Part shown: positions 1 through 64,000 of the stretch, piece by piece | Layout of the letters: every line of letters starts with the position of its first letter | Numbering within the stretch: position 1 is the stretch's first letter | Position numbers and translations under genes: made by a program | Source: a virus | IMG/VR virus record: IMGVR_UViG_3300044638_004201 | Span: 1-64,000 of that record | DNA: 64,000 bases | Direction: 5' to 3' (one strand) | Notes under the pieces: generated by a model | Database searches by the model: none | The model's input: the letters and a program-made list of their open reading frames with translations, nothing else | Told to the model about the DNA's origin: nothing

Positions 1-214
1 CCACATCAAACATATTGTTCTGAACAATCAACAATAGTTTTTCTATTTCTTCATCTGTTATATCTAAAAGCAATACACCAATATAAGAATTTGCCTCATC
101 GACTGTGGCAAAGGCTTCTAGCCTAGGATCATTCTTTGAGGTGCGACTCATATCCCCTAGAGATGTAGTTCCGTCATCGCCAGTCTTTGTATAAATTCGA
201 GTTAGGTGGACCAT
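1..214 (-). CDS. pduO: PduO-type ATP:cob(I)alamin adenosyltransferase (N-terminal part; runs off window)
   Basis: Manual translation from ATG at 214: MVHLTRIYTKTGDDGTTSLGDMSRTSKNDPRLEAFATVDEANSYIG...QNNMFDV. Contains the PduO signatures IYTKTGDxGxT, VDEANS and QNxxFD. Not in the ORF track. Confidence 0.93.
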   Translation of the reverse strand, partial: MVHLTRIYTKTGDDGTTSLGDMSRTSKNDPRLEAFATVDEANSYIGVLLLDITDEEIEKLLLIVQNNMFDV

Positions 215-336
215 CAGTGTCCTGTCATTGAGCGCCAAATATCTACAGTAATTTTGTTGGCTACATACATAGTAATCAAAGTTATTGATAGTTGAAGAAT
301 AATTTCAGCAGAAGTCTTGCTTTTAGTTTTTAACAT
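214..336 (-). CDS. 40-aa putative single-pass membrane peptide
   Basis: MLKTKSKTSAEIILQLSITLITMYVANKITVDIWRSMTGH; coupled by TGATG overlaps to the genes on both sides. Confidence 0.7.
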   Translation of the reverse strand: MLKTKSKTSAEIILQLSITLITMYVANKITVDIWRSMTGH

Positions 337-788
337 CAAGGCCATTGTAGGTCTCCATTTGTAGAAAATACTAAACCTAAAGAGTCGCCTTCAGATAAAG
401 AAATTTCGTTGATTCCTGTTTGAGCCCAGCCCCACTCGTTAAAAAATGGAAGTAGTTTCTTTTCTTTTACTATGACAGCCCAGTAGGCATCTTCTGGTGG
501 CATAACTTCGCAAGTCTCTACAGATTTATCTGGAAGACCATTAAGTCTACAAATAACAGCATCACCATATTTTTGTGTGCCTTCTGTTATATAGCCAGAG
601 ATTTTTAGCAATTCTAACGCGTTTGTTTCAGCAGAAATATCTATACATTTTTCTACTTTTGTTTCAGCATTGAGAGAACCAAAATCAACATACAAGTTCA
701 CGCAATTACTGTCGGGCTTACTTAAAAAAGACAAACCAATGTAAGTAAAACTAATAATTAAAAAAGACAGTATTAGTTTATTCTTCAC
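336..788 (-). CDS. Membrane-anchored/exported protein, putative cobalamin-binding beta-grasp domain (DUF4430/SCO2322-like)
   Basis: N-terminal hydrophobic anchor; GTQKYGDAVICRLNGLP...C..MPP..AYW...W.WAQTG.....L.EGDSLGLVF pattern; GTGA overlap with RNR stop. Confidence 0.6.
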   Translation of the reverse strand: MKNKLILSFLIISFTYIGLSFLSKPDSNCVNLYVDFGSLNAETKVEKCIDISAETNALELLKISGYITEGTQKYGDAVICRLNGLPDKSVETCEVMPPEDAYWAVIVKEKKLLPFFNEWGWAQTGINEISLSEGDSLGLVFSTNGDLQWP

Positions 789-2827
789 TGGTTTTCCCTA
801 ATAAGTTTCACCTCGCAAGCGTCAGTAGTGCAGTATGCCTCACCGATAGCATCAGCCGCAAGTCCCGCATAAACTCCTGAGAAGTCAATTGGAAAGAGTT
901 TTAGAGTTCCCTCTTCTTCATATTCTTCTTCAGTGATTTGTGTGTATGGCATCTGTGGGTATGTAAAGTTTCCTGATGGAAGGAATGAAACTGTTTTTAG
1001 TTGACCATCGTAAAGATGGAGAACAGTTCCGACTGCGCTTGCTTCCTTTTCAGGGTCAAAGGAGATAGTTACTGAGACAGAGTTATCTGACCAATAGCGT
1101 TGTGCGTATGCTGCTAACGCCATCTTTTCGTAGATTGAGACATCCTTCTCAGCCCTCTTGGACTCAGACTTGATTGGAAAATAGACAACCGATGTAGTGT
1201 TCGGTGATTCCGACGCTGGTTCAACTTTGTAGTTCGCCATCTTAAATAAGGGAAGCATAGGGTCCGAATTAGCAAAGCGAATGGTACGCATAAAATACTT
1301 ACCGCCAGGAGTCCAATGTACGCCAGGACTTTCACCAGCAAGAATGGAAACCGTGCCAGAAGGCTTAATGGTTGTTGTCTTGATAGATTCACGGATTCCG
1401 AGCCATTCTGAATAAGTAGTGTCGTAATACTTAATTGTCTCGTATCCCTTGTCCATCCATTCACGAAGAAGTGGAAGACCACGGTTGTCTGCAAAGTTTG
1501 CTACGCCTGACATTGAAGTTCCAATGCGACGGTTACGCTGCATAATTGCGTTTGTCTCTGCCCAGTGGGTAGGAAGAAGTGTCACGGTTTTTGCGTAAAG
1601 ATAAGCAAACTTAAGAGTGCGCTTGTAATCTTCCAGTGACTCGTGTCGGTTGAGATATGTTTCAACAAGAGTACACATTTCGTAAGACTCAAGTGATTGC
1701 TCAGCGCAAGGGTTATAACCTTCTACACGATAATCTTTATTGTTAGGTGGGTCAACCAAACGTCCATACTGTCTAGAGACATCTAGCCAAATAACTCCAG
1801 GTTCTCCGTTGCGAGCAATACCTTCAACAATAGGGTCAAGGTTTGCGCCAACGTAAGCCTCTACAGAATTGTTAGACATCCAAGCCCAGCCAGGATTTTC
1901 TGGGTCATAAGAGTTACGCTCTGGATAAATCTCTGCGTTCTTCAAGTTCAAAAAGTCTTCGTCATCAATGCGACCAATAAGAAGTTCTGCGGAACGACGA
2001 ACGTTTCCTGATACAACGCAAACGCCAATCATATTTCCAATGTCAGCAATGTCTCTGCGAGTTACTTTCTCTCCCTTGCGACCTGCGAACAACTTAGTAA
2101 TGTGATTGTGTAAACGCTCTAACGGTTGGTGTCCTGCTGCTGTTCCTCCGAAGGTTTTGATTGGGGTGCCTTCTGGACGGACTTCTGAGTAGTCAAATAG
2201 TGGAGTCTTCTGATCTGGTCGTAGGTAAGCATTGATGATGAGTTCGAGGGATTTGACCCAACCTTCTCTGGTATCTGGGACGACATATGTTTCTTCTCCT
2301 TCTGGTTCATAGATTTGGAATTCTTTATCAGCACCCTTGTCATCAAATCCAACACCAACGCCAAGCATTGATGCTTCCATTAAAAATGTAAATGGTTTTG
2401 ATGGGTCTGCCTTACTCATTTCTTTTGTTGAAACAAATGCGCAATTTTGAAGTGCAGCAGAGTTGCGTTGAGTATTAACAATTGGAGTTCCCATAACCCA
2501 TAGACCACGTCCTGGAGGAGACCACTTCAACTCAAACAAACGCTCGAATGCTTCTTTAGCAGAAGCCGCTGCTTTAGTGTCAGACCAAGGAAGACGGTTG
2601 TTCTTAGCGTGTTCCTTCTGTAATGAATACATTCCGTTGATAACACGTTCGCATACATCAACCCAAGTTTCTTTATGTCCATCTTCTTTTAGTCGTGAAT
2701 ATGTTCGTAGAAAAGTAATTTCTCCTACAGAGTTTCCAGCAGCATCACGATAACCAAATGGTGCTTTTTTATTGCGGAAGCCCTCTACGAAATCATCAGA
2801 CAACTTGAAAGAAAATGAAACAGACAT
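785..2827 (-). CDS. nrdJ: Class II (adenosylcobalamin-dependent) ribonucleoside-triphosphate reductase
   Basis: RTYSR, PPGRGLW, LQNCAF, GNVRRSA, NPCAEQSL, TTIKPSGTVS motifs and C-terminal CTTDAC cysteine pair. Confidence 0.95.
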   Translation of the reverse strand: MSVSFSFKLSDDFVEGFRNKKAPFGYRDAAGNSVGEITFLRTYSRLKEDGHKETWVDVCERVINGMYSLQKEHAKNNRLPWSDTKAAASAKEAFERLFELKWSPPGRGLWVMGTPIVNTQRNSAALQNCAFVSTKEMSKADPSKPFTFLMEASMLGVGVGFDDKGADKEFQIYEPEGEETYVVPDTREGWVKSLELIINAYLRPDQKTPLFDYSEVRPEGTPIKTFGGTAAGHQPLERLHNHITKLFAGRKGEKVTRRDIADIGNMIGVCVVSGNVRRSAELLIGRIDDEDFLNLKNAEIYPERNSYDPENPGWAWMSNNSVEAYVGANLDPIVEGIARNGEPGVIWLDVSRQYGRLVDPPNNKDYRVEGYNPCAEQSLESYEMCTLVETYLNRHESLEDYKRTLKFAYLYAKTVTLLPTHWAETNAIMQRNRRIGTSMSGVANFADNRGLPLLREWMDKGYETIKYYDTTYSEWLGIRESIKTTTIKPSGTVSILAGESPGVHWTPGGKYFMRTIRFANSDPMLPLFKMANYKVEPASESPNTTSVVYFPIKSESKRAEKDVSIYEKMALAAYAQRYWSDNSVSVTISFDPEKEASAVGTVLHLYDGQLKTVSFLPSGNFTYPQMPYTQITEEEYEEEGTLKLFPIDFSGVYAGLAADAIGEAYCTTDACEVKLIRENQ

Positions 2828-2906
2828 AGATATGCTCCCTTAGTAATTACGAATTTGTTTTTTCGTCTATGGTATTTCGAACCCTAGACGTAAATTTTAC
2901 AGCGTC

Positions 2907-3134
2907 TTAGAACAACTCAGGTTGCTCTTCTGAAGCCTTTCCCTCTTTATGTAAGTCTAGTACTACAGCAAGACCGAGTTCCATTCCAGAAATGAAATGA
3001 TTCGTTACTCCACGAGAGCGTGCTTGTTCTATTTTTTGTTCTATAACTTCAGCAATTTTATGTCTCGTCTCATATTCAATACGAGTCCTGTGTTGGTCAT
3101 AACTGCTCCAAGTAAAGGCTGTGTCTTCAGACAT
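2907..3134 (-). CDS. Hypothetical protein
   Basis: ORF overlapping the upstream stop, co-oriented in the operon. Confidence 0.6.
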   Translation of the reverse strand: MSEDTAFTWSSYDQHRTRIEYETRHKIAEVIEQKIEQARSRGVTNHFISGMELGLAVVLDLHKEGKASEEQPELF

Positions 3135-3450
3135 CAAATATCTGTCCTTCCGTCGCTAGTAGTTCTTGAAGTAATCTAACAGGAATACCGCACTGGGTCG
3201 CAACTGCAACTTCAAGTTGAGCCCCTGTGGATAACTCCCATCCTGGAAGTAAAGCAACTACATCTGATTTCAAAAGTTCTTCAATGTCTTTTCGCATATA
3301 AACTTCTTTTGGTAGGTCTGTTGCTCCCTCAAATGCTTCTGACGGATCAAATACAAAGTGCCCTAAATCTCGTAAAGTTTTAGATGCTTGTCTAAAAGCA
3401 GGGTAGTTGTATTCAGGGATTCCTGTCATCGGTCCCGATAAATAAATCAA
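3127..3450 (-). CDS. DUF4406 / nucleoside 2-deoxyribosyltransferase-like protein
   Basis: IYLSGPMTG..YN..AF...LPGWE.S.GA.LE motif; probable TTG start at 3450 after AAGGAG. Confidence 0.8.
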   Translation of the reverse strand: MIYLSGPMTGIPEYNYPAFRQASKTLRDLGHFVFDPSEAFEGATDLPKEVYMRKDIEELLKSDVVALLPGWELSTGAQLEVAVATQCGIPVRLLQELLATEGQIFDV

Positions 3451-3458
3451 TGTTCTCC

Positions 3459-3719
3459 TTAGTGAGGTGGGTGCGTAGCAAGCAGAATATCTTGGTAGTC
3501 GCACTCTCCGCAATAGATTGTTTCAGCAGACGGGTCTTCTAAATCTAGACACAAAAACAAAGAGCCTTCAATCTCTGTGCTATCTGGCAGATTCAATTTC
3601 TCTACCTCTGTAAGCCACGCCTTTACATCACTTATGGAAAGTGCTTCTCCATCTTCGGCTTTGGCAAAGATAAAAACACTTGCTGACTTCTTTATGTTGT
3701 TCTTAATTTTCTTGGACAT
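3459..3719 (-). CDS. Hypothetical protein with C-terminal CxxC
   Basis: ORF in operon; CGEC motif. Confidence 0.55.
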   Translation of the reverse strand: MSKKIKNNIKKSASVFIFAKAEDGEALSISDVKAWLTEVEKLNLPDSTEIEGSLFLCLDLEDPSAETIYCGECDYQDILLATHPPH

Positions 3720-3906
3720 CTTCACCCGTAGTTTCATAGCCAACTGGAAAACTGGCTGCAAAAAATGCTAGGCAGTCAGTAGAGTGAAAGTACCTTACTT
3801 GGTTGCCCCATACAAGAACCATTATCCCTGAGCCACTTACATTTGCCCTAGTGTGAGACGGACAGCCTTCCCAACTGCAACGGATAGTCAGAGTCGGTGA
3901 GGTCAC
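3703..3906 (-). CDS. Small Cys/His metal-binding protein
   Basis: CSWEGC...YFHSTDCL. Confidence 0.5.
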   Translation of the reverse strand: MTSPTLTIRCSWEGCPSHTRANVSGSGIMVLVWGNQVRYFHSTDCLAFFAASFPVGYETTGEDVQEN

Positions 3907-3942
3907 TAGATAATCTTAACAGTTGAGGGTAGACTTTCGGCT

Positions 3943-4602
3943 ATGACAACACGCTCTGACATTTTGATAGCAACTCCTGGACATTCAGCAAAAATGGAGT
4001 ATGTAAAAAGCCTTGTAAAGACTTGTAAAGCCTTAGATGAAAGAGGGCTGACATATCGCTTTATTTCGCAGTATTCATCATTTGTGCCAACCGCCAGAGA
4101 ACTAACTGCTTTAGACAGCACGCAACACGACTTCGGAACAACTTCGGTTGCTGGGGGCTGGGATTATAAAAAGATTATCTGGATTGATTCAGATATAGAA
4201 TGGGAGCCTGAAGACTTCCTAAAGTTGTATGAAAGTGATTTGGATATTGTCTCTGGGCTTTATCAGTTGGACTGGGCTGGAACTGTGGCTGTGAATTACC
4301 CTAATGAGTATGGGGCGCCAACAAGGGTCAATAAGGTTGAGTTCCTGCTCCACGATGCCCCTGTAGAGGTCGGTGGGGTGGGGTTTGGGTTTGTGGCTAT
4401 CAAGGCTGGGGTCTTTGAAAAGATGGCTAGACCTTGGTTTCTAATCAACAGGGTTCAATGGAGCCCCTTAAATCCTGACCTGAAAGTCAATGTTGGGGAA
4501 GATTATTCTTGGTGTGCCAATGCTTCAAGGGCTGGTTTTAAGATTTTTGTAGACCCTCTGGTCAAGGTAAAACACCATAAAGAAACTGTCTACGAGGTTT
4601 GA
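3943..4602 (+). CDS. Glycosyltransferase (GT-A fold)
   Basis: WIDSDI (DxD), GFGFVAIK..VFE and GEDYSWC motifs; TAGACT -10 just upstream suggests a leaderless start. Confidence 0.8.
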   Translation: MTTRSDILIATPGHSAKMEYVKSLVKTCKALDERGLTYRFISQYSSFVPTARELTALDSTQHDFGTTSVAGGWDYKKIIWIDSDIEWEPEDFLKLYESDLDIVSGLYQLDWAGTVAVNYPNEYGAPTRVNKVEFLLHDAPVEVGGVGFGFVAIKAGVFEKMARPWFLINRVQWSPLNPDLKVNVGEDYSWCANASRAGFKIFVDPLVKVKHHKETVYEV

Positions 4603-4967
4603 TTTCTTACTAAAAGTGTAGTAGGATTGCCCTTTTTTCTGCCCTTTTGGGGTATAGTATCCTAGTTGGATAAAGTGTCAAATAATGAAAATTACGGTCT
4701 AGAAATAGTGATGCCGTAATTGATTTTTGCTGACCGTATCACTATTATTGAATTATGTAATATCTTAAAAGTTAAGTAATATTTTAGAGGCTTCGGAACG
4801 AAACCCTTAACGCGTAAGGAAAATATAGTTGAGTTTTGAATAATCAAATAATAGTTGAATTGAAAAATAGTGGTAGGATATTTAAGTGGATTCTTTGGAT
4901 AGAGGAATTCAGATTAGACAAAAAGAAAGGGTAGGAGTATGTTAAAGGAAAGCAAAAGGAGAGACAA

Positions 4968-5276
4968 ATGACGCAAGACGAAAGAGAAGTTGAGACACGT
5001 TTGCACCTTGTGGACAACCCATCAACTCCAGAAGAGATTGATATGGAGACAGAGTTTCTACAAAAGATTTCTGAGATGGAAGAGTTTCTTATTGAAGAAG
5101 TTGCTACTGCTTTGTTGAAGCGATGGTTCCCAAAAAGATTGCCAGTAGGTGATGATTTTGAAAAGTGGACTGAGATTGCTTTGGCTGATTCAACTGCTGT
5201 AGTCAAGCACTTGATTGAGAAGCAGATTCTTTTAGTAGAGGCGGTAACAGGTGTTGAGCCAACTCAGTCCAGTTGA
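4968..5276 (+). CDS. Hypothetical protein
   Basis: ORF with AAGGAG RBS. Confidence 0.65.
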   Translation: MTQDEREVETRLHLVDNPSTPEEIDMETEFLQKISEMEEFLIEEVATALLKRWFPKRLPVGDDFEKWTEIALADSTAVVKHLIEKQILLVEAVTGVEPTQSS

Positions 5277-5481
5277 GATATTGGTAATTGCTATAAGCCT
5301 TTATTTCATTGTATTTCTAGGTCATACATCTTCATTGTATTTCTTTAGATGGAGAGAGCAGATGTTTAGAAGAAGAATGATTGAGGATTTCATAGATAAC
5401 CTTCAATCAAAGATTCAGACAGAAGAAGATTTCAACGAGATAGTAAAACGATTCAGAAAGGACTTTGGCAATGAGCAATGA
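5251..5481 (+). CDS. Hypothetical membrane protein
   Basis: N-terminal hydrophobic helix; overlaps both neighbours. Confidence 0.55.
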   Translation: MLSQLSPVEILVIAISLYFIVFLGHTSSLYFFRWREQMFRRRMIEDFIDNLQSKIQTEEDFNEIVKRFRKDFGNEQ

Positions 5482-5956
5482 GACTACCCCTAAAAACTCT
5501 TCATTAGAAGCATTGGCTGCTACTGGTCTGAGTTATGAAGCAATCCAAAAAGTTTCTGAAACATTACTAACAACTCCTACAAAGGATGACCGAGTCTGCA
5601 TCTGCGGACACACTATGTCTAAACACAAGACCACATCTAGCGGATTGATTAGTTGTGTGCCTTCAAGACATCGCTGTCCTTGTAAGAGAATGCACGCAGT
5701 TCTAAAGTCAGACAACATCAGACCATTTATGAGAAAGACAAGTGGTCATGGGGAACAACACGCTTTGATGCTAGGTATGGTCAAATCTATAGAAGTGGGA
5801 GCAACGGTCAGTTGGATTAACACCCCTCTTACTTGCGAACGCTGTGGAGAAGAAAAAGCAGTAAGACCAGTCTGCTTGACTCAACAGGGATATAAGACTC
5901 CCTATAGCGTTGGCTACGATGCCTTGCTATGTGATGACTGCTTCGAGGAGGTATAA
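5471..5956 (+). CDS. Cys-rich zinc-finger protein
   Basis: CICGH...H, CPC, CERC and CDDC motifs. Confidence 0.65.
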   Translation: MSNETTPKNSSLEALAATGLSYEAIQKVSETLLTTPTKDDRVCICGHTMSKHKTTSSGLISCVPSRHRCPCKRMHAVLKSDNIRPFMRKTSGHGEQHALMLGMVKSIEVGATVSWINTPLTCERCGEEKAVRPVCLTQQGYKTPYSVGYDALLCDDCFEEV

Positions 5957-5958
5957 CA

Positions 5959-6264
5959 ATGGATAACAAACTTATGAGACAAGCCTTCATTGGGCACTTA
6001 GAAAACCTTGTCTATGAAAAACAACTTGACCCTCAAACTGGGTTGAAGATTATTGAAGTCTTTGATTTAGTAATACGAGACAGAGACGCTGGCATCATTG
6101 AGACTCTAACTTCTAAGATTCGTAACTGGGAAGATACAATGGATGGAGACGATAAATCTCTCTATACTTTAGGACTTCGCCATGGTGTTGATGCCATCAG
6201 AGGACTTGCGCCAACCAATTCCAAGGAATATAAACCGATTGATGAAGAAGACTTTAGGGCTTAA
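5959..6264 (+). CDS. Hypothetical protein
   Basis: ORF with GAGGAG RBS. Confidence 0.65.
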   Translation: MDNKLMRQAFIGHLENLVYEKQLDPQTGLKIIEVFDLVIRDRDAGIIETLTSKIRNWEDTMDGDDKSLYTLGLRHGVDAIRGLAPTNSKEYKPIDEEDFRA

Positions 6265-6502
6265 CTATCATACTTTTTAGGGAAAGCAAAAGCACTTTTT
6301 AGATTCTTTTCCTAAAGTTTTTATTGTAGATATTTAATTACAATAAACCCTTATTTTGTGCGGGGTTTCGGCATTTTTAGATTTTGTTGTTTATGTAAAA
6401 GTAGGGGCTATCAGCCCACTTTTCCAAAATTCGTCGGCATCATATAGCCCTATATTGGTGTATTGCTGGACTTATATCAATGACCAGCAGAAACGAGTAC
6501 TC

Positions 6503-6781
6503 GTGATTAACAAAGCAGCAATCGAGTCGTATGTCCGCAACCTTCTAGGTCAGGTAATTGGCGCAGTAATGATTGTCAGCCAGACCTCAGGTATCGGTTC
6601 ACCTCTCGACTTCGGTTCAGGTGAATGGCTCCTAGTAGCCAACGCACTCTGGGCATCAGTAATCCCTGTCGCCTTACGTTGGGTCAATAAGAAAGACCCT
6701 GCATTCGGGCGTCTTGCAGAAGTAGCGGCAAAAGAAGTTTCAAAGAAATTGGCAGCGGCTCCAAAAAAGAAAGCCAAGTAG
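6503..6781 (+). CDS. Holin-like small membrane protein
   Basis: Probable GTG start at 6503; two hydrophobic segments, PVALRWVNKKDPAFG, basic C-terminus. Confidence 0.55.
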   Translation: MINKAAIESYVRNLLGQVIGAVMIVSQTSGIGSPLDFGSGEWLLVANALWASVIPVALRWVNKKDPAFGRLAEVAAKEVSKKLAAAPKKKAK

Positions 6782-6800
6782 AAACAACTTCTGTAGATTT

Positions 6801-6859
6801 GTCAAGTCCCCGTCCCAGGTAAAAAATAATCAAAATATTCCTCTGGGGCGGGGCTTGAC
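6801..6859 (+). terminator. Long inverted repeat after holin-like gene
   Basis: GTCAAGTCCCCGTCCCAG ... CTGGGGCGGGGCTTGAC; no clear U-tract. Confidence 0.45.
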
Positions 6860-6882
6860 TCTAACAAAGGCAAAAAGTAAAA

Positions 6883-7815
6883 ATGGCAGATGACATCAAC
6901 ATATTTGAATCAGACGAAAAAGAAGACGAGACGGCTTCCCTTCCTGACATTAACACGGCTTACGACCTACGGCCTGATTTGTCCGAATTGGGCATTATGG
7001 AACATGAACGCGGCGTCTGTGAGGATACCTCCGAGAACCGCACAACTCTAAGACGGGCTGGCCTGAAATGGGATACGGTCTATGACGGCATGGGTCGCCC
7101 AATGGGTCTCATCATTGCCCGCTCCGAAGAAGCGCTCCGCGAGCGCCGAATACTTTCGCTAACCGAAAAGCGTCCGCTGCTGTCGGACCCAACTAACAAC
7201 AACTCAGATTTCTTAACGGGCCTGGATCTAATCTTGGAAGATGCCGCCATCAAACTCTCACCCCCTTGGGTCGTAGCGGCAAGTCGCAAATATGTAGAGC
7301 AACAACGCAAAGGCGGCTCGGACAATCCGAACCGTAAGCCACTGGCTCTACCACACCGTTGTCGGATGATAAAGACGGACGGCATCAGATGTATGTTATG
7401 GTCCAGCGGAAGGCCAGCCGATGACGGCCTCTGCCGTTTACACCTAGGTGGACTGCGTCGGCCAGGTCAAGATGTGGAACGGGCTCGCGCCAAGATTGTC
7501 CAGTCAGCGGCTTACGCTGTGGACGTTGTAGAAGAACTAATGGAGACGGCTCAGTCAGAACCCGTCCGACTCAAAGCGGCTACTGAAATCCTTGACCGTG
7601 CTGGAGTTCGAGGCGGCGTGGAGATAGATGTCGGCGTGGACGTAAGCCTGCGCTCACCCGCAGACATTATTGCTGAACGGTTACAACGGCTTGCCTCTAG
7701 CGCTGTGTATGCAGCGGCGAGTCTGCCAGATGTGAAAGTTATTGATGCTGAACCAGTGCTTGAAGAATCAACTAAACCAACGGATGACGAGGGACCTCAA
7801 GATGACGGCAAGTGA
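6883..7815 (+). CDS. Putative terminase small subunit-like protein
   Basis: RCx7RC...CRLH.G zinc motif followed by the helical VRLKAATEILDRAG segment often seen in phage TerS-like proteins. Confidence 0.5.
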   Translation: MADDINIFESDEKEDETASLPDINTAYDLRPDLSELGIMEHERGVCEDTSENRTTLRRAGLKWDTVYDGMGRPMGLIIARSEEALRERRILSLTEKRPLLSDPTNNNSDFLTGLDLILEDAAIKLSPPWVVAASRKYVEQQRKGGSDNPNRKPLALPHRCRMIKTDGIRCMLWSSGRPADDGLCRLHLGGLRRPGQDVERARAKIVQSAAYAVDVVEELMETAQSEPVRLKAATEILDRAGVRGGVEIDVGVDVSLRSPADIIAERLQRLASSAVYAAASLPDVKVIDAEPVLEESTKPTDDEGPQDDGK

Positions 7816-7978
7816 AAACAACTTGGAGATGTTAGTGGAGCGGCTAGCGGCCAGACTCCAGGAGGACATCGAACTAAGTAAAACCCGCGAGGAACATATC
7901 CGAGTAACGGCCCGCGCTAATGAAGCCGCTGAATTGTTGACGGTTGTAAGAACGGCGAGCGCTAACACAGTTCTTTAA
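7802..7978 (+). CDS. Hypothetical helical protein
   Basis: ORF overlapping the preceding stop. Confidence 0.5.
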   Translation: MTASENNLEMLVERLAARLQEDIELSKTREEHIRVTARANEAAELLTVVRTASANTVL

Positions 7979-8700
7979 CTAGACTGTCCTAACGGATAGT
8001 CTAGTAAAAGAACTTACATTTGTCAAATCCAAAAAGCGGCCTGGGGAAAGCCCGCGCCTATATATGCCTAACGGATAGCAAAAAGTAAAAGCGGCGTGCG
8101 CCAATAAGCGGCGAGCGCAAAGCGCTGGATATATAACGGGTGCTGCCTGGATCGCAGATCCGACTAACGGGTACCAGAGTTGTCTGTAGTTGCACCAGGA
8201 AGACCGTTGATAACCGTCACGGTATGTTAGGGTTCGTACAAGGTTAGTTCTAAGACTGTACGTATAACGGATGGACTCAGTCGGAGTTTGAACGTTTGAA
8301 CGTAGCCCCTAAAAGTTCAGAACGTTTGAACGTTTGAACGGCTGCCTGGTGATCGAATTTAACAACCAACAACTTCTCCACTTTAACGTCCGCCGCCTCC
8401 TCCAGAACCAGAACCACCGCCTCCGCCGCCTGGTTGCATCTTTCATAAGTTGTTTATAGTTTGACAGCGGCCAGGGCCCATGAGCAAAAAGTAAAAACGG
8501 TGACGGATCTGCTGTGGACTTCTAGAGTTGTTTGTAGTTTGGACCAGGCGGCCCGCTGCCAGACACCTCCAGACACTTGAGCGTGTCGGCTTGACAACGG
8601 AGGGGTTTCGATACTAAACTCGCTTTGCGGCTTTAGCCGCAAAGTCAAACACGAACAACTCAACAACTTTTCGAAGCGGCCCGCGCTTAGCGGCGAGCCC
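7979..8700. repeat. Non-coding repeat-rich junction (candidate origin, terminus or injection-stop region)
   Basis: CCTAACGGATAG x2, TAACGG repeats, tandem GAACGTTT units at 8287-8340, CCGCC tracts, copies of motifs A and B. Confidence 0.7.
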
Positions 8701-8736
8701 TTGACACATTGATAACGGGTGTGTAATCTGTAGATT

Positions 8737-8916
8737 ATGTTAATAGAACTTTTTATAGCGGCCCGCCTAAACAGTGCTGCGAAATCCCTTAAGCAGAGTG
8801 AACCGCTGTCCTTTTCTGAGCAGACGCTTGCAAACATCCTTGACGACTGGTATTTGAAATTAGTTGACCGTGGTGAAGAACGGCGTGCCCTAAAAGCAGA
8901 ACTTGACAAGGAATAA
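8737..8916 (+). CDS. 59-aa hypothetical protein (leaderless)
   Basis: MLIELFIAARLNSAAKSLKQ...AELDKE; ATG 7 nt after TAATCT -10; not in track. Confidence 0.6.
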   Translation: MLIELFIAARLNSAAKSLKQSEPLSFSEQTLANILDDWYLKLVDRGEERRALKAELDKE

Positions 8917-8981
8917 CAGTAGGGGTAGCGTTGTTGTAAGGACCGTAGTAACGGATGAGACCTATAGAGAAAAGAGACGAA

Positions 8982-9167
8982 ATGAAAAAAGTATTAGCGG
9001 TGCTGTTGATTTCAGCAGTATCAACATTGGTGGTTCCAGCAAGTGCTCAAGCAAGTGACCCAACCCCACCCGCTGAGTGGAAGATGCCAGCAACCAGCAA
9101 GTACATGAAGTACAAGGGAATGGATTGTTGGAAGTGGTGGCGAATCACCAAGTGTCTTCCAAAGTAA
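8982..9167 (+). CDS. Small secreted protein
   Basis: MKKVLAVLLISAVSTLVVPASAQA signal peptide; two Cys. Confidence 0.65.
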   Translation: MKKVLAVLLISAVSTLVVPASAQASDPTPPAEWKMPATSKYMKYKGMDCWKWWRITKCLPK

Positions 9168-9205
9168 AACTTGACAATCTAGATTTACTATGTTTTAATT
9201 AGTTT

Positions 9206-9284
9206 TGTTCGGAAGGCAGAAACCTGATGCGGGATGATGTAGAGGGGTGCGGACCTAGGCCAAAAACCCAGTTCCTTCCGAACA
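9206..9284 (+). ncRNA. Structured 5' leader RNA (copy 1)
   Basis: 11-bp closing stem TGTTCGGAAGG/CCTTCCGAACA starting at the predicted TSS. Confidence 0.5.
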
Positions 9285-9306
9285 CCTAAAAGACAAAGGA
9301 GACAGG

Positions 9307-9483
9307 ATGTCTACAAAAGTAAAGATGGCAGTTATTCCCCAATGCGACATCTGCCAAAACGAAATCGCAAAGTATGACGCAATGACAACACGAGGACCTT
9401 GGGCTTACCAATGCGAAGGTTGCTTCGCTGACTATGGCGTAGGGCTTGGACTTGGCAAGGGTCAAGAATTGGTGGTGGCGTAA
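9307..9483 (+). CDS. 58-aa zinc-finger protein
   Basis: CDIC...YDAMTTRGPWAYQCEGCF...GLGLGKGQ; AAAGGAG RBS; not in track. Confidence 0.75.
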   Translation: MSTKVKMAVIPQCDICQNEIAKYDAMTTRGPWAYQCEGCFADYGVGLGLGKGQELVVA

Positions 9484-9740
9484 TGAAGGCACGAGAGTTA
9501 GTAGACCAACTACAGAAGTATGACCCTGATGAAGAAGTCATTGCTTTAGTTTGGTTCAAAGATACATTTGATTTTGATAACAATGACGACCTCACCCTTA
9601 CTGATGAGGCATGGCTTAAAGTCGTGAAAGAGATGGAAGAGTCTGGCGGGATTGATTCAGGCGAGCAACAAATCTCTGAGCACATTTCAGAATCAGTAGT
9701 TGAACATTCAACCATAAACATAAAAGCAGAGGAGAAATAA
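9483..9740 (+). CDS. Hypothetical protein, paralog of 17183..17431
   Basis: MKxxxLxxQLQxYxPDxExIxxxWxKxT...LTDxxWLxVV shared by both. Confidence 0.75.
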   Translation: MKARELVDQLQKYDPDEEVIALVWFKDTFDFDNNDDLTLTDEAWLKVVKEMEESGGIDSGEQQISEHISESVVEHSTINIKAEEK

Positions 9741-9741
9741 G

Positions 9742-10131
9742 ATGGGTCAATATCACATCCTTGTCAATGTAGACAAGAAAGAAACTGTTGTGCCTCACGG
9801 GCTCGGCTTGGGTCTAAAGCAATACGAACACATTGGCGAGTTCAACGGCACGCTCGCAGATGCCATGTACATTTTAATGATGACCAGTCCAGCCAGAGGC
9901 GGTGGAGACTTCCCATCTACAAACATCTCTAGCCGTTGGGCTGGCGACAGAGTTCTAGTTCTTGGAGACTACACGGAAGATTCCGATGTGCCGTCTATCC
10001 CTAATGTCGGCTCGCTCTATGCGGAGTCTGAGTCCTACACGGACATAACGGATTTGGTTGCCGAAGCCTTTGAGCAAGTGTTCCGATTAAAGTTTTCAGG
10101 CGAGGGTTGGAAGAAACGGGTTTCTGTGTAA
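9742..10131 (+). CDS. Conserved phage hypothetical protein
   Basis: MGQYH..VN.DKKE...RWAGDRV..LGDY pattern; RBS. Confidence 0.75.
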   Translation: MGQYHILVNVDKKETVVPHGLGLGLKQYEHIGEFNGTLADAMYILMMTSPARGGGDFPSTNISSRWAGDRVLVLGDYTEDSDVPSIPNVGSLYAESESYTDITDLVAEAFEQVFRLKFSGEGWKKRVSV

Positions 10132-10407
10132 TACTCTCTATACAAACGGCGAGCGCTTTAAGTTCCGTGCAGTGATACGGGCAAGCGCTCGCTTTTGTAT
10201 TTAACGGCAAGCCCACATCGTGAAACAGAACCCGCTGTCAATCTAAATAAGTTGTTCCGATGTGCACCAGAAGATCCGTGCATTTTTACTTTTTGCTCAG
10301 ATCCGGCGTTCGGGCTTGCTGCACTACAAACAACTTCTTGATGTCCGCCCGATAAGTTGCTACTTCCTACGCTTGACAAAAAGAACGGCGTGCTCTATGA
10401 TACGGGT

Positions 10408-10557
10408 ATGAAAAAGAGAAACCCACTTGACGGCTTGCTTCGCTTGCGAGGTCGCTTCGTGCTGAACCAAAAAGCACAGGTGTTTGCGGATAAGCGGTCT
10501 AAGAGAAACAAAAGTCGTGCCGAACAAAAACGGCGTGCCCTAAACGAACAGGAGTAA
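10408..10557 (+). CDS. Small basic protein (leaderless)
   Basis: MKKRNPLDG...DKRSKRNKSRAEQKRRAL; ATG 6 nt after TATGAT. Confidence 0.6.
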   Translation: MKKRNPLDGLLRLRGRFVLNQKAQVFADKRSKRNKSRAEQKRRALNEQE

Positions 10558-10564
10558 AAAGTAA

Positions 10565-10810
10565 ATGACGAAAGACACAACGGAACAACGCTGGAATCAG
10601 GGATACTACTCAGCACTCAACGGGGCGAAGATTATCAACTTCGTAGGAACAGATGAGGACGAGTTTGGTGGAACTGGCTTTCCTAAGTTCTTGGCACAAC
10701 TTTCTAATGGCGAAATTGTAGAACTTGTTTTATCCCAAGACCCTGAAGGTAATGGTGGTGGATTTATGTTTGGACTTCCTGATTTTACTTTACCTGAGTT
10801 TCGCAAATAA
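10565..10810 (+). CDS. Hypothetical protein
   Basis: SQDPEGNGGGF motif; RBS. Confidence 0.7.
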   Translation: MTKDTTEQRWNQGYYSALNGAKIINFVGTDEDEFGGTGFPKFLAQLSNGEIVELVLSQDPEGNGGGFMFGLPDFTLPEFRK

Positions 10811-10868
10811 ACTTGACAAAGGAATAAAAAAGAGTAGTATGTAGTTGTCTTCATAGAAAGGGGAACAA

Positions 10869-11543
10869 ATGCCAAACTGGGTATTTAATCATCTGACCAT
10901 AGAAGGTTCAGAGGAAGACATAGCAAAAGTAAAGGCTCAACTCAATAAACCATTTACAAAACAATTCAGCGAGGAAAAAGACCCAGCAGTTTATTCCAAT
11001 CCTGTAATTGCGTTTTGGAACATTGTTGCGCCACCTGAGGACAAACTAGAAGAATACTTTGGTGTTCATGGATACGCTGATGGTGGAAAGCAAGGCGATA
11101 CTGAATACAACTGGTATAACTTCAATAACACTAAGTGGGGAACTAAGTGGGACATTGGCGTTGTTGATGGAGAAGGTTATTCAGAAACTTCTTTAGAAGA
11201 TGATGAACCAACTCATTTACGCTATCGCTTTGATACTGCGTGGTCTCCACCAACTCCAGCAATTCAAGAACTATCAAGTCAATACCCTGAACTGACAATA
11301 ACTCTTTCTTACGAAGAAGAGGGAGAGTGGGGTGGCGAGATTGAGTATCTTGCTGGCGAAGAAGTGAGTGTTGATGAATACGACTCTCCAGACTCTCATA
11401 AAGATTATGTGGATAGAGATAGAGAAGATAGTTGTGTCTGCTCTCGTGAAGAAGATAAAAGCGAGTGGTATGACGATTGCCCCGGTGCTAAAGGAAAAAC
11501 AATAACTCTAAAAGCAGTAAAAGAAATGGAGATAGTCAAATGA
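10869..11543 (+). CDS. DUF1281/YubB ferredoxin-like domain protein
   Basis: MPNWxxNxL, WGTKWD, FDTAWSPP, YPELxIxLxYEE. Confidence 0.8.
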   Translation: MPNWVFNHLTIEGSEEDIAKVKAQLNKPFTKQFSEEKDPAVYSNPVIAFWNIVAPPEDKLEEYFGVHGYADGGKQGDTEYNWYNFNNTKWGTKWDIGVVDGEGYSETSLEDDEPTHLRYRFDTAWSPPTPAIQELSSQYPELTITLSYEEEGEWGGEIEYLAGEEVSVDEYDSPDSHKDYVDRDREDSCVCSREEDKSEWYDDCPGAKGKTITLKAVKEMEIVK

Positions 11544-11680
11544 GTAATGATGTGGCTTGGCAATCAACTCTCACAGAAGAAATGATTGCCCACCTGAGCG
11601 AACAAGAAATAAGTTTGCTTATCAACTCCCTCAATGAGTCAGTAGAAGAAATCTGCAACATCTACGAAGTCAAGGGATAA
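11540..11680 (+). CDS. 46-aa acidic hypothetical protein
   Basis: ATGA overlap with GGAG RBS; not in track. Confidence 0.6.
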   Translation: MSNDVAWQSTLTEEMIAHLSEQEISLLINSLNESVEEICNIYEVKG

Positions 11681-11689
11681 AAAGTAAAA

Positions 11690-11890
11690 ATGGGAAAACT
11701 TATTTCAATAGAACCAACCACAGACAACTCAACTACCTACTTTGCTCTGGACGGAAATTATGGCGAAGCGCAAGGCATGGTTGTCATTGACACGACCAAA
11801 TGGTCTGAGGACGATTGGACTCAGATTGACGAAGCAGGAGACTCAGACAGGGCGCAGGTTGCTCTTGATTTGACAAACAAATACGCTTAG
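11690..11890 (+). CDS. Hypothetical acidic protein
   Basis: ORF; start embedded in motif A. Confidence 0.65.
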   Translation: MGKLISIEPTTDNSTTYFALDGNYGEAQGMVVIDTTKWSEDDWTQIDEAGDSDRAQVALDLTNKYA

Positions 11891-11930
11891 TGTATTGTAA
11901 TTCTTACACCTACTAGAAAGGGGAAACCAA

Positions 11931-12290
11931 GTGGGAGACAGATTCGTAGTTGGATTTCAGGATAAGCCTGAAAACCCAATCCTCTATCTTTACTCACATT
12001 GGGGTGGCGAAGCACAAGAAAAAATCTTGGCTGAGGCACTCAACAAATCACAAGGTCGCTGGAACGATTCAGATTATGGAACTCGCATAGTCGTATCACA
12101 AATCATTGGCGATAGTTGGAAAGACAATCTAGGATTCGGTCTTTCTGTCAATAACTTCGCTATGCCTGACTACGACACAATTCAAGTCGTAGAGTGGCAC
12201 TCTCAATCAGTATCCACACGCCAAGCCTCTGCGCCTAGCGTAGAACTAGAAAACACACCCTTTGAGCATTACTGCCTAGAAAGGGTATAA
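11931..12290 (+). CDS. Conserved phage hypothetical protein
   Basis: MGDR...LYLYSHWGG...RWND.DY.TRI; own promoter and RBS. Confidence 0.75.
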   Translation: MGDRFVVGFQDKPENPILYLYSHWGGEAQEKILAEALNKSQGRWNDSDYGTRIVVSQIIGDSWKDNLGFGLSVNNFAMPDYDTIQVVEWHSQSVSTRQASAPSVELENTPFEHYCLERV

Positions 12291-12390
12291 GACACGCCAT
12301 AAGTGGGGGGCAACCCAAACTTGACAAAAGCCCCCCACCTATGGAATACTTCGTAATAGCAAGACCAACACTAGACAAGGAGAAATACAA

Positions 12391-12846
12391 ATGTTGGACA
12401 AAGAAAAGAAGGTTCAAGGTATAGCAATCTATGCCGAGTTCCGTAAGCCCGGTGAGACTATGCAAATAGTTATCACACCTGACGCCTACACGACTTCAGG
12501 AAGTCTTATTCCTATGACTATGGTTCGTAGAATTGTAACTAAAATTACGCCAAAGAAACAATGGAAAATTACTTCTTTCAGAGATAACCTCAGCGAAATG
12601 GTTTCTAAAGGTGAATTGGTCGCAGATAGCGACAAGGAAACTTTCACAGAGACTCGTATGCGCTACGCAACTTCCTACTTTGACTTAGTAATAAATCAAG
12701 GTTGGGAACTAGAAAAAAAGCCAATCTTGCTAGAGACTTCTCGCCACGACGCAGATGATTTAGCAAAAGGCAAAACACCTAATAAATTACTTTACAGGGC
12801 GCACATCTCTAGGAAAGCACTTGGCTTCCCTGAGTTGTCAGCGTAA
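12391..12846 (+). CDS. Hypothetical protein upstream of MoxR
   Basis: Own promoter and AAGGAG RBS. Confidence 0.7.
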   Translation: MLDKEKKVQGIAIYAEFRKPGETMQIVITPDAYTTSGSLIPMTMVRRIVTKITPKKQWKITSFRDNLSEMVSKGELVADSDKETFTETRMRYATSYFDLVINQGWELEKKPILLETSRHDADDLAKGKTPNKLLYRAHISRKALGFPELSA

Positions 12847-12863
12847 GAAAAGGGGAAAATAAA

Positions 12864-13919
12864 ATGGAAACTATGAAAGAGCGTTATGCTTCACTTAGTC
12901 CAAATCTCACACCTACATTGTGGGAAATGATTATTGAAGTTGCCACACAGGGAGTAAATGAAAATGCTTCACTTACACTCAACGCAAGCGTTGCCCCACA
13001 GGGTCGCTATGTTGAAAGAGCGATTGGTTCAGAGCGTGCGCCAAGAAACTCCAAACTGAAAATGGAACTTCCAAATGTTGAAGGACTTATTGGTGCGGAA
13101 ACTTACCTGCGTCCAAATGGTTCTGCCTACCACGCTCGTATGTGGGGAGAACACAAAGATGTGGAAGCCCTACGCAAAGCACGAGAAGCAACAACTCAAT
13201 CTGTTCTTACAGGTGTTGGTTCTCCAATGTTCCCACTTCTTTATGGTGCGCCGGGGTGCGGAAAAACTGCGCTAGTTGAAGCGTCTTATGGAAATGAAGT
13301 TATTACTCTTATGGGTAATGGCGACATTGAAGCCTCTGACCTAATTGGTTCTTATGTCCAAACTCCAAGTGGAAACTTTGAGTGGATTGACGGCGGACTA
13401 ATTCGGGCTATGGAAAATGGTTGGGTTTATTTCATTGACGAAATTGGTCTGATTGACCCAAAGGTTCTCGCACTTGTTTATGGTGCTATGGACGGACGCC
13501 GAGAAATTGTTATCACTACAAACCCTGAGAGAGGTGTTGTCAAGGCACACGAAAACTTCTTCGTAGTTGCAGCGACAAATCCAAATGCTCCCGGAGTTCG
13601 TCTAAGTGAAGCGTTAGTATCTCGCTTTACTGTTCAGGCAGAAATGACAACTGATTGGGCACTTGCTCGTAAGTTAGGTGTGCCAACACTTTTGGTAACT
13701 TCTGCTCAAAATCTTTATCGCAAACAACTTGCTAGAGAAGGTGTTTCTTGGTCTCCACAAATGCGAGAACTTCTTGCGTTTAGAGACATAGCAATAACTT
13801 TCGGAACTTCGTTTGCGCTTTCCAACCTGATTGCTTCTGCCCCTGAAAACGATAGGGCAGTTGTCGCAGATGTTTTGTCTCGTGCCTTCGGGGAAGAGAT
13901 GAAACCAGCCAAAATCTAA
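12864..13919 (+). CDS. MoxR-family AAA+ ATPase (CbbQ/NorQ/CobS-like)
   Basis: Walker A GAPGCGKT, DLIG, Walker B YFIDEI, AATNP, ALVSRF. Confidence 0.9.
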   Translation: METMKERYASLSPNLTPTLWEMIIEVATQGVNENASLTLNASVAPQGRYVERAIGSERAPRNSKLKMELPNVEGLIGAETYLRPNGSAYHARMWGEHKDVEALRKAREATTQSVLTGVGSPMFPLLYGAPGCGKTALVEASYGNEVITLMGNGDIEASDLIGSYVQTPSGNFEWIDGGLIRAMENGWVYFIDEIGLIDPKVLALVYGAMDGRREIVITTNPERGVVKAHENFFVVAATNPNAPGVRLSEALVSRFTVQAEMTTDWALARKLGVPTLLVTSAQNLYRKQLAREGVSWSPQMRELLAFRDIAITFGTSFALSNLIASAPENDRAVVADVLSRAFGEEMKPAKI

Positions 13920-14002
13920 GTATCCCTGTCCTTAGGTTTTGGTTCGGGGAGTTGGGGATTGAGCGTGGTTCATTGGGTGTCCTTCGCTCTCCCCAACACC
14001 CC
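13909..14002 (+). ncRNA. Double hairpin with pyrimidine-rich anti-SD-like loops
   Basis: Stems 13909-13942 (loop TATCCCTGTC) and 13946-14002 (loop ...TCATTGGGTGTCCTT). Confidence 0.45.
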
Positions 14003-14083
14003 ACCTTTAGATTTGACAAGGAAAAGCAAAAAGTGTAGTATCTAATTGTTAGGTCGGAAGCCTGACAGAAAAGGGGAAATAAA

Positions 14084-15862
14084 ATGGCTCATCTAAAAAT
14101 GGGTGAAACCAAAGCACAGGCTACTCCTGTTGAGTGGCTCAAAGTTGGTAGAGACATTGGCTACATGGCTAACAAGTGGTCTCTACGAGATGATTTAGTT
14201 GCGTATGTTGGTCCGGGTGCTGGTGGTCCGGCACCTGCGTGCTACTCACCTACACAAGCAGAAGTTGAAGTAAATGTTGATGTTGCGTTTGCTAAAGGTA
14301 TTACACCTGAGGAAATTGGCGACATAACACTTCGCAAAACACAATACGAGTTTCCTAAGGCGACAGGTGCGATTATGCACGAAGCCTTCCACGCTCGCTT
14401 CTCACAATGGTCTATGCCTAAGGCGTATGAGGAATTAGAGAAGGACGAATACAACGCACTTATTCTTTTAGAGGAAAGTCGCATTGAGTATCAAGGTGTC
14501 AAGTCTCTATCTATCGCTCGTCCTTTCCTTCGTGCTTGCGCTATGGAAATTGTTATTGGCGATACAAAAGAAGGTATGGAAAACGAAACACAAACACAAT
14601 CGCTAACTAATTTAGTTGGTCTTGTCTTTGCTCGCATTGACGCAGGTATCTTAGATGAACACGAAGTCTTTGCGATTACAGAAATGATTACAGACCAACT
14701 TGGTGTAGATGTTGTTGAGCAACTACGAACAATCGCTCGTTCAGCACAAATGCACGACAACCACAAAGACGCCACAGAACTTTATCCACTAGCAAAAGAG
14801 TGGGCACGAATTGTTCGTGAAACTGCTAAAGAGCGTGGAGATGAACAAAAGCCTGAAGGTAACAAAGGTATTCCTTCTGAAATCATGGAAGCAATCATGG
14901 AAGCGTTGTCTGAGGCTTCAGATGAAGTAATGGCAAACAACTTCTCCGACTTGGGCGACCAAGAGCAGGGTGAGGACATGAGAGAGGAAGTCAAGGCAAA
15001 AGCCTCTGACGCACAAGAGCAAAACGAAAATCGTGAAATTGCTAATCAAGTGTTCTCTAAATCTTCAGGGCCGGGGCAATCAAAAACCAATAGCAAGTTG
15101 ATTGAACAACGCCAACCAACAAGTGAAGAACTATCTGCCTCTGTTCGTATTGGACAATGGTTAGAGAAAGCAAAGTATCGTGAGCGAGATGAACTACAAA
15201 TCGCAAGCGTGCTTCCACCCGGACGCCTTCGCACTAGAGCAATCGTCCAAAATGCAGCCTTGAAATCTCGTGGAGTAAATCAGCGAGTAGAGCCTTTCCG
15301 TAGAACTGTTCGCAAACACACAGACGACCCAACACTCAATGTTGGAATTATGGTCGACATTTCAGGTTCAATGGGAAGTGCTATGAACCCTATGGCTACA
15401 ACTGCGTGGGTAATGGCTAACGCAGTAAATCGTATTCAAGGAAACTGCGCTATGGTCTATTACGGAAATGATGTGTTCCCAACTCTAAAGGTTGGACAAA
15501 AACTTTCTGAAGTAAATGTTTATTCTGCTTCGGACGGAACTGAGAAGTTTAGTAAAGCGTTCTCAGCATTGGAAGGCGCACTTAACTTACTTCACGGAAA
15601 TGGCGCAAAGTTGTTGGTAATTGTTTCGGACGGAGAATACACTTCAGATGAAACAAGAAATGCCAAAGAGATTGTTGCCAAATGTAAAGAGGCAGGTGTC
15701 GCAATTTTATGGCTACCTTTTGATAATGGCAGAAGTGCGAAAGCGATTGGTGGAGATTATGCCGAAGTTGTTTTGGACATAAGCCGACCTGCGGAAGCCT
15801 CTGAAATTATTGGTCGTTCAGCAGAAAAAGTAATGACGAGAATTGGGCAACGAGTGGCGTAA
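14084..15862 (+). CDS. vWA-domain protein with N-terminal HExxH metallopeptidase-like domain (CobT-like MoxR partner)
   Basis: HEAFH, LEESRIE, MIDAS DISGSM, IVSDG. Confidence 0.88.
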   Translation: MAHLKMGETKAQATPVEWLKVGRDIGYMANKWSLRDDLVAYVGPGAGGPAPACYSPTQAEVEVNVDVAFAKGITPEEIGDITLRKTQYEFPKATGAIMHEAFHARFSQWSMPKAYEELEKDEYNALILLEESRIEYQGVKSLSIARPFLRACAMEIVIGDTKEGMENETQTQSLTNLVGLVFARIDAGILDEHEVFAITEMITDQLGVDVVEQLRTIARSAQMHDNHKDATELYPLAKEWARIVRETAKERGDEQKPEGNKGIPSEIMEAIMEALSEASDEVMANNFSDLGDQEQGEDMREEVKAKASDAQEQNENREIANQVFSKSSGPGQSKTNSKLIEQRQPTSEELSASVRIGQWLEKAKYRERDELQIASVLPPGRLRTRAIVQNAALKSRGVNQRVEPFRRTVRKHTDDPTLNVGIMVDISGSMGSAMNPMATTAWVMANAVNRIQGNCAMVYYGNDVFPTLKVGQKLSEVNVYSASDGTEKFSKAFSALEGALNLLHGNGAKLLVIVSDGEYTSDETRNAKEIVAKCKEAGVAILWLPFDNGRSAKAIGGDYAEVVLDISRPAEASEIIGRSAEKVMTRIGQRVA

Positions 15863-15883
15863 GTCGTTCTTGCTCAAAAAGAA

Positions 15884-15983
15884 CTCTCGGTTCGGGTGCG
15901 TCCTTCCAACGCATTTCCCACCAAGAACCGAACCGAGAGCCTATGTAGGTGAAGCCCCACCCCCTTTTCGGGGCTTCACTTAC
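15884..15983 (+). ncRNA. Double hairpin with anti-SD loops
   Basis: 12-bp stem CTCTCGGTTCGG/CCGAACCGAGAG with inner TCCTTCC and TTTCCC; 14-bp stem with loop ACCCCCTTTTC. Confidence 0.55.
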
Positions 15984-16014
15984 TCAACCAAAAAGTAAAA
16001 AGGGGAGAGACAAA

Positions 16015-16428
16015 ATGACATACGAAATTAAATACAACGCTATTGACCCTGACCCAGCGCAACAAGACGCAATCTTTTATACGGGCATGGGTTTAATTGC
16101 TACTGTGATTTGGGAAGGTTTCCATGTTGATGTTTATTGCGACGGAGAAACGAGAGTAAATCTTTTAGACGCACCACAAGGGCAAGTTGTTTCTAGTCTC
16201 TACAATCCTTCAGATTTTATTGAAGCAGGGCTGGATACAGATGACGCCTTGCGAGTGGCTAACGACCAAGAACTTCTTGATTGGGTAAATAACTCTTGGT
16301 TTGATTTGTATTGCGAAGGCGAACACCTTGATGCGGTATCTCACGAACTCAATGAAGCCCTAGCCATAGCGACTAACTATGTGAAGCAAGAGTGGCAAAA
16401 CTCTGAAGAACTTGACAAAGCGTTCTAA
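16015..16428 (+). CDS. Hypothetical acidic protein
   Basis: Start after AAAAGGGGAG; WVNNSWFD motif. Confidence 0.7.
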   Translation: MTYEIKYNAIDPDPAQQDAIFYTGMGLIATVIWEGFHVDVYCDGETRVNLLDAPQGQVVSSLYNPSDFIEAGLDTDDALRVANDQELLDWVNNSWFDLYCEGEHLDAVSHELNEALAIATNYVKQEWQNSEELDKAF

Positions 16429-16471
16429 ATATGATTTACTAAGCAAAGACTAGGAAAGGGGAAAAAGTAAA

Positions 16472-17005
16472 ATGCACACTTGTCATTTACTGCTCATTGA
16501 AGCAGAGGACGCAGAAGAAGCAAAGGCAAAGGTTCAATCAGCGATTGAGCCTGAGGAAGGAAACTATCCGACTTGGTCTGATTGGCACGGCGGATTTGAT
16601 GAAGGACTTGCTGGACGCTGGTCAGGTTTGTTTGAGGGCTGGGAAGAAAACAGAGATGTTCTTCAATACACCGAGAACAAGGTTCTTGCTGACGACATCA
16701 TCAAACAATTTGTTGGTTATCGTTTAGAAGAAATGAAAAGCCTTCTAAGTCAGATTGAAACTGCTGGGGACTTTGATTTCAATACTTATGTAAAAGCCTA
16801 CGACCCATACAAGCAAGAGTTCAATGACGCAGGTATGAACCTTTGGCGGGCACAGAGCCTTGTAAAGATACTCAATAACGATTGGTGTCCTTACACATAC
16901 ATTTACGACATACAAGACTATACGGCGAACCTAGAGTATTTCAAGGCACGGCTGGAAACCGCACCTGAAAAACAATTCATTGTTCCTGTTGATTTTCACT
17001 ACTAA
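16472..17005 (+). CDS. Conserved phage hypothetical protein
   Basis: MHxxHL, WSDW..G...GRWSG and C-terminal VDFH motifs. Confidence 0.75.
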   Translation: MHTCHLLLIEAEDAEEAKAKVQSAIEPEEGNYPTWSDWHGGFDEGLAGRWSGLFEGWEENRDVLQYTENKVLADDIIKQFVGYRLEEMKSLLSQIETAGDFDFNTYVKAYDPYKQEFNDAGMNLWRAQSLVKILNNDWCPYTYIYDIQDYTANLEYFKARLETAPEKQFIVPVDFHY

Positions 17006-17021
17006 TAGAAACGGATAAAAA

Positions 17022-17162
17022 ATGGAAACCTGTAAGCATTGTGGCTGGGAAGTAAAACAAGATTTTGGCGTATGGATTGACGCTTGGGAACACCCTGTTT
17101 GTTTTTGGGTAGGAGATGAGCCACGCCAACACGAACCAATAAAAAAGTTTGCACACGCATAA
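17022..17162 (+). CDS. 46-aa CxxC protein
   Basis: METCKHCGW...HEP; not in track. Confidence 0.55.
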   Translation: METCKHCGWEVKQDFGVWIDAWEHPVCFWVGDEPRQHEPIKKFAHA

Positions 17163-17182
17163 CGGATAAGGAAAAAGTAAAA

Positions 17183-17431
17183 ATGAAAGTAAAAAATCTG
17201 ATTGAACAATTACAGGCATACACACCTGATACTGAACTGATTGTTGCTTACTGGGATAAAGAAACAGTAGAAGGCTACGCCTCTGGCTGGGGCGAACAAG
17301 ATAGGTTCGTGCTTACGGACGACCAATGGCTTGATGTTGTTGATAAGTATGATGACGGAGAGTGGCATTGGCAATCCTCTGCTGCACAAGATTTTACTGA
17401 CATGGCTAGAGATGTTGTTGCTAGTGAGTAA
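17183..17431 (+). CDS. Hypothetical protein, paralog of 9483..9740
   Basis: Shared motif pattern. Confidence 0.75.
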   Translation: MKVKNLIEQLQAYTPDTELIVAYWDKETVEGYASGWGEQDRFVLTDDQWLDVVDKYDDGEWHWQSSAAQDFTDMARDVVASE

Positions 17432-17588
17432 GACTTGGAAGGCTACCTTCGTATCCCACTTCGGAACTGAACTAGACGCTGATACCAAAAGAGAAGCAGA
17501 GACTAAAGCCCTTGCTTGGTTGCAGAACGAATACGGACACGACCTTGCTCGTGCCACAGAGTTTGATGTTGAAGTTGTTGAGGAGTAA
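17424..17588 (+). CDS. Hypothetical protein
   Basis: Probable GTG start overlapping the upstream stop. Confidence 0.55.
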   Translation: MSKTWKATFVSHFGTELDADTKREAETKALAWLQNEYGHDLARATEFDVEVVEE

Positions 17589-17645
17589 TCTCTGCAAAGG
17601 CAAAAAGTAAAAACTCACCAAAATCGCTAGTCACGAAAGGGAACT

Positions 17646-17801
17646 ATGGACAACTTGGAGATGTATGCAAATGCCATGACTTGGTGGAACTCAAAGACCC
17701 CTGAGCAGAAACTAAAGATTGTGGGAGTAGAAACTTTGGACAAATGGGTTGAAGGGATAGTCCGAAAGGAGTATCTCGCCCCTGCCGAAAGTGTGGTCTA
17801 A
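17646..17801 (+). CDS. 51-aa hypothetical protein
   Basis: GAAAGGG RBS; not in track. Confidence 0.55.
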   Translation: MDNLEMYANAMTWWNSKTPEQKLKIVGVETLDKWVEGIVRKEYLAPAESVV

Positions 17802-17922
17802 ATCACATAAGATTTATGCCCTTTTGATTTGACAAGCGTAAGCCTACTCGTGTAAAGTCTGTTTTGTTAGGTCGGATACCTAATGAAGGACAAAATGACA
17901 AACGAAAGAGGGAATTGGGCTT

Positions 17923-18309
17923 ATGCCTAGAACCGAAATCGCACAAGAGGTAGTAGTCAAAACTACTATCGCAGTAGCAACAAAGGAAGTAGCACTTGAC
18001 GCTACAAACGCTGGCGCACTTATCGCAGAACTCAATGCGACAAAAGACGCAATCAAAACTGCTCAGGACAAGGCGAAAGCCCTTCAGGCAGACATTTATC
18101 CTCTACTTGGATACACACTCGTAAATGGTGAGTGGGTTGGCGAAGCAGAGGTTGGCACAATCGCTGGTAATGTTGTTGTGAAGGTCGCAACAATCAACGC
18201 AACAAAGTTTGAGAAGGATAGACTTCTCAACGACAAGCCTGAACTCGCACCTGTGTTCGAGGCATACACAATCCCAGCCCCTTACAAGGCTATGAAAACA
18301 GGGAAGTAA
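17923..18309 (+). CDS. Hypothetical protein (coiled coil plus beta domain)
   Basis: Own promoter and terminator. Confidence 0.75.
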   Translation: MPRTEIAQEVVVKTTIAVATKEVALDATNAGALIAELNATKDAIKTAQDKAKALQADIYPLLGYTLVNGEWVGEAEVGTIAGNVVVKVATINATKFEKDRLLNDKPELAPVFEAYTIPAPYKAMKTGK

Positions 18310-18320
18310 TTTCCAAAGGA

Positions 18321-18352
18321 AAAGCCCCTCACCTTCGGGTGGGGGGTTTTTC
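18321..18352 (+). terminator. Intrinsic terminator
   Basis: GCCCCTCACC-TTCG-GGTGGGGGGT-TTTT. Confidence 0.85.
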
Positions 18353-18454
18353 TATAAAGATGTTTGGCAAAAAGTAAAAATGGAAGTTAATCAAATCTTC
18401 GAGGGAAACTACGAACAACTTGCGTAGAAAGGGAAAACCTGATAGGGTGCATTT

Positions 18455-19669
18455 ATGAAACCAACAGACGCACTAGACATACGCGCTAACTTCAAGAGTA
18501 AGTGTGGCGATGCTCGATGGAAAGAAATAGTAAAACAAAACATTATGATTTCTTCAGGGGCAAAGTTTCTTGCAGGAAACTTGGTCTCTATTCACCATAA
18601 GGACGAGAACACAACACTAAGAGAAAAAGCAATAGATGTTTATGTTCAGGACATTATTCGTGCTGGTTCTTCAGGAGAGTGCTTCTTCGTCAAAGATGAA
18701 ATGACTGACCTTGTTCTCTTTGCTTCAGAGAAGTTAGATGAAACAGATTTATTTGACCCAACCCTTGCGCCGACAGATAAAGGGTTTGCTTACTTTGAGA
18801 AGCCTATCCCACTTACAGATGTTCGAGGTAGAACACTTTTCATAAATGTTATTACTTGGGAAAAACTATTCAACAAAACAACTGGTGAGTTTCAAGTAAC
18901 TATGTCTTGCTGGAACGATACTGCAAGAACACCTGATGATGTTGCAGTTGAGATTATGTCTAACCCCGACAAAGACTATCAAGAGTTTGTAAGACAACTG
19001 GGTCGCTTCCAATGGATAAAGAGCCAAACTGTAAAGTCTGGAACTATTGTTGGTGCTAAGCAAATAGAACTAACAGAAGAACAGATGCAAGAAATTAGAG
19101 CAATCACTTTCCAAAATAGCCACGGGTTAGACAAGAGCGTGGAAGATGTTGATGGAACTAAAAAACTAATAGATAAAGTAGTCAAGGACAACACACACAG
19201 AACAAAAGAAATTGGCGCACAAATACAAAGCAACTTGGGTTGGGATAAACTTACAGATGAGCAATGGGAAGAATACAGAAAAAGAGTAGTTACAAACCCT
19301 ACAAACTTGGTGCGGATACTTCACGCTTACTGGCTACTTATGTCGCAGACGATTGTTGAAAAAGCAAAAGAAACTGGCGATAGAACACAACGCAGAAGAT
19401 TAGAACGCGAAAGTTGCCCAACAGAGGTTGTTGTTATTCAATTCCGCAAGCGTAAGTATTACAATGAAAAAGGCGAAGAAACTGAGGACAGTAAAAAGAT
19501 AGATTGGTCGCACAGGTGGTTGGTTGGTGGGCATTGGCGTTGGCAACCATACAAAGACCCTGCGAGTGGTGGGGAAATCAAAAAGCGTATTTGGATTAGC
19601 CCTTATGTGAAAGGTCCGGAAGATAAACCTCTAGTGATGAAGGAAAGGGTTTATGTTCTCGCTAAATAA
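18455..19669 (+). CDS. Conserved phage protein with C-terminal GHWRxQ...WIxPYxKG motif (leaderless)
   Basis: WSHRWLVGGHWRWQPY...IWISPYVKGP; TTGCGT-17-TAGGGT promoter 6 nt before ATG. Confidence 0.8.
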   Translation: MKPTDALDIRANFKSKCGDARWKEIVKQNIMISSGAKFLAGNLVSIHHKDENTTLREKAIDVYVQDIIRAGSSGECFFVKDEMTDLVLFASEKLDETDLFDPTLAPTDKGFAYFEKPIPLTDVRGRTLFINVITWEKLFNKTTGEFQVTMSCWNDTARTPDDVAVEIMSNPDKDYQEFVRQLGRFQWIKSQTVKSGTIVGAKQIELTEEQMQEIRAITFQNSHGLDKSVEDVDGTKKLIDKVVKDNTHRTKEIGAQIQSNLGWDKLTDEQWEEYRKRVVTNPTNLVRILHAYWLLMSQTIVEKAKETGDRTQRRRLERESCPTEVVVIQFRKRKYYNEKGEETEDSKKIDWSHRWLVGGHWRWQPYKDPASGGEIKKRIWISPYVKGPEDKPLVMKERVYVLAK

Positions 19670-19737
19670 TTAAATAGATACTTGACAAAACTATCAAAGT
19701 ATGATTTACTTAGGTATAAGGAAAGGGGGTTAGTCAA

Positions 19738-19992
19738 ATGACTAACGAAGTTATAAGTTTAGAGATTGACGCAGAAGAAGGCGCATTTATTAATATGGGC
19801 TTGGCTCTGCTACTTGAGATGTTGAGTGAGGACATTGACAGGGTGGCGAACTTAAAGAAAGACCACCACCTAGAAAAGTTGATGTTCCTTATGGATACAA
19901 AAATGGGCGTAGGTAGTTTGTGGCGCAAGGTTCTAGTTACCTGTGGTGCTGACCCTGAGGACATAGCAGAACACCTAAGAGAGCAGAACTAA
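19738..19992 (+). CDS. Hypothetical protein
   Basis: Own promoter and RBS. Confidence 0.7.
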   Translation: MTNEVISLEIDAEEGAFINMGLALLLEMLSEDIDRVANLKKDHHLEKLMFLMDTKMGVGSLWRKVLVTCGADPEDIAEHLREQN

Positions 19993-19994
19993 TA

Positions 19995-20165
19995 ATGGTA
20001 ATCAAAGAAGTAGAGTTGGAATACACGCCAAACACTCTTGCTAAGTTGGTAAGAGATAACTACGGAAAAAATGCCGTTGAGTATTTGATTGGCAGACTAA
20101 CTAGCGTCATAGACGAAAGACAACTAAAAGTTTTGATTGACTATGAAAGAGGTAAAAATGGATAG
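19995..20165 (+). CDS. 56-aa hypothetical protein
   Basis: Fills the operon gap; not in track. Confidence 0.55.
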   Translation: MVIKEVELEYTPNTLAKLVRDNYGKNAVEYLIGRLTSVIDERQLKVLIDYERGKNG

Positions 20166-20391
20166 CATACTTCTCAGTAGAACTGTGATGTTTGTTGGCG
20201 ATTACTTTACGCTAATGACCACTATTGTCTTAGACGAAAAACTACGCAACGAAAATGAAAGCGACAATGACTTTGCGGTTCGTGTTGCCTCTATTTTTAT
20301 GAACGAGTATTACGGATTTGATGTTGAGGCAGTATCTAATAGCATTGGTGTTGTTGATGAAAATGGAGATGAGGTAGAGGAAGATGTCTAA
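20158..20391 (+). CDS. Hypothetical acidic protein
   Basis: Overlapping operon ORF. Confidence 0.65.
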   Translation: MDSILLSRTVMFVGDYFTLMTTIVLDEKLRNENESDNDFAVRVASIFMNEYYGFDVEAVSNSIGVVDENGDEVEEDV

Positions 20392-20728
20392 CCTTGACTT
20401 TCTAGTATCTATTACTGAAGCCATTGAAACTGGCAAAGTAGATAATCAACTGGACACGATTGCTAAAGCAATTCAAGAGCGAAAGAACTTGTTGCGAACA
20501 GGAGTATCCATAGACGACTTCTCCATTGGGGATAGGGTTGTTATCAACGAAAGATGTGGCACAAAGTATTTGCGTGGTGAAGTAGCGACCATTGTTGGTA
20601 TTCGCAGAACCAAGATAACAATTCAGTTTGATAACCCTTCGGGCAGATTTGTTCGCAAGAACTCAGACGGAACTATCTACTCCTCAGATGTGGTTGTGCC
20701 GATTGAGATTGTTGATAGGAAAAAGTAA
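20384..20728 (+). CDS. SH3/KOW-like fold protein
   Basis: FSIGDRVVI...YL.GEVATIVGIRRTKITIQFD. Confidence 0.65.
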   Translation: MSNLDFLVSITEAIETGKVDNQLDTIAKAIQERKNLLRTGVSIDDFSIGDRVVINERCGTKYLRGEVATIVGIRRTKITIQFDNPSGRFVRKNSDGTIYSSDVVVPIEIVDRKK

Positions 20729-20759
20729 AAAACCTAAAAGTATGTTAAAGTGGTAACTC

Positions 20760-20862
20760 CTTAGGTGTGGGAGTTATCCCCCTTTCACCCACCCTGAGAT
20801 GAGAGTGGCATACCCTTCCACTCCGCTAACCTCTTTCTCCCTGTCTGAGACTGGGGTTAGTG
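20760..20862 (+). ncRNA. Triple hairpin with anti-SD loops
   Basis: Loops ATCCCCCTTTC, CATACCCTT and CCCTGTC; TGnTAAAGT extended -10 upstream. Confidence 0.5.
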
Positions 20863-20947
20863 TCTAGAACTACTTGACTTCTGTGCGGTTTATGTTATGT
20901 TATAAAATCTAAAATCACTTCTTACAGACCCCATTACTATTTTGTGT

Positions 20948-21193
20948 ATGGAAATTGTCTCTAAGGATTATCACCCAAATGGTTCGGCTGCACCTTTTAT
21001 GATTGCGATTGTTGATGACCCTGCGGACGGGGACACTAAACTGGTAATAATGTTTGATGAAACTGACTATGTTGCGGTTTTATCACTTGACTCTCTACAA
21101 AGAGACGAGGACATTTCAGCAAGAAACAATGGATACCACGGGGATAGATACGAAAGATTGCGTTTAGACTTGTGGGACGGGTTTGCTGGCTAG
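20948..21193 (+). CDS. Hypothetical protein
   Basis: ORF downstream of a -10 element. Confidence 0.6.
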   Translation: MEIVSKDYHPNGSAAPFMIAIVDDPADGDTKLVIMFDETDYVAVLSLDSLQRDEDISARNNGYHGDRYERLRLDLWDGFAG

Positions 21194-21230
21194 GCAAAAA
21201 GTAAAAACTTACGAGGGTTGAGGGTGCGCT

Positions 21231-21797
21231 GTGACTACGATTGCTGCTGTTCAGGGTGAAAACTGGGCTGTCGTTGGTTATGACTCACGAGTAACTGAAG
21301 AAAACGAAAAGATTTACACACTTCCAAAAGATAATGGGAAGTTATTTAAGAACGGGGCATACCTTATTGGGGTAGCCGGCGACATGAGGGCTATCAACTT
21401 ATTATCATTTGTGTTCAAGCCGCCTGCAATAACACCAACAACTTATGGAGTTAAACTCGACAAGTTTATGACTGCCATTTTTATACCTGAACTGAAGAAA
21501 TGCTTTGAGGACAACTCATACTCAAAAGATGGCGACCAAGATAGCCAAGTGATGGTTCTTATAAATGGAACTGTCTATGAGATTGGCAACGACTATTCGT
21601 GGGCACGGGACGAGAGTGGGGTTTATGCCATTGGTTCTGGAAGTGCTTACGCTCTGGGTGCTTTGCTGGGGACTCTAGAAACAAGAAAGAGGACTCTGGC
21701 AACTGCCAAGACGCTAATCAGACAAGCATTGACTATCTCTGCCAAACTTGACCCTAACACAAGTGCGCCTATCTATATAAATGTGCAGCATTTTTAA
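21231..21797 (+). CDS. Ntn-hydrolase, HslV/proteasome beta-subunit-like protease
   Basis: N-terminal TTIAA, DSRVT, K, GVAGD, AIGSGS.YALGAL. Confidence 0.85.
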   Translation: MTTIAAVQGENWAVVGYDSRVTEENEKIYTLPKDNGKLFKNGAYLIGVAGDMRAINLLSFVFKPPAITPTTYGVKLDKFMTAIFIPELKKCFEDNSYSKDGDQDSQVMVLINGTVYEIGNDYSWARDESGVYAIGSGSAYALGALLGTLETRKRTLATAKTLIRQALTISAKLDPNTSAPIYINVQHF

Positions 21798-22024
21798 TAC
21801 CTAGTTAAGGCAAACTACAAACAACTTCTGTGCTGTGAGGACCGGCGTGCCGTAGATTTTTACTTTTTGCTGATGCACTGCTGCCGCTGCTGGTGACCTT
21901 CTGGAATTGTTGGTAGTCGTTAATACCTGGTTGAACAACCTATGAAACGATTTGCGTTAGCCCTTGTAAAAATAATTTGCGACACTACTTGACTTGCCTA
22001 TCCTAAAATGCTATCCTTCAGTTA

Positions 22025-22101
22025 TTCGGTAGGGGGAAGTCGCTGGTCACCTGAACGCCTATAACTTGCAAGGGGCGGAAACAATACGACTCCCTACCGA
22101 A
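22025..22101 (+). ncRNA. Structured 5' leader RNA (copy 2)
   Basis: TTCGGTAGGG..GTCG / CGAC.CCCTACCGAA closing stem at the predicted TSS. Confidence 0.5.
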
Positions 22102-22117
22102 CCTAAAAGGGGGAAAA

Positions 22118-22348
22118 ATGGATTCAGTAGAGTTTGACGAGTTTGGCAGAGTTTATCTTCGCCCAACTTATTACGCGGGTCGTGGTATTGCGGGGCCGGG
22201 TAGAACACCAACAAAAATAAACACAAAGATTCGTTTCTGCGTTATCTGCGAAAAGAAACTTTCTATTTACAACACCGACAAAGATAATGTTTGCTTTAGC
22301 GATACCTGCGAAAAAAAGTTTCAAGACTCAAAAAAGAATAAGAAATAA
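22118..22348 (+). CDS. Zinc-finger hypothetical protein
   Basis: CVICEKKLSIYN....C. Confidence 0.65.
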   Translation: MDSVEFDEFGRVYLRPTYYAGRGIAGPGRTPTKINTKIRFCVICEKKLSIYNTDKDNVCFSDTCEKKFQDSKKNKK

Positions 22349-22412
22349 TACTTGACTTTACTTTGGTAAAGTGTTACACTTGCTACAACAACAACTTACA
22401 GGGGGTAAGTAA

Positions 22413-23091
22413 ATGTCCGACATGATTCTAAAGCACCTAGCACTCTATGCGAGTGGCAAGGTTGTCCCTATTTGCGGTGAGTGCGAGAAAGCACTTACAC
22501 CCAATGAAATTGGGTATGGACACGATTGTGAGGTAGCGTAATGAACACTATCTCAATGAGTTATCACTTGCGTGGAAACTTTTATCCACCACTACCACTT
22601 GACTATGCAGAACCTGCTATCAAGGCTTGGGAGTTTTATCAAGAAGAAAACTATGATGCGGTAGTCGTATTACCTGCCGACATAGTGCCTCACCCTGCTA
22701 CTGCCGTAAAGACAGATGCTGGTTGGGAAATAACTGCTAGCGAACTTGTAAGAATACTTAGATTGGATAGGTAATGAGCACACTAACAGAAGTATTTGAT
22801 ACTTTGGTAAAAGAAAGAGTTAGCGAGGCTAAGGCTATTGCCTTTGATACTTGCCACAAGATTTATCTGCTTATGGACAATGAACAGGTAGAACTAATGA
22901 GAACTTATGGCTACGACCCACTTATTACTAAAGAAGATGCCACACCTGATGTAATGCTTGCGACACTGCAAGAGTGGTATGAAGATTCTTGCGGGCTTAG
23001 ATTTATTGAAGCGGTTAGCACTAATCACGAAAATCCTAATGCTGGATTCGAAACCCTAATTGGTCAAGGAGATTTTGCTGAAGACGACTAA
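22413..23091 (+). CDS. Three coupled small genes (22413-22541, 22541-22774, 22774-23091)
   Basis: TAATG overlaps; own promoter at 22352 and terminator at 23105-23131. Confidence 0.65.
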
Positions 23092-23275
23092 CAAACAATT
23101 AGAAATGCCCCGCCTAGTGCGGGGTATTTTTATTTAATTTGCAGTGGGACGCTGTGGCAAAAAGTAAAAACCTGCAATAGCGCCCAGTGCATTTGCACAC
23201 TACAAACAATTTGAGAAGTCTAAAATCCCAGAAACCCTGACCCAAATGATGTGAAGACAAAACGGACATTTTGCC

Positions 23276-23291
23276 TGTGAAATAGGTCACA
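23276..23291. promoter_or_regulatory. CRP/GlxR-like site TGTGA-N6-TCACA
   Basis: Exact consensus; related sites at 17792, 29482, 29943 and 30632. Confidence 0.55.
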
Positions 23292-23367
23292 AAAATAATC
23301 CATTGAGAAATGCCTACCTCAATCGTCATAAGAGGTAGAGGGAAAAACAGAAAGGAGGAAAGCCTCA

Positions 23368-23994
23368 ATGGAAAAGACACTACAACAGAAACTAGACGAA
23401 CTAAGTAAAGCCTTAGAACCTGTCCTGTGGGATTTGCTAGATGAAGTGGAGAAAGACTAAGAGTCATTGACTTTTGGCTTACTTAATCGTCGTTAATAAG
23501 TAGAGGGATAAATAATCCCAAGAGGAGGAAGAAATGCTAAAACTGAAACAAACAAGAAAGGCAAGAAAGCAATACGAGCCAGAAGATGAGTTAGTGCTAG
23601 TAATGGACACACCTGACCTAGACGCTATGGAACACGAAGCCTTTAGGCTCAACACGGAAGTTTGGCTAGATGAAGTCTTAGGTTTGGGTGGGGGTGAATA
23701 AAAGGTATTTGACTTTTGTTTAGAGATGTAGTAAGATTAACTTATCAAAGAAGGAAGGGGGTGAAATAAATGATTTCTTTCGGAGATTTTGTAAATTGGG
23801 TAGAGCCTAATGGCAACTACGAGAACTACTGTATTCAATGCGGACGCAAGACAGGTAAGAACGCTTACCTAGTAAATGTATCCACAGGTGGTGCGGTGCT
23901 ACACCCAGCCAGCGAAGCAGACTCACAGGGGTTCTGGAACATAGGCAGAGAGTGTGCCAAAGAGTTTGATAAAGCGGTTCTGGTCAAGAACTAA
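23368..23994 (+). CDS. Three small genes (23368-23460, 23534-23701, 23770-23994)
   Basis: Each has a strong RBS; terminator at 24013-24043. Confidence 0.6.
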
Positions 23995-24215
23995 AGCCCA
24001 ACAGATTTTAGAGAAGCCCCCGTTGATGCGGGGGTTTTTTCTTTGGCAACTATAAACAACTTGGTCAAATCGAGGGCCCGGTGGTGCATTAGCAAAAAGT
24101 AAAAACTCTCCTTCAGATCCGCTGCAAGTAAAAACAACTTGGGTTGTTTGCTGAAGGGACTTGACAAATGTCAGGAAGGTTTGATAGTATGTGGATACCT
24201 AAGAAGGGGGAACTT

Positions 24216-24449
24216 ATGTTTAGAGATTGGCTATTCGGTGATTTCAAATACGCATACCGAACAACGAAGGTAGAGAAGATTATCTATAAGAAAATCGCTT
24301 TAGTAGTTATTGCGGTTCTGTTCATTATGATAATGATTGACGCCTCTGCTCTAGGTCTTGTTCTGTTCTTTGGTCTTGGCTGGTATGCCAAGCAAAAGTA
24401 TGACTTGAAAAAGAAAGTAGTGCGTAAGCGCAAGAAAAAAGTTTCATAA
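24216..24449 (+). CDS. Small membrane protein with basic tail
   Basis: Two hydrophobic segments; KKKVVRKRKKK. Confidence 0.65.
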   Translation: MFRDWLFGDFKYAYRTTKVEKIIYKKIALVVIAVLFIMIMIDASALGLVLFFGLGWYAKQKYDLKKKVVRKRKKKVS

Positions 24450-24508
24450 GCCGATTTGACAAATGTCAGGAAGGTATGATAAACTCTCCATAGAAAGGGG
24501 AAATACAA

Positions 24509-25042
24509 ATGAACACTTCTCCACAAGATGAAGCACTAGAACTACTAGAAACAAAAATAGCACCACGCTCTTATACGATTGACTATCCAAAAGAATTGTG
24601 GTCTGAGTTATTGCCCGGCTTATGGCAGGGTGGAACTGATGATGACGACATTTATGACCAACTAGCAACGCCAGCAATTACAAAAAAGAACTTTGATTTT
24701 GTGATTACAGCCTACGCTTGGGCTAATCCTGTTGATTGGTTTGTCAAGGAAATCCGTTTCGGATTTTATGACAGCGACATGGCAGACTTTGACCCAAATG
24801 ATTTACAAGGAATTGTTCGTATGGCTCACGCAGAGTGGAAGCGAGGACAGCGTGTCCTTATTCGTTGCCAAGCAGGTATGAACCGAAGTGGTCTAATTAT
24901 GGCTCTAGTCCTTATTCGTGAGGGCTACACGCCACAAGAAGCGATTGACTTGATACGGGCTAAGAGAAGCAAGCACGCCTTGTTCAATGGTCGCTTTGAG
25001 AAGTGGCTGAGTGAAGTTGATGTTTCGGCGTGGAGAAACTAA
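24509..25042 (+). CDS. Dual-specificity/tyrosine protein phosphatase
   Basis: CX5R loop VLIRCQAGMNRSG, upstream FYD, AIDLIRAKR. Confidence 0.88.
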   Translation: MNTSPQDEALELLETKIAPRSYTIDYPKELWSELLPGLWQGGTDDDDIYDQLATPAITKKNFDFVITAYAWANPVDWFVKEIRFGFYDSDMADFDPNDLQGIVRMAHAEWKRGQRVLIRCQAGMNRSGLIMALVLIREGYTPQEAIDLIRAKRSKHALFNGRFEKWLSEVDVSAWRN

Positions 25043-25139
25043 GACACGCCGAAAGTCAGGAAGGTTTGACAAAAGGTCAGGAAGGCTGTAATCTTAGGGT
25101 ATTGACTAGGAAAGTCAATAGAAAAGGGAGAAAGACAAA

Positions 25140-26073
25140 ATGAAAACAGAAGCAAAGTTTATTAGACGCAGAATTGCCGTTGGACTTATTTTGCTTGCTT
25201 TGTTCGCTTGGGCTCTTGACGCTACTACACCTGAGATGTGTAAAGTGCCGACAGAACAAATGAATCAATTTTGTTTAGACCTGTTGTATCCATAATAACT
25301 AAAGGGGGTAGTAATAATGTCAGGTTGGAGAACTAAAAAAGCAAATGCTTTAGCAAAAAGAGAAGCCTCTTTTATCAAAAGCAGAGAAAGACTTAGCACA
25401 CCTCGTGCGGAGTTTTTACTAAAGTTTGCTTTTATGAGTGATGAGCAGTTTGAGAAATGGTCTGAACTAAAGACAAGTGCCGAAGCAAGAGCCTTTATGG
25501 AAGCACTACCAATGCCTCAAATAAAAACAAATGAAGTGTTTATCAAACTAGACAAAGAAGAAAGATAGGGAAAAAGTAAAAATGAAGAAATGTATAAATG
25601 CTACTTGCGAAAGCACGGAGTTAGTTTATTCAGGCGTAGATGCGTTCTTGCTTGGTGGTATTGAAACAGAGAAGTGGTGCTACACCTGCGCCAATGCGAT
25701 TGCTTTATCTAACAGGAAGGAAGAATCAAATGTTGCTTGATAATGGAACAATGTTCGCAATAATTATTGCGCTTGCGGGTTCATGCTTTGTTATGGTTGT
25801 TGGTATCAGAGCGCAAGGTAAGTTGATACGGGAGAACAACAGACTTCGTAAAGAACTAACTGAACTTCACTACGAGAAGGTGAAGGGAGGAATCTAATGG
25901 AAGAAACTAATGTAATGCTTGACCCAATGGATTGCGGTCTTGCCTGTCAGTTTGAGTGGATAGAAGTATCATCAAACTTCTTCAGCGTTGCTGTCTATAC
26001 ACCTGCGTTGATAGTTGGTGTGCTTTCTTATTTCATCTACAAAGCGATAAAAAAGAAGAAACGAAAGGCGTAA
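25140..26073 (+). CDS. Run of five small genes (25140-25295, 25317-25568, 25582-25740, 25730-25897, 25897-26073), several membrane or Cys-containing
   Basis: Manual translation; RBS and overlaps. Confidence 0.55.
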
Positions 26074-26080
26074 TTCAGAA

Positions 26081-26284
26081 GTGGCAAAAAGTAAAAAGAT
26101 AGAGATTGATGCTGCAAAGTTATACAACTCTGGTCTTGCCATAGATGATGTGGCTGAAGAACTTGGTGTCTGTTATAGGACAGCGAGGAAAGCGATTCGT
26201 AGTAGTGGAGTTGTTTTGAGAGACCCTTCAGCCCGTCTCAGAGGTAGAACTAGCCCTAAAAGAAAGAAGGCAGGAAATGAATAA
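26081..26284 (+). CDS. Helix-turn-helix DNA-binding protein
   Basis: LYNSGLAIDDVAEELGVCYRTARKAIRSSGVVLR. Confidence 0.8.
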   Translation: MAKSKKIEIDAAKLYNSGLAIDDVAEELGVCYRTARKAIRSSGVVLRDPSARLRGRTSPKRKKAGNE

Positions 26285-26470
26285 TCTCAATGTAGTTTGG
26301 TCTGCGGTAGTTGCCAGCGTGGCATCTGCGCTCGCTGTTGTAATGGCTATCTGGGGAGACTCAGATGTGTCCTTAGCCCTCGGCGCTGTGGCGATTACTT
26401 CGGCTGTTCTGTCCATAAGGGAGAAACCTTAGGACTTGATTTCCTGTCAATAGTATGACATAATGAAGTT

Positions 26471-26525
26471 GGACTAGAGGCTCTCTGACACAAACCTTCC
26501 CCCGTCAGAGGGTCTCTATTCTTTT
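26471..26525 (+). ncRNA. Stand-alone hairpin sRNA with C-rich loop
   Basis: TTGATT-17-CATAAT promoter, 15-bp stem, loop ACAAACCTTCCCCC, U-tract; no ORF. Confidence 0.55.
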
Positions 26526-26585
26526 GGCGTGTCGCTTGACAAAGAACTTGGACTATTGTATTGTTGTCTATGAAAGGGGAAGAAA

Positions 26586-26702
26586 ATGACAAAAACCAAG
26601 AAAAAACAAATCATTTACATAGCCTGTTGGAAGTGCGGTAGCCAGTTTTCCCTGTATGAAAACGACTACAACCACGGGGCTTGTTGCGGAAAGTGCCTGT
26701 AA
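26586..26702 (+). CDS. 38-aa zinc-ribbon peptide
   Basis: CWKC...CGKC; own promoter and RBS; not in track. Confidence 0.55.
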   Translation: MTKTKKKQIIYIACWKCGSQFSLYENDYNHGACCGKCL

Positions 26703-26886
26703 AAGGCTACCTTCCTGACTTTCCTGTGATAGAGTATTACCTATGAACGACATACGACCTAACGACAAACTTAGGAAAGGTAAGTAATACCTGTCTCCCC
26801 AATGAGGGTGGCTCGGTTGGCTTAGTCAGCAACCCAACTGCGGTTTATACAACGCAGAGTCCATGTCCCCAAACAAAGGAAAATCA

Positions 26887-27519
26887 ATGCAGAAAACTAA
26901 GAGCAGAGTTGTCGAACAAATCTTGAGCGTATTGCTTTCGGTTGGAGTTATTTCGACTTTCTCTACCTATGTTCAAGCGTCCAACGCAGACGAACAAAAA
27001 GTAAAAACTGTTGTCGAAGTGCAGCAGCAACAGCAAGAAAAGAAAACCTACGAACAACTTATCGAGGCTGAAATCGTCGCCCATAAGGAAAAAATCAAGG
27101 CTCTACAACTCCAGAGGTTTGCTGACCAGCGAACCACCTTCACGGACGAAGAACTCGCTCAACTGCTCTATGCCGTTGGGTTTGAGGGCAAAGCCCTAAA
27201 GGTCGCTTGGGCTGTTGTGAAGAAGGAGTCTAATGGTCGCCCTATTGCCTTCAATGGCAATACAAGAACAGGCGACTCTTCATACGGAATCTTCCAGATT
27301 AATATGATTGGCGGACTAGGAGTAGACCGCCGAGAAAAGTTTGACCTCAAATCAAATGCGGAACTATTCAACCCAGTAGTCAATGCTGAGATTGCTTATC
27401 ACATGAGTAATGGTGGCGAAAAATGGGAGGCTTGGAAAGTTGGTAGCGGGTATAATGGTGTAGACCAAGAACGCTATGAATCTTGGCTCAAGAAGTTTCC
27501 CGAAGGAGTAACCCCTTGA
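26887..27519 (+). CDS. Membrane-anchored lytic transglycosylase (SLT/lysozyme-like)
   Basis: N-terminal TM, coiled coil, KKESNG, SYGIFQIN, LFNPVVNA, WEAW. Confidence 0.85.
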   Translation: MQKTKSRVVEQILSVLLSVGVISTFSTYVQASNADEQKVKTVVEVQQQQQEKKTYEQLIEAEIVAHKEKIKALQLQRFADQRTTFTDEELAQLLYAVGFEGKALKVAWAVVKKESNGRPIAFNGNTRTGDSSYGIFQINMIGGLGVDRREKFDLKSNAELFNPVVNAEIAYHMSNGGEKWEAWKVGSGYNGVDQERYESWLKKFPEGVTP

Positions 27520-27995
27520 TAGAGAACGCCAAAGAACCTGAGGTCTCAGAGCCAACACCCGTGCTTGAGAGTGCGGAAGTTGTCCCTACATTTGCCCCAC
27601 CAGCGCAACCCGAACCCGTGTGGACAGAGCCAGAAACTCTAGAAGCAGAAGTTGTTGAAGAAGTTGTTGCTGTTGCTGCACCTGTCGAAGAGGCAAAAAG
27701 TAAAAATGATGCACCAGCCCCGTCAAAACTTGCTGCATCTAAAAAAGTTGTTTCGTTGTCGAACCTTGTTTTCGAGTCGAAATCCAGAAATTCTGCATCA
27801 GTTGGTTTGGTGCAATTCCGTCTTGTCGAACTCGGCTTTCTCGATGCGGGTAGTGACAAGTTTGGTTGGCTAAGTGCAGGGACTATGAAGTCTCTCGCTC
27901 AGTTTGCTAAGACTTCGGTAGAAAAAGTCAATGCTCAGGACGAGAAACTAATCTCTTGTTTGTTCGAAGGGACTTCAGTAGAAGTCACTAACTAA
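27516..27995 (+). CDS. Protein with low-complexity N-terminus and peptidoglycan-binding-like C-terminal domain
   Basis: SVGLVQFRLVELGF...G.....T..SLAQF; start codon uncertain. Confidence 0.55.
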   Translation: MIENAKEPEVSEPTPVLESAEVVPTFAPPAQPEPVWTEPETLEAEVVEEVVAVAAPVEEAKSKNDAPAPSKLAASKKVVSLSNLVFESKSRNSASVGLVQFRLVELGFLDAGSDKFGWLSAGTMKSLAQFAKTSVEKVNAQDEKLISCLFEGTSVEVTN

Positions 27996-28007
27996 GTATT
28001 AACAAAA

Positions 28008-28145
28008 TCAACGCCTTGCTCGTCACTTAAACTTGACTTGCAGGGCGTTGTTTTTTACTTTTTGCGTCCTTGTGTGGAGTTTGGAAGGACGGCATAAGGC
28101 GTCAAAAAAGAAACCCCCTAGCAAAAACTAGGGGGCTTTCTTTAT
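28008..28145. terminator. Convergent terminators
   Basis: CAACGCCTTGC/GCAGGGCGTTG+T-tract (+); CCCCCTAG/CTAGGGGG with A-tract (-). Confidence 0.75.
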
Positions 28146-28159
28146 TCCAGAACCAGAAC

Positions 28160-28825
28160 TTAGACTGTGCTTCTGTTTTTGTGTAGAACGGGCTTGTAGG
28201 AAGAAGATTTTCCTAGTGTAGTTGTGCGGTATCCATACCGAACCAAGCGGAAAGCAAGTGCCGAAGTAGTTACTCCTAATAACTTTGCCAAGCGATAGAG
28301 AGTAACTTTTTGTTCGTTGTGTGCTTGATTGAGTAGGTAGGTGTATTCCTCAGCCTCAGCGCGAAAGCGAGGGCTGTTTGCTCTTACCTGCTGTGCGTAG
28401 GGTTGAAGTTCCTTCAGCCTTGCCAGTAGTTCAGGTGTAGGCATTACATAACGAGATTGCCCTACCTTTGGTGCGTGCTTTGGAACGGGTGGAACAAATA
28501 GCGTTGGCGGAACGCCTGTGCTAGTGTGAGAGTTTAGAATTACTCTAATCATCTGCGGAGATAATTTAGACGCTCTCGCTACGGACGCTTGTGTCCAGCC
28601 AGCACCTACTAACGCCACTACATAATCGTTTCTCATTTTTTTATCTAGTGGGCTTGTCAGCATAGAAAAAGCCACAACCACATTTTCAGGTAGTTGTAGT
28701 TTTGCTATTTTGTTCTGCCCTGCCCTGCGATAGAAAGTAGGTCTTTCTGTTCTAATTGCGTAGCGTGCCCCGTGAGCCTTTTCTAGTTGGCCGGGGTTAG
28801 TGCGGAAGTTGATTGCGGTTGTCAT
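28160..28825 (-). CDS. Double-HTH DNA-binding protein, paralog of 31115..31615
   Basis: GWTQASVARAS and VTLYRLAKLLGVT HTH segments joined by a Pro-rich linker. Confidence 0.75.
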   Translation of the reverse strand: MTTAINFRTNPGQLEKAHGARYAIRTERPTFYRRAGQNKIAKLQLPENVVVAFSMLTSPLDKKMRNDYVVALVGAGWTQASVARASKLSPQMIRVILNSHTSTGVPPTLFVPPVPKHAPKVGQSRYVMPTPELLARLKELQPYAQQVRANSPRFRAEAEEYTYLLNQAHNEQKVTLYRLAKLLGVTTSALAFRLVRYGYRTTTLGKSSSYKPVLHKNRSTV

Positions 28826-28842
28826 TTTGTCCTTTGTTTGAG

Positions 28843-29178
28843 TTAGTCAATACGGAGAAACTCACGAAGTTGTTTCGCGGTTTCATCATTGAGTCCTAGC
28901 GTTTCGCCTTCCTCACCTGTGCCACCTGTGAAGATTACATCTCCACAAATAAAGTCAGTAAGTCCGAAATACTTTTCCCATAAGAAAGTTGCCATAGGGT
29001 TGATTGGCAACCCATAAAGTTTTCCTTCTTCATTTACCCAGATTGTCAAGTCTGCGGTGAAGTCTATCGCTTGAACAAGTCCGCCTACGGCAGATTGAAG
29101 TTGCTCTAGTTGAGAACCTTCATCTGCTAGTTGGACTTCCTCTGCTTGTCCTTCAGCATTTAGTTTGATAGCAAGCAT
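28843..29178 (-). CDS. DUF3846 domain protein
   Basis: LQSAVGG.VQ...VNEEGKL.GLPIN..AT...ICGDVIF. Confidence 0.8.
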   Translation of the reverse strand: MLAIKLNAEGQAEEVQLADEGSQLEQLQSAVGGLVQAIDFTADLTIWVNEEGKLYGLPINPMATFLWEKYFGLTDFICGDVIFTGGTGEEGETLGLNDETAKQLREFLRID

Positions 29179-29239
29179 TTTATTTCCTTTCTGTTTGATA
29201 AGTGTAAGGCTAGACCATAGGAATAGCCCTTGTCAAGTT

Positions 29240-29413
29240 TTATTTATAAATTACTTTGTGCGTTGCTTTTATTGCTTTTACTACGACCCAAGAGAATAAT
29301 TTACCAATTATTTCTGCTTGCTCGTCATAACTAACAATAGGTGCTTTACGCTTTGGCTTGCGGTGTAGGCGTTTGTAAGTTCCTACTATTGCGCTATCAG
29401 GTAGTCCTCGCAT
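29240..29413 (-). CDS. 57-aa basic protein
   Basis: MRGLPDSAIVGTYKRLHRKPKRKAP...; own promoter and RBS; not in track. Confidence 0.65.
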   Translation of the reverse strand: MRGLPDSAIVGTYKRLHRKPKRKAPIVSYDEQAEIIGKLFSWVVVKAIKATHKVIYK

Positions 29414-29631
29414 TTTCTTTCCTTTCCCTTGTCTTAGTGATAATACTATGGCATAGCCTTACGCTTGTCAAGTCTTTAGGGTGTGTTTTAGGACACATTT
29501 AGTCTAGGGTTTAGAACGCTGTGTGCGGATAGTCTGCGAAAGTTGTTTGTAGAAGTAGAACCGGTTAGCCAGATTTTTACTTTTTGGCTACCTTCGCCAG
29601 AAAAAAACCCCCTTTCGGGGGCTTTTAGTTT

Positions 29632-29874
29632 TTAGACTAGGGTTAGCGAGGCTTCGCTTTCCCTTTGTCTTGATACCTGTAAGCGGTATTCAAGTCTGCT
29701 CTCTGGGCGATTTATGGCTTTTTGGCAACCTGTCCAGTCTGTGTGCGCTAGTGCCATAGTCTCTGCGCCTTTTTGTTTATGGACTAGTGCGGTGTAATCC
29801 TCGTTGCTCATAATCTCTACCGAGCAGGAATAGCAGACCTTTCCAAGTCCTACTACTTTCTTTTTGTTTTTCAT
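29632..29874 (-). CDS. Small CxxC protein
   Basis: Own promoter, RBS and terminator. Confidence 0.7.
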   Translation of the reverse strand: MKNKKKVVGLGKVCYSCSVEIMSNEDYTALVHKQKGAETMALAHTDWTGCQKAINRPESRLEYRLQVSRQRESEASLTLV

Positions 29875-30008
29875 CTTTCCCCCTTGTTTGTGCTTATAAG
29901 ATAAGCCTATGCTAGTGTCTTACGCTTGTCAAGTCTTTAGGGTGTGTTTCCTATCACATCTTTAGGGCAAAAGAAAAACCCCCCTTGCGGGGGGCTTCTC
30001 TGTAAGTT

Positions 30009-30167
30009 TTAGTTAGTTGCCCAGAAGTTTTCTACTGCGAAGTTCTCAGGCTTGGACGCCTTGCGCTTTGGCTTGCTCACCTTGCGGGCTTCCATAATCC
30101 ATAGGATGATGAGAGGTGTGTTTAGAAGTAGTGCGCCTGCGATAATCTGAAGTAGTGCTGTTGTCAT
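30009..30167 (-). CDS. 52-aa membrane peptide
   Basis: MTTALLQIIAGALLLNTPLIILWIMEARKVSKPKRKAS...; own promoter and terminator; not in track. Confidence 0.65.
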   Translation of the reverse strand: MTTALLQIIAGALLLNTPLIILWIMEARKVSKPKRKASKPENFAVENFWATN

Positions 30168-30316
30168 TTTATTTCCCCTTGTCTGTAAGCACTCTCTGTG
30201 CTTATGAGATAAGACTATGATACTGTTCCACGCTTGTCAAGCCCTAAAAGGCAGATGACTGGTCATACTTTTGGCAACAAAAAAGCCCCCTTGCGGGGGC
30301 TTCCTTGCCTAGTTTA

Positions 30317-30538
30317 TTAGACTAGAGATAGGGCTGGCTTTGGGTGGTTGAGGACAATAGCCAAGATTTCCTCAGCGTTTAGCATACGGGCTTCCTTGCC
30401 GTAGCCTTCTTCCATAACAATTACCTCAGTAATTGGTGCGGTGGTGTTGAGTAGCAAGTCTCTAACCTGTGCGGTGGTATCTACTACGAAGTTGTAGTTA
30501 TGTCCTTCAGTTGTAATGCTTACCCCGTGTTGTGTCAT
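30317..30538 (-). CDS. Hypothetical protein
   Basis: Own promoter, RBS and terminator. Confidence 0.7.
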   Translation of the reverse strand: MTQHGVSITTEGHNYNFVVDTTAQVRDLLLNTTAPITEVIVMEEGYGKEARMLNAEEILAIVLNHPKPALSLV

Positions 30539-31114
30539 TTCTTTTCCTGTCTTTTCGTGTAGCCCCTTTGACTACATACCTAACACTAGAACACGCCTAG
30601 ACTATTGTCAAGTATTGTCCTAGTCTTTGTTAGTGTTTTGTATCACACCTTTAGACAAGAGCCTAGCCCCCTTGTTATCTAATCGTTATCAAAAGCCTTG
30701 ACACTTAGCCCCCTTATGTCTAAGACACTAGCCAAGTTGTTTGTAAGTTAGTCAGCCGGAGAGATGACCAAGTGATAACACTAGACACTAGAGAAAGTTT
30801 AGAAAATAAAATAAATAATAATTGTTTGTAAGTTTTTAGAGACAAGAACGCCTCAATAAAAGTCTTATAGCCCAAATAAATAAATAAAATAATAAAAAAA
30901 GATTACCTAAGACTTCAGAACCTAAGAAAAAAATAAAAAGTTGTCTGTAGTTTATTTTTATCCGGAAACGATTTGGAAAAGTGTTAATACTATGCAGAGC
31001 CTTGTCACAGGCCAAAACCAAAATATGGAAAGGTTCATATATTCGTCTTTGTCGTCCAATGATTTTGCTGCTTTAGTCTTGTACGGCATCTAAAAAACCC
31101 TGTAGGATAGGGGT

Positions 31115-31615
31115 ATGAAGAAAAAGACAAGACTCCCAGATGATGAGGTGAGATTTTTGTCCAGTCTTCCAGATGAAATGCTTCCCCCACGCCTCCGTGC
31201 CCTTTGGGAGGCTGGCTGGTCATTGGCTGTAATTGCTAACTCACTCAAACCTGTTCGTCCTAAGTCAACAGTTCACTTCTGGGTCAAGAATGCTAAGTCA
31301 GAAGAGCAGAGAAGGCCAGTCCCACCTACCCCACCTAAATCTTTAACCTCTACCGCCCCACTAAACAATGCCCCACGCATGAGGTCTATCTCCCCAAGCG
31401 TTCCGCCAGAGTTGAGACCTCAACTCAAGCAACTTGCTGACCTCTCAAAGAGATATAGAGCAAAGACACCAAGCAATAGCCCCCTTGCGATAGCCAACAA
31501 GGAACTCACAGCGATTGCAAAAGAACTTAGAGACCGTGGCGTACCCGCTGCGGACATCGCTGAAGCCGCTGGAGTTACCTACAGAGCAATGGCAAGGCGA
31601 CTAAGCAATGTCTAG
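31115..31615 (+). CDS. Double-HTH DNA-binding protein (leaderless)
   Basis: GWSLAVIANS and VPAADIAEAAGVTYRAMARRL; TAGGAT 6 nt before ATG. Confidence 0.75.
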   Translation: MKKKTRLPDDEVRFLSSLPDEMLPPRLRALWEAGWSLAVIANSLKPVRPKSTVHFWVKNAKSEEQRRPVPPTPPKSLTSTAPLNNAPRMRSISPSVPPELRPQLKQLADLSKRYRAKTPSNSPLAIANKELTAIAKELRDRGVPAADIAEAAGVTYRAMARRLSNV

Positions 31616-31955
31616 AACCTATAAAAACACTTCTGGCACATACTCTGAAGAAGACCTTGTAGTAGCAGTCTGGTTCAACCCTAAAAAAGTAAAGTCCAGA
31701 CCTAACGCCAGACGTTTAGAGACACTTACCTCTGAAAAATCACACTACCCTATTGCTTTTCCATTAGCAACACTTCAGGAAACAGAGTCTTGGATGTATT
31801 GCCCTGTTGCTAAACAGCCTAGCGACTTAGAAACCTTTCTAACACCAGAGAAAGCAACTAGAGAGAAGCCTCTACTAGTCCCACTAACTCTTGCTAAGTC
31901 TTATCTTGGCTGGCTTGAGTTCCACATACCATCTGAATACACGGAGACTAAGTGA
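31608..31955 (+). CDS. Hypothetical protein
   Basis: Coupled ORF. Confidence 0.65.
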   Translation: MSRTYKNTSGTYSEEDLVVAVWFNPKKVKSRPNARRLETLTSEKSHYPIAFPLATLQETESWMYCPVAKQPSDLETFLTPEKATREKPLLVPLTLAKSYLGWLEFHIPSEYTETK

Positions 31956-32311
31956 GAGTACAAGCAGATGTATTTCCATCAGTAGTTGCTTTGGCAGAAC
32001 CGAATTCTTTAGAGGATTTGAGAGAGTTGATGCCCAAAGGTGCTGCCCCGAAAGGAACCAGAAGGCTTGATAGGTGTCGTGTCGTGGTTTTCAACAATAA
32101 GTTGCTTATCGCTGTAGACTCTCCGTCAGGACCTAATCTAGTGTTCCAAGAAAATATTACTTTTTATGAGAAATACGAAAAGGTACATCGAGTGATTACC
32201 GAAACAGGAAAACTTATAGCCTTCAAAAAGGATGACAACTGTGGATGCGGCTCACGCTTGCGTTCTTGGAGCCCTTATGGAAGCACTTTGATGGTTCAGG
32301 GGGATAATTGA
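31952..32311 (+). CDS. Hypothetical protein with CGCGS motif
   Basis: Coupled ORF. Confidence 0.65.
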   Translation: MRVQADVFPSVVALAEPNSLEDLRELMPKGAAPKGTRRLDRCRVVVFNNKLLIAVDSPSGPNLVFQENITFYEKYEKVHRVITETGKLIAFKKDDNCGCGSRLRSWSPYGSTLMVQGDN

Positions 32312-32601
32312 TTACAGACTTCTTCCAGTTAGCAATTGCTGGACTAGCGACCTACAGAATATCTAGGTTGATAGTTAGAGACGAGATTTTTGATAAACCC
32401 CGTAACTGGATATGGGAAAAGTTCCCTCCAGAGAGCAATAAGTTCGGGTATTTCTTTACCTGTATGTGGTGTACTAGTGTTTGGGTCGCATCATTACTTG
32501 TAATATCCCGTATCATTATTCCAGAGGCCACGCAAGTAGTTGAAATAGTCTTAGCGCTTTCTGCTATTGCTGGCTTGTTATCCGCACACGAGGATAGGTA
32601 G
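32308..32601 (+). CDS. DUF1360-like membrane protein
   Basis: LATYRISRLIVRDEIF...FTCMWCTSVW. Confidence 0.7.
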   Translation: MITDFFQLAIAGLATYRISRLIVRDEIFDKPRNWIWEKFPPESNKFGYFFTCMWCTSVWVASLLVISRIIIPEATQVVEIVLALSAIAGLLSAHEDR

Positions 32602-32637
32602 TCCTGGTGTTCCGTAACGAAGACGAGGAGTAAATCT

Positions 32638-34407
32638 GTGGGCGTATTCAAACGCGAAGAACCATCCAGTGAACCTGTTCGTCCTGCCGTTCCCAAGAAA
32701 GCATCCTCGCCTAAAAAGGGTAAATCAAAATCTACTACTCGCTCTACACAATTAGTTGCTCGTCGTAGTTCTTCTAAAGTTTCTGGACCTGCCTCAGTAT
32801 TTTTATCATCACCTGCATCTTCTGTTGCATATTCAACTCCACGTTCTTTAACTGCTGCCGCAGTTCAAATCAAAATTAATGATAAAGGCGAGTTTGAACA
32901 ATTTAGACAACGTCGCGCCGCTGGTTCATCAGCATGGCAAGCAGAAGCATGGGAATACTACGACGCAATCGGTGAAGTGAAGTATGCCTTCAACCTTGTT
33001 GCATCAGTTGTTTCACGAATTAGAATTTATGCAGCGGTTGTAGAGAACGCATCTGAGTCCCCAACATCTGTACGCAATGCACGAATTATTGATCCACGTC
33101 TTGCTGCTGCCGCAGAAAGAGCACTTGCTCGTTTAGATTCTGCATACGGCGGACAAGCAGGACTTCTTAAGGATGCAGCACTTAATCTTTCAGTTGCTGG
33201 TGAATGTTATTTAGTTCAGATGCCAGAGAAAAAGGGATCAGGCGTTCCTGAATCTTGGGACATTCGTTCCGTTGATGAAATTATGGCAGATGCTCGTGGT
33301 GGATACAACGTTATTGGTCGCCGTGAACAAACAGCAGGTGGATCTATAGGAGTTAATCGTCTTGCTAATGGTGCATTCGTAGGACGCATTTGGCGTTCAC
33401 ATCCACGTTACTCAGATGAAGCAGATTCATCACTACGCGGTCTTCTAGACCTTTGCGCAGAACTTCTTTTGCTCAACAGAACATTCCGTGCAACAGCACG
33501 CTCTCGCCTAAACGCTGGCGCTCTTTACTTACCAGATGGTTTATCAGTTGCTGCACAAGGCGACCCTGACTATCCATATGATGAGGCAGACAGTGAATTA
33601 AATCCTGGCTTTACAGCAGAAGAAGCAGAAGATGAGTTTGAAGAACAACTTATTGATGCAATGACAACTCCGATTCGTGATGAAGAATCCGCATCAGCAG
33701 TTGTTCCGCTTATCATTCGTGGCCCTGCCGAACTTGGCGATGCCATTAAACAATTTAAGTTTGAGCGTTCGTTCGACCCTGCGTTGGCTCAACGTGCAGA
33801 CCGTGTTCTTGAACGTATCCTTCAAGGTTTAGATGTTCCAAAGGATGTAGTCACTGGTCTTGCCAATGTGAAATATTCGAACGCTCTACAAATTGACGAA
33901 GCACTCTACAAGGCACACATTGAACCATTGATGTTGCTCATTGCAGATGCTTTGACTATCGTCTATCTACGCCCATACCTCACTGCTCAAGGTTTCAACG
34001 CAACTGAGGTTGACAGAATTGTTGTTTGGTATGACCCAAGCGCAGTTTCAACTCGCAATGACAGAGCAATGGATGCTGACTCTGGATTTGACAGAGGAAT
34101 TATCTCTGGAGAGACATGGCGTCGTGCTCACGGCTTCTCTGCATCTGATACACCTACAGCAGAAGAAGTTGGAATCAGAATGCTCTTTGAAAAGGGAGCA
34201 ATCACACCTGAACTTACTGAAGCAATGCTTGGTGCACTAAGTCCTGAACTTATGATGAAGGTAAGAGAGGCTCAACAAGGCGCATCTGTTGCTCCGCTAC
34301 CTGAAAGTGTTGAACAACTTCTACAACAAGCAACTTCTGGAGCACCTGCGGAAGGCGGTGAACCAAATGTCGAAGACAATCAGCCAGACACCAGCACCGA
34401 AGTCTGA
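32638..34407 (+). CDS. Portal protein (actinophage cluster-B-like)
   Basis: WQAEAWEYYDAIGE, NLSVAGECYL, SRLNAG.L.LP, ASAVVPLI; position before the head genes. Confidence 0.8.
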   Translation: MGVFKREEPSSEPVRPAVPKKASSPKKGKSKSTTRSTQLVARRSSSKVSGPASVFLSSPASSVAYSTPRSLTAAAVQIKINDKGEFEQFRQRRAAGSSAWQAEAWEYYDAIGEVKYAFNLVASVVSRIRIYAAVVENASESPTSVRNARIIDPRLAAAAERALARLDSAYGGQAGLLKDAALNLSVAGECYLVQMPEKKGSGVPESWDIRSVDEIMADARGGYNVIGRREQTAGGSIGVNRLANGAFVGRIWRSHPRYSDEADSSLRGLLDLCAELLLLNRTFRATARSRLNAGALYLPDGLSVAAQGDPDYPYDEADSELNPGFTAEEAEDEFEEQLIDAMTTPIRDEESASAVVPLIIRGPAELGDAIKQFKFERSFDPALAQRADRVLERILQGLDVPKDVVTGLANVKYSNALQIDEALYKAHIEPLMLLIADALTIVYLRPYLTAQGFNATEVDRIVVWYDPSAVSTRNDRAMDADSGFDRGIISGETWRRAHGFSASDTPTAEEVGIRMLFEKGAITPELTEAMLGALSPELMMKVREAQQGASVAPLPESVEQLLQQATSGAPAEGGEPNVEDNQPDTSTEV

Positions 34408-35320
34408 TCAGATTAAAGGTTCATCAAAAAACAAAAAAGATTCTGCTAAAGGAACTAAAGAAGCACGCAAAGTAAAATTTTCAGCATCAGTTGAAGCATC
34501 TTTGAAAGAAAAAGTTTCTAAGCATAATGAAAAAGCACCATCTGGACGTAAAGCATCGCTAGGAATGCTCAAAGCGGTCTATCGCCGTGGCGCAGGAGCA
34601 TTTAGTGTCTCGCATCGTCCTGGAATGAATCGCAATCAATGGGCTATGGGTCGCGTCAATGCTTTTCTAAAACTTCTCAAGTCTGGAAAGCCTACTAACT
34701 CTGCTTACACCACTGACAATGACCTTTTACCTTCTGGACATCCTCGTTCTACTAAAAAATTTAATTCAATTACAGCAGCAGGTCTTGTTCCAGAAGAACA
34801 AGAGTTAGCAGCAGCACTTGTTGAGATTGCTACCAAGTATGGAAAGTTTAATGAAGATGAAACTGGCATATGGGCTGGCTACACATCTGCGGCAGATAAC
34901 AAAGACCAAGAAATCGGCGTTCATTGCGCCAACTGCGTTCTTTATGCTGGCGGAGACCAATGCCAAATCATTTCCCTACCTGTAGAGCCAATGGGAGTAT
35001 GTCGTTTTGCTGTTCTTCCTGATGGCGTAATCAAAAAAGAAGGAAAAACATCTATGAAAGATGTTGAAGAGTTTGCATACGAGCAAGAACTTAATATTGA
35101 ACTAAAAAATAAAGAAGATTACCTATATCCAGAAGACGCTATCCTTGCTATGGCAGAGTATTCAGGTTATGGATATGAAGCAGAAGAAGCAATTAGAGCA
35201 AGTTGGCTTCGCGGCGTAAGAAATGGCGATGACCCTTTTCTTCGTGCTTCGCTTTTAGCATCTTTGGGTCATGCAAGTCTTGATGGAGATTTATTACCAG
35301 AGTTTGAGGAAGGTATATAA
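34367..35320 (+). CDS. Head-associated protein with HiPIP-like Cys cluster
   Basis: VYRRGAGAF...WAMGRVNAF...DLLP..HPRS domain; CANC-x8-C-x12-C. Confidence 0.65.
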   Translation: MSKTISQTPAPKSDQIKGSSKNKKDSAKGTKEARKVKFSASVEASLKEKVSKHNEKAPSGRKASLGMLKAVYRRGAGAFSVSHRPGMNRNQWAMGRVNAFLKLLKSGKPTNSAYTTDNDLLPSGHPRSTKKFNSITAAGLVPEEQELAAALVEIATKYGKFNEDETGIWAGYTSAADNKDQEIGVHCANCVLYAGGDQCQIISLPVEPMGVCRFAVLPDGVIKKEGKTSMKDVEEFAYEQELNIELKNKEDYLYPEDAILAMAEYSGYGYEAEEAIRASWLRGVRNGDDPFLRASLLASLGHASLDGDLLPEFEEGI

Positions 35321-35322
35321 GA

Positions 35323-38300
35323 GTGAGCAGAATTCGCAGACTAAGTCACGCAATTTCAGAAGAGGGACGTCGCTCTCAATCAATGAGCCAGGCTCTTCGT
35401 ATTCGTGAGTCAGCACTTTCTGTAATTGAACAGGCGAACACAAATGCTAATACTTCTCGCCGTATCACAAAGAAGGCAGCATTTACTGTAGTTCTTCGCT
35501 CACTTCAAGCAACACGTCATCTTCCATTCTCACTACGTGAGCATATGGCTTTGAAGGAACTTACTCAGTACATCAACCTTGCTCAAAACAATAAGAACAA
35601 CTCTTTAACTCTTTCACACACAGATTTACTTCCAATCTCACACCCACGCTCAACTCGTGACCACTCTCTTACAGCATCTGCTTTAGAATCTTCTCGTGCT
35701 CGTTGGTTTGTTGATGACGCACGAATTACAGATGAACGTGCACGAGTAATTCTTGCATCAGCACTTACTTCAGAGTTTGGCTCTGTAGAACACACTTACT
35801 ACAACTCAATTCTTGCTGGTCTACCACAAGGAACTTTGCCAACCGAGACATTGCTTGCTGCTATGGGCGATGGAAATTCTCCAATTGCTCGTTCTCTTCG
35901 TGCAAAACTACAACGTCGTGACCGCAAAGGTCGATTCGCATACCAAGGCGGAGGTCTTCGTGCTCTAGTTCGTCGTGCTGGAAAAGTATTTAGCGTTGTT
36001 GGTAAAACTCTTATGGACTCCAATGATGGAGAAAATGTTCTTGTAGAACTTCCAGATGGTCGAATTGCTAAAATTCCACCTTCAAAGGGCGAGTTCGTAA
36101 AAGCAATCCTTAATCCAACTGCTGACGGATTTAGCAAAGCACCAGTTCGTTATTCAGTTAGCGATGATGTAATAAACGAAGAAGATATTGAATTTGTTGA
36201 AGCACCAGACGGCTGGGAAAAATTAGGTGGCTACACTTGGAAGAATGAAGAGTGGAGAGTTACTAAGGATGATTTTGGTAATCTAACTGCAAGCAATGGC
36301 AAAGGCCCAATTATCGATGCCAAATCTTGGTCAGAGATTTTAGATAAGATTGATGAAATTGATAAGCCTTCTCAGGAAACAGAATTTCCAGAAGCAAAAG
36401 AACAACAAAAACAAAAACAAGAAATTATAAAACCTAAAGAAAAAGCAGCGGCTTTTGCTTTTGCTATTCCTGAAGGCGCAAAAATAATTAACCCAGATTC
36501 ATCATATGACCCTGAAGGTCGTATTGATGAAGAGTCAACAGATTTTACTGATGACCCTGTAGAACTTGCACAAAAGTATGACCCTCGTGATTTAGTTGCT
36601 GCTTTAGAAGAAGCAGTTATTCCAAAAGAAGATGGCGAAAACGCAACTGGCTATGGAGCACTTGGTTTCAATAACGGAGACGAGTTTGTTCCAGCAGAAG
36701 CATTGTTTTTTGCTCTTCAAGAGGCTGGCGAAGATGCTCCTCTAGAACTTGCAAGAATCTACGACAAAAAACTTGGAACTAAACAAAACGAAGAAGCACT
36801 TGCTGACTTCCGTAAGGGCTCAGAGAATGTTAGTGGACCTAATCCAGATATTGCTGAAGCGTTTGAAAGAACTATTGAGCGCGACGCAGATGAGGCACCA
36901 GCAGCAGAGATTCCAGATTTCAATAAAGAAGAGATGGACCTAGTTCCACTTCCAGTTGTATTAGATGGTCTTGGCGAAGCCGAGATGGCTGAATTTATGA
37001 AAACTAAAGACCACACTCCTTATCTTCCAAAAAATGATGATATTGATATGCCAGCGGGATATCACAAAATCAATCCTGAGCCATACCAAAACTGGAAAGA
37101 AGTTACTGAAGAAGACCAGAATGAAAATCTTCCAGTTGGATTTAGCGACAACCCTGTTTTCTTGGCGCAGTCTGTTGAAAAAGAAAAACTTGTTGAAGAA
37201 CTAAAGCGTGGTATTGAGCCAGGTAATCCAATTCCAGGACACGCAAACGTGTCTATGAAAGATGATGATGGCGAAGAGTTTGTAGCAAACGTTCCTGTAG
37301 AAGCAGTGCGTGATGCTTTACAACTTCTTGGAGAAGATACAAACGCACTTGTTAAGTCAATTGCTGATGAAGGATTTGTTGGACAAGAAGAGCAACAAGC
37401 AGAACTTCCTCTAGACCTTCCAACTGAAGCAAAGCCAATGAATGCTTACGAGCGTTTGATGGCAGAGCAAGCAGCAGAAAGAAAGGCTGTCGAAGACCGC
37501 ATAGCAGAACTAAAAGCCAATGCTGAAGCCCGTGTTGATGACCAAGGACGTAATGTTCCTGAGGGTTGGGGAATCTCACAAACAGTAGGAAGAATGTTTG
37601 GCCGTGCTCTTCCAGAAAACTATAACAACGTTTATGGTTTGAATAACTTTGAAGCATCTACTGATAAAGATGGAAAGATAACTGTAAAAGACCGCAATGG
37701 TCTTGTTGAACCAAAGACTTATGAAAACTGGGATGAAGTACAGGCAGACCTAGATGCTCGCAAGGCAGAGTATGCAAAAGCATCTCGTGAAAAAATTAAA
37801 GAGTTTGCTAAAGGCTATGGTTTTTCTGACGAACAGATTGCCGCTTTTGATTCAATGACTCAAGCGGAGATTGCAGATTTCTTCGCTAACCCAGATAACC
37901 ATACAGAAGCCTACAAGAGCGCTTTAGATGATTTTGAAACATCATGGGCAGTTGATATGCCTCGTCCTGCTCAAAGAGAACGCTGGGCAGCCTTTGGAAA
38001 AGAAAAGCGTATTTCAGAACAGGCTGGAGATTTCCCAGATGGAAATGCACCAGTTGCAGAACTTCCAGTTGCAGCAGAGCGCAAGCCAGGCACTGCTACA
38101 GAAGGTGAAAAAGGTTTAGACATTGTTTCTGTTCCAGAAAACAAAAACATTAGACCAGCAGCCCCAGATGATTTTGAGGTTGATGGATTACAAGAGATTC
38201 CAGACGGATTTGAAGAATATCCAGCGGCAGCAAACGTTGCACCTGCTCCAGCCCCAGGGGACGGTGGAGATGGACCAACACCTCCAGGTGGAAATGGAAA

Positions 38301-41300
38301 TAGACCACCAATTCGTATTACTGTAAAAGCAAAAGACATTTTGCCTGGTGATATTACTGTTGGCGACCATTTTGTAATTACAGAAGTTGGCGAGAAAGTT
38401 CCAGGAACAGATCGCATAAAGATTAAGGGTTACTACCCAGGCCATGTCGAACAAGATACAAAGCAGTGGAATGAATGGCGTGAGATTCCAGTAATTCGTG
38501 GCGCACAGGCTCCTGAAATGGGAGACCTACCAGTTCTTTCTAAGCCAAAAGAAAAAGATTTTGGTCGCAGAAAGAAAAACGCAGATGGCTCTTGGGGATT
38601 TGCTAAGGCAGAAGACCAAGCAGCCTTTGATGCTGCTCGTGCTGACTACGACATACAACTAGACGCAGCAAAGAAGCGTTTTGTTGACCCAACAGAACCA
38701 GCAAACCAGCCACATCGTGTTATCTCTCGTGCTGCTGATTTGAAGGCTGGAGATGTAACTACAGACCCTAAGAAGGGTCACTTTGTAATTGAAAGAATTT
38801 TTGTTGACGAAAACACAAAGCCAGAGTTTGTCAGTGTTGAGGGTTACTACCCAGGACACGTCACTCAAAGAAAAGAGTGGAAGGCAAACGGCCCTATCGA
38901 TGTTATTCGTAACGTTGAACCACCTGCAAAGGGTGATTTAGAAGAGTTACACCAACCTCACAACGTTGTTGATGGTAAATGGCGTCCAGATAAGGACCCT
39001 GCCAAGCGTGCAGAGCATCAGAAGAAACTTGATGAGGCCGCAGCCTTGTGGCAAGCACCAGCAGACCTTCCAGTTATTAACCAGAAGGATAATGTTGCAG
39101 AGCAAGATAAAGATATTCCTAATGCTGTCGCTGTGCGACGCCCTACACCTCCACGTCAGATTGAAATGCCAGCCTTCCAAGGTGATATGGCTGCAATTGC
39201 TCGTGAAGCAGGTGGAGACTGGAATAAGTTCCGTGAACTTCTTAAGGATAAAGATTTAGTCTTCTTTGATTTTGAAACAACTGGAGTAGATCCAGAAGAT
39301 GGCAACGAGCCATGGCAAGTTGCTGGTGTTCGTGTTCGCAACGGTGAAATTATTGACCGCGTAAATATTTTTATGAACCCAGGTCGCTCTATTGCTGATA
39401 CATATGCTGGTCGTGATACAGATGGAATCCCTAACGCTGTAGATGACAAGGGCAACAAACTCAATGATGATTTCTTAGGTCAGCAACCAAACCAAGAAGA
39501 TGCAATGCGTCAGTTCTTGGAGTGGGCAGGACCAAATGCAATCTTCGGCGCACAAAATATGGTTTTTGATGATGAAGTTGCTCGTCGTCTTGCTGACCGT
39601 CATGGTCTTGACTGGGCTCCAGGAGGTCTATTAGACATTCTGCCAATGGCACGAGACATCTTCAAAGACCAACCTAAGGAAAACCGTCCTCAGGCTCCTA
39701 AGGGCCGTAAAAATCATTACGCTTTAGGAAACCTTGCTAAACATCTTGGCGTTGACTTAGAAAATTGGCACGCAGCAGATGCTGATGCAGAAGCAGCAGC
39801 AAAGATTTTCAATGCTCTTATTGACAAGGGAATTGAACTTGATGCTGGTAAAGATTTGTTTGATGTCGATGCTCGCAACGATGAGTATGTGGCAAAGATG
39901 GATGGATATAACGCAGCCTTCGATGCTTACGAAGGACAACTTGCTGAATACGCTGCTGCTAAGGCAATGCGAGATGGTCTCAATGGCAAGCCCGTAAACA
40001 CTGATGGTGCTGTAAAAGATGCTGTTGGTACTCCAAACCCTGGCGAAAATATTGATGCTGGTCCTGTCGGCCTTGAGCCAGAACCAGTTCGTGCTCGTGA
40101 TGAAGTTGTAGTTCTTGATTTCACACCTAACACGATGTTCCCTCAAGGAAAGATGAGAATGATGGACCGCGACTGGGTGCTTAACCCAGACAACGCCGTT
40201 CTTCTACCTCGTGAAAATATTCGTATGCGTGATTTACTTCCTGGAGACTTTATGTCTTCTAAGGATGGAAACATTATCTGGCAAGTAGTTGCTCTTCGTG
40301 GTGGAGAAGAGTTTGGTCTTGAGCCAGGAAAAGTTAGAGTTTATCGACGTAATATTGAAAACGGAGAAGTTTCTACATACGAACATTTCCATACAGTGTT
40401 CTTAGACGGAGTTCGTCGTCCTAAGAATCCAGAAGATTTGAATGTTCCAGAAGTTATGCCAGAAGGTGAAGCAGCACCGTTTATTGCTAACGACCCTGTT
40501 GATTTAGATAAGAATGCAGAAGAGGTAGGAGCAGAGAGAATTTGGCTTGATGCTTTTGGTCTTCCAGGCATTGGCATTGGCACAATTATTATTGATAAGA
40601 CACCTGGAGGAAGATTTGCACTTCGTGCACTTATCCACAATAGCGATGATGGAAATGAAATCTACAGAGTAGAAGAAGAGTACAGAACTGCTGAAGGTGC
40701 TAAAGCAGAGGGTGAAGCACTTATCAAACTTCATGCAAAAGATTTGCTTGACCAAAAGCGTAAGGAACAAGCAGAGCCAGAAGAGGCACGAGCAAAAGAT
40801 GTTCCTATTGCTCGCGGAGACATTCCAGGCGATGCCAACAATGCCCCACAAATTATTGAAGTACAAGACCTACCAGACAATCTTGCTGGAGACATCAAGA
40901 TTCAAAACGTTGGCGACGAGAAGCCAGACTTCCAAGCAGACGCTGTTGTTCGTGACCTTGACGGAGATTTGTTAGCAAATCAGACTACAAATCATCCTGA
41001 CAAAGATAAGGCAGAGAAAGAAGGCCGCGAGTTTATTGCTCGTGTAGTTGACGCTCTTCAAAATCCAGAACAACCAGTAGAAGATAAAGATGCGCCAAAG
41101 AACATTAATGGAAGACCTGTTGGCACTAAAGCCCGCGTTAAATTTATACCGAGTGCTCCTGGAGTTCCTCCACGAGAAGAAGTTTATATTCTTCAAGAAG
41201 ATGGAAAGTGGAAGAACGAAGAAACAGGTGCAGTAAGAGATGAACTTCCTAAAGCCTGGTCTGCTGAAAAAGATGGTTTTGGACGCGGAGGATATAACGA

Positions 41301-44300
41301 ACCTGTATTTGAAGAGCCAAAGAAGAAGAAAAAGAGAGAGCCAAAACCTCTATCTGAAGATGCAAAAGCAAAAATTGAAGAAGAAAAGGCAAAAGAAAAA
41401 GATAACGCTTGGGTTGAGGAAAACGCTGGTCGTTTAGCACCTATTGAAGCCCAAGAAGTTCAAGTTGGCGATTTCTTCTGGTCTCCATTCTGGGGTAACT
41501 TCGAGGAAGTTCTTGCAGCACGCTACATCGGTGTCCTTGATAGGTATGAATTCATGATTCAAAACCGTGTCAATGGAAGAATTGAACCTCGCTACTTCAA
41601 GGCTGACTCACCGCTTCGTAACATTCGTCGTCCTGGTGTTGAAGATCAAGAGTTTGAAATTATTGATGAGCCAAAGGGAACAAAAGCAGTTCCTGGAGCA
41701 AAGCGTGGACAAATTAAGCGTAAGCCTCTTGGAGAAAGAATTGTTGCTAAAGAGGGTCGCCCAATGGGTGGAAGATATAAAGAAGAAGGATTCTACGAAG
41801 ATAGAAATGGCATTGCCCTACAAGAGGGAGATGTTGTTCGCTTCAAGGACCCAGTAAAAAATGCTAAGTGGGGCCGTGGTGTTGTAAAGGCTCGTATGGG
41901 CGCACAAGTTGAAGAAGGTCAAAAGGCTGGTGGTCAAGGCCGTAAAGGAGTTATTTACCTAGACAAACTTATCATTCAATTTGAAGGTGAAGATGAAAAA
42001 TGGGCATTCCGTCAAGGTGGCCGTGAACTGAAGGGTAGAAATCTTATTCTTCAAAAGGGAGATAACACTGACATTGTTCTTCCTGATTTCCGTGGACCAA
42101 AAGCAAAGCCAGTAGATCGTGGACTTGGCATTGAAGGTCCTGGCGGACGTGTTGTAAAAGAGCCTAAGGTAGAGCCAGCATTACCTAAAGCAGAAGACGA
42201 CCAAAAGGCTAAAAAACTTAGAGCAAAAGAATTAGGACGTCAAGCATTTGCTAGAGGTGGTAGAGGAAATCAACTACCAGCAAACGACAAAGAGTTTATG
42301 GAAATGTGGGAGTTTGGACCTGCTGGACCTAATAAGGCTGAACTCTGGAACGAATGGCTTGCAGGGTTCCAAGAAGCAAAAGATGGGGCACCTGTTGATG
42401 TAGAGCCACAAGAACCAGTACGGGCTCAGGGGCAAAGGATTCGTGCTTTAGTTGACCGAAACCTAGGTAGAGACAAAGAAGAAGATTTGAAAGAGCAAAT
42501 TGAGCAAGCAATTGCTGATGGAGATGCTATTGCTTTTATGTACAACGGAAAAGCAAGAAACTTTACTCCTAAGCGCGTCTGGGTAAATCCACAAAATGGA
42601 AATGTAAATGTTGGTGGCTTTGAAGGTGGCCAAATGAAAAACTTTACAATTCAAAAAATGGACTTTATGCCAACTGATGAAAATGGAATTGTAGAAGGTA
42701 TTCCAGTAGAGGCTCCAGCCGCAGATAAGCCTGATGCTGATGCTGCTGATGCCAAATTAGAAAAATTCAAGGCTGACTTCGGGAACAAGTTTGACGACCT
42801 TGAGAATAGGGAAAATGTTGTCGCTGGGCTTCAGCAAATTGCTGATGCTCTTCCAAAAGCAAGAAACTACAAAGCCGCGTTAAACTTAAGAAACGCTCGT
42901 CAAGCACTAGATGATATTAATTCTAAATTTGCTGGAGGCGCTGGTGTAGACGAAATAAGCGAATACAATTTAGATGCAGCAATTCGCCGTTTGAGAAGAG
43001 AATCTAATGATGCTTTTGCTCAAGATGCAGCGGATAAACTTGAAAAAATATCTAAAGAGATAAAAGCAAAACGTCAAGAACTTGTCAACAAGAGACTTGC
43101 TGCACCGCTTCCTGAACTCCCTGAGCCTAAGGGCGTAGACAAAGATGGAATGAAGAATGTTATCAATGAGATTATTCAAAGACTTCCAGAGTATGGAGAC
43201 TATAACGCACGGAAGTCTGCTAATAGAGATGCTGGCATACAGAGAGATGCACTAAGAAAATATCTTAAGTCTATAGATCAAGATATGCTTGATTTGGATG
43301 ACATCATTCATTCAGACTTAGAAGAAATCGCTAATGCTTTAAGAAGAGTCGCTAGTGTAGAAGCAAAGGACGGCAATCAGCCTAATGCTGATAAGTATGA
43401 AAACTTTGCTGACATATTAGATGGCTACCGCACAGAGTTAGAAAGTCGCGGTGGCGGTCCAGTAGTAAAGCAACCATTAAATAATCTAGACCCTGAAGAA
43501 GTAGCAAAGCAAAGAATTGCTGATAAGGCAAACGAGTTTGCTCCTGTAGAAAAACTTCAAGCATTTATGGCTGATGATTTGAATGTTGATAACGACAGAC
43601 TTCTTCAACCATTCAAAGATGAATTACAAGAGTTTTTTGCCAACGGCGACCCTAAGCCACTAGCAATGTTAACTCCCGCTGCTCGTCAAGCACTTGGTTT
43701 TTTTGTTGGTAAGGCGCTGAAAGATTCTAATAATCCAGTTGATCCAGACAAGAGCGAAGAGGTAGTTAATAATCTTGGTGATTTGGCTGTACAACTTCAC
43801 GCTGAAAGACTTGCTTTTACTCCTAACGCTCCTGATTTAGGGGTTGGCGATGCTCTTCTTGATATGGACTTTTCAAAGATAAAAGAACTAGGAGACTTCC
43901 TATACAGGAACAGAGTTGAAAGAGATGTAAAACTAAAAATAAACGGTCAAGACACTGGATTCAATATAAAAGTAGCAATCGATGAAGATAAAGGTGTAAA
44001 CACAACTTATTTCATAACTCATAGAGCGTCTGGTCGTAAGTTTGTTATGAAGTTAGACACTATGGTTGGAGAGCGTGGTGCTGACGCAGAAATTGCATCA
44101 GCGGCCCTTAATCGTGCTTTAGGAAACATTGGCGCTTATCAAGTATTCCGTCATAGGAGTAGAAGAGATGTAGTTGTCACATCCTGGGCTGGAGAAATGG
44201 TTGACTTTGAGTCAGAGCCAAAGCGTATCGGAGACACCAAGTACCTAAGACAACATGAACAAGCCGCGATGAACGGTGCTTTTGTAGATGTTATTGGACT

Positions 44301-44733
44301 TGCTATTATGGATGCAATTCTTATCAATGGTGATAGACATAGAAATAATCTCCTTGTAGGAAAAGTAAAAAATCTTGATGGTGTAAATGCAAATGACGAC
44401 ACCGAAGCAGTTCAATTTATGGCTGTTGATCACGGACTAGCGGGACTTATCGTCAAAGGCGGAATGATGTCTCCAGACGATTACATCCAAGGCGCTGACA
44501 GTGACGATAGTCATAGAAGAGCAATAAATATTGCTTCTCAACTTGTCGACAAAATTGGCGTTGATTTGTACAAACGAATTAATGATATGACCATACAGCA
44601 AGCAGTTCAAGCACTAGAACGAGAGCGCGGAAAAGACATTACTGACGCTGATTTAGATGCAATAATTAAAAGACTAGAACTTCTTCGTGGAATTGATAAT
44701 TCCAAGTGGAAGCGCATATTGAGGAAAAGATAG
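35323..44733 (+). CDS. Giant polyvalent virion protein: repeats, DEDDh exonuclease, WYL-like domain, C-terminal HipA/PI3K-like kinase
   Basis: DFETTG / NxxFD / HxAxxD at ~39250-39830; IAFMYNGKARNFTP...MKNFTIQKM at ~42500-42670; FVMK, E, DRHRNN, VDHG at ~43960-44730. Confidence 0.8.
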   Translation: MSRIRRLSHAISEEGRRSQSMSQALRIRESALSVIEQANTNANTSRRITKKAAFTVVLRSLQATRHLPFSLREHMALKELTQYINLAQNNKNNSLTLSHTDLLPISHPRSTRDHSLTASALESSRARWFVDDARITDERARVILASALTSEFGSVEHTYYNSILAGLPQGTLPTETLLAAMGDGNSPIARSLRAKLQRRDRKGRFAYQGGGLRALVRRAGKVFSVVGKTLMDSNDGENVLVELPDGRIAKIPPSKGEFVKAILNPTADGFSKAPVRYSVSDDVINEEDIEFVEAPDGWEKLGGYTWKNEEWRVTKDDFGNLTASNGKGPIIDAKSWSEILDKIDEIDKPSQETEFPEAKEQQKQKQEIIKPKEKAAAFAFAIPEGAKIINPDSSYDPEGRIDEESTDFTDDPVELAQKYDPRDLVAALEEAVIPKEDGENATGYGALGFNNGDEFVPAEALFFALQEAGEDAPLELARIYDKKLGTKQNEEALADFRKGSENVSGPNPDIAEAFERTIERDADEAPAAEIPDFNKEEMDLVPLPVVLDGLGEAEMAEFMKTKDHTPYLPKNDDIDMPAGYHKINPEPYQNWKEVTEEDQNENLPVGFSDNPVFLAQSVEKEKLVEELKRGIEPGNPIPGHANVSMKDDDGEEFVANVPVEAVRDALQLLGEDTNALVKSIADEGFVGQEEQQAELPLDLPTEAKPMNAYERLMAEQAAERKAVEDRIAELKANAEARVDDQGRNVPEGWGISQTVGRMFGRALPENYNNVYGLNNFEASTDKDGKITVKDRNGLVEPKTYENWDEVQADLDARKAEYAKASREKIKEFAKGYGFSDEQIAAFDSMTQAEIADFFANPDNHTEAYKSALDDFETSWAVDMPRPAQRERWAAFGKEKRISEQAGDFPDGNAPVAELPVAAERKPGTATEGEKGLDIVSVPENKNIRPAAPDDFEVDGLQEIPDGFEEYPAAANVAPAPAPGDGGDGPTPPGGNGNRPPIRITVKAKDILPGDITVGDHFVITEVGEKVPGTDRIKIKGYYPGHVEQDTKQWNEWREIPVIRGAQAPEMGDLPVLSKPKEKDFGRRKKNADGSWGFAKAEDQAAFDAARADYDIQLDAAKKRFVDPTEPANQPHRVISRAADLKAGDVTTDPKKGHFVIERIFVDENTKPEFVSVEGYYPGHVTQRKEWKANGPIDVIRNVEPPAKGDLEELHQPHNVVDGKWRPDKDPAKRAEHQKKLDEAAALWQAPADLPVINQKDNVAEQDKDIPNAVAVRRPTPPRQIEMPAFQGDMAAIAREAGGDWNKFRELLKDKDLVFFDFETTGVDPEDGNEPWQVAGVRVRNGEIIDRVNIFMNPGRSIADTYAGRDTDGIPNAVDDKGNKLNDDFLGQQPNQEDAMRQFLEWAGPNAIFGAQNMVFDDEVARRLADRHGLDWAPGGLLDILPMARDIFKDQPKENRPQAPKGRKNHYALGNLAKHLGVDLENWHAADADAEAAAKIFNALIDKGIELDAGKDLFDVDARNDEYVAKMDGYNAAFDAYEGQLAEYAAAKAMRDGLNGKPVNTDGAVKDAVGTPNPGENIDAGPVGLEPEPVRARDEVVVLDFTPNTMFPQGKMRMMDRDWVLNPDNAVLLPRENIRMRDLLPGDFMSSKDGNIIWQVVALRGGEEFGLEPGKVRVYRRNIENGEVSTYEHFHTVFLDGVRRPKNPEDLNVPEVMPEGEAAPFIANDPVDLDKNAEEVGAERIWLDAFGLPGIGIGTIIIDKTPGGRFALRALIHNSDDGNEIYRVEEEYRTAEGAKAEGEALIKLHAKDLLDQKRKEQAEPEEARAKDVPIARGDIPGDANNAPQIIEVQDLPDNLAGDIKIQNVGDEKPDFQADAVVRDLDGDLLANQTTNHPDKDKAEKEGREFIARVVDALQNPEQPVEDKDAPKNINGRPVGTKARVKFIPSAPGVPPREEVYILQEDGKWKNEETGAVRDELPKAWSAEKDGFGRGGYNEPVFEEPKKKKKREPKPLSEDAKAKIEEEKAKEKDNAWVEENAGRLAPIEAQEVQVGDFFWSPFWGNFEEVLAARYIGVLDRYEFMIQNRVNGRIEPRYFKADSPLRNIRRPGVEDQEFEIIDEPKGTKAVPGAKRGQIKRKPLGERIVAKEGRPMGGRYKEEGFYEDRNGIALQEGDVVRFKDPVKNAKWGRGVVKARMGAQVEEGQKAGGQGRKGVIYLDKLIIQFEGEDEKWAFRQGGRELKGRNLILQKGDNTDIVLPDFRGPKAKPVDRGLGIEGPGGRVVKEPKVEPALPKAEDDQKAKKLRAKELGRQAFARGGRGNQLPANDKEFMEMWEFGPAGPNKAELWNEWLAGFQEAKDGAPVDVEPQEPVRAQGQRIRALVDRNLGRDKEEDLKEQIEQAIADGDAIAFMYNGKARNFTPKRVWVNPQNGNVNVGGFEGGQMKNFTIQKMDFMPTDENGIVEGIPVEAPAADKPDADAADAKLEKFKADFGNKFDDLENRENVVAGLQQIADALPKARNYKAALNLRNARQALDDINSKFAGGAGVDEISEYNLDAAIRRLRRESNDAFAQDAADKLEKISKEIKAKRQELVNKRLAAPLPELPEPKGVDKDGMKNVINEIIQRLPEYGDYNARKSANRDAGIQRDALRKYLKSIDQDMLDLDDIIHSDLEEIANALRRVASVEAKDGNQPNADKYENFADILDGYRTELESRGGGPVVKQPLNNLDPEEVAKQRIADKANEFAPVEKLQAFMADDLNVDNDRLLQPFKDELQEFFANGDPKPLAMLTPAARQALGFFVGKALKDSNNPVDPDKSEEVVNNLGDLAVQLHAERLAFTPNAPDLGVGDALLDMDFSKIKELGDFLYRNRVERDVKLKINGQDTGFNIKVAIDEDKGVNTTYFITHRASGRKFVMKLDTMVGERGADAEIASAALNRALGNIGAYQVFRHRSRRDVVVTSWAGEMVDFESEPKRIGDTKYLRQHEQAAMNGAFVDVIGLAIMDAILINGDRHRNNLLVGKVKNLDGVNANDDTEAVQFMAVDHGLAGLIVKGGMMSPDDYIQGADSDDSHRRAINIASQLVDKIGVDLYKRINDMTIQQAVQALERERGKDITDADLDAIIKRLELLRGIDNSKWKRILRKR

Positions 44734-44742
44734 GATGACACT

Positions 44743-45504
44743 ATGACAATAAAAATATATCGCGGATATCCAGATAACGAAGTTTATACTGGCTATAACT
44801 ATGTGTTGTCTATCGTAGCAGCAGACTCCGATTTTATTTATATCTCAGACCCAGATAGTGGGTTTGATGATGAAAGAAAAGAGATGCTTATTGATGTTAT
44901 GAAGCATAATAAGAGAAGCCTTCCTAAAGATGCTGACGGCTGGGCTGCTCTTGCTATGTATAACATTTCTGGTCTCTCCTATAAAAATGTAACTGGAGAT
45001 GAAGAAATTTCAGACGACTCCTATGACGAGGTTGTTATGGATGAAATTGTTTCTTTTGAAGATGCAAGAGAATTTAGAGCAAGTCAAGAAGAGCCAATGA
45101 CCGCAGCAGTTGGAGATGCTTGCCCACCTGCTACTCAAGACATCGCTCTAAACCTAAAGAACCGTAAAAATGCTATTGACACTGCTATGTACGGTCCACT
45201 AAATCCAGATGAGCCAAATAATGAATATTGGCAAGCACTGGCAACAGAGTGGAGCGTAGATGTGGAAACTGCAAAGCAACAGCGCTGTGGTAATTGCGCT
45301 GTTTTCGTAGTCACATCATCAATGAAGGATTGCATCTCTCAAGGGCTGACTGGAGAAACTCAGTCCGATGAGTTTGATGCAATAGACGAGGCTGGAGAAC
45401 TTGGATACTGCGAAGCATTCGATTTCAAATGTGCGTCTGCTAGAACCTGCCGTGCATGGGTTTCGGGAGGTCCAATTGATGACGAAAAGGCTAAGGAGCA
45501 GTAA
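44743..45504 (+). CDS. Acidic N-terminal domain plus Cys-rich (HiPIP-like) C-terminal domain
   Basis: CPPATQD, RCGNC, GYC...FKCASARTCRAW. Confidence 0.7.
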   Translation: MTIKIYRGYPDNEVYTGYNYVLSIVAADSDFIYISDPDSGFDDERKEMLIDVMKHNKRSLPKDADGWAALAMYNISGLSYKNVTGDEEISDDSYDEVVMDEIVSFEDAREFRASQEEPMTAAVGDACPPATQDIALNLKNRKNAIDTAMYGPLNPDEPNNEYWQALATEWSVDVETAKQQRCGNCAVFVVTSSMKDCISQGLTGETQSDEFDAIDEAGELGYCEAFDFKCASARTCRAWVSGGPIDDEKAKEQ

Positions 45505-45803
45505 TGGCATTCTCACCAAACAATCCAGAGTTTCCAACTGACTTAATATGTCATTGCGACACTGACCTGGATGAGGCAGCATTTCTTACTTACCAATCTG
45601 ATGATGGTGATTTTTACCGCGACAAAGGTCAATGGAAAGAAATCTCATTAGAAGACGATTGGGAGTTAGATTTTGATGGTTTAATTATCGTATACGTAGA
45701 CCCCGCCTTCATTTCTGTCTATGACGAAGCCGATGAGCAAGACTTGGCTATTCCGATTGAAGAAGTTGTGAAGTACGAGTCAGTAAGTCCAGAGACGGAG
45801 TAA
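45504..45803 (+). CDS. Small acidic protein
   Basis: TAATG-coupled ORF. Confidence 0.65.
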   Translation: MAFSPNNPEFPTDLICHCDTDLDEAAFLTYQSDDGDFYRDKGQWKEISLEDDWELDFDGLIIVYVDPAFISVYDEADEQDLAIPIEEVVKYESVSPETE

Positions 45804-45806
45804 AAA

Positions 45807-48800
45807 GTGCAATTTATTGGTCGCAGTGGCAATGAGGTTCTATTCGTTGCCGATAGCAAAGCCGTAATTGTTGACGAACAAACAAAACTCGTATGCTCTG
45901 TAGGTGATGCTGACTCTATGGTCGCATCTTTCATACCTGATGGCGACCAAACAAAACCAGAATCTTCTATCCCTTTTGAACTTGCTGTTGCTGCTACAAC
46001 AGACCTTGATATTAAAGTTTTTTCCAACAATGACCGCTTATACACAATTCCTAAATCAGTTCAGGCCGAAGCAAAACGAGCATTGGAATGGCGTAAGGAA
46101 GAAAAGCGTGGCGGAACTCCAGTCGGTCTAAACACTGCTCGCACTCTTGCTCGTGGTGGACAAATTGGTATTCGTAAAATTCGTCATATTGCTAAATATT
46201 TTCCACGCCATGAAGTAGATAAAAAAGGCAAAGGCTACAAGCCTGGACAAGAAAACTATCCAAGCAACGGACGTATCGCTTGGGCACTGTGGGGCGGGGA
46301 TGCTGCTAAGTCTTGGGCTACAGCAATTGTAAATCGTGAAAATAGAAAAGCCCAATCTAACTCTATTACCGCCTCTTTCGAGTATGTCATGTCTGACTAC
46401 GCTAAGCCAGAGTCAGTTGACCTTAACTCATTTATTGAAGCAGAAGTTATGCCAGAAGAAATGGCACCTCAATTTTATATGCGTGTTCGTTTAGATGGTT
46501 CAGGGATTGACCGTCTTTATAAAGTAAATCCAGATGGCTCTGTCTTTGTTTGGGACGATGCTATGTGGGAAGATTTAGGAAATATAAATCACGACTTTGA
46601 AACCTACGATAAGTCTCTTGACGATGCTTATGACAATGTATCAAAACTACACTTGCCTATAGATTCCAAAACAGCAGTAATTATTTCTGGTCTCTTTGAA
46701 GCAGACCCTTTCAAAGCAGTTTATGTTTCTCAAATTGAGCCAGAAGAGTCTCAACTATTTGTTGATGAGATGGATGGCGTCGACTGGGATTTAGTAGACG
46801 AAGTTGAATACGATGAAACTGATTATAGTGAGTATGAAGAATATTCAGAAGTAGATGATTCTCTAACTGCCGCAGGTGAAGCACCATCAAGTGGCGCACC
46901 AACAAATCAAGATGGAAACTACACCCCAGAAGAGCGCTCAGAAAAGGCTCGTGGTCAGGTTCGTGACAAAATGGGCAAGTTTGCTAAGGCTGGTGGAAAA
47001 GTTGTTATTGGTGGAAACCCTGAATACACGGGAACTATCGAGTCAATAAATCCAGAAAGTCAAAGCGTAAAAGTAAAACTTACAAATGGTAGTTATGTAG
47101 ATGTACCTGCTAATACAACAGAGTCAGTAGACACTTTCAAACCAATGCCTCAGGTTCAGTCTGCTGTTTCAACTAAGCAGTTAACTAAAAATATTCTTGG
47201 AGAGCCTCGCACTCCTATTGATAGACCAGCAGCAACTCTTACAGCAAAACTTCCACAGTTGCAGGTAAATCAAGTGAAAACAATTCTTAGTGATTTCTCC
47301 CCCTGGGCAGTAGACCTTAGACAAGCAGCACAAACTCCAGCATCTTCTCCAGATGCTCCAACCGAACTTCGTAAAACACCTAATGCCTATAACGACCCAT
47401 CTTTACGTGCATTTTTAGAGAAGACAGTAGTAAAAGATGGAAAGACTTCTAATCCAAATGCAATTTGGTACCGACCAGATATTTCTAAGACACCAGTAAA
47501 ACCTTCCGATGTTGAAGCATATAAACCAGCAAAAGATTTGAAACCATCTCCTGGTCTTACACCAGTGCCTTGGTTAACACAGCCAGCAAAAGGATTTACT
47601 TCTTCTGCTGAAGCAGCAGAGGTAGAACTTACTCCAGACACATCTGATGTTCCTCCTATCTATATGGCAATTGTTTCTCCAGATGACCCTCAGGCTGTTA
47701 TGGAATTAGTTTCATTAGTACCTGCTACTAATAAAACAACTACTCCAATGACTTATAAGCGTAAGCCAGGCAAGTGGGAAAAAGATGAGCAGATTCTCAA
47801 TGACCTAAACAGTCCTACTCCTCCACCAGTTATTGTTTTAGATAATGACAACCTTGCTTTGGTATTAGACCAAATTGATTCTGTAAAACCAGCAACTGCC
47901 TCTATCAGCAATATTGATTCAAGAATCATTGCTTTGATGGCAGCAGGTGGTGCTGATAGAAACCGTGGCAACGCTGAAAAACTTCGTCGCTACTGGTTAT
48001 ATGGAAAAGGCGCAGCAAAGATTCGTTGGAATACTCCAGGAGACTGGACACGCTGTGTTCGTCAACTTTCTAAATATATGGGACCTCGTTCTAAGGGCTA
48101 TTGCGCCTTACGCCATAAAGAAGCCACAGGTATGTGGACAGGCGATAAAGAGCATCGTCAACTGTTTGGTAAAAAAGGAAAAGCAAAGAATACTTTTAGT
48201 AATGATTTTGTCATTCCATCAGAGGCAGTTCTTGCTTCAGTAATTATGAAAGCAAGAATTGCTGACGCTAAGAATCGTGTTTTGACTGCTGGTGCTTCTA
48301 TGGAAGAGCCTGGAGTTGGGGCACAGTTTTATATTCCTCTAGTTATCCCTGAAGCCATAGAGTCTGGCGATGGACGTAAATTTGTTCCAGGGGCTATCTC
48401 AATGAGAGAACTACCACTACCTTTCTTATGGCAAATCAAGACTGGCGAAGGCCATTCCGGATCAGTTGTTATAGGAAAAATTACCAAGATGGAAAGAGTA
48501 GAAAATGGCATAGGAAATGCCTATGGCTATTTTGACACAGGTGAGTACGGAAAAGAAGCGGAAAGACTCGTTCGTGGCGGATTTATCCGTGGAGTTTCTG
48601 CTGACTTAGATATGTTTGAAGCAAATGAAGAAACAAATGCTTCAGAAAAAGAATCCGACGGCAAAGTCGGAGCAGGTAAAATGAAGATAACAAAGGCAAG
48701 AGTTATGGCTGTAACGCTTGTCCCTAAACCCGCTTATCAAGAGTGCACTATTGAACTCGTTGATGAGAGTGGGAGAGACCAGGAGGAAGAAGTGATTCAA

Positions 48801-50546
48801 GATGGAGTGTACGTCGAGGGAGTAAATCCACTCGATGCTTCAGCACTCGTCGCTTGCGGAATTGTTGCTGGTGCTATTCCAGTACATCCGCCTAAGGAGT
48901 GGTTTGATAACCCTGGCTTAAACAAGCCAACCGCTCTGACGGTAACTGATGAAGGAAAAGTTTTTGGTCACATTGCCGCTTGGCACGTTGACCACATTGG
49001 AATGTCTTTTGGAACACGACCACCACGCAGTAAGAGTAACTATGCCTATTTTCATACTGGCGTAGTTCGTACTGAGGAAAGTGTCGATGTTCCAGTTGGA
49101 CAATTAACATTGGCTGGAGGACACGCTTCTCTAGAAGCCAGTGCTTCAGAAGCAGTTCGTCACTATGACGACACAGCGTCTGCTATCGCAGATGTTCACG
49201 CAGGAGAAGATGCTTATGGCATCTGGGTTTCAGGAGCACTTCGCCCTGGAACAACTCCAGAGCAAATTCGTTCCCTTCGTGCTTCAGCACCATCTGGTGA
49301 CTGGCGCCCAATCAAGGGTTCACTTGAACTTGTAGCAGTTTGCCAAGTAAACGTTCCTGGCTTCCCAATTGCTCGTGCTCGTGTTGCATCAGGTCAGGTA
49401 ATGGCTCTTGTTGCTGCTGGAGCAAATGTTCTTGCTCAACTCAAGCATGACCCACTACGTGAATTAAATGAGCGTATTGACAAACTTGAAGCACCTATGG
49501 TTGCTGCTGCACAAGATGCTAAGTCTCGCATTGAGACAATAACTGCTGCTATCAAGGCTTCAGAACTTTCAAGCAGAATTGCAGAAACAAAAAATGCTGA
49601 CAGCGCTTATATGCTTCAGACACTAGAAGATGCTGATACTGAACTAGCAGTGATTTCCCGCAAGATGCGTGAAAAACTTGCTGGCGAAAAGAAAGCACTT
49701 CCAGATGGCTCATTCCCAATCAGAAATGTTTCTGACTTAAGAAATGCTGTTCAGGCATACGGACGTTCAAAGCCAGGAAAACGTGGACTAGTTCGTCGCC
49801 ACATCGTAAAGCGTGCCCGTCAACTTGAGAAGACAGACTTAATTCCAGAAAATTGGAAAGAAGCATCTGACACTTCAGACACTTTAATTGCCAGTATGAG
49901 AACCAAAATTGAAGCACTTAAAACAGTTGTTGCCGCAGCCGAAATCACCGAGAAAGACCTAGAAGGTCTGACCGATGAAGAACTTGACATACTAAAAAAA
50001 GAAGTTAAGGGCAAGAAACAAGCAGATGCAGAACGTGCCAAATACACACCTAAAACCCAACCCCGCGATGCCGCAGGGAAATTTCGACAAGTTCTTGCCC
50101 GGTTGAAATTAGACTTAGGTGATGCTGGCGCTGACGCTGCTCTAAAAAAGATTGAGCAAGCAGAAAACTTAGATAATGCTGGAAACTACGCTGGCGCAGC
50201 CAAGGCAGCGGGTGACCTTCTAGGCATTATTGACCGCTTGGACACTGGAGCACTAAATTCTGAATCTTTAGAAAATGTCAGAAGTAGTGCTGGTGAACTT
50301 GGAAAAGTTATTGCTAACCTTCCCTTTGCCTTTGGTCAGGACGCCCAAAAGATTCGTTTTAGCGATATCCCTCCTGCGCTACAACAACTTATGGAAGACA
50401 TGATTACACGGGTAGAGGCCAAGATTGGCAAGGATGACGCCGCTATTGCCACAAAGGATTTGAACACCTTTATGTCTGGCGGCGACTATTACAGCCAATC
50501 AGAGATTTCTAGTCAGATGGCTAAGTTACTTCGGTTACTTACCTAG
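45807..50546 (+). CDS. Multidomain capsid maturation protease / head protein
   Basis: Position before the capsid gene; SGDGR.F...LP..Q...GH.GSVV.G protease-like core; accessory domains (IAWALWGG; KIRWNTPGDWTRC; ALPDGSFPI). Confidence 0.72.
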   Translation: MQFIGRSGNEVLFVADSKAVIVDEQTKLVCSVGDADSMVASFIPDGDQTKPESSIPFELAVAATTDLDIKVFSNNDRLYTIPKSVQAEAKRALEWRKEEKRGGTPVGLNTARTLARGGQIGIRKIRHIAKYFPRHEVDKKGKGYKPGQENYPSNGRIAWALWGGDAAKSWATAIVNRENRKAQSNSITASFEYVMSDYAKPESVDLNSFIEAEVMPEEMAPQFYMRVRLDGSGIDRLYKVNPDGSVFVWDDAMWEDLGNINHDFETYDKSLDDAYDNVSKLHLPIDSKTAVIISGLFEADPFKAVYVSQIEPEESQLFVDEMDGVDWDLVDEVEYDETDYSEYEEYSEVDDSLTAAGEAPSSGAPTNQDGNYTPEERSEKARGQVRDKMGKFAKAGGKVVIGGNPEYTGTIESINPESQSVKVKLTNGSYVDVPANTTESVDTFKPMPQVQSAVSTKQLTKNILGEPRTPIDRPAATLTAKLPQLQVNQVKTILSDFSPWAVDLRQAAQTPASSPDAPTELRKTPNAYNDPSLRAFLEKTVVKDGKTSNPNAIWYRPDISKTPVKPSDVEAYKPAKDLKPSPGLTPVPWLTQPAKGFTSSAEAAEVELTPDTSDVPPIYMAIVSPDDPQAVMELVSLVPATNKTTTPMTYKRKPGKWEKDEQILNDLNSPTPPPVIVLDNDNLALVLDQIDSVKPATASISNIDSRIIALMAAGGADRNRGNAEKLRRYWLYGKGAAKIRWNTPGDWTRCVRQLSKYMGPRSKGYCALRHKEATGMWTGDKEHRQLFGKKGKAKNTFSNDFVIPSEAVLASVIMKARIADAKNRVLTAGASMEEPGVGAQFYIPLVIPEAIESGDGRKFVPGAISMRELPLPFLWQIKTGEGHSGSVVIGKITKMERVENGIGNAYGYFDTGEYGKEAERLVRGGFIRGVSADLDMFEANEETNASEKESDGKVGAGKMKITKARVMAVTLVPKPAYQECTIELVDESGRDQEEEVIQDGVYVEGVNPLDASALVACGIVAGAIPVHPPKEWFDNPGLNKPTALTVTDEGKVFGHIAAWHVDHIGMSFGTRPPRSKSNYAYFHTGVVRTEESVDVPVGQLTLAGGHASLEASASEAVRHYDDTASAIADVHAGEDAYGIWVSGALRPGTTPEQIRSLRASAPSGDWRPIKGSLELVAVCQVNVPGFPIARARVASGQVMALVAAGANVLAQLKHDPLRELNERIDKLEAPMVAAAQDAKSRIETITAAIKASELSSRIAETKNADSAYMLQTLEDADTELAVISRKMREKLAGEKKALPDGSFPIRNVSDLRNAVQAYGRSKPGKRGLVRRHIVKRARQLEKTDLIPENWKEASDTSDTLIASMRTKIEALKTVVAAAEITEKDLEGLTDEELDILKKEVKGKKQADAERAKYTPKTQPRDAAGKFRQVLARLKLDLGDAGADAALKKIEQAENLDNAGNYAGAAKAAGDLLGIIDRLDTGALNSESLENVRSSAGELGKVIANLPFAFGQDAQKIRFSDIPPALQQLMEDMITRVEAKIGKDDAAIATKDLNTFMSGGDYYSQSEISSQMAKLLRLLT

Positions 50547-50611
50547 TCTGTCTAAAAATCGTACAAAACTAAAAATCACACTAATAGAAGTAATGTAGTA
50601 TTCAGTATTAG

Positions 50612-50714
50612 GTGGAGTGCCTCCACGCTATCTACACAGCGTTTCGGAGTCCCTCGGCCTCGATTGATTAGCGAGATAGGTAATAGACCTATCGTGACTG
50701 GCCAGAGGAAGGAC
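50612..50714 (+). promoter_or_regulatory. Structured leader sequestering the capsid RBS
   Basis: GTCC-CTC-GGCC pairs with GGCC-A-GAG-GAA-GGAC and encloses two hairpins. Confidence 0.45.
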
Positions 50715-50719
50715 AGTTC

Positions 50720-52834
50720 GTGGACCAAATTAAAGAACAGATGGATCAACTCGCAGAGTTAGGCGACGATCAAGTTGTCGAACTTCAGAGTTCAATCTTG
50801 AAGCAATTTGAATTGGTTGAGAAAGAAGATCCTACCCCGCAAACAGTCGACGCGATGACGTCACTTGCCGATATGCTCGATGGAGTTAGAAACGAAGTCA
50901 AGCGCCGCGAGGCCGCAGCCATAGAACTCGCTCAGCGAGCCACTGAGGCCGCCTCCCGCGTTTACGGACAAGACGGCGAAAAAGAGGAAGAAAACATGGA
51001 AGCAAAAACAGAAGAGGCTCCAATGGCAGAGGAAGCACCAGTTGCTCCAATGACAGAAGAAGCACCTGCTGAAGAAGCACCTGTTTCTGACACTCCTGCT
51101 CCAATGGAAGAGGAGAAAAAGATGGATGAGGCAGCAGAGATGCCTGTCGCTCCTGAAAAAGAAACTCCTTCTGATATGGAAGAGGACGAGAAAAAGAAAG
51201 AGGAAAAAACCATGACCGAAGCGTCTACCGAAGCGGGAAAGAACACAGAGTTCTCAACTGAATCACAAATTGAAACACCAGCACCAGTTGCTGTTGTAGA
51301 AGAACCAGTTGTTGCCGCTGCTGAAGAATCAGTAGCACCAGCAGCAACAGAAGAGGCACCAACAGCAGAAGTTGCATCAGCAGAGGCACCAGTTGCCGAA
51401 GCAGTTGCAGAGACTGTTGTAGATGCTCCAGTGTCAGCAGAAGCATCTGTTGAAACTGTTGAAGGTGCAGAAGCATCTATTCAAGAAACATCAACCCAAG
51501 CAAGTGAACCAACCTTGGTTCAAGAAAATATGGAGGCACCCGTGACCGCCGCTGCAAATGCAGACAACCTCAACATTGAGGTCCCGGCTGACCGCCGTCC
51601 AACATCTCGGACATCTGCCGCTCCTGTGGCAATCACAGCGGGTGCAGATATTCCAGGATATACGGCTGGAAGCCCATTAACAGATATGAGCGCTGTTGCT
51701 GAAGCAATGGCAAAGCGTCTACATGGCCTACGCCGTGTAAACGGTGGAGATGGAGAACAACACATTGTTGCTTCTGTAACCACTTCATTCCCAGAAGACC
51801 GCACTCTTACACAAGATGCTGAATCAAACTGGGCAAAAATCAACGCTGTGACAAGCCCAGAAGCACTTGTTGCTTCAGGTGGACACGCAGCACCATTCGA
51901 GACCAAATACGACATTTTTGGACTTGGAACAACAGCACGTCCAGTACGTGATGCTCTTCCTCGTTTCCAGGCTGATCGCGGCGGTATTCGCTTCGTAACA
52001 CCACCAGTGCTTTCCTCATACGGAAACGCAGTTGGCGTGTGGACAAACGCAGTTGATACAGCACCTGGTACCGATGTTAAAGCAAGCCTCACCGTTTCAG
52101 CAGCAGCAGAGCAAACCGTCGCAACAGACGCAGTAACTTTGCAACTACAGTTCGGTAACTTGATGACTCGTGCTTATCCAGAACTCATCGCTCGTCACAA
52201 CGAGTTGGGTCTGATTCAGCACGCTCGTGAAGCAGAGCAAAACCTTCTTTCAAAGATTGGTACTGCTTCAACAGCAGTTACAACTACTTCCCTAATCGGA
52301 TTTGGTCGTGACTTCCTAGTACAACTAGGTCGCGCTTCTGCTGCTTACCGTTCACGTCATCGCCTAGAGGCTGATGCACCACTTCGTGCGATTATCCCAG
52401 CATGGGTTAAGGACGCGATGGCTGCTGACCTTGCTTTGGCAATGCCAGGAGATTCAACTCTCAACGCATACGCAGAAATCGACGGATACGTTGCTTCTCG
52501 TGGAGTCACACTAAGTGCTTCACTAGATCAGAACGTGTTTGGCGCACAATCATCGTCCGCTGCTCTAAACGAGTTCGCAGATTCATTCACTTGGTACCTA
52601 TTCGCAGAAGGTTCATTCTTGTTCCTTGATGGCGGTACTTTGGATCTAGGAATCATCCGTGATTCTACCCTTGTTGGAACTAACGATTACAAGATGTTTG
52701 TTGAAACCTTTGAAGGTATCGCATTCGTTGGCGTAGAAGCACTAGCAATTACTTCAACCATTTCTATCAACGGTGTGGCTGCTGCCCTCCGCGATACAAC
52801 TGGTGGAGCAACTGCTGCTGCTATTGAGTACTAA
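50720..52834 (+). CDS. Major capsid protein with N-terminal scaffold-like acidic region
   Basis: Coiled coil plus E/A/P-rich linker, then ALVASGG...RGGIRF...GN...RAYPELI...FLFLDGGTLDLGIIRDSTL..NDY.MF.ETFEG (cluster-B hexamer type). Confidence 0.85.
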   Translation: MDQIKEQMDQLAELGDDQVVELQSSILKQFELVEKEDPTPQTVDAMTSLADMLDGVRNEVKRREAAAIELAQRATEAASRVYGQDGEKEEENMEAKTEEAPMAEEAPVAPMTEEAPAEEAPVSDTPAPMEEEKKMDEAAEMPVAPEKETPSDMEEDEKKKEEKTMTEASTEAGKNTEFSTESQIETPAPVAVVEEPVVAAAEESVAPAATEEAPTAEVASAEAPVAEAVAETVVDAPVSAEASVETVEGAEASIQETSTQASEPTLVQENMEAPVTAAANADNLNIEVPADRRPTSRTSAAPVAITAGADIPGYTAGSPLTDMSAVAEAMAKRLHGLRRVNGGDGEQHIVASVTTSFPEDRTLTQDAESNWAKINAVTSPEALVASGGHAAPFETKYDIFGLGTTARPVRDALPRFQADRGGIRFVTPPVLSSYGNAVGVWTNAVDTAPGTDVKASLTVSAAAEQTVATDAVTLQLQFGNLMTRAYPELIARHNELGLIQHAREAEQNLLSKIGTASTAVTTTSLIGFGRDFLVQLGRASAAYRSRHRLEADAPLRAIIPAWVKDAMAADLALAMPGDSTLNAYAEIDGYVASRGVTLSASLDQNVFGAQSSSAALNEFADSFTWYLFAEGSFLFLDGGTLDLGIIRDSTLVGTNDYKMFVETFEGIAFVGVEALAITSTISINGVAAALRDTTGGATAAAIEY

Positions 52835-52867
52835 GCCGTACCCAGTACTAGAAGTAAATCTTGTAGA

Positions 52868-52893
52868 GGGAGCGCTCAGCAATGGGCGCTCCC
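52868..52893 (+). terminator. Hairpin after capsid gene
   Basis: GGGAGCGCTCA-GCAA-TGGGCGCTCCC; no U-tract. Confidence 0.55.
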
Positions 52894-52944
52894 GATACAG
52901 AATAAGTAACTAAATTAACTTTTAAGTTAGAAAGTAGAGTAAAG

Positions 52945-53820
52945 ATGGCCTTTACGGGAGTTTTTGAAGCACCGAAGCATATGCCTTCACAGTACGGGCT
53001 ACTCTCTGTCGCAAAGCCAGAAGCAGGTCCTAAAGAGGATCAATGGATTCGTGGCTTTTCACAAGAGTGGACCACTCAGTATTACTCTGCAAAAAATATT
53101 GACGACACAGACACGACACTTATTACTGTTGCAACTAATGCAACCCCTACTCGTTATGACGAGATTAAACCATTTTTTATTGAAGTCGAAGATTACCGCT
53201 CAACCCTAGGATTACTTGGCGTTGACCCAATTGAAAGAATTAAGAATCAGTTAGAGGGAATTACACAGCACGCAATTGAAAAAGAACTTTGGGAAGGTGG
53301 AGTCCGCATTGGCGAGACTCACACTAACAGAGCACTAGTTAGCCCAGAAGCATCGATTCTAAACTCAGGCACTGCACTGTCTCCTCGTCGAGCACTGGCT
53401 CTTCTTGATTTCCAAATTGGCTCAGCATCTCCTTCTGGAGAACAAGGCGTTATTCACATGACTCGTGACGTTGCTGCGTTACTCGCAAGCGACGCTCAGT
53501 TGCTTATACATAGTGAAGGTAAAGACCACCTTCAAACAATAAGCGGAACGCCCGTAATTGTTGGTTCTAGTTACACAGGTGCAGGTCCAACTGACGCTGC
53601 TGGTGATACAGAGACGCCAACATCTACAAACAAATGGATGTACGCCACTGGTACTGTCAAGGTTATCCTTGGTGATATCGATGTCGTCACTGACACACTG
53701 GCACAGGGATACAACGTGTCGGGAAATCAGAATGATATGAACCTTAAAGCAATTCGCCCAGCGGCGGTTTACTTTGACACCTCTATTCACTTAGCAATCA
53801 GAGTAGATTTAACAGCGTAA
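52945..53820 (+). CDS. Second capsid protein (pentamer/minor capsid type)
   Basis: YGLLSVA, E..LW.G, GVIH, T..GTPV..G.SY, WMYATG.V. Confidence 0.7.
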   Translation: MAFTGVFEAPKHMPSQYGLLSVAKPEAGPKEDQWIRGFSQEWTTQYYSAKNIDDTDTTLITVATNATPTRYDEIKPFFIEVEDYRSTLGLLGVDPIERIKNQLEGITQHAIEKELWEGGVRIGETHTNRALVSPEASILNSGTALSPRRALALLDFQIGSASPSGEQGVIHMTRDVAALLASDAQLLIHSEGKDHLQTISGTPVIVGSSYTGAGPTDAAGDTETPTSTNKWMYATGTVKVILGDIDVVTDTLAQGYNVSGNQNDMNLKAIRPAAVYFDTSIHLAIRVDLTA

Positions 53821-53858
53821 AATAAGAACAAGTAAGACCGACTAAAGGAGAAATCAGT

Positions 53859-54905
53859 ATGGCCACTCAGGACTACGCGGCAAGCGTCCAAGGTGTGGCG
53901 ATCCGAGTCACCAGACTGGACGCCTCAGGCAACTTACTCACCGAACCAGGTGATAGTTATACAACCTCGGCGTTCCTCCGCGCTTCATTCACACCAGAGT
54001 ACGAAGAAGGCGATGAAATTGTAGAAAAGTCAGCAGACGGTACAGTCTGTGTTTCTTACAAAGCCCCAGACACTCTAAAGCGCATCACAATGGAACTCGC
54101 AATTTGCGAACCAGACCCAGAACTAACAGCACTACTATCAGGTGGTTTGTTACTTCGTAAGAATTTTGGAACTTTTGCTTCACCAGACAACGAAAGCATC
54201 GGTTGGGCCGCGCCAGCCGTAGGAGACGATCCTGCTGGAAACGGCGTTGCTATTGAAGTTTGGTCATTCGCAGTAAAGGATGGAAAGCGTGCAACAACAA
54301 ATCCATACTTCTACTGGGTATTCCCATACGCAAAATTGCGTCAATCAGGTGACCGCGTAATTGAAAACGGTTTACTTGCTAACACATTTGAAGGTTATGG
54401 TTTAGGAAACGAAAACTTTGACACAGGTCTAGATGGCCGTTGGGAGTTCCCAATCGCAACAGAGCGTCCATACTCATACGCTCGTGCATCATGGGCACCA
54501 ACAGGTCTAAAGGGCTTCTACGAGTGGTACGACAACCTATCAGCCGTAGTAAACAACAAGTCTCTTACATCTAACGTAGCAACAATAACTACTGCTTCAG
54601 CCCACGGCTTTGAAGCAGGTCAGAGCGTTGTTGTAGCAGGTGTTGATGCCACATTCAATGGTACTTACACAATTACCACTGTTGGAAGCAACACAACCTT
54701 CTCTTACGCAAAGGTTGCTACAAACGTTGCTAGTGCTGCTGTATCCCCTGTGGGCTCAGCGGTTCGTCAACGTGGATACACAGCGGTTACAGACTTTGCC
54801 TCACAAGGCTCAACAACAACATACAACGTTCCTGGTAACTCAGATTACAACGCTGATGCTGCTGTTGACTTTATTATCGCATCGTCAGAAAACCCAACAG
54901 AGTAA
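53859..54905 (+). CDS. Major tail protein with inserted beta-rich accessory module
   Basis: IRVTRLDA.G, EYEEGDE...K.A.G.VC, AIEVWS, Y.VFPY. Confidence 0.82.
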   Translation: MATQDYAASVQGVAIRVTRLDASGNLLTEPGDSYTTSAFLRASFTPEYEEGDEIVEKSADGTVCVSYKAPDTLKRITMELAICEPDPELTALLSGGLLLRKNFGTFASPDNESIGWAAPAVGDDPAGNGVAIEVWSFAVKDGKRATTNPYFYWVFPYAKLRQSGDRVIENGLLANTFEGYGLGNENFDTGLDGRWEFPIATERPYSYARASWAPTGLKGFYEWYDNLSAVVNNKSLTSNVATITTASAHGFEAGQSVVVAGVDATFNGTYTITTVGSNTTFSYAKVATNVASAAVSPVGSAVRQRGYTAVTDFASQGSTTTYNVPGNSDYNADAAVDFIIASSENPTE

Positions 54906-54919
54906 TTAGATAACTGAGG

Positions 54920-54972
54920 GCGGACGACGTGCCAGTCGTGTCATTAGCACACATGGTAAGTCGTCCGCTTTT
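54920..54972 (+). terminator. Intrinsic terminator
   Basis: GCGGACGAC...GTCGTCCGC-TTTT. Confidence 0.7.
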
Positions 54973-54989
54973 AGTATTTAGGAGACAAA

Positions 54990-56135
54990 GTGAGCAGTAA
55001 TCTTTGGACTAACGTAGAAGATTTAGGTAGCGCATATGCTGATTCTGACTACGCTTACGATGCTGTAAAAACTGCTTCCTATTTATTGTGGGGAATGTCT
55101 GGCCGCAAATACAGCGGAACAACAACTGTTACAGAACGCTATGTTTCTGTCTACGACCCATACCTTCGTGCTGGTGCATCAATAATGACTTACTCACCAA
55201 CTCTTATTCAAGGTGAGGTTAAGAACCTAAGAATTGGTGGCTCTGGTCTTTATGGAGACGATGACTACCTAGGTGATGGAACATCATCAAACACTCGTAT
55301 CCGTCTTCGTGGTCGTAAAGTTGTAAAAATTCATACTGTAAGAGATATTGATGGAAATATCATTGACCCGTCTCAATACTATTTAGTAGAGCACTCAACT
55401 CTTTTAGCAACACCTGGAGCCACTTGGACTCCATCAAACGTAGAGGTTACATATACCTACGGAACTCCTCCTCCAACAGCAGGTAAAAACGCTGCTCGTA
55501 TGTTGGCTATTGAACTTGTAAAACTTTATGAAGGCGATGACACTTGCGCCCTACCTCAACGTGTTACTTCTATTTCTAGACAAGGTATTTCTTATACAGT
55601 ACTTGACAATCAAGATTTTATTGATGACTTGCGTACTGGACTATACGCTGTTGATTTATTTTTGAAAACTTCTAACCCAGATAAAGCCCGTGCTCGTGCT
55701 CGTGTATTTAGTCCAGATGTTCCTAAGGCTCGTCGCATTACACCAAAGCCTTTCTTGTATACAGAAACAGCATTTGACCTAAGAGTCTTGCCAACAGGTG
55801 GAAGTGTTGTACTTTACTTAGATGAGGTAAGTGGAGATTTCTTACTAAACGACAATGCTTGGGTAGTCTCTATGACTGTCTCTGATTACACAGGATCTAA
55901 AACCGAGACTTTCACTGGCGCAGCCGTGTTGAATCGTGGAACTGAAAAGATAACTATTACAGTTAACTATTCAGACATCCTCGCTGTGCTGGGACCAAGA
56001 GAACCAGGTGTATACGATATTTACTGCACTAGACCAAGTTTGGCAAACCCTGCTGTAGATGAGGTAATCAATCTTCTTACAGCAAATGCATCAATCCAAC
56101 TTGGAACAAGAGTAGAGCCTATCTACACCTTGTAG
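54990..56135 (+). CDS. Head-to-tail adaptor
   Basis: ASYLLW.MSGRKY, VTYTYG.PPP.G..AA..LA.E, C.LP.RVTSISRQG. Confidence 0.75.
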   Translation: MSSNLWTNVEDLGSAYADSDYAYDAVKTASYLLWGMSGRKYSGTTTVTERYVSVYDPYLRAGASIMTYSPTLIQGEVKNLRIGGSGLYGDDDYLGDGTSSNTRIRLRGRKVVKIHTVRDIDGNIIDPSQYYLVEHSTLLATPGATWTPSNVEVTYTYGTPPPTAGKNAARMLAIELVKLYEGDDTCALPQRVTSISRQGISYTVLDNQDFIDDLRTGLYAVDLFLKTSNPDKARARARVFSPDVPKARRITPKPFLYTETAFDLRVLPTGGSVVLYLDEVSGDFLLNDNAWVVSMTVSDYTGSKTETFTGAAVLNRGTEKITITVNYSDILAVLGPREPGVYDIYCTRPSLANPAVDEVINLLTANASIQLGTRVEPIYTL

Positions 56136-56166
56136 AATTTACGTAAAAGACGAAAGAGAGACATAA

Positions 56167-56673
56167 GTGGCAACACCTATAAATAAGGCATCTGTTAGCA
56201 GTAATGCTAAAAATCTTGCTGTATTTTTGCAAGCAGTCTTAGACCAAGTTGTTTCTTCTTATGCTTCTTACAATATGCCTTTGCCTTCTAGAAGGTATTA
56301 CACCTTAGGACAACCAGCAGTCGACTGCGAACAACTTGTTGTTTCATTTATTCAGATGTATGTCGGCTCTCCAGGAGATGAAGCAACAGAACCCCGCCGT
56401 TGCCAAGACCCTCGAAGCGCGACAATCAACGTTTCTATCTCTAGAGAAGTGCCAGTCGTTGGTCAAAATGGAAGACCACCATCAGCAGACAACATTGAAT
56501 CTTTCGCTGAGATTTCAGCATACGATGCTTGGATTTTATTAGACAGCGCTGCTCAATTAGATACCTGGGAACCGTCAGGTTTTGGTATGGGAGTAATTGC
56601 AACTGTAGAAGTTCAGGCACCAGAAGGCGGATTTCAAACCGTAGTTCTTACATTGACAGCGGCGATTCCATAA
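56167..56673 (+). CDS. Tail completion/terminator-like protein
   Basis: Position; DCEQL.V and PEGG motifs. Confidence 0.55.
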   Translation: MATPINKASVSSNAKNLAVFLQAVLDQVVSSYASYNMPLPSRRYYTLGQPAVDCEQLVVSFIQMYVGSPGDEATEPRRCQDPRSATINVSISREVPVVGQNGRPPSADNIESFAEISAYDAWILLDSAAQLDTWEPSGFGMGVIATVEVQAPEGGFQTVVLTLTAAIP

Positions 56674-56674
56674 A

Positions 56675-57058
56675 ATGGCAACAGTAATTATTAGAAAAGC
56701 AGAACTAGATTTCATGCTCAATAATCCATCTGGTGATGTCGGAAGATATTTAGCAAAAAAAGGAAGAATAGTTCAGGCTGCTGCTAAGTCTCAGGTTGGA
56801 GTACGAACTGGAGCACTTCGTTCCTCTATTCATATGCGCCACCTTCGTGATTCTAGAGGTCAATTTGTAAAAATTGGCTCATCATTGAACTATGCACTAC
56901 TTCACCATGAGGGAAGTAAGCCTCATCTAATCGTTCCCAACAGGGCAACGGTACTTAGGTTTGTTAACAGGGGCCGTGTGGTCTATGCCCACGCAGTCAT
57001 GCATCCTGGAACAAAGGCAAATCGCTATCTTACTGACAACCTAAAGTTGGTAAAATAG
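56675..57058 (+). CDS. HK97 gp10-like neck protein
   Basis: VRTGALRSSI, YA..HHEG.KPH.I, V.HPGT.AN.YL. Confidence 0.75.
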   Translation: MATVIIRKAELDFMLNNPSGDVGRYLAKKGRIVQAAAKSQVGVRTGALRSSIHMRHLRDSRGQFVKIGSSLNYALLHHEGSKPHLIVPNRATVLRFVNRGRVVYAHAVMHPGTKANRYLTDNLKLVK

Positions 57059-57117
57059 TTAGTAATTTACTATGCCAATAGTAAATAAAGACATACGAGA
57101 AACGAGGATAAACAAAG

Positions 57118-57471
57118 ATGACAAATCCGAGATTTAGGGATTTTGGTGCTGGTGACAGCATTTCAGAACCCCTTTCTTTCAAACTCCATGGGGAAGAGTT
57201 TCACTGCAAGCCAGCACTCCAAGGAAAAGTTCTTTTGGACATGGTTGCTACTGCCCAGTCGGGTGCTGAAAGCGCTATTGCAAACAACCTAATTGAAACT
57301 TTTTTTGCAAAAGCACTTATTCAAGAAAGCCTTGTTCGTTTTGAGGCCTTACTACAAGACCCAGAAAAAATCGTAACTGTAGAAACGTTAGGAGAACTTA
57401 CTTCCTGGTTAGTGGAGCAATACTCAAGCCGCCCTACGCAGGGGCCAGGGGACTCCTTGAGTGGGCAGTAG
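57118..57471 (+). CDS. Tail assembly chaperone (G)
   Basis: Directly before tape measure; WLVEQYSSRPT end motif. Confidence 0.8.
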   Translation: MTNPRFRDFGAGDSISEPLSFKLHGEEFHCKPALQGKVLLDMVATAQSGAESAIANNLIETFFAKALIQESLVRFEALLQDPEKIVTVETLGELTSWLVEQYSSRPTQGPGDSLSGQ

Positions 57472-57845
57472 ACCTTTGGCCTTATGTCAACGGGAAAGCA
57501 CTAATGAGCGGCCTACAGATTTCTGAGTTGTCTTCTTCTGAAATGTTAGACGTTATACACGTCTTATTTGAAGAAGATTACACTAGCGCTGTTAGTGGAG
57601 AACAAGTTGACGCAAAGAACAAGATTAGAAAAATTATGTATAAAGAGTTCTATGACAGAACTTATACATATGGCGGAGGTTCAAACGATTACTCTGAAGA
57701 GCCTTTAGGGTCTCAGGTGGATTACAGCGATGTAACTCCATTTGATCCAAAAAAGGCAGCAGTAAAGCCGTTTGTTCCTGCTACAGATATTAATGAAAAC
57801 TCTCCAAAACCATTTGGAAAAGTATTAGACGGCCCACTGGGCTAA
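57432..57845 (+). CDS. Tail assembly chaperone -1 frame extension (T)
   Basis: -1 frame is open across the end of G (PYAGARGLLEWAVDLWPYVNGKAL-MSGLQ...). Confidence 0.65.
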   Translation, partial: PYAGARGLLEWAVDLWPYVNGKALMSGLQISELSSSEMLDVIHVLFEEDYTSAVSGEQVDAKNKIRKIMYKEFYDRTYTYGGGSNDYSEEPLGSQVDYSDVTPFDPKKAAVKPFVPATDINENSPKPFGKVLDGPLG

Positions 57846-57867
57846 GAATGTCGGGAGGTGATGGTAC

Positions 57868-60800
57868 GTGGCAGTTGTAGGTGATGCATATGTGGTTGTT
57901 CGGGCCATCACCACTGGCGTTGAAAAAGATATTAAAAACGCTTTTAATGGTACTGATCGTATTGGTGAAAATGCTGGAGATCGTGTCGGTAGGTCTTTTG
58001 TAAAAGGCTTTATGCGTGGTGGCGATGGCAGAAGTATGTTTTCCAACATTATTAGCCAAGCCACTGCTGCTAGAGAAAGATTTACTTCTTTAACTAGAGC
58101 AGGATACGCACTTGCCCCAGCCTTAACTGCCCTTGGTGGAATTATTGGTTTACTTGGCACAGGTCTACTCTCTCTTGGTTCAGTTATAGCCGCTGCGACA
58201 GCGCCTGCTTTTTATGTTCTTGCACAAAGTGTTACTGCTGTTGCTCAAGCGGCGATTACTCTTAAATTAGCATTTTCTGGAGTTGGTAAAGCAATCCAGG
58301 CTGGAAGTAAAGCCAAAAAGGCTGGAGCAGACAGAGCAAAAGCACTTGAAAAAGCAGAAGATAGGCTTACTAAAGCACAAAGGGCTCTAGCAAATGCTTA
58401 TGAAGATGCAGCAACTAGAGAAGTAAAAGCAAAGAAGACAATTACAGATGCAGAAAAAGAACTTTCTAAAGCCCGTGAACAAGCAATTGAAGATTTACAA
58501 CAAATTGGTTTTGAGTCAGAAGATGCCGCTATTGCTGAGCAAAAAGCAGCAATTGAACTTGAAAAAGCCCGTGAAACTCTTGCTCGTGTCTCTGACCTTC
58601 CACCAAACTCTCGTGCTCGTAAAGAAGCAGAACTGGCGTTTGCTCAAGCAGATTTGAATTATAGAAAAGCCATTGATGCAAACAATGACTTAAAAAAGAC
58701 AGAAGCAAAGAACGCTGAACTTGCTAAAAAGGGTCCCCAAGCCCTTATTGATGGTCAAGAAAATGTTGTTAATGCTTTGGCGTCAGTAGATGATGCTACA
58801 AATGCTTATAACGAAACAATAAAAGACAATGAACGTTCAATTCTTAGTGCCACTGAGGCACGAGACGAAGCGGCAGAAGCCGTAGATGATATAAAAAATA
58901 ACAAAGATGCGACAGATGCCTACGCCGATGCTCTAGCAGAGTTATCAAAAGAGGCAAGAGCATTTGCTGAGTATATGGTTAACACTTTTATACCAGCCCT
59001 TAAAGACTTAAAAGCAGCAGCAGGTGAAGAACTATTTCCAAAGTTAGAAACCGCTCTAGAAAATCTTAGAACTAAATTATTCCCGGCGCTAATCCCGCTC
59101 CTTAAGGAGACTGGCGGAGTTATCGGCGACATCGCTGTAAAGTTCTCTGAAGCAGTAACAAAGGGAGAGAATCTAGAAAGACTAGAAAGAATTTGGAAAT
59201 CTAACGACAAAGTATTGAAAAATTTTGGTGATGCTTTAGTTAGTCTTTACGAGAACCTGCTAATTATTCTTGACAACATTAGCCCTCTTACAGAAGAATT
59301 TTCTGCGTGGATTGCTGCTGTAACTGCGGGTTGGACAGAAACCCTCAAGGCTGATGAAGCCTCTGGAAAACTTAATGAAAAATTTCAAACTGCTAGAGGA
59401 ATCCTAAAAGACTTAGGTAAAATTATTGGAAACACTTTTGGCGGACTAGGCAAAATTATTGCTGCCAACGTTGGTCCAGGCAGTGGTGGTCAGTTCTTCC
59501 TAGACTATCTCAAAGAGGTTACTGGCAGATTTAAGAATATAACCGAAATTGATGGAAGACCTCTAAAAGACTTCTTTTTAGATGCTGCTGAAAACGGCAC
59601 TAGATTATTAGACTTAATTGGAAATATTCTTGGTGGATTTATTGGCCTGGCTGACAACGAAGGACTTGGAATTTTTCTACTTCAACTTAATGATGTAGTA
59701 GACATATTCCAAGAAATTGGCGAAAATCTTGATGCTTCTTTGCCATCATTTGGAAATTTCTTAATTCAGTTTGCAACATTTGTCGCTTTAGTTACAGAGA
59801 GCGGCTCAATTACAATATTTTTTGATACTCTTTCCAAAGTATTAGGAAAAATAAATGAATTTTTAGCAAGCGATTTGGGTCAAAAAATATTAAACATATC
59901 TGCTCAAGTCTTGCCGCTACTAGCAGCCATTGGTCTTATTGGTAGCGTTGCAAAATTTGCCTTTTTAGTTGTTCTTGGAGGAATTGTAAAACTAATTACC
60001 CCATTTATAACATTAGGCACTGTTATATTTAATGCATATAAGGCTTTTATGGGTTTGAAGATTGTTATGCTACTTGGTGCTGGACCTGTTTTAGCAATTG
60101 TTGCAGGGATTGCCGCTTTAGTTGCAATTGTTGTACTTTTATTTACAAAAAGTGAAAAACTTAGAGAAGCGTTTATGCTTCTTATAGATGGCGCTCTTGG
60201 TGCTCTTAAGGGAGCCTTTAATGACATTATGGGAGCAATTGACAGCATAATGCCATCAATTAGAAGTGTTGGTGAACTTTTTGAAAGCGTTGGAAACTTC
60301 TTAGCAGTAACCCTTGTTCCTATTTTAAGTTTTATTCTTGTTAGAGCCATTGGTGTTCTTTCTGGAGCAATTCAAAAAGTTATTTATGTTATTGGTGGAA
60401 TTATTGAAGCCTTCAAGGCTGTGTGGTACTTTGTAAAGGGTATCTTCCAACTCCTAACAGGTAACACCGAAGGTGCTGCCGACTCTATGAAGAAGTCTTT
60501 CTCGGCAGCATTTAGTGCTATCAAGAATGTGATTAAATCAATTGTTGCTCCTTTCACTGGAGTAATCAACGCAATCTCAGATGCTTGGAATAATTCTGTA
60601 GGTAAACTTAGTTGGACTATCCCTAAATGGGTGCCAGGTATTGGCGGAAATACCTTTAGTGTCCCTAAACTACCTCGCATTAACTTAGCAAATTTTGCCG
60701 AAGGTGGAACTGTATTCCCTCAAACAGGCGGAGTAATTGCTCGTGTTGCTGAAGCAGGTAGACCAGAGCGTATTGAGCCTTTAGACCCAGAAGGTTTGTC

Positions 60801-60954
60801 AGTTAGAGATAAAGCAATCATTGACAGACTTTCTGGTGGTGGTGGAAAGGGAGTTGTTATAAATGTTCATCCATCTGAAGGCATGGACGAGAGAGAACTA
60901 GCAGCAATAGTTTCTCGTCAGATTGCTTTTGCAACTCGTAGGGGAGCAGCATAA
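57868..60954 (+). CDS. Tape measure protein
   Basis: 1028 aa, helical and Ala-rich; N-terminal VGDAYV; hydrophobic segments; C-terminal FAEGG...AEAGRPE. Confidence 0.9.
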   Translation: MAVVGDAYVVVRAITTGVEKDIKNAFNGTDRIGENAGDRVGRSFVKGFMRGGDGRSMFSNIISQATAARERFTSLTRAGYALAPALTALGGIIGLLGTGLLSLGSVIAAATAPAFYVLAQSVTAVAQAAITLKLAFSGVGKAIQAGSKAKKAGADRAKALEKAEDRLTKAQRALANAYEDAATREVKAKKTITDAEKELSKAREQAIEDLQQIGFESEDAAIAEQKAAIELEKARETLARVSDLPPNSRARKEAELAFAQADLNYRKAIDANNDLKKTEAKNAELAKKGPQALIDGQENVVNALASVDDATNAYNETIKDNERSILSATEARDEAAEAVDDIKNNKDATDAYADALAELSKEARAFAEYMVNTFIPALKDLKAAAGEELFPKLETALENLRTKLFPALIPLLKETGGVIGDIAVKFSEAVTKGENLERLERIWKSNDKVLKNFGDALVSLYENLLIILDNISPLTEEFSAWIAAVTAGWTETLKADEASGKLNEKFQTARGILKDLGKIIGNTFGGLGKIIAANVGPGSGGQFFLDYLKEVTGRFKNITEIDGRPLKDFFLDAAENGTRLLDLIGNILGGFIGLADNEGLGIFLLQLNDVVDIFQEIGENLDASLPSFGNFLIQFATFVALVTESGSITIFFDTLSKVLGKINEFLASDLGQKILNISAQVLPLLAAIGLIGSVAKFAFLVVLGGIVKLITPFITLGTVIFNAYKAFMGLKIVMLLGAGPVLAIVAGIAALVAIVVLLFTKSEKLREAFMLLIDGALGALKGAFNDIMGAIDSIMPSIRSVGELFESVGNFLAVTLVPILSFILVRAIGVLSGAIQKVIYVIGGIIEAFKAVWYFVKGIFQLLTGNTEGAADSMKKSFSAAFSAIKNVIKSIVAPFTGVINAISDAWNNSVGKLSWTIPKWVPGIGGNTFSVPKLPRINLANFAEGGTVFPQTGGVIARVAEAGRPERIEPLDPEGLSVRDKAIIDRLSGGGGKGVVINVHPSEGMDERELAAIVSRQIAFATRRGAA

Positions 60955-62111
60955 TGTCATTGACACAAGCGGAAGAAAATAATTATGTAGACCGCTCGCT
61001 CATTCCGCTACCGCAACCGCACCTAACAGGTATGAAGTTGCAGGAAGACATCTCGCTCAACGAGTTTGTTTTCAACAGGGTAGATGAGTTTGGCGTTGTT
61101 TGGGTCATTACAAATATTGAAGGATGGTGGCAACACCCTGCACCAGATGTTCCAGATATCAGACGCGGCTGGGGAGATGGCTCTTACGACGTTAAGGGTC
61201 GCTACAACGCTAGAGATATTACTCTTGAGGGTGTAATTCTTACACCTAACCCAAGCCTACTTGCTGCTGCTAGAGCACGATTTATTGCTGCTACAAACCT
61301 TGTCTATTCGGGAGGATGGTTAAAAACAGATGAAAACCCTACTAAGGCTTGCTGGGTTAGACTCAGTGGAGAGCCAAAGATTGAAACAGTCAATGCTCGC
61401 GGTAGAACTGAGTTTTCCATTGGTCTTCGCGCTGCTGACCCAATAAAGTATCAGTGGAATGCGGCAAATGAAAGTGGCTATTTTGAACAAGAGATTCTTG
61501 CTAAATCAGTAAGCCCTTCTCGCACAGGCTCCGCTGTTATTACAAATAGTGGTGATTACCCTGTCAGTACATATATAACAGTTGTAGGACCAGTTGTTGG
61601 TCCAGCAGTTATCTCTAACGAAACAAATGAAGAGTTTATTACTATTACTGGAACCCTTCGTGCTTTGACAACAAAAACTATCAACAACCGAGGAATCACA
61701 GACAACTTAGTCACTATCGGCACAACTGCGGCTCATGGGCTGACTGCTGGAGATTCTGTAACTATTAGCGGACTAGGTGCTCCATACGACGGAGTGCAGA
61801 TAGTTGCTAGTGTTGTTGGCTCAGAGTCTATTTCTACTCAATTTACTTTTGAAGTTAGTTCAGGAAATGTTGCATACGGTGCTGGCTCTGGCTCACTTGT
61901 TTATGGACCTGACCTACTTGAGATTGATACATACAACAGAACTGTCTACCTCAATGGTCAATACTTTGGAGCACGAACAAAACTTGAGGTCTACAACGAC
62001 TGGGTTACTCTTTCCCCTGGCGCAAATACAATTCTTTATTATGACAATGGAGCAGCCTCTGCTTCGGCTTCAAAAATTACAGTTGAATACAGGTCTGGCT
62101 GGCTAGGCTAA
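60954..62111 (+). CDS. Distal tail (Dit-like) minor tail protein
   Basis: Follows TMP; R.ITLEG, L.AADP.KY, NSGDYP, W..L.PG.N. Confidence 0.78.
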   Translation: MSLTQAEENNYVDRSLIPLPQPHLTGMKLQEDISLNEFVFNRVDEFGVVWVITNIEGWWQHPAPDVPDIRRGWGDGSYDVKGRYNARDITLEGVILTPNPSLLAAARARFIAATNLVYSGGWLKTDENPTKACWVRLSGEPKIETVNARGRTEFSIGLRAADPIKYQWNAANESGYFEQEILAKSVSPSRTGSAVITNSGDYPVSTYITVVGPVVGPAVISNETNEEFITITGTLRALTTKTINNRGITDNLVTIGTTAAHGLTAGDSVTISGLGAPYDGVQIVASVVGSESISTQFTFEVSSGNVAYGAGSGSLVYGPDLLEIDTYNRTVYLNGQYFGARTKLEVYNDWVTLSPGANTILYYDNGAASASASKITVEYRSGWLG

Positions 62112-62139
62112 AAACAACAAAACAAAAGGAAAAAGTGAC

Positions 62140-64000
62140 ATGGCAACGAATGAAGTAACACCAGCGGATTATCGCTACTACACTGTTGATTTGCTGACCA
62201 ACAATGTAATTGCTGAAATCCCTTTTACTGGCGTTTCCTATTCTCGTGCTCTTAGCAAGGCTGGCTCATTTTCTGGCGATATTCCAATGATTGATGCCAC
62301 TTCCTCTTTTAATCTTTATGAAACAACTATGCCTGGAAAGACAGCACTCTATGTATTGCGTAACGGAGTCTGTGTGTGGGGCGGAATTATTTGGTCTCGC
62401 TCATACTCTCCAGCAAACAAAACCCTGACTATTGATGGTCAAGAGTTTATAAGTTACCTCTATCACCGTGCTGTTTGGCAGACTCTTTACTACGGCTCAG
62501 AGGGCGTCTACTGTTCTAAGTATCAAGCAGGATCTGGTACAGCAACTGTATTTACAGATGTAGACCACGGCTTTGCTATAGGAGACAAAGTAAGAGTTGC
62601 GTCCCTCAATCCAGCAATTAATGGAGACCACACCATTACTGCAACTCCATCTTTAGCAAGTTTTAGTTTTGCTAGCGCAGCGACTCTTGCCTTGAGTCCA
62701 TCAAGTACGGGACTGGCAAGAACTATCGTTGATTCTTACGAAGTTGTACGAGATATTTTAGGCTGGCTTTCTGATGATTTTGGTGATAACCAATTTATCA
62801 ATGATGAAATTAAGCCAGCAAGTGAAATTGAATACTCAATTGTAAATAAGGCTATGACAAGTGGCTTAGCAACCCTTACTACATCTCTGCCTCACGACCT
62901 TATTGAAGGACAACTTTTAGAGATTATTGATGTCGATGCTGCTATTGATGGATACAGAATAATTACATCTATACCTACCTCTACAAGTTTTACATTTCAA
63001 GTAGAAGGAAGTAGTGCAAATGTGGCTTCTGCTGCTACATCTGGTCTTTCTACATATAACGTAACCGCAAAAGCCATAGTAAATAATCTTTACTCTGTAA
63101 CCAATAAACTTGCCTCAAACAACATTGTTACTCTCACAACTAATGCTGCTCATAATTTAGTTCCAGGAGATGAAGTAAGCATTGCTAAGGTGGACTCCAA
63201 CCTCAACGGAACATATACTGTTCTTACCACCCCTGCTGCTAATACTTTTACATACGCAAAAACAGTAACTAATATTGCATCTACCGTTGTAACTGGCGGT
63301 GAGGCTTCATACAAGACTGCTGTTCTTGTGACCTCTACAAATCACGGACTTAGCGCTAGAAAAACTATTGTTGTTGATATAGATGATGCAGCGTATGACG
63401 GTGTAAAAACAGTGTCAAGTATTGTAGATGCTACGACTTTGAAGTTTACTCTATTTAGCACGCTCACCGCAGCAACAGAGAGTGTCTTTGGCGGAACTCT
63501 CAAGTGGGGCTCACGGGCTGTTGCTGGTACTTATGGTTCATACTCTTCTAACTCCAGTATTGGAATTGACACTACTAACAATTTGAGCGGAAAGTATCTT
63601 GGAGCAACCCAGCAGGTCTTTAGAGGCTCTGAGTTGAAGTACTTTGGAGAAATCCTCGAAGACTTTGCTAAGAATATTGACGGTTTTGAGTATAGGATTG
63701 ATTGCGACTTTACTAACGATGAGTTTACTCGTACATTTAGATTTGTTCCTTTTATCCCGCCTCCACAAAAAATCAATGTTGTAAATAAGCAACTTACATC
63801 TAATATTGCTACTTTGACAACTGAAGGCGCTCACGGGCTAGAAGTAAATGAAGAAATTGTTATTGCTGATGTTGGTTTGAACTTTAATGGAACCTATGTT
63901 GTTTTATCAACCCCAACTTCTAACACCTTTACATATCAGTCATATGGCAACAATGTTCCCTCTACTGCTTGTTTAGGTTCTATCGGCTCTGTTCATCCGC
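62140..64000 (+). CDS. Minor tail/baseplate hub protein with repeated beta modules (runs off window)
   Basis: Manual translation MATNEVTPADYRYYTVDLLT...AEIP...LSKAGSF...VWGGIIW; open to the window end; not in track. Confidence 0.8.
   Translation, partial: MATNEVTPADYRYYTVDLLTNNVIAEIPFTGVSYSRALSKAGSFSGDIPMIDATSSFNLYETTMPGKTALYVLRNGVCVWGGIIWSRSYSPANKTLTIDGQEFISYLYHRAVWQTLYYGSEGVYCSKYQAGSGTATVFTDVDHGFAIGDKVRVASLNPAINGDHTITATPSLASFSFASAATLALSPSSTGLARTIVDSYEVVRDILGWLSDDFGDNQFINDEIKPASEIEYSIVNKAMTSGLATLTTSLPHDLIEGQLLEIIDVDAAIDGYRIITSIPTSTSFTFQVEGSSANVASAATSGLSTYNVTAKAIVNNLYSVTNKLASNNIVTLTTNAAHNLVPGDEVSIAKVDSNLNGTYTVLTTPAANTFTYAKTVTNIASTVVTGGEASYKTAVLVTSTNHGLSARKTIVVDIDDAAYDGVKTVSSIVDATTLKFTLFSTLTAATESVFGGTLKWGSRAVAGTYGSYSSNSSIGIDTTNNLSGKYLGATQQVFRGSELKYFGEILEDFAKNIDGFEYRIDCDFTNDEFTRTFRFVPFIPPPQKINVVNKQLTSNIATLTTEGAHGLEVNEEIVIADVGLNFNGTYVVLSTPTSNTFTYQSYGNNVPSTACLGSIGSVHP

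What the first reader, a model, noticed from the sequence alone, without database searches (positions are those of the whole stretch)
35323..44733. 3136-aa polyvalent head protein carrying exonuclease, WYL-like and kinase domains
Seen: a giant ORF between portal and protease with a duplicated ~100-aa unit (~36465-36780 and ~37050-37380), about five SH3-like units beginning DL/I.PGD (two ending GYYPGH), an intact DEDDh exonuclease, a WYL-like domain and a terminal kinase (K, E, DRHxxN, DHG). Known: phage polyvalent/MuF-type proteins are packaged and injected as effector strings, and WYL domains sense nucleic acids. Inference: a virion-delivered toolkit acting before transcription, with the adjacent acidic 253-aa and 99-aa genes as possible inhibitors of the kinase.
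Basis: partly seen in the sequence, partly recalled or inferred. Interest (0 to 1): 0.75.

Follow-up and report, generated by a model that had tools for sequence, protein, structure and literature searches.

The report
Giant phage head cargo with guarded kinase
An uncultured freshwater phage encodes, next to its portal gene, a real 3,136-residue cysteine-free protein that strings an exonuclease, nucleic-acid-binding barrels and a terminal kinase onto a conserved head-loading module, and the first half of the next gene looks like the kinase's own matched inhibitor.

Summary
The ORF (35323-44733, +, GTG, 3136 aa) is real and has at least 110 full-length metagenomic relatives.

The first ~700 residues are the family's constant chassis. 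They hold a leader ending in a conserved xTA|S motif, an RDRxGRF module and two A repeats. The rest is mosaic, and some relatives carry ArdC-N plus MPTase-PolyVal in place of the kinase. This places the protein among phage polyvalent proteins as a new variant. Packaging and ejection are inferred, not shown.

The inhibitor idea is half right. The 99-aa gene follows the backbone and also occurs next to kinase-less giants. The N-terminal ~120 residues of the 253-aa gene follow every kinase (21 of 21 loci) and occur nowhere else. They co-vary with the kinase allele (Mantel r 0.94) and are predicted to dock on the catalytic loop (ipSAE 0.77, best control 0.00).

The scan met the same kind of giant before on another genome.

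The parts
32638..34407 (+). portal protein (589 aa)
   Evidence: phrog_776, E 1.8e-110
34289..35320 (+). 343-aa head gene: DUF5824 plus a leader paralogous to the giant's leader, ending ...DLLPSGHPRST..SITA|AG. The true start is probably downstream of the portal stop.
   Evidence: Pfam DUF5824, E 7e-8; aa 106-166 aligns with giant aa 63-121, E 2e-5
35323..44733 (+). giant ORF, 3136 aa, no cysteine
   Evidence: 110 full-length relatives
35323..35697 (+). N-terminal leader (aa 1-125), ending in the conserved DLLPxxHPRSTRxHx(M/L)TA|SAL (aa 101-121); putative prohead-protease site after A118
   Evidence: Profile present in 101 of 111 relatives. Column conservation: T117 in 91, A118 in 82, S119 in 84 of 111.
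35830..36222 (+). RDR module (aa 170-300): GNSxxxxxRAxLQRRDRxG(R/K)FAxxGGG plus a small beta region; candidate head-docking module
   Evidence: 106 of 111 relatives; R199 in 104, G203 in 103, F205 in 105 of 111; shared with the N-terminus of Microbacterium phage Cece gp68, E 3e-9
36466..36798 (+). repeat A, copy 1 (aa 382-492)
   Evidence: self-BLAST E 3e-7; unit present in 109 of 111 relatives
37051..37401 (+). repeat A, copy 2 (aa 577-693)
37420..38022 (+). region aa 700-900, probably helical from its sequence; present in 46 of 111 relatives
38284..38640 (+). unit B, copy 1 (aa 988-1106; ILPGD...GYYPGH), presumed small beta-barrel, not folded
   Evidence: self-BLAST E 4e-12
38692..39042 (+). 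unit B, copy 2 (aa 1124-1240; DLKAGD...GYYPGH)
39220..39852 (+). DnaQ/PolC-type DEDDh 3'-5' exonuclease (aa 1300-1510) with D1316, E1318, D1416, H1483, D1488
   Evidence: Pfam RNase_T E 3.3e-14; phrog_192 E 1e-26; PolC exonuclease structures; NCBIfam and PADLOC DEDDh
40120..40422 (+). unit C (aa 1600-1700; DLLPGD), weakly related to unit E
   Evidence: the E profile hits 1612-1715, E 1e-3
40465..41094 (+). units D and D2 (aa 1715-1829 and 1840-1924), a third internal duplication of unknown fold
   Evidence: reciprocal profile hits, E ~1e-10
41290..41697 (+). unit E (aa 1990-2125); the barrel at 2036-2104 is of the KOW/EF-P domain I type
   Evidence: AF2 pLDDT ~90; Z 8.2, rmsd 1.6, 63 aa to EF-P domain I
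41740..42117 (+). unit F (aa 2140-2265; LQEGD), beta-rich domain with a disordered insert
42295..42477 (+). unit G (aa 2325-2385), a three-helix insert found in only 3 of 111 relatives
42463..42663 (+). WYL-like domain (aa 2381-2447)
   Evidence: transitive homology to the Pfam WYL hit in P0087; fold Z 9.2 to PafBC and 8.3-8.7 to DriD; 44 of 111 relatives
42730..43827 (+). helical region before the kinase (aa 2470-2835)
   Evidence: AF2 model of aa 2651-3136: helices up to model residue ~212
43831..44715 (+). atypical kinase domain (aa 2837-3131) with K2910, E2923, D3004, H3006, N3009, D3036
44743..45108 (+). N-terminal domain of the 253-aa gene (aa 1-122, acidic, ends PMTA|A): predicted cognate partner or inhibitor of the kinase
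   Evidence: follows the kinase in 21 of 21 loci and occurs nowhere else; Mantel r 0.94 with the kinase allele; predicted complex
45109..45504 (+). C-terminal Cys-rich module of the 253-aa gene (annotated 'HiPIP' in DSL-LC01, unverified), a mobile head-cargo module
   Evidence: at least 598 IMG/VR contigs, 70-90% identity; three different positions or fusions
45504..45803 (+). 99-aa very acidic gene, conserved between the giant and the protease gene; not kinase-specific
45807..50546 (+). 1579-aa prohead protease / scaffold-type protein with RDxxGKF motifs at aa 386 and 1420
50720..52834 (+). major capsid protein (704 aa) with a long acidic N-terminal region ending PVTA|AA

Best explanation
The ORF encodes a giant, cysteine-free, mosaic 'polyvalent' cargo protein of an uncultured DSL-LC01-like actinophage.

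Shown:
- It is a single conserved gene.
- Its first ~700 residues are the family's constant chassis: a leader ending in xTA|S, the RDRxGRF module and two A repeats.
- The remainder is a shuffled string of small beta-barrels (KOW/SH3-type and WYL-fold) with two intact enzymes. These are a DnaQ-type 3'-5' exonuclease and a C-terminal kinase with a PI4K-II/HipA/CotH fold.

Inferred:
- The chassis loads a few copies into the prohead, and the prohead protease removes the leader at the TA|S junction.
- The protein travels with the DNA into the next host, unfolding domain by domain. There the barrels and exonuclease act on nucleic acids, and the kinase phosphorylates a host target before phage genes are expressed.
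- The kinase comes as a two-gene cassette with the N-terminal ~120-residue domain of the next gene. This domain is predicted to cap the catalytic cleft, with its invariant R45 against D3004/H3006.
- That domain most likely keeps the kinase silent in the producer cell.
- It is joined by another xTA|A junction to a Cys-rich cargo module, which it may also carry into the head.
For: Gene reality and family. 110 relatives of 1756-4376 aa from independent assemblies. The syntenic 3289-aa gene in phage DSL-LC01 shares only the leader, the RDR module, the A unit and the WYL-like units.

Architecture of 111 members.
- Nlead-Nrdr-A-A in at least 100 members.
- Kinase in 86, exonuclease in 79, WYL-like in 44.
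- P0041-P0049 carry ArdC-N plus MPTase-PolyVal, the hallmark polyvalent domains (PMC5512222), where the kinase would be.

Signs of head loading.
- The gene lies in the slot between portal and protease.
- The giant's leader is paralogous to that of the neighbouring 343-aa gene.
- The [LIVM][TV]A[ASG] motif is enriched in portal, 343-aa, giant, 253-aa, protease and capsid proteins.
- That motif sits exactly at the leader/cargo junction of the Cys-rich module whenever a leader exists: 21 distinct cases, while the 28 leaderless cases start at Met.
- It also sits at the end of the capsid protein's acidic N-terminal region.
- The RDR module is shared with the same-slot protein gp68 of cultured Microbacterium phage Cece.

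Cysteine. 0 in 3136 residues, where ~21 would be expected from the window's other ORFs (0.67%). 85 of 111 relatives have none and the maximum is 3. The capsid and tape-measure proteins are also Cys-free.

Kinase.
- Only 65 clusters among 1.84 billion representative proteins, nearly all at the ends of giants.
- Invariant G2957, N3002, D3004, R3005, H3006, N3009 and D3036.
- Fold matches.
- Among predicted viral structures, the fold recurs in phage proteins named for a head-morphogenesis (MuF) domain, an HK97 portal or an ADP-ribosyltransferase. It also recurs in Gordonia phage GodonK gp67, which lies directly after that phage's portal.

Cassette.
- The 253-aa gene's N domain follows the kinase in 21 of 21 loci with downstream sequence, including stand-alone forms in L014 and L020. 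It is absent from all other loci, including the ArdC-type ones.
- Mantel r between N-domain identity and kinase identity is 0.94 (p 2e-4, 12 non-redundant loci). It is 0.12 against the same gene's C-terminal half and 0.27 against the 99-aa gene.
- Predicted complex: ipSAE 0.77, best of 3 controls 0.00. That mark was reached by 58 of 80 solved complexes and 2 of 110 mismatched pairs; these counts hold only roughly because my own alignments were used. The runs agree in at least 86% of contacts and the partner's pLDDT is at least 78.
- The interface covers giant residues 3003-3009 and 3035-3046.
- The partner has no known family or solved homologue by sequence.
Against: - No virion proteomics or expression data exist for this phage or any relative, so packaging, cleavage and ejection are all inferred.
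- There is no MuF or other known head-anchoring domain by sequence.
- The TA|A motif is short, and no experiment ties it to the protease.
- Co-variation of the kinase and the 253-aa N domain could arise from linkage alone. The two are adjacent, and the highly conserved Cys-rich module downstream is an obvious recombination anchor.
- The 21 loci represent only about 9-10 independent kinase alleles.
- A predicted interface is the model's own confidence, not a measurement. Capping the active site would also fit a substrate or pseudosubstrate.
- The substrates of the kinase (protein, lipid or small molecule) and of the exonuclease are unknown.
Confidence: 0.6

Rival explanations
1. The protein is packaged but not delivered. 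It is an internal head component (DNA organiser, inner-body or pressure element, or a DNA-end binder) whose enzymes act inside the capsid or on the phage's own DNA ends, not on the host.
For: The head-module slot and shared leader motifs fit this reading as well as they fit ejection. Many units have nucleic-acid-binding folds: WYL (the DriD WYL domain was solved bound to ssDNA), KOW-type barrels and an exonuclease.
Against: The C-terminal position is swapped between unrelated effector types: divergent kinase alleles, or ArdC-N plus MPTase-PolyVal. That is the pattern of host-directed conflict domains (PMC5512222), not of a structural part. A kinase with a matched active-site partner has no obvious role inside a capsid.
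Confidence: 0.15
2. The protein is not a virion protein. It is a late-expressed cytoplasmic multi-enzyme that acts in the producer cell, for example on host shut-off, DNA processing or superinfection exclusion. The 253-aa N domain would be its regulator.
For: There is no direct packaging evidence and no MuF domain. A kinase kept in check by a co-expressed partner also fits a cytoplasmic regulated enzyme.
Against: - The family-wide absence of cysteine parallels this phage's capsid and tape-measure proteins.
- The N-terminal leader and junction motif are shared with head proteins.
- The gene holds a conserved position between portal and protease in every relative seen.
- Fold relatives of the kinase are fused to MuF and portal domains.
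Confidence: 0.15
3. This rival concerns the 253-aa gene only. Its N domain would not be an inhibitor but an adaptor or substrate. It would grip the kinase domain so that the Cys-rich module rides into the prohead on the giant, or it would be the kinase's first substrate or activator.
For: The N domain occupies the 'leader' position upstream of an xTA|A junction, as the other leaders do. The co-occurrence, co-variation and predicted binding show partnership, not its sign.
Against: Stand-alone N domains without any cargo follow the kinase in L014 and L020, so carrying cargo cannot be the domain's only role. The predicted interface covers the catalytic loop, the DHG motif and N-lobe strands, with an invariant Arg on the catalytic Asp/His. 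That is the geometry of occlusion.
Confidence: 0.25

Closest known systems
Polyvalent proteins of phages and conjugative elements (Iyer, Burroughs, Anand, de Souza, Aravind 2017; PMC5512222)
   Same: - Very large proteins that string many effector and nucleic-acid-binding domains.
- Encoded beside portal and head genes.
- Extensive mosaicism between related elements.
- Relatives of this protein carry the catalogue's ArdC-N and MPTase-PolyVal domains.
   Different: - This protein has no MPTase, ART or other catalogue domain.
- A text search of that paper found no DEDDh exonuclease among its domains and WYL only as a host sensor domain.
- Its kinase clade is a truncated Ser/Thr/Tyr type from Verrucomicrobia/Bacteroidetes prophages, not the PI4K-II/HipA/CotH fold seen here.
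- The conserved N-terminal chassis, the absence of cysteine and the matched kinase partner do not appear in the passages retrieved from that paper.
MuF/SPP1 gp7-type minor head proteins fused to toxin or effector domains
   Same: The gene sits directly after the portal, and an N-terminal constant part carries a variable C-terminal effector. Kinase-fold relatives in the viral structure library carry a head-morphogenesis domain.
   Different: No MuF (Phage_Mu_F) match in the giant. The constant part here is the leader plus RDRxGRF module plus A repeats. The protein is several times larger than those fusion proteins (about 1,000-1,340 aa).
Capsid-targeted, protease-trimmed internal proteins (T4 Alt and IPs) and the 3,500-aa N4 virion RNA polymerase
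   Same: These are precedents for enzymes carried in the head and injected with the DNA (PMC5512222, introduction). From my own knowledge, T4 uses a cleavable N-terminal targeting sequence and N4 ejects a protein of about this size.
   Different: There is no sequence relation. Cleavage at xTA|A and ejection are only inferred here.
HipA-type kinase toxins with small neutralising partners (HipBA, HipBST)
   Same: The kinase fold matches (HipA Z 12.2, HipT Z 11.4 and 11.2). An adjacent small protein is predicted to sit on the kinase active site. Kinase and partner are inherited as a pair.
   Different: The kinase is the last domain of a 3136-aa head-module protein, not a free toxin. The partner has no detectable similarity to HipB or HipS and is fused through a junction motif to a Cys-rich module. 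Toxicity has not been tested.
Type II phosphatidylinositol 4-kinases / Pfam PI3_PI4_kinase
   Same: This is the best sequence-level match: catalytic loop and DxG segment, profile E 2.4e-4 to PI4K-II beta. Fold Z is 12.3.
   Different: The Pfam score is below the gathering cut-off (20.9 vs 27.1 bits), and identity is ~13%. A lipid substrate is unlikely to be the default in a bacterial host (my inference). The substrate is unknown.

Membership tests
Polyvalent proteins (PMC5512222) | 2 to 15 distinct effector or binding domains in one polypeptide | tested here: met
   Exonuclease, kinase, a WYL-fold domain, a KOW-type barrel and further repeated units
Polyvalent proteins (PMC5512222) | Encoded by a phage with a portal-terminase system, among virion genes | tested here: met
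   Portal, giant, protease, capsid order; the same slot in DSL-LC01, Cece and GodonK
Polyvalent proteins (PMC5512222) | Linked to the catalogue's domain network (MPTase-PolyVal, ArdC-N and others) | tested here: inconclusive
   None in this protein. Relatives P0041-P0049 and P0068-P0069 with the same chassis carry PF08401 plus PF18818.
Polyvalent proteins (PMC5512222) | Packaged and delivered with the DNA | not testable with these tools
   Indirect signs only
DnaQ-like DEDDh exonuclease (Pfam RNase_T, PF00929) | Profile match above the curated cut-off | tested here: met
   54.2 bits vs 24, full-length profile 1-164
DnaQ-like DEDDh exonuclease (Pfam RNase_T, PF00929) | The Exo I, II and III residues D, E, D, H, D | tested here: met
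   D1316, E1318, D1416, H1483 and D1488, aligned to the PolC exonuclease
WYL domain (PF13280) | Profile match in this protein | tested here: not met
   No hit at E <= 0.01 on the whole protein, nor at E <= 1 on the segment
WYL domain (PF13280) | Homology through an intermediate that does match the profile | tested here: met
   aa 2384-2447 aligns with P0087 aa 1231-1307 at E 4e-12. P0087 aa 1238-1296 matches WYL at 29.5 bits against a cut-off of 21.8.
WYL domain (PF13280) | Sm/SH3-like WYL fold | tested here: met
   PafBC Z 9.2 (rmsd 2.6, 67 aa); DriD Z 8.3-8.7 (rmsd 1.5-2.2, 62-64 aa, 23-24% identity); BrxR and CapW Z ~8. The Z values are modest for a small barrel, but all top rows are WYL proteins.
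WYL domain (PF13280) | The W-Y-L signature residues | tested here: not met
   By my reading, without a residue alignment to WYL proteins, the strand that would carry the signature reads N-V-N-V (family consensus N-x-N-L/V)
PI3_PI4_kinase (PF00454) / atypical kinases of the PI4K-II, HipA, CotH, Fam20 fold | Profile match above the curated cut-off | tested here: not met
   20.9 bits vs 27.1, catalytic segment only. Relative P0087 just reaches the cut-off at 27.2 bits.
PI3_PI4_kinase (PF00454) / atypical kinases of the PI4K-II, HipA, CotH, Fam20 fold | Catalytic loop D-R-H-x-x-N, metal-binding D-x-G, N-lobe Lys and helix-C Glu | tested here: met
   D3004, R3005, H3006, N3009 and D3036 are invariant and E2923 is nearly invariant in 18 sequences. 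K2910 is my own pick from the FVMK motif.
PI3_PI4_kinase (PF00454) / atypical kinases of the PI4K-II, HipA, CotH, Fam20 fold | Bilobal kinase fold | tested here: met
   pLDDT 82.7. CotH Z 13.7 (257 aa), PI4K-II Z 12.3, HipA Z 12.2. Foldseek E ~1e-4 to Tel1, VPS34 and PI3K-gamma.
MuF / Phage_Mu_F head morphogenesis domain | Profile match in the N-terminal constant part | tested here: not met
   No Pfam or PHROG hit on aa 1-726
Kinase toxin with cognate neutralising partner (HipBST-like logic) | An adjacent small partner that binds the kinase | tested here: inconclusive
   Adjacent in 21 of 21 loci; co-variation r 0.94. The predicted complex scores ipSAE 0.77 against a best control of 0.00, over the catalytic loop. 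These are in silico results only.
Kinase toxin with cognate neutralising partner (HipBST-like logic) | Kinase toxic when alone, and neutralised by the partner | not testable with these tools
   Needs expression tests

The most novel reading that the evidence does not exclude
The kinase and the N domain of the next gene form a virion-borne weapon with a safety catch. The partner caps the kinase's active site in the producer cell and during head assembly. The prohead protease cuts it from its Cys-rich cargo at xTA|A. Unfolding during ejection strips it off, so the kinase fires only in the newly infected cell. Kinase and partner alleles are exchanged as a cassette between otherwise near-identical phages, in an arms race over host targets. 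More generally, these phages would have a modular head-loading grammar (cleavable leader, TA|A junction, RDxxG(K/R)F tag) that can load arbitrary payloads.
Probability: 0.3. Interest if true: 0.8.

Novelty: new variant of a known kind. Interest (0 to 1): 0.62.

Why it matters
If the reading holds, abundant freshwater actinobacterial phages carry a pre-made enzyme kit of ~345 kDa into the cell. It would include a kinase type not previously tied to virions, held in check by its own matched partner.

That would add a regulated, cassette-swapped effector to the known repertoire of injected phage proteins. It would also offer a test case for how very large proteins are loaded into and expelled from capsids: the conserved chassis, the junction motif and the absence of cysteine are all checkable features.

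Finally, it would point to unknown host targets in the ecologically dominant, hard-to-culture freshwater Actinobacteria. The loading grammar, if real, could be used to package foreign proteins in phage heads.

Tried and rejected
- DNA search of the giant against 50,697 phage records: no match.
- tblastn of the kinase against the same records: none. tblastn of the N-terminal 700 aa: only DSL-LC01.
- Pfam on nine sub-segments at E <= 1: only noise.
- My guess that units D/D2 are YegP-like found no support and is dropped.
- ESM Atlas search on aa 1-345: no usable hit.
- Whole-protein search of PDB sequences: only PolC exonucleases.
- The 253-aa N domain and the Cys-rich module have no PDB or Pfam relatives. 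The 'HiPIP' label copied from the DSL-LC01 record is therefore unverified.
- The 99-aa gene as kinase inhibitor: rejected.
  - It has a homologue beside ArdC-type, kinase-less giants.
  - It is decoupled from the kinase allele: L016 vs L025 is kinase 94% and 99-aa 54%; L034 vs L012 is 27% and 87%; L006 vs L007 is 50% and 95%.
  - The partial correlation with the kinase, given the protease gene, is 0.19.
- My first tblastn screen wrongly scored L011 and L034 as kinase-less. A profile search showed they carry divergent kinase alleles.
- The second xTA|S-like site at aa 321 is not conserved.
With the mid region as query it found only two close relatives.
- Literature searches found no description of this family, and the DSL-LC01 paper does not discuss its giant gene.
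- The GodonK gp67 kinase likeness is at fold level only. The kinase profile and the DRHxxN motif were not found in it.


Full report
**What is there.** The window is part of a 73.8-kb IMG/VR virus contig judged about 55% complete. ORF 35323-44733 (+, GTG) encodes 3136 aa. It lies in a siphovirus head module in this order:
- portal (32638-34407);
- a 343-aa DUF5824 gene;
- the giant;
- a 253-aa gene and a 99-aa gene;
- a 1579-aa protein with a prohead-protease domain;
- the major capsid protein, then tail genes.

The nearest named phage is the metagenome-assembled Actinomycetia phage DSL-LC01 (capsid protein 72% identical). Next come Microbacterium, Arthrobacter and Gordonia phages. DSL-LC01 has a 3289-aa gene in the same slot, which its paper does not discuss.

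**The gene is real and belongs to a large family.** A database search returned 110 relatives of 1756-4376 aa from independent assemblies, up to 92% identical. About 100 of them cover residues 1-700. Coverage beyond that is patchy.

Profiles built for each unit give an architecture table:
- Leader, RDR module and two A repeats are present in at least 100 of 111 members.
- The exonuclease is in 79, the WYL-like unit in 44 and the kinase in 86. The kinase is usually the last domain and is internal in P0089-P0097.
- In P0041-P0049 the kinase is replaced by ArdC-N plus MPTase-PolyVal, two signature domains of polyvalent proteins (PMC5512222).
- A near-identical phage (L011) is 83% identical over aa 1-1921, and its neighbouring protease gene is 98% identical. 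Yet it carries a kinase allele only 28% identical to the window's.

**Domains.**

*Exonuclease.* The Pfam RNase_T match is well above cut-off, and all DEDDh residues are present: D1316, E1318, D1416, H1483 and D1488.

*Kinase.*
- An exhaustive search of 1.84 billion representative proteins found only 65 clusters. Almost all lie at the C-terminal ends of giant proteins or in short, probably truncated, proteins.
- D3004, R3005, H3006, N3009 and D3036 are invariant.
- A profile search of PDB sequences hits type II PI4-kinases (E 2.4e-4).
- The AlphaFold model (pLDDT 82.7) matches CotH (Z 13.7), PI4K-II (12.3), HipA (12.2), Fam20 and CtkA.
- Foldseek also matches PI3K/PIKK kinases.

*WYL-like unit.*
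- It has no Pfam hit of its own.
- It aligns at E 4e-12 with the stretch of P0087 that Pfam calls WYL.
- A model of aa 1990-2470 matches the WYL domains of PafBC, DriD, BrxR and CapW (Z 8-9.2, up to 24% identity).
- The W-Y-L residues themselves are not kept.

*Barrels and repeats.*
- The same model shows a KOW/EF-P-domain-I-type barrel at 2036-2104 (Z 8.2) and a beta-rich domain at 2159-2243.
- The two GYYPGH units and the unit at 1637 were not folded.
- Three internal duplications are significant: A, B and D.

**Why a head cargo.** None of this is direct evidence, but five lines point the same way.
1. *Slot.* The position beside the portal is kept in every relative examined. This includes cultured Microbacterium phage Cece (gp68, 1654 aa) and Gordonia phage GodonK (gp67, 1479 aa).
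2. *Shared leader and junction motif.*
   - The giant's leader (aa 63-121) is paralogous to that of the neighbouring 343-aa gene (E 2e-5).
   - It ends in DLLPxxHPRSTRxHx(M/L)TA|SAL, which is conserved in about 90 of 111 relatives.
   - The short motif [LIVM][TV]A[ASG] is enriched in the portal, 343-aa, giant, 253-aa, protease and capsid proteins.
   - Upstream of the conserved Cys-rich module of the 253-aa gene, the motif lies 4-8 residues before the module in all 21 distinct cases that have a leader. In the 28 cases without a leader the module starts at Met.
   - In the capsid protein the motif ends the acidic N-terminal region.
   - I read it as the prohead-protease site. That is an inference.
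3. *RDR module.* GNS...RAxLQRRDRxG(R/K)FAxxGGG (aa 184-211) is nearly invariant. It recurs after a TA|A motif in the protease protein and at the N-terminus of Cece gp68. A related LTA|A...GRW motif opens GodonK gp67.
4. *Cysteine.* The giant has none in 3136 residues, where about 21 would be expected. 85 of 111 relatives have none. Cece gp68 and GodonK gp67 have none, and the window's capsid and tape-measure proteins have none. This fits a protein that must leave the cell and pass a tail channel unfolded, which is my inference.
5. *Kinase fold relatives.* In the viral structure library the kinase fold recurs in uncultured-phage proteins that carry a head-morphogenesis (MuF) domain, an HK97 portal domain or an ADP-ribosyltransferase.

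**The neighbours.**

*The 99-aa acidic gene is not kinase-specific.*
- A homologue sits between the giant and the protease gene in ArdC-type phages that lack the kinase.
- Its sequence follows the protease gene more than the kinase.

*The 253-aa gene is two modules.*
- Its C-terminal Cys-rich half occurs in at least 598 viral contigs at 70-90% identity.
- That half appears in three contexts: after its own leader, at the start of a 489-aa protein upstream of the giant, or fused to the end of the protease protein.
- Its N-terminal ~120 residues behave quite differently. A note from an earlier session on another genome (e1-5927599) prompted me to test this half separately.
- The N domain follows the kinase within 400 nt in all 21 loci that have sequence downstream of a kinase. 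These include stand-alone 139-aa and 219-aa forms in L014 and L020.
- It was found nowhere else in about 90 loci.
- Its pairwise identities mirror those of the kinase (Mantel r 0.94, p 2e-4, 12 non-redundant loci). They are uncorrelated with the other half of its own gene (r 0.12).

*Predicted complex of kinase and N domain*.
- ipSAE 0.77, best of three controls 0.00.
- That mark was reached by 58 of 80 solved complexes and by 2 of 110 mismatched pairs. The counts hold only roughly because my own alignments were used.
- The runs agree in at least 86% of contacts, and the partner's pLDDT is at least 78.
- The confident interface covers the catalytic loop (G3003, D3004, H3006-N3009), the DHG segment (3035-3046) and N-lobe strands.
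- The partner's invariant R45 lies against D3004 and H3006.
- The partner has no known family, so the pass is unlikely to come from memory of a solved complex.

*Caveats.* Adjacency plus a conserved recombination anchor downstream could by itself produce the co-variation. Only about 9-10 independent alleles are sampled. A predicted interface is not a measurement.

**Mechanism proposed.** The shown and inferred steps are marked in the best explanation.
1. The chassis loads the giant into the prohead, and the protease trims the leader.
2. The string of small domains joined by charged linkers is expelled with the DNA.
3. The exonuclease and the ssDNA-type binding modules act on nucleic acids, and the kinase modifies a host target before phage transcription.
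4. In the producer cell the kinase is capped by the 253-aa N domain.

Whether that domain is an inhibitor, an adaptor that carries the Cys-rich cargo in on the giant, or a substrate remains open. Occlusion of the catalytic cleft and the existence of cargo-less stand-alone forms favour an inhibitor.

**Comparison and novelty.**
- The protein works like, and by architecture and context belongs with, phage-type polyvalent proteins (PMC5512222).
- It lacks that catalogue's own domains. Its exonuclease, WYL-fold unit and kinase type did not turn up among the catalogue's domains in a text search of the paper.
- It is not MuF-type by sequence.
- I found no paper on this family.
- The scan has met the same kind of giant on another genome (e1-5927584, e1-5927599), with similar conclusions. 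I re-derived the points I use here independently.
- I class it as a new variant of a known kind.

Noticed in passing
window 45109-45504; loci L004-L083, L087-L090: The Cys-rich C-terminal module of the 253-aa gene (starts ...CPP; called 'HiPIP' in the DSL-LC01 record, with no PDB or Pfam support) occurs in at least 598 IMG/VR contigs at 70-90% identity. It moves between head genes: behind its own leader, at the start of a 489-aa protein upstream of the giant, or fused to the C-terminus of the protease protein.
   Followed up: partly
window 32848-32859 (portal aa 71-74), 34769-34780, 35668-35679, 45097-45108, 46365-46376, 46863-46874, 51542-51553: The short motif [LIVM][TV]A[ASG] (typically xLTA|A/S) recurs at leader/cargo boundaries in the portal, 343-aa, giant, 253-aa, protease and capsid proteins. 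It is 3-10 times more frequent than in shuffled sequences and is a candidate prohead-protease site.
   Followed up: partly
window 46962-46982 and 50064-50084 (protease protein aa 386 and 1420); L003:9612-10211; L091:3303-3450: The RDxxG(K/R)F/W motif of the giant's RDR module also occurs twice in the protease/scaffold protein. It is also at the N-termini of the same-slot proteins of cultured phages Cece (gp68) and GodonK (gp67). It may be a shared head-docking tag.
   Followed up: partly
window 45504-45803: A 99-aa protein with 28 acidic and 4 basic residues is conserved between the giant and the protease gene, even in ArdC-type phages (38% identity). Its role is unknown; an assembly chaperone or a DNA mimic are guesses.
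   Followed up: partly
window 42295-42477 (giant aa 2325-2385): A ~60-aa three-helix insert (motif GRxAFxxG...P..D..F...W..G(F/Y)) is present in only 3 of 111 relatives and is missing from the closest ones. A similar piece sits elsewhere in the giant of L064. It appears to be a small mobile module of unknown function.
   Followed up: no
window 50720-52834, 57868-60954, 52945-53820: The capsid protein (704 aa), the 1028-aa ORF at the position where DSL-LC01 has its tape-measure gene, and the 291-aa head gene also contain no cysteine. The window's other ORFs average 0.67%.
   Followed up: no
L001:3957-13826 (DSL-LC01 giant): The DSL-LC01 homologue has the leader, the RDR module, one A unit and two or three WYL-like copies. 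It lacks the exonuclease and has no match to the kinase profile. It carries a segment with the motif WLANWDVVG...DN around aa 1730-1800 that I did not identify.
   Followed up: no
L087:14440-14673: In ArdC-type phages a short ORF (about 57 aa from its first Met) overlaps the end of the giant. It occupies the place where the kinase partner sits in kinase-type phages and shows no likeness to it. It might be a partner for the ArdC/MPTase end.
   Followed up: no
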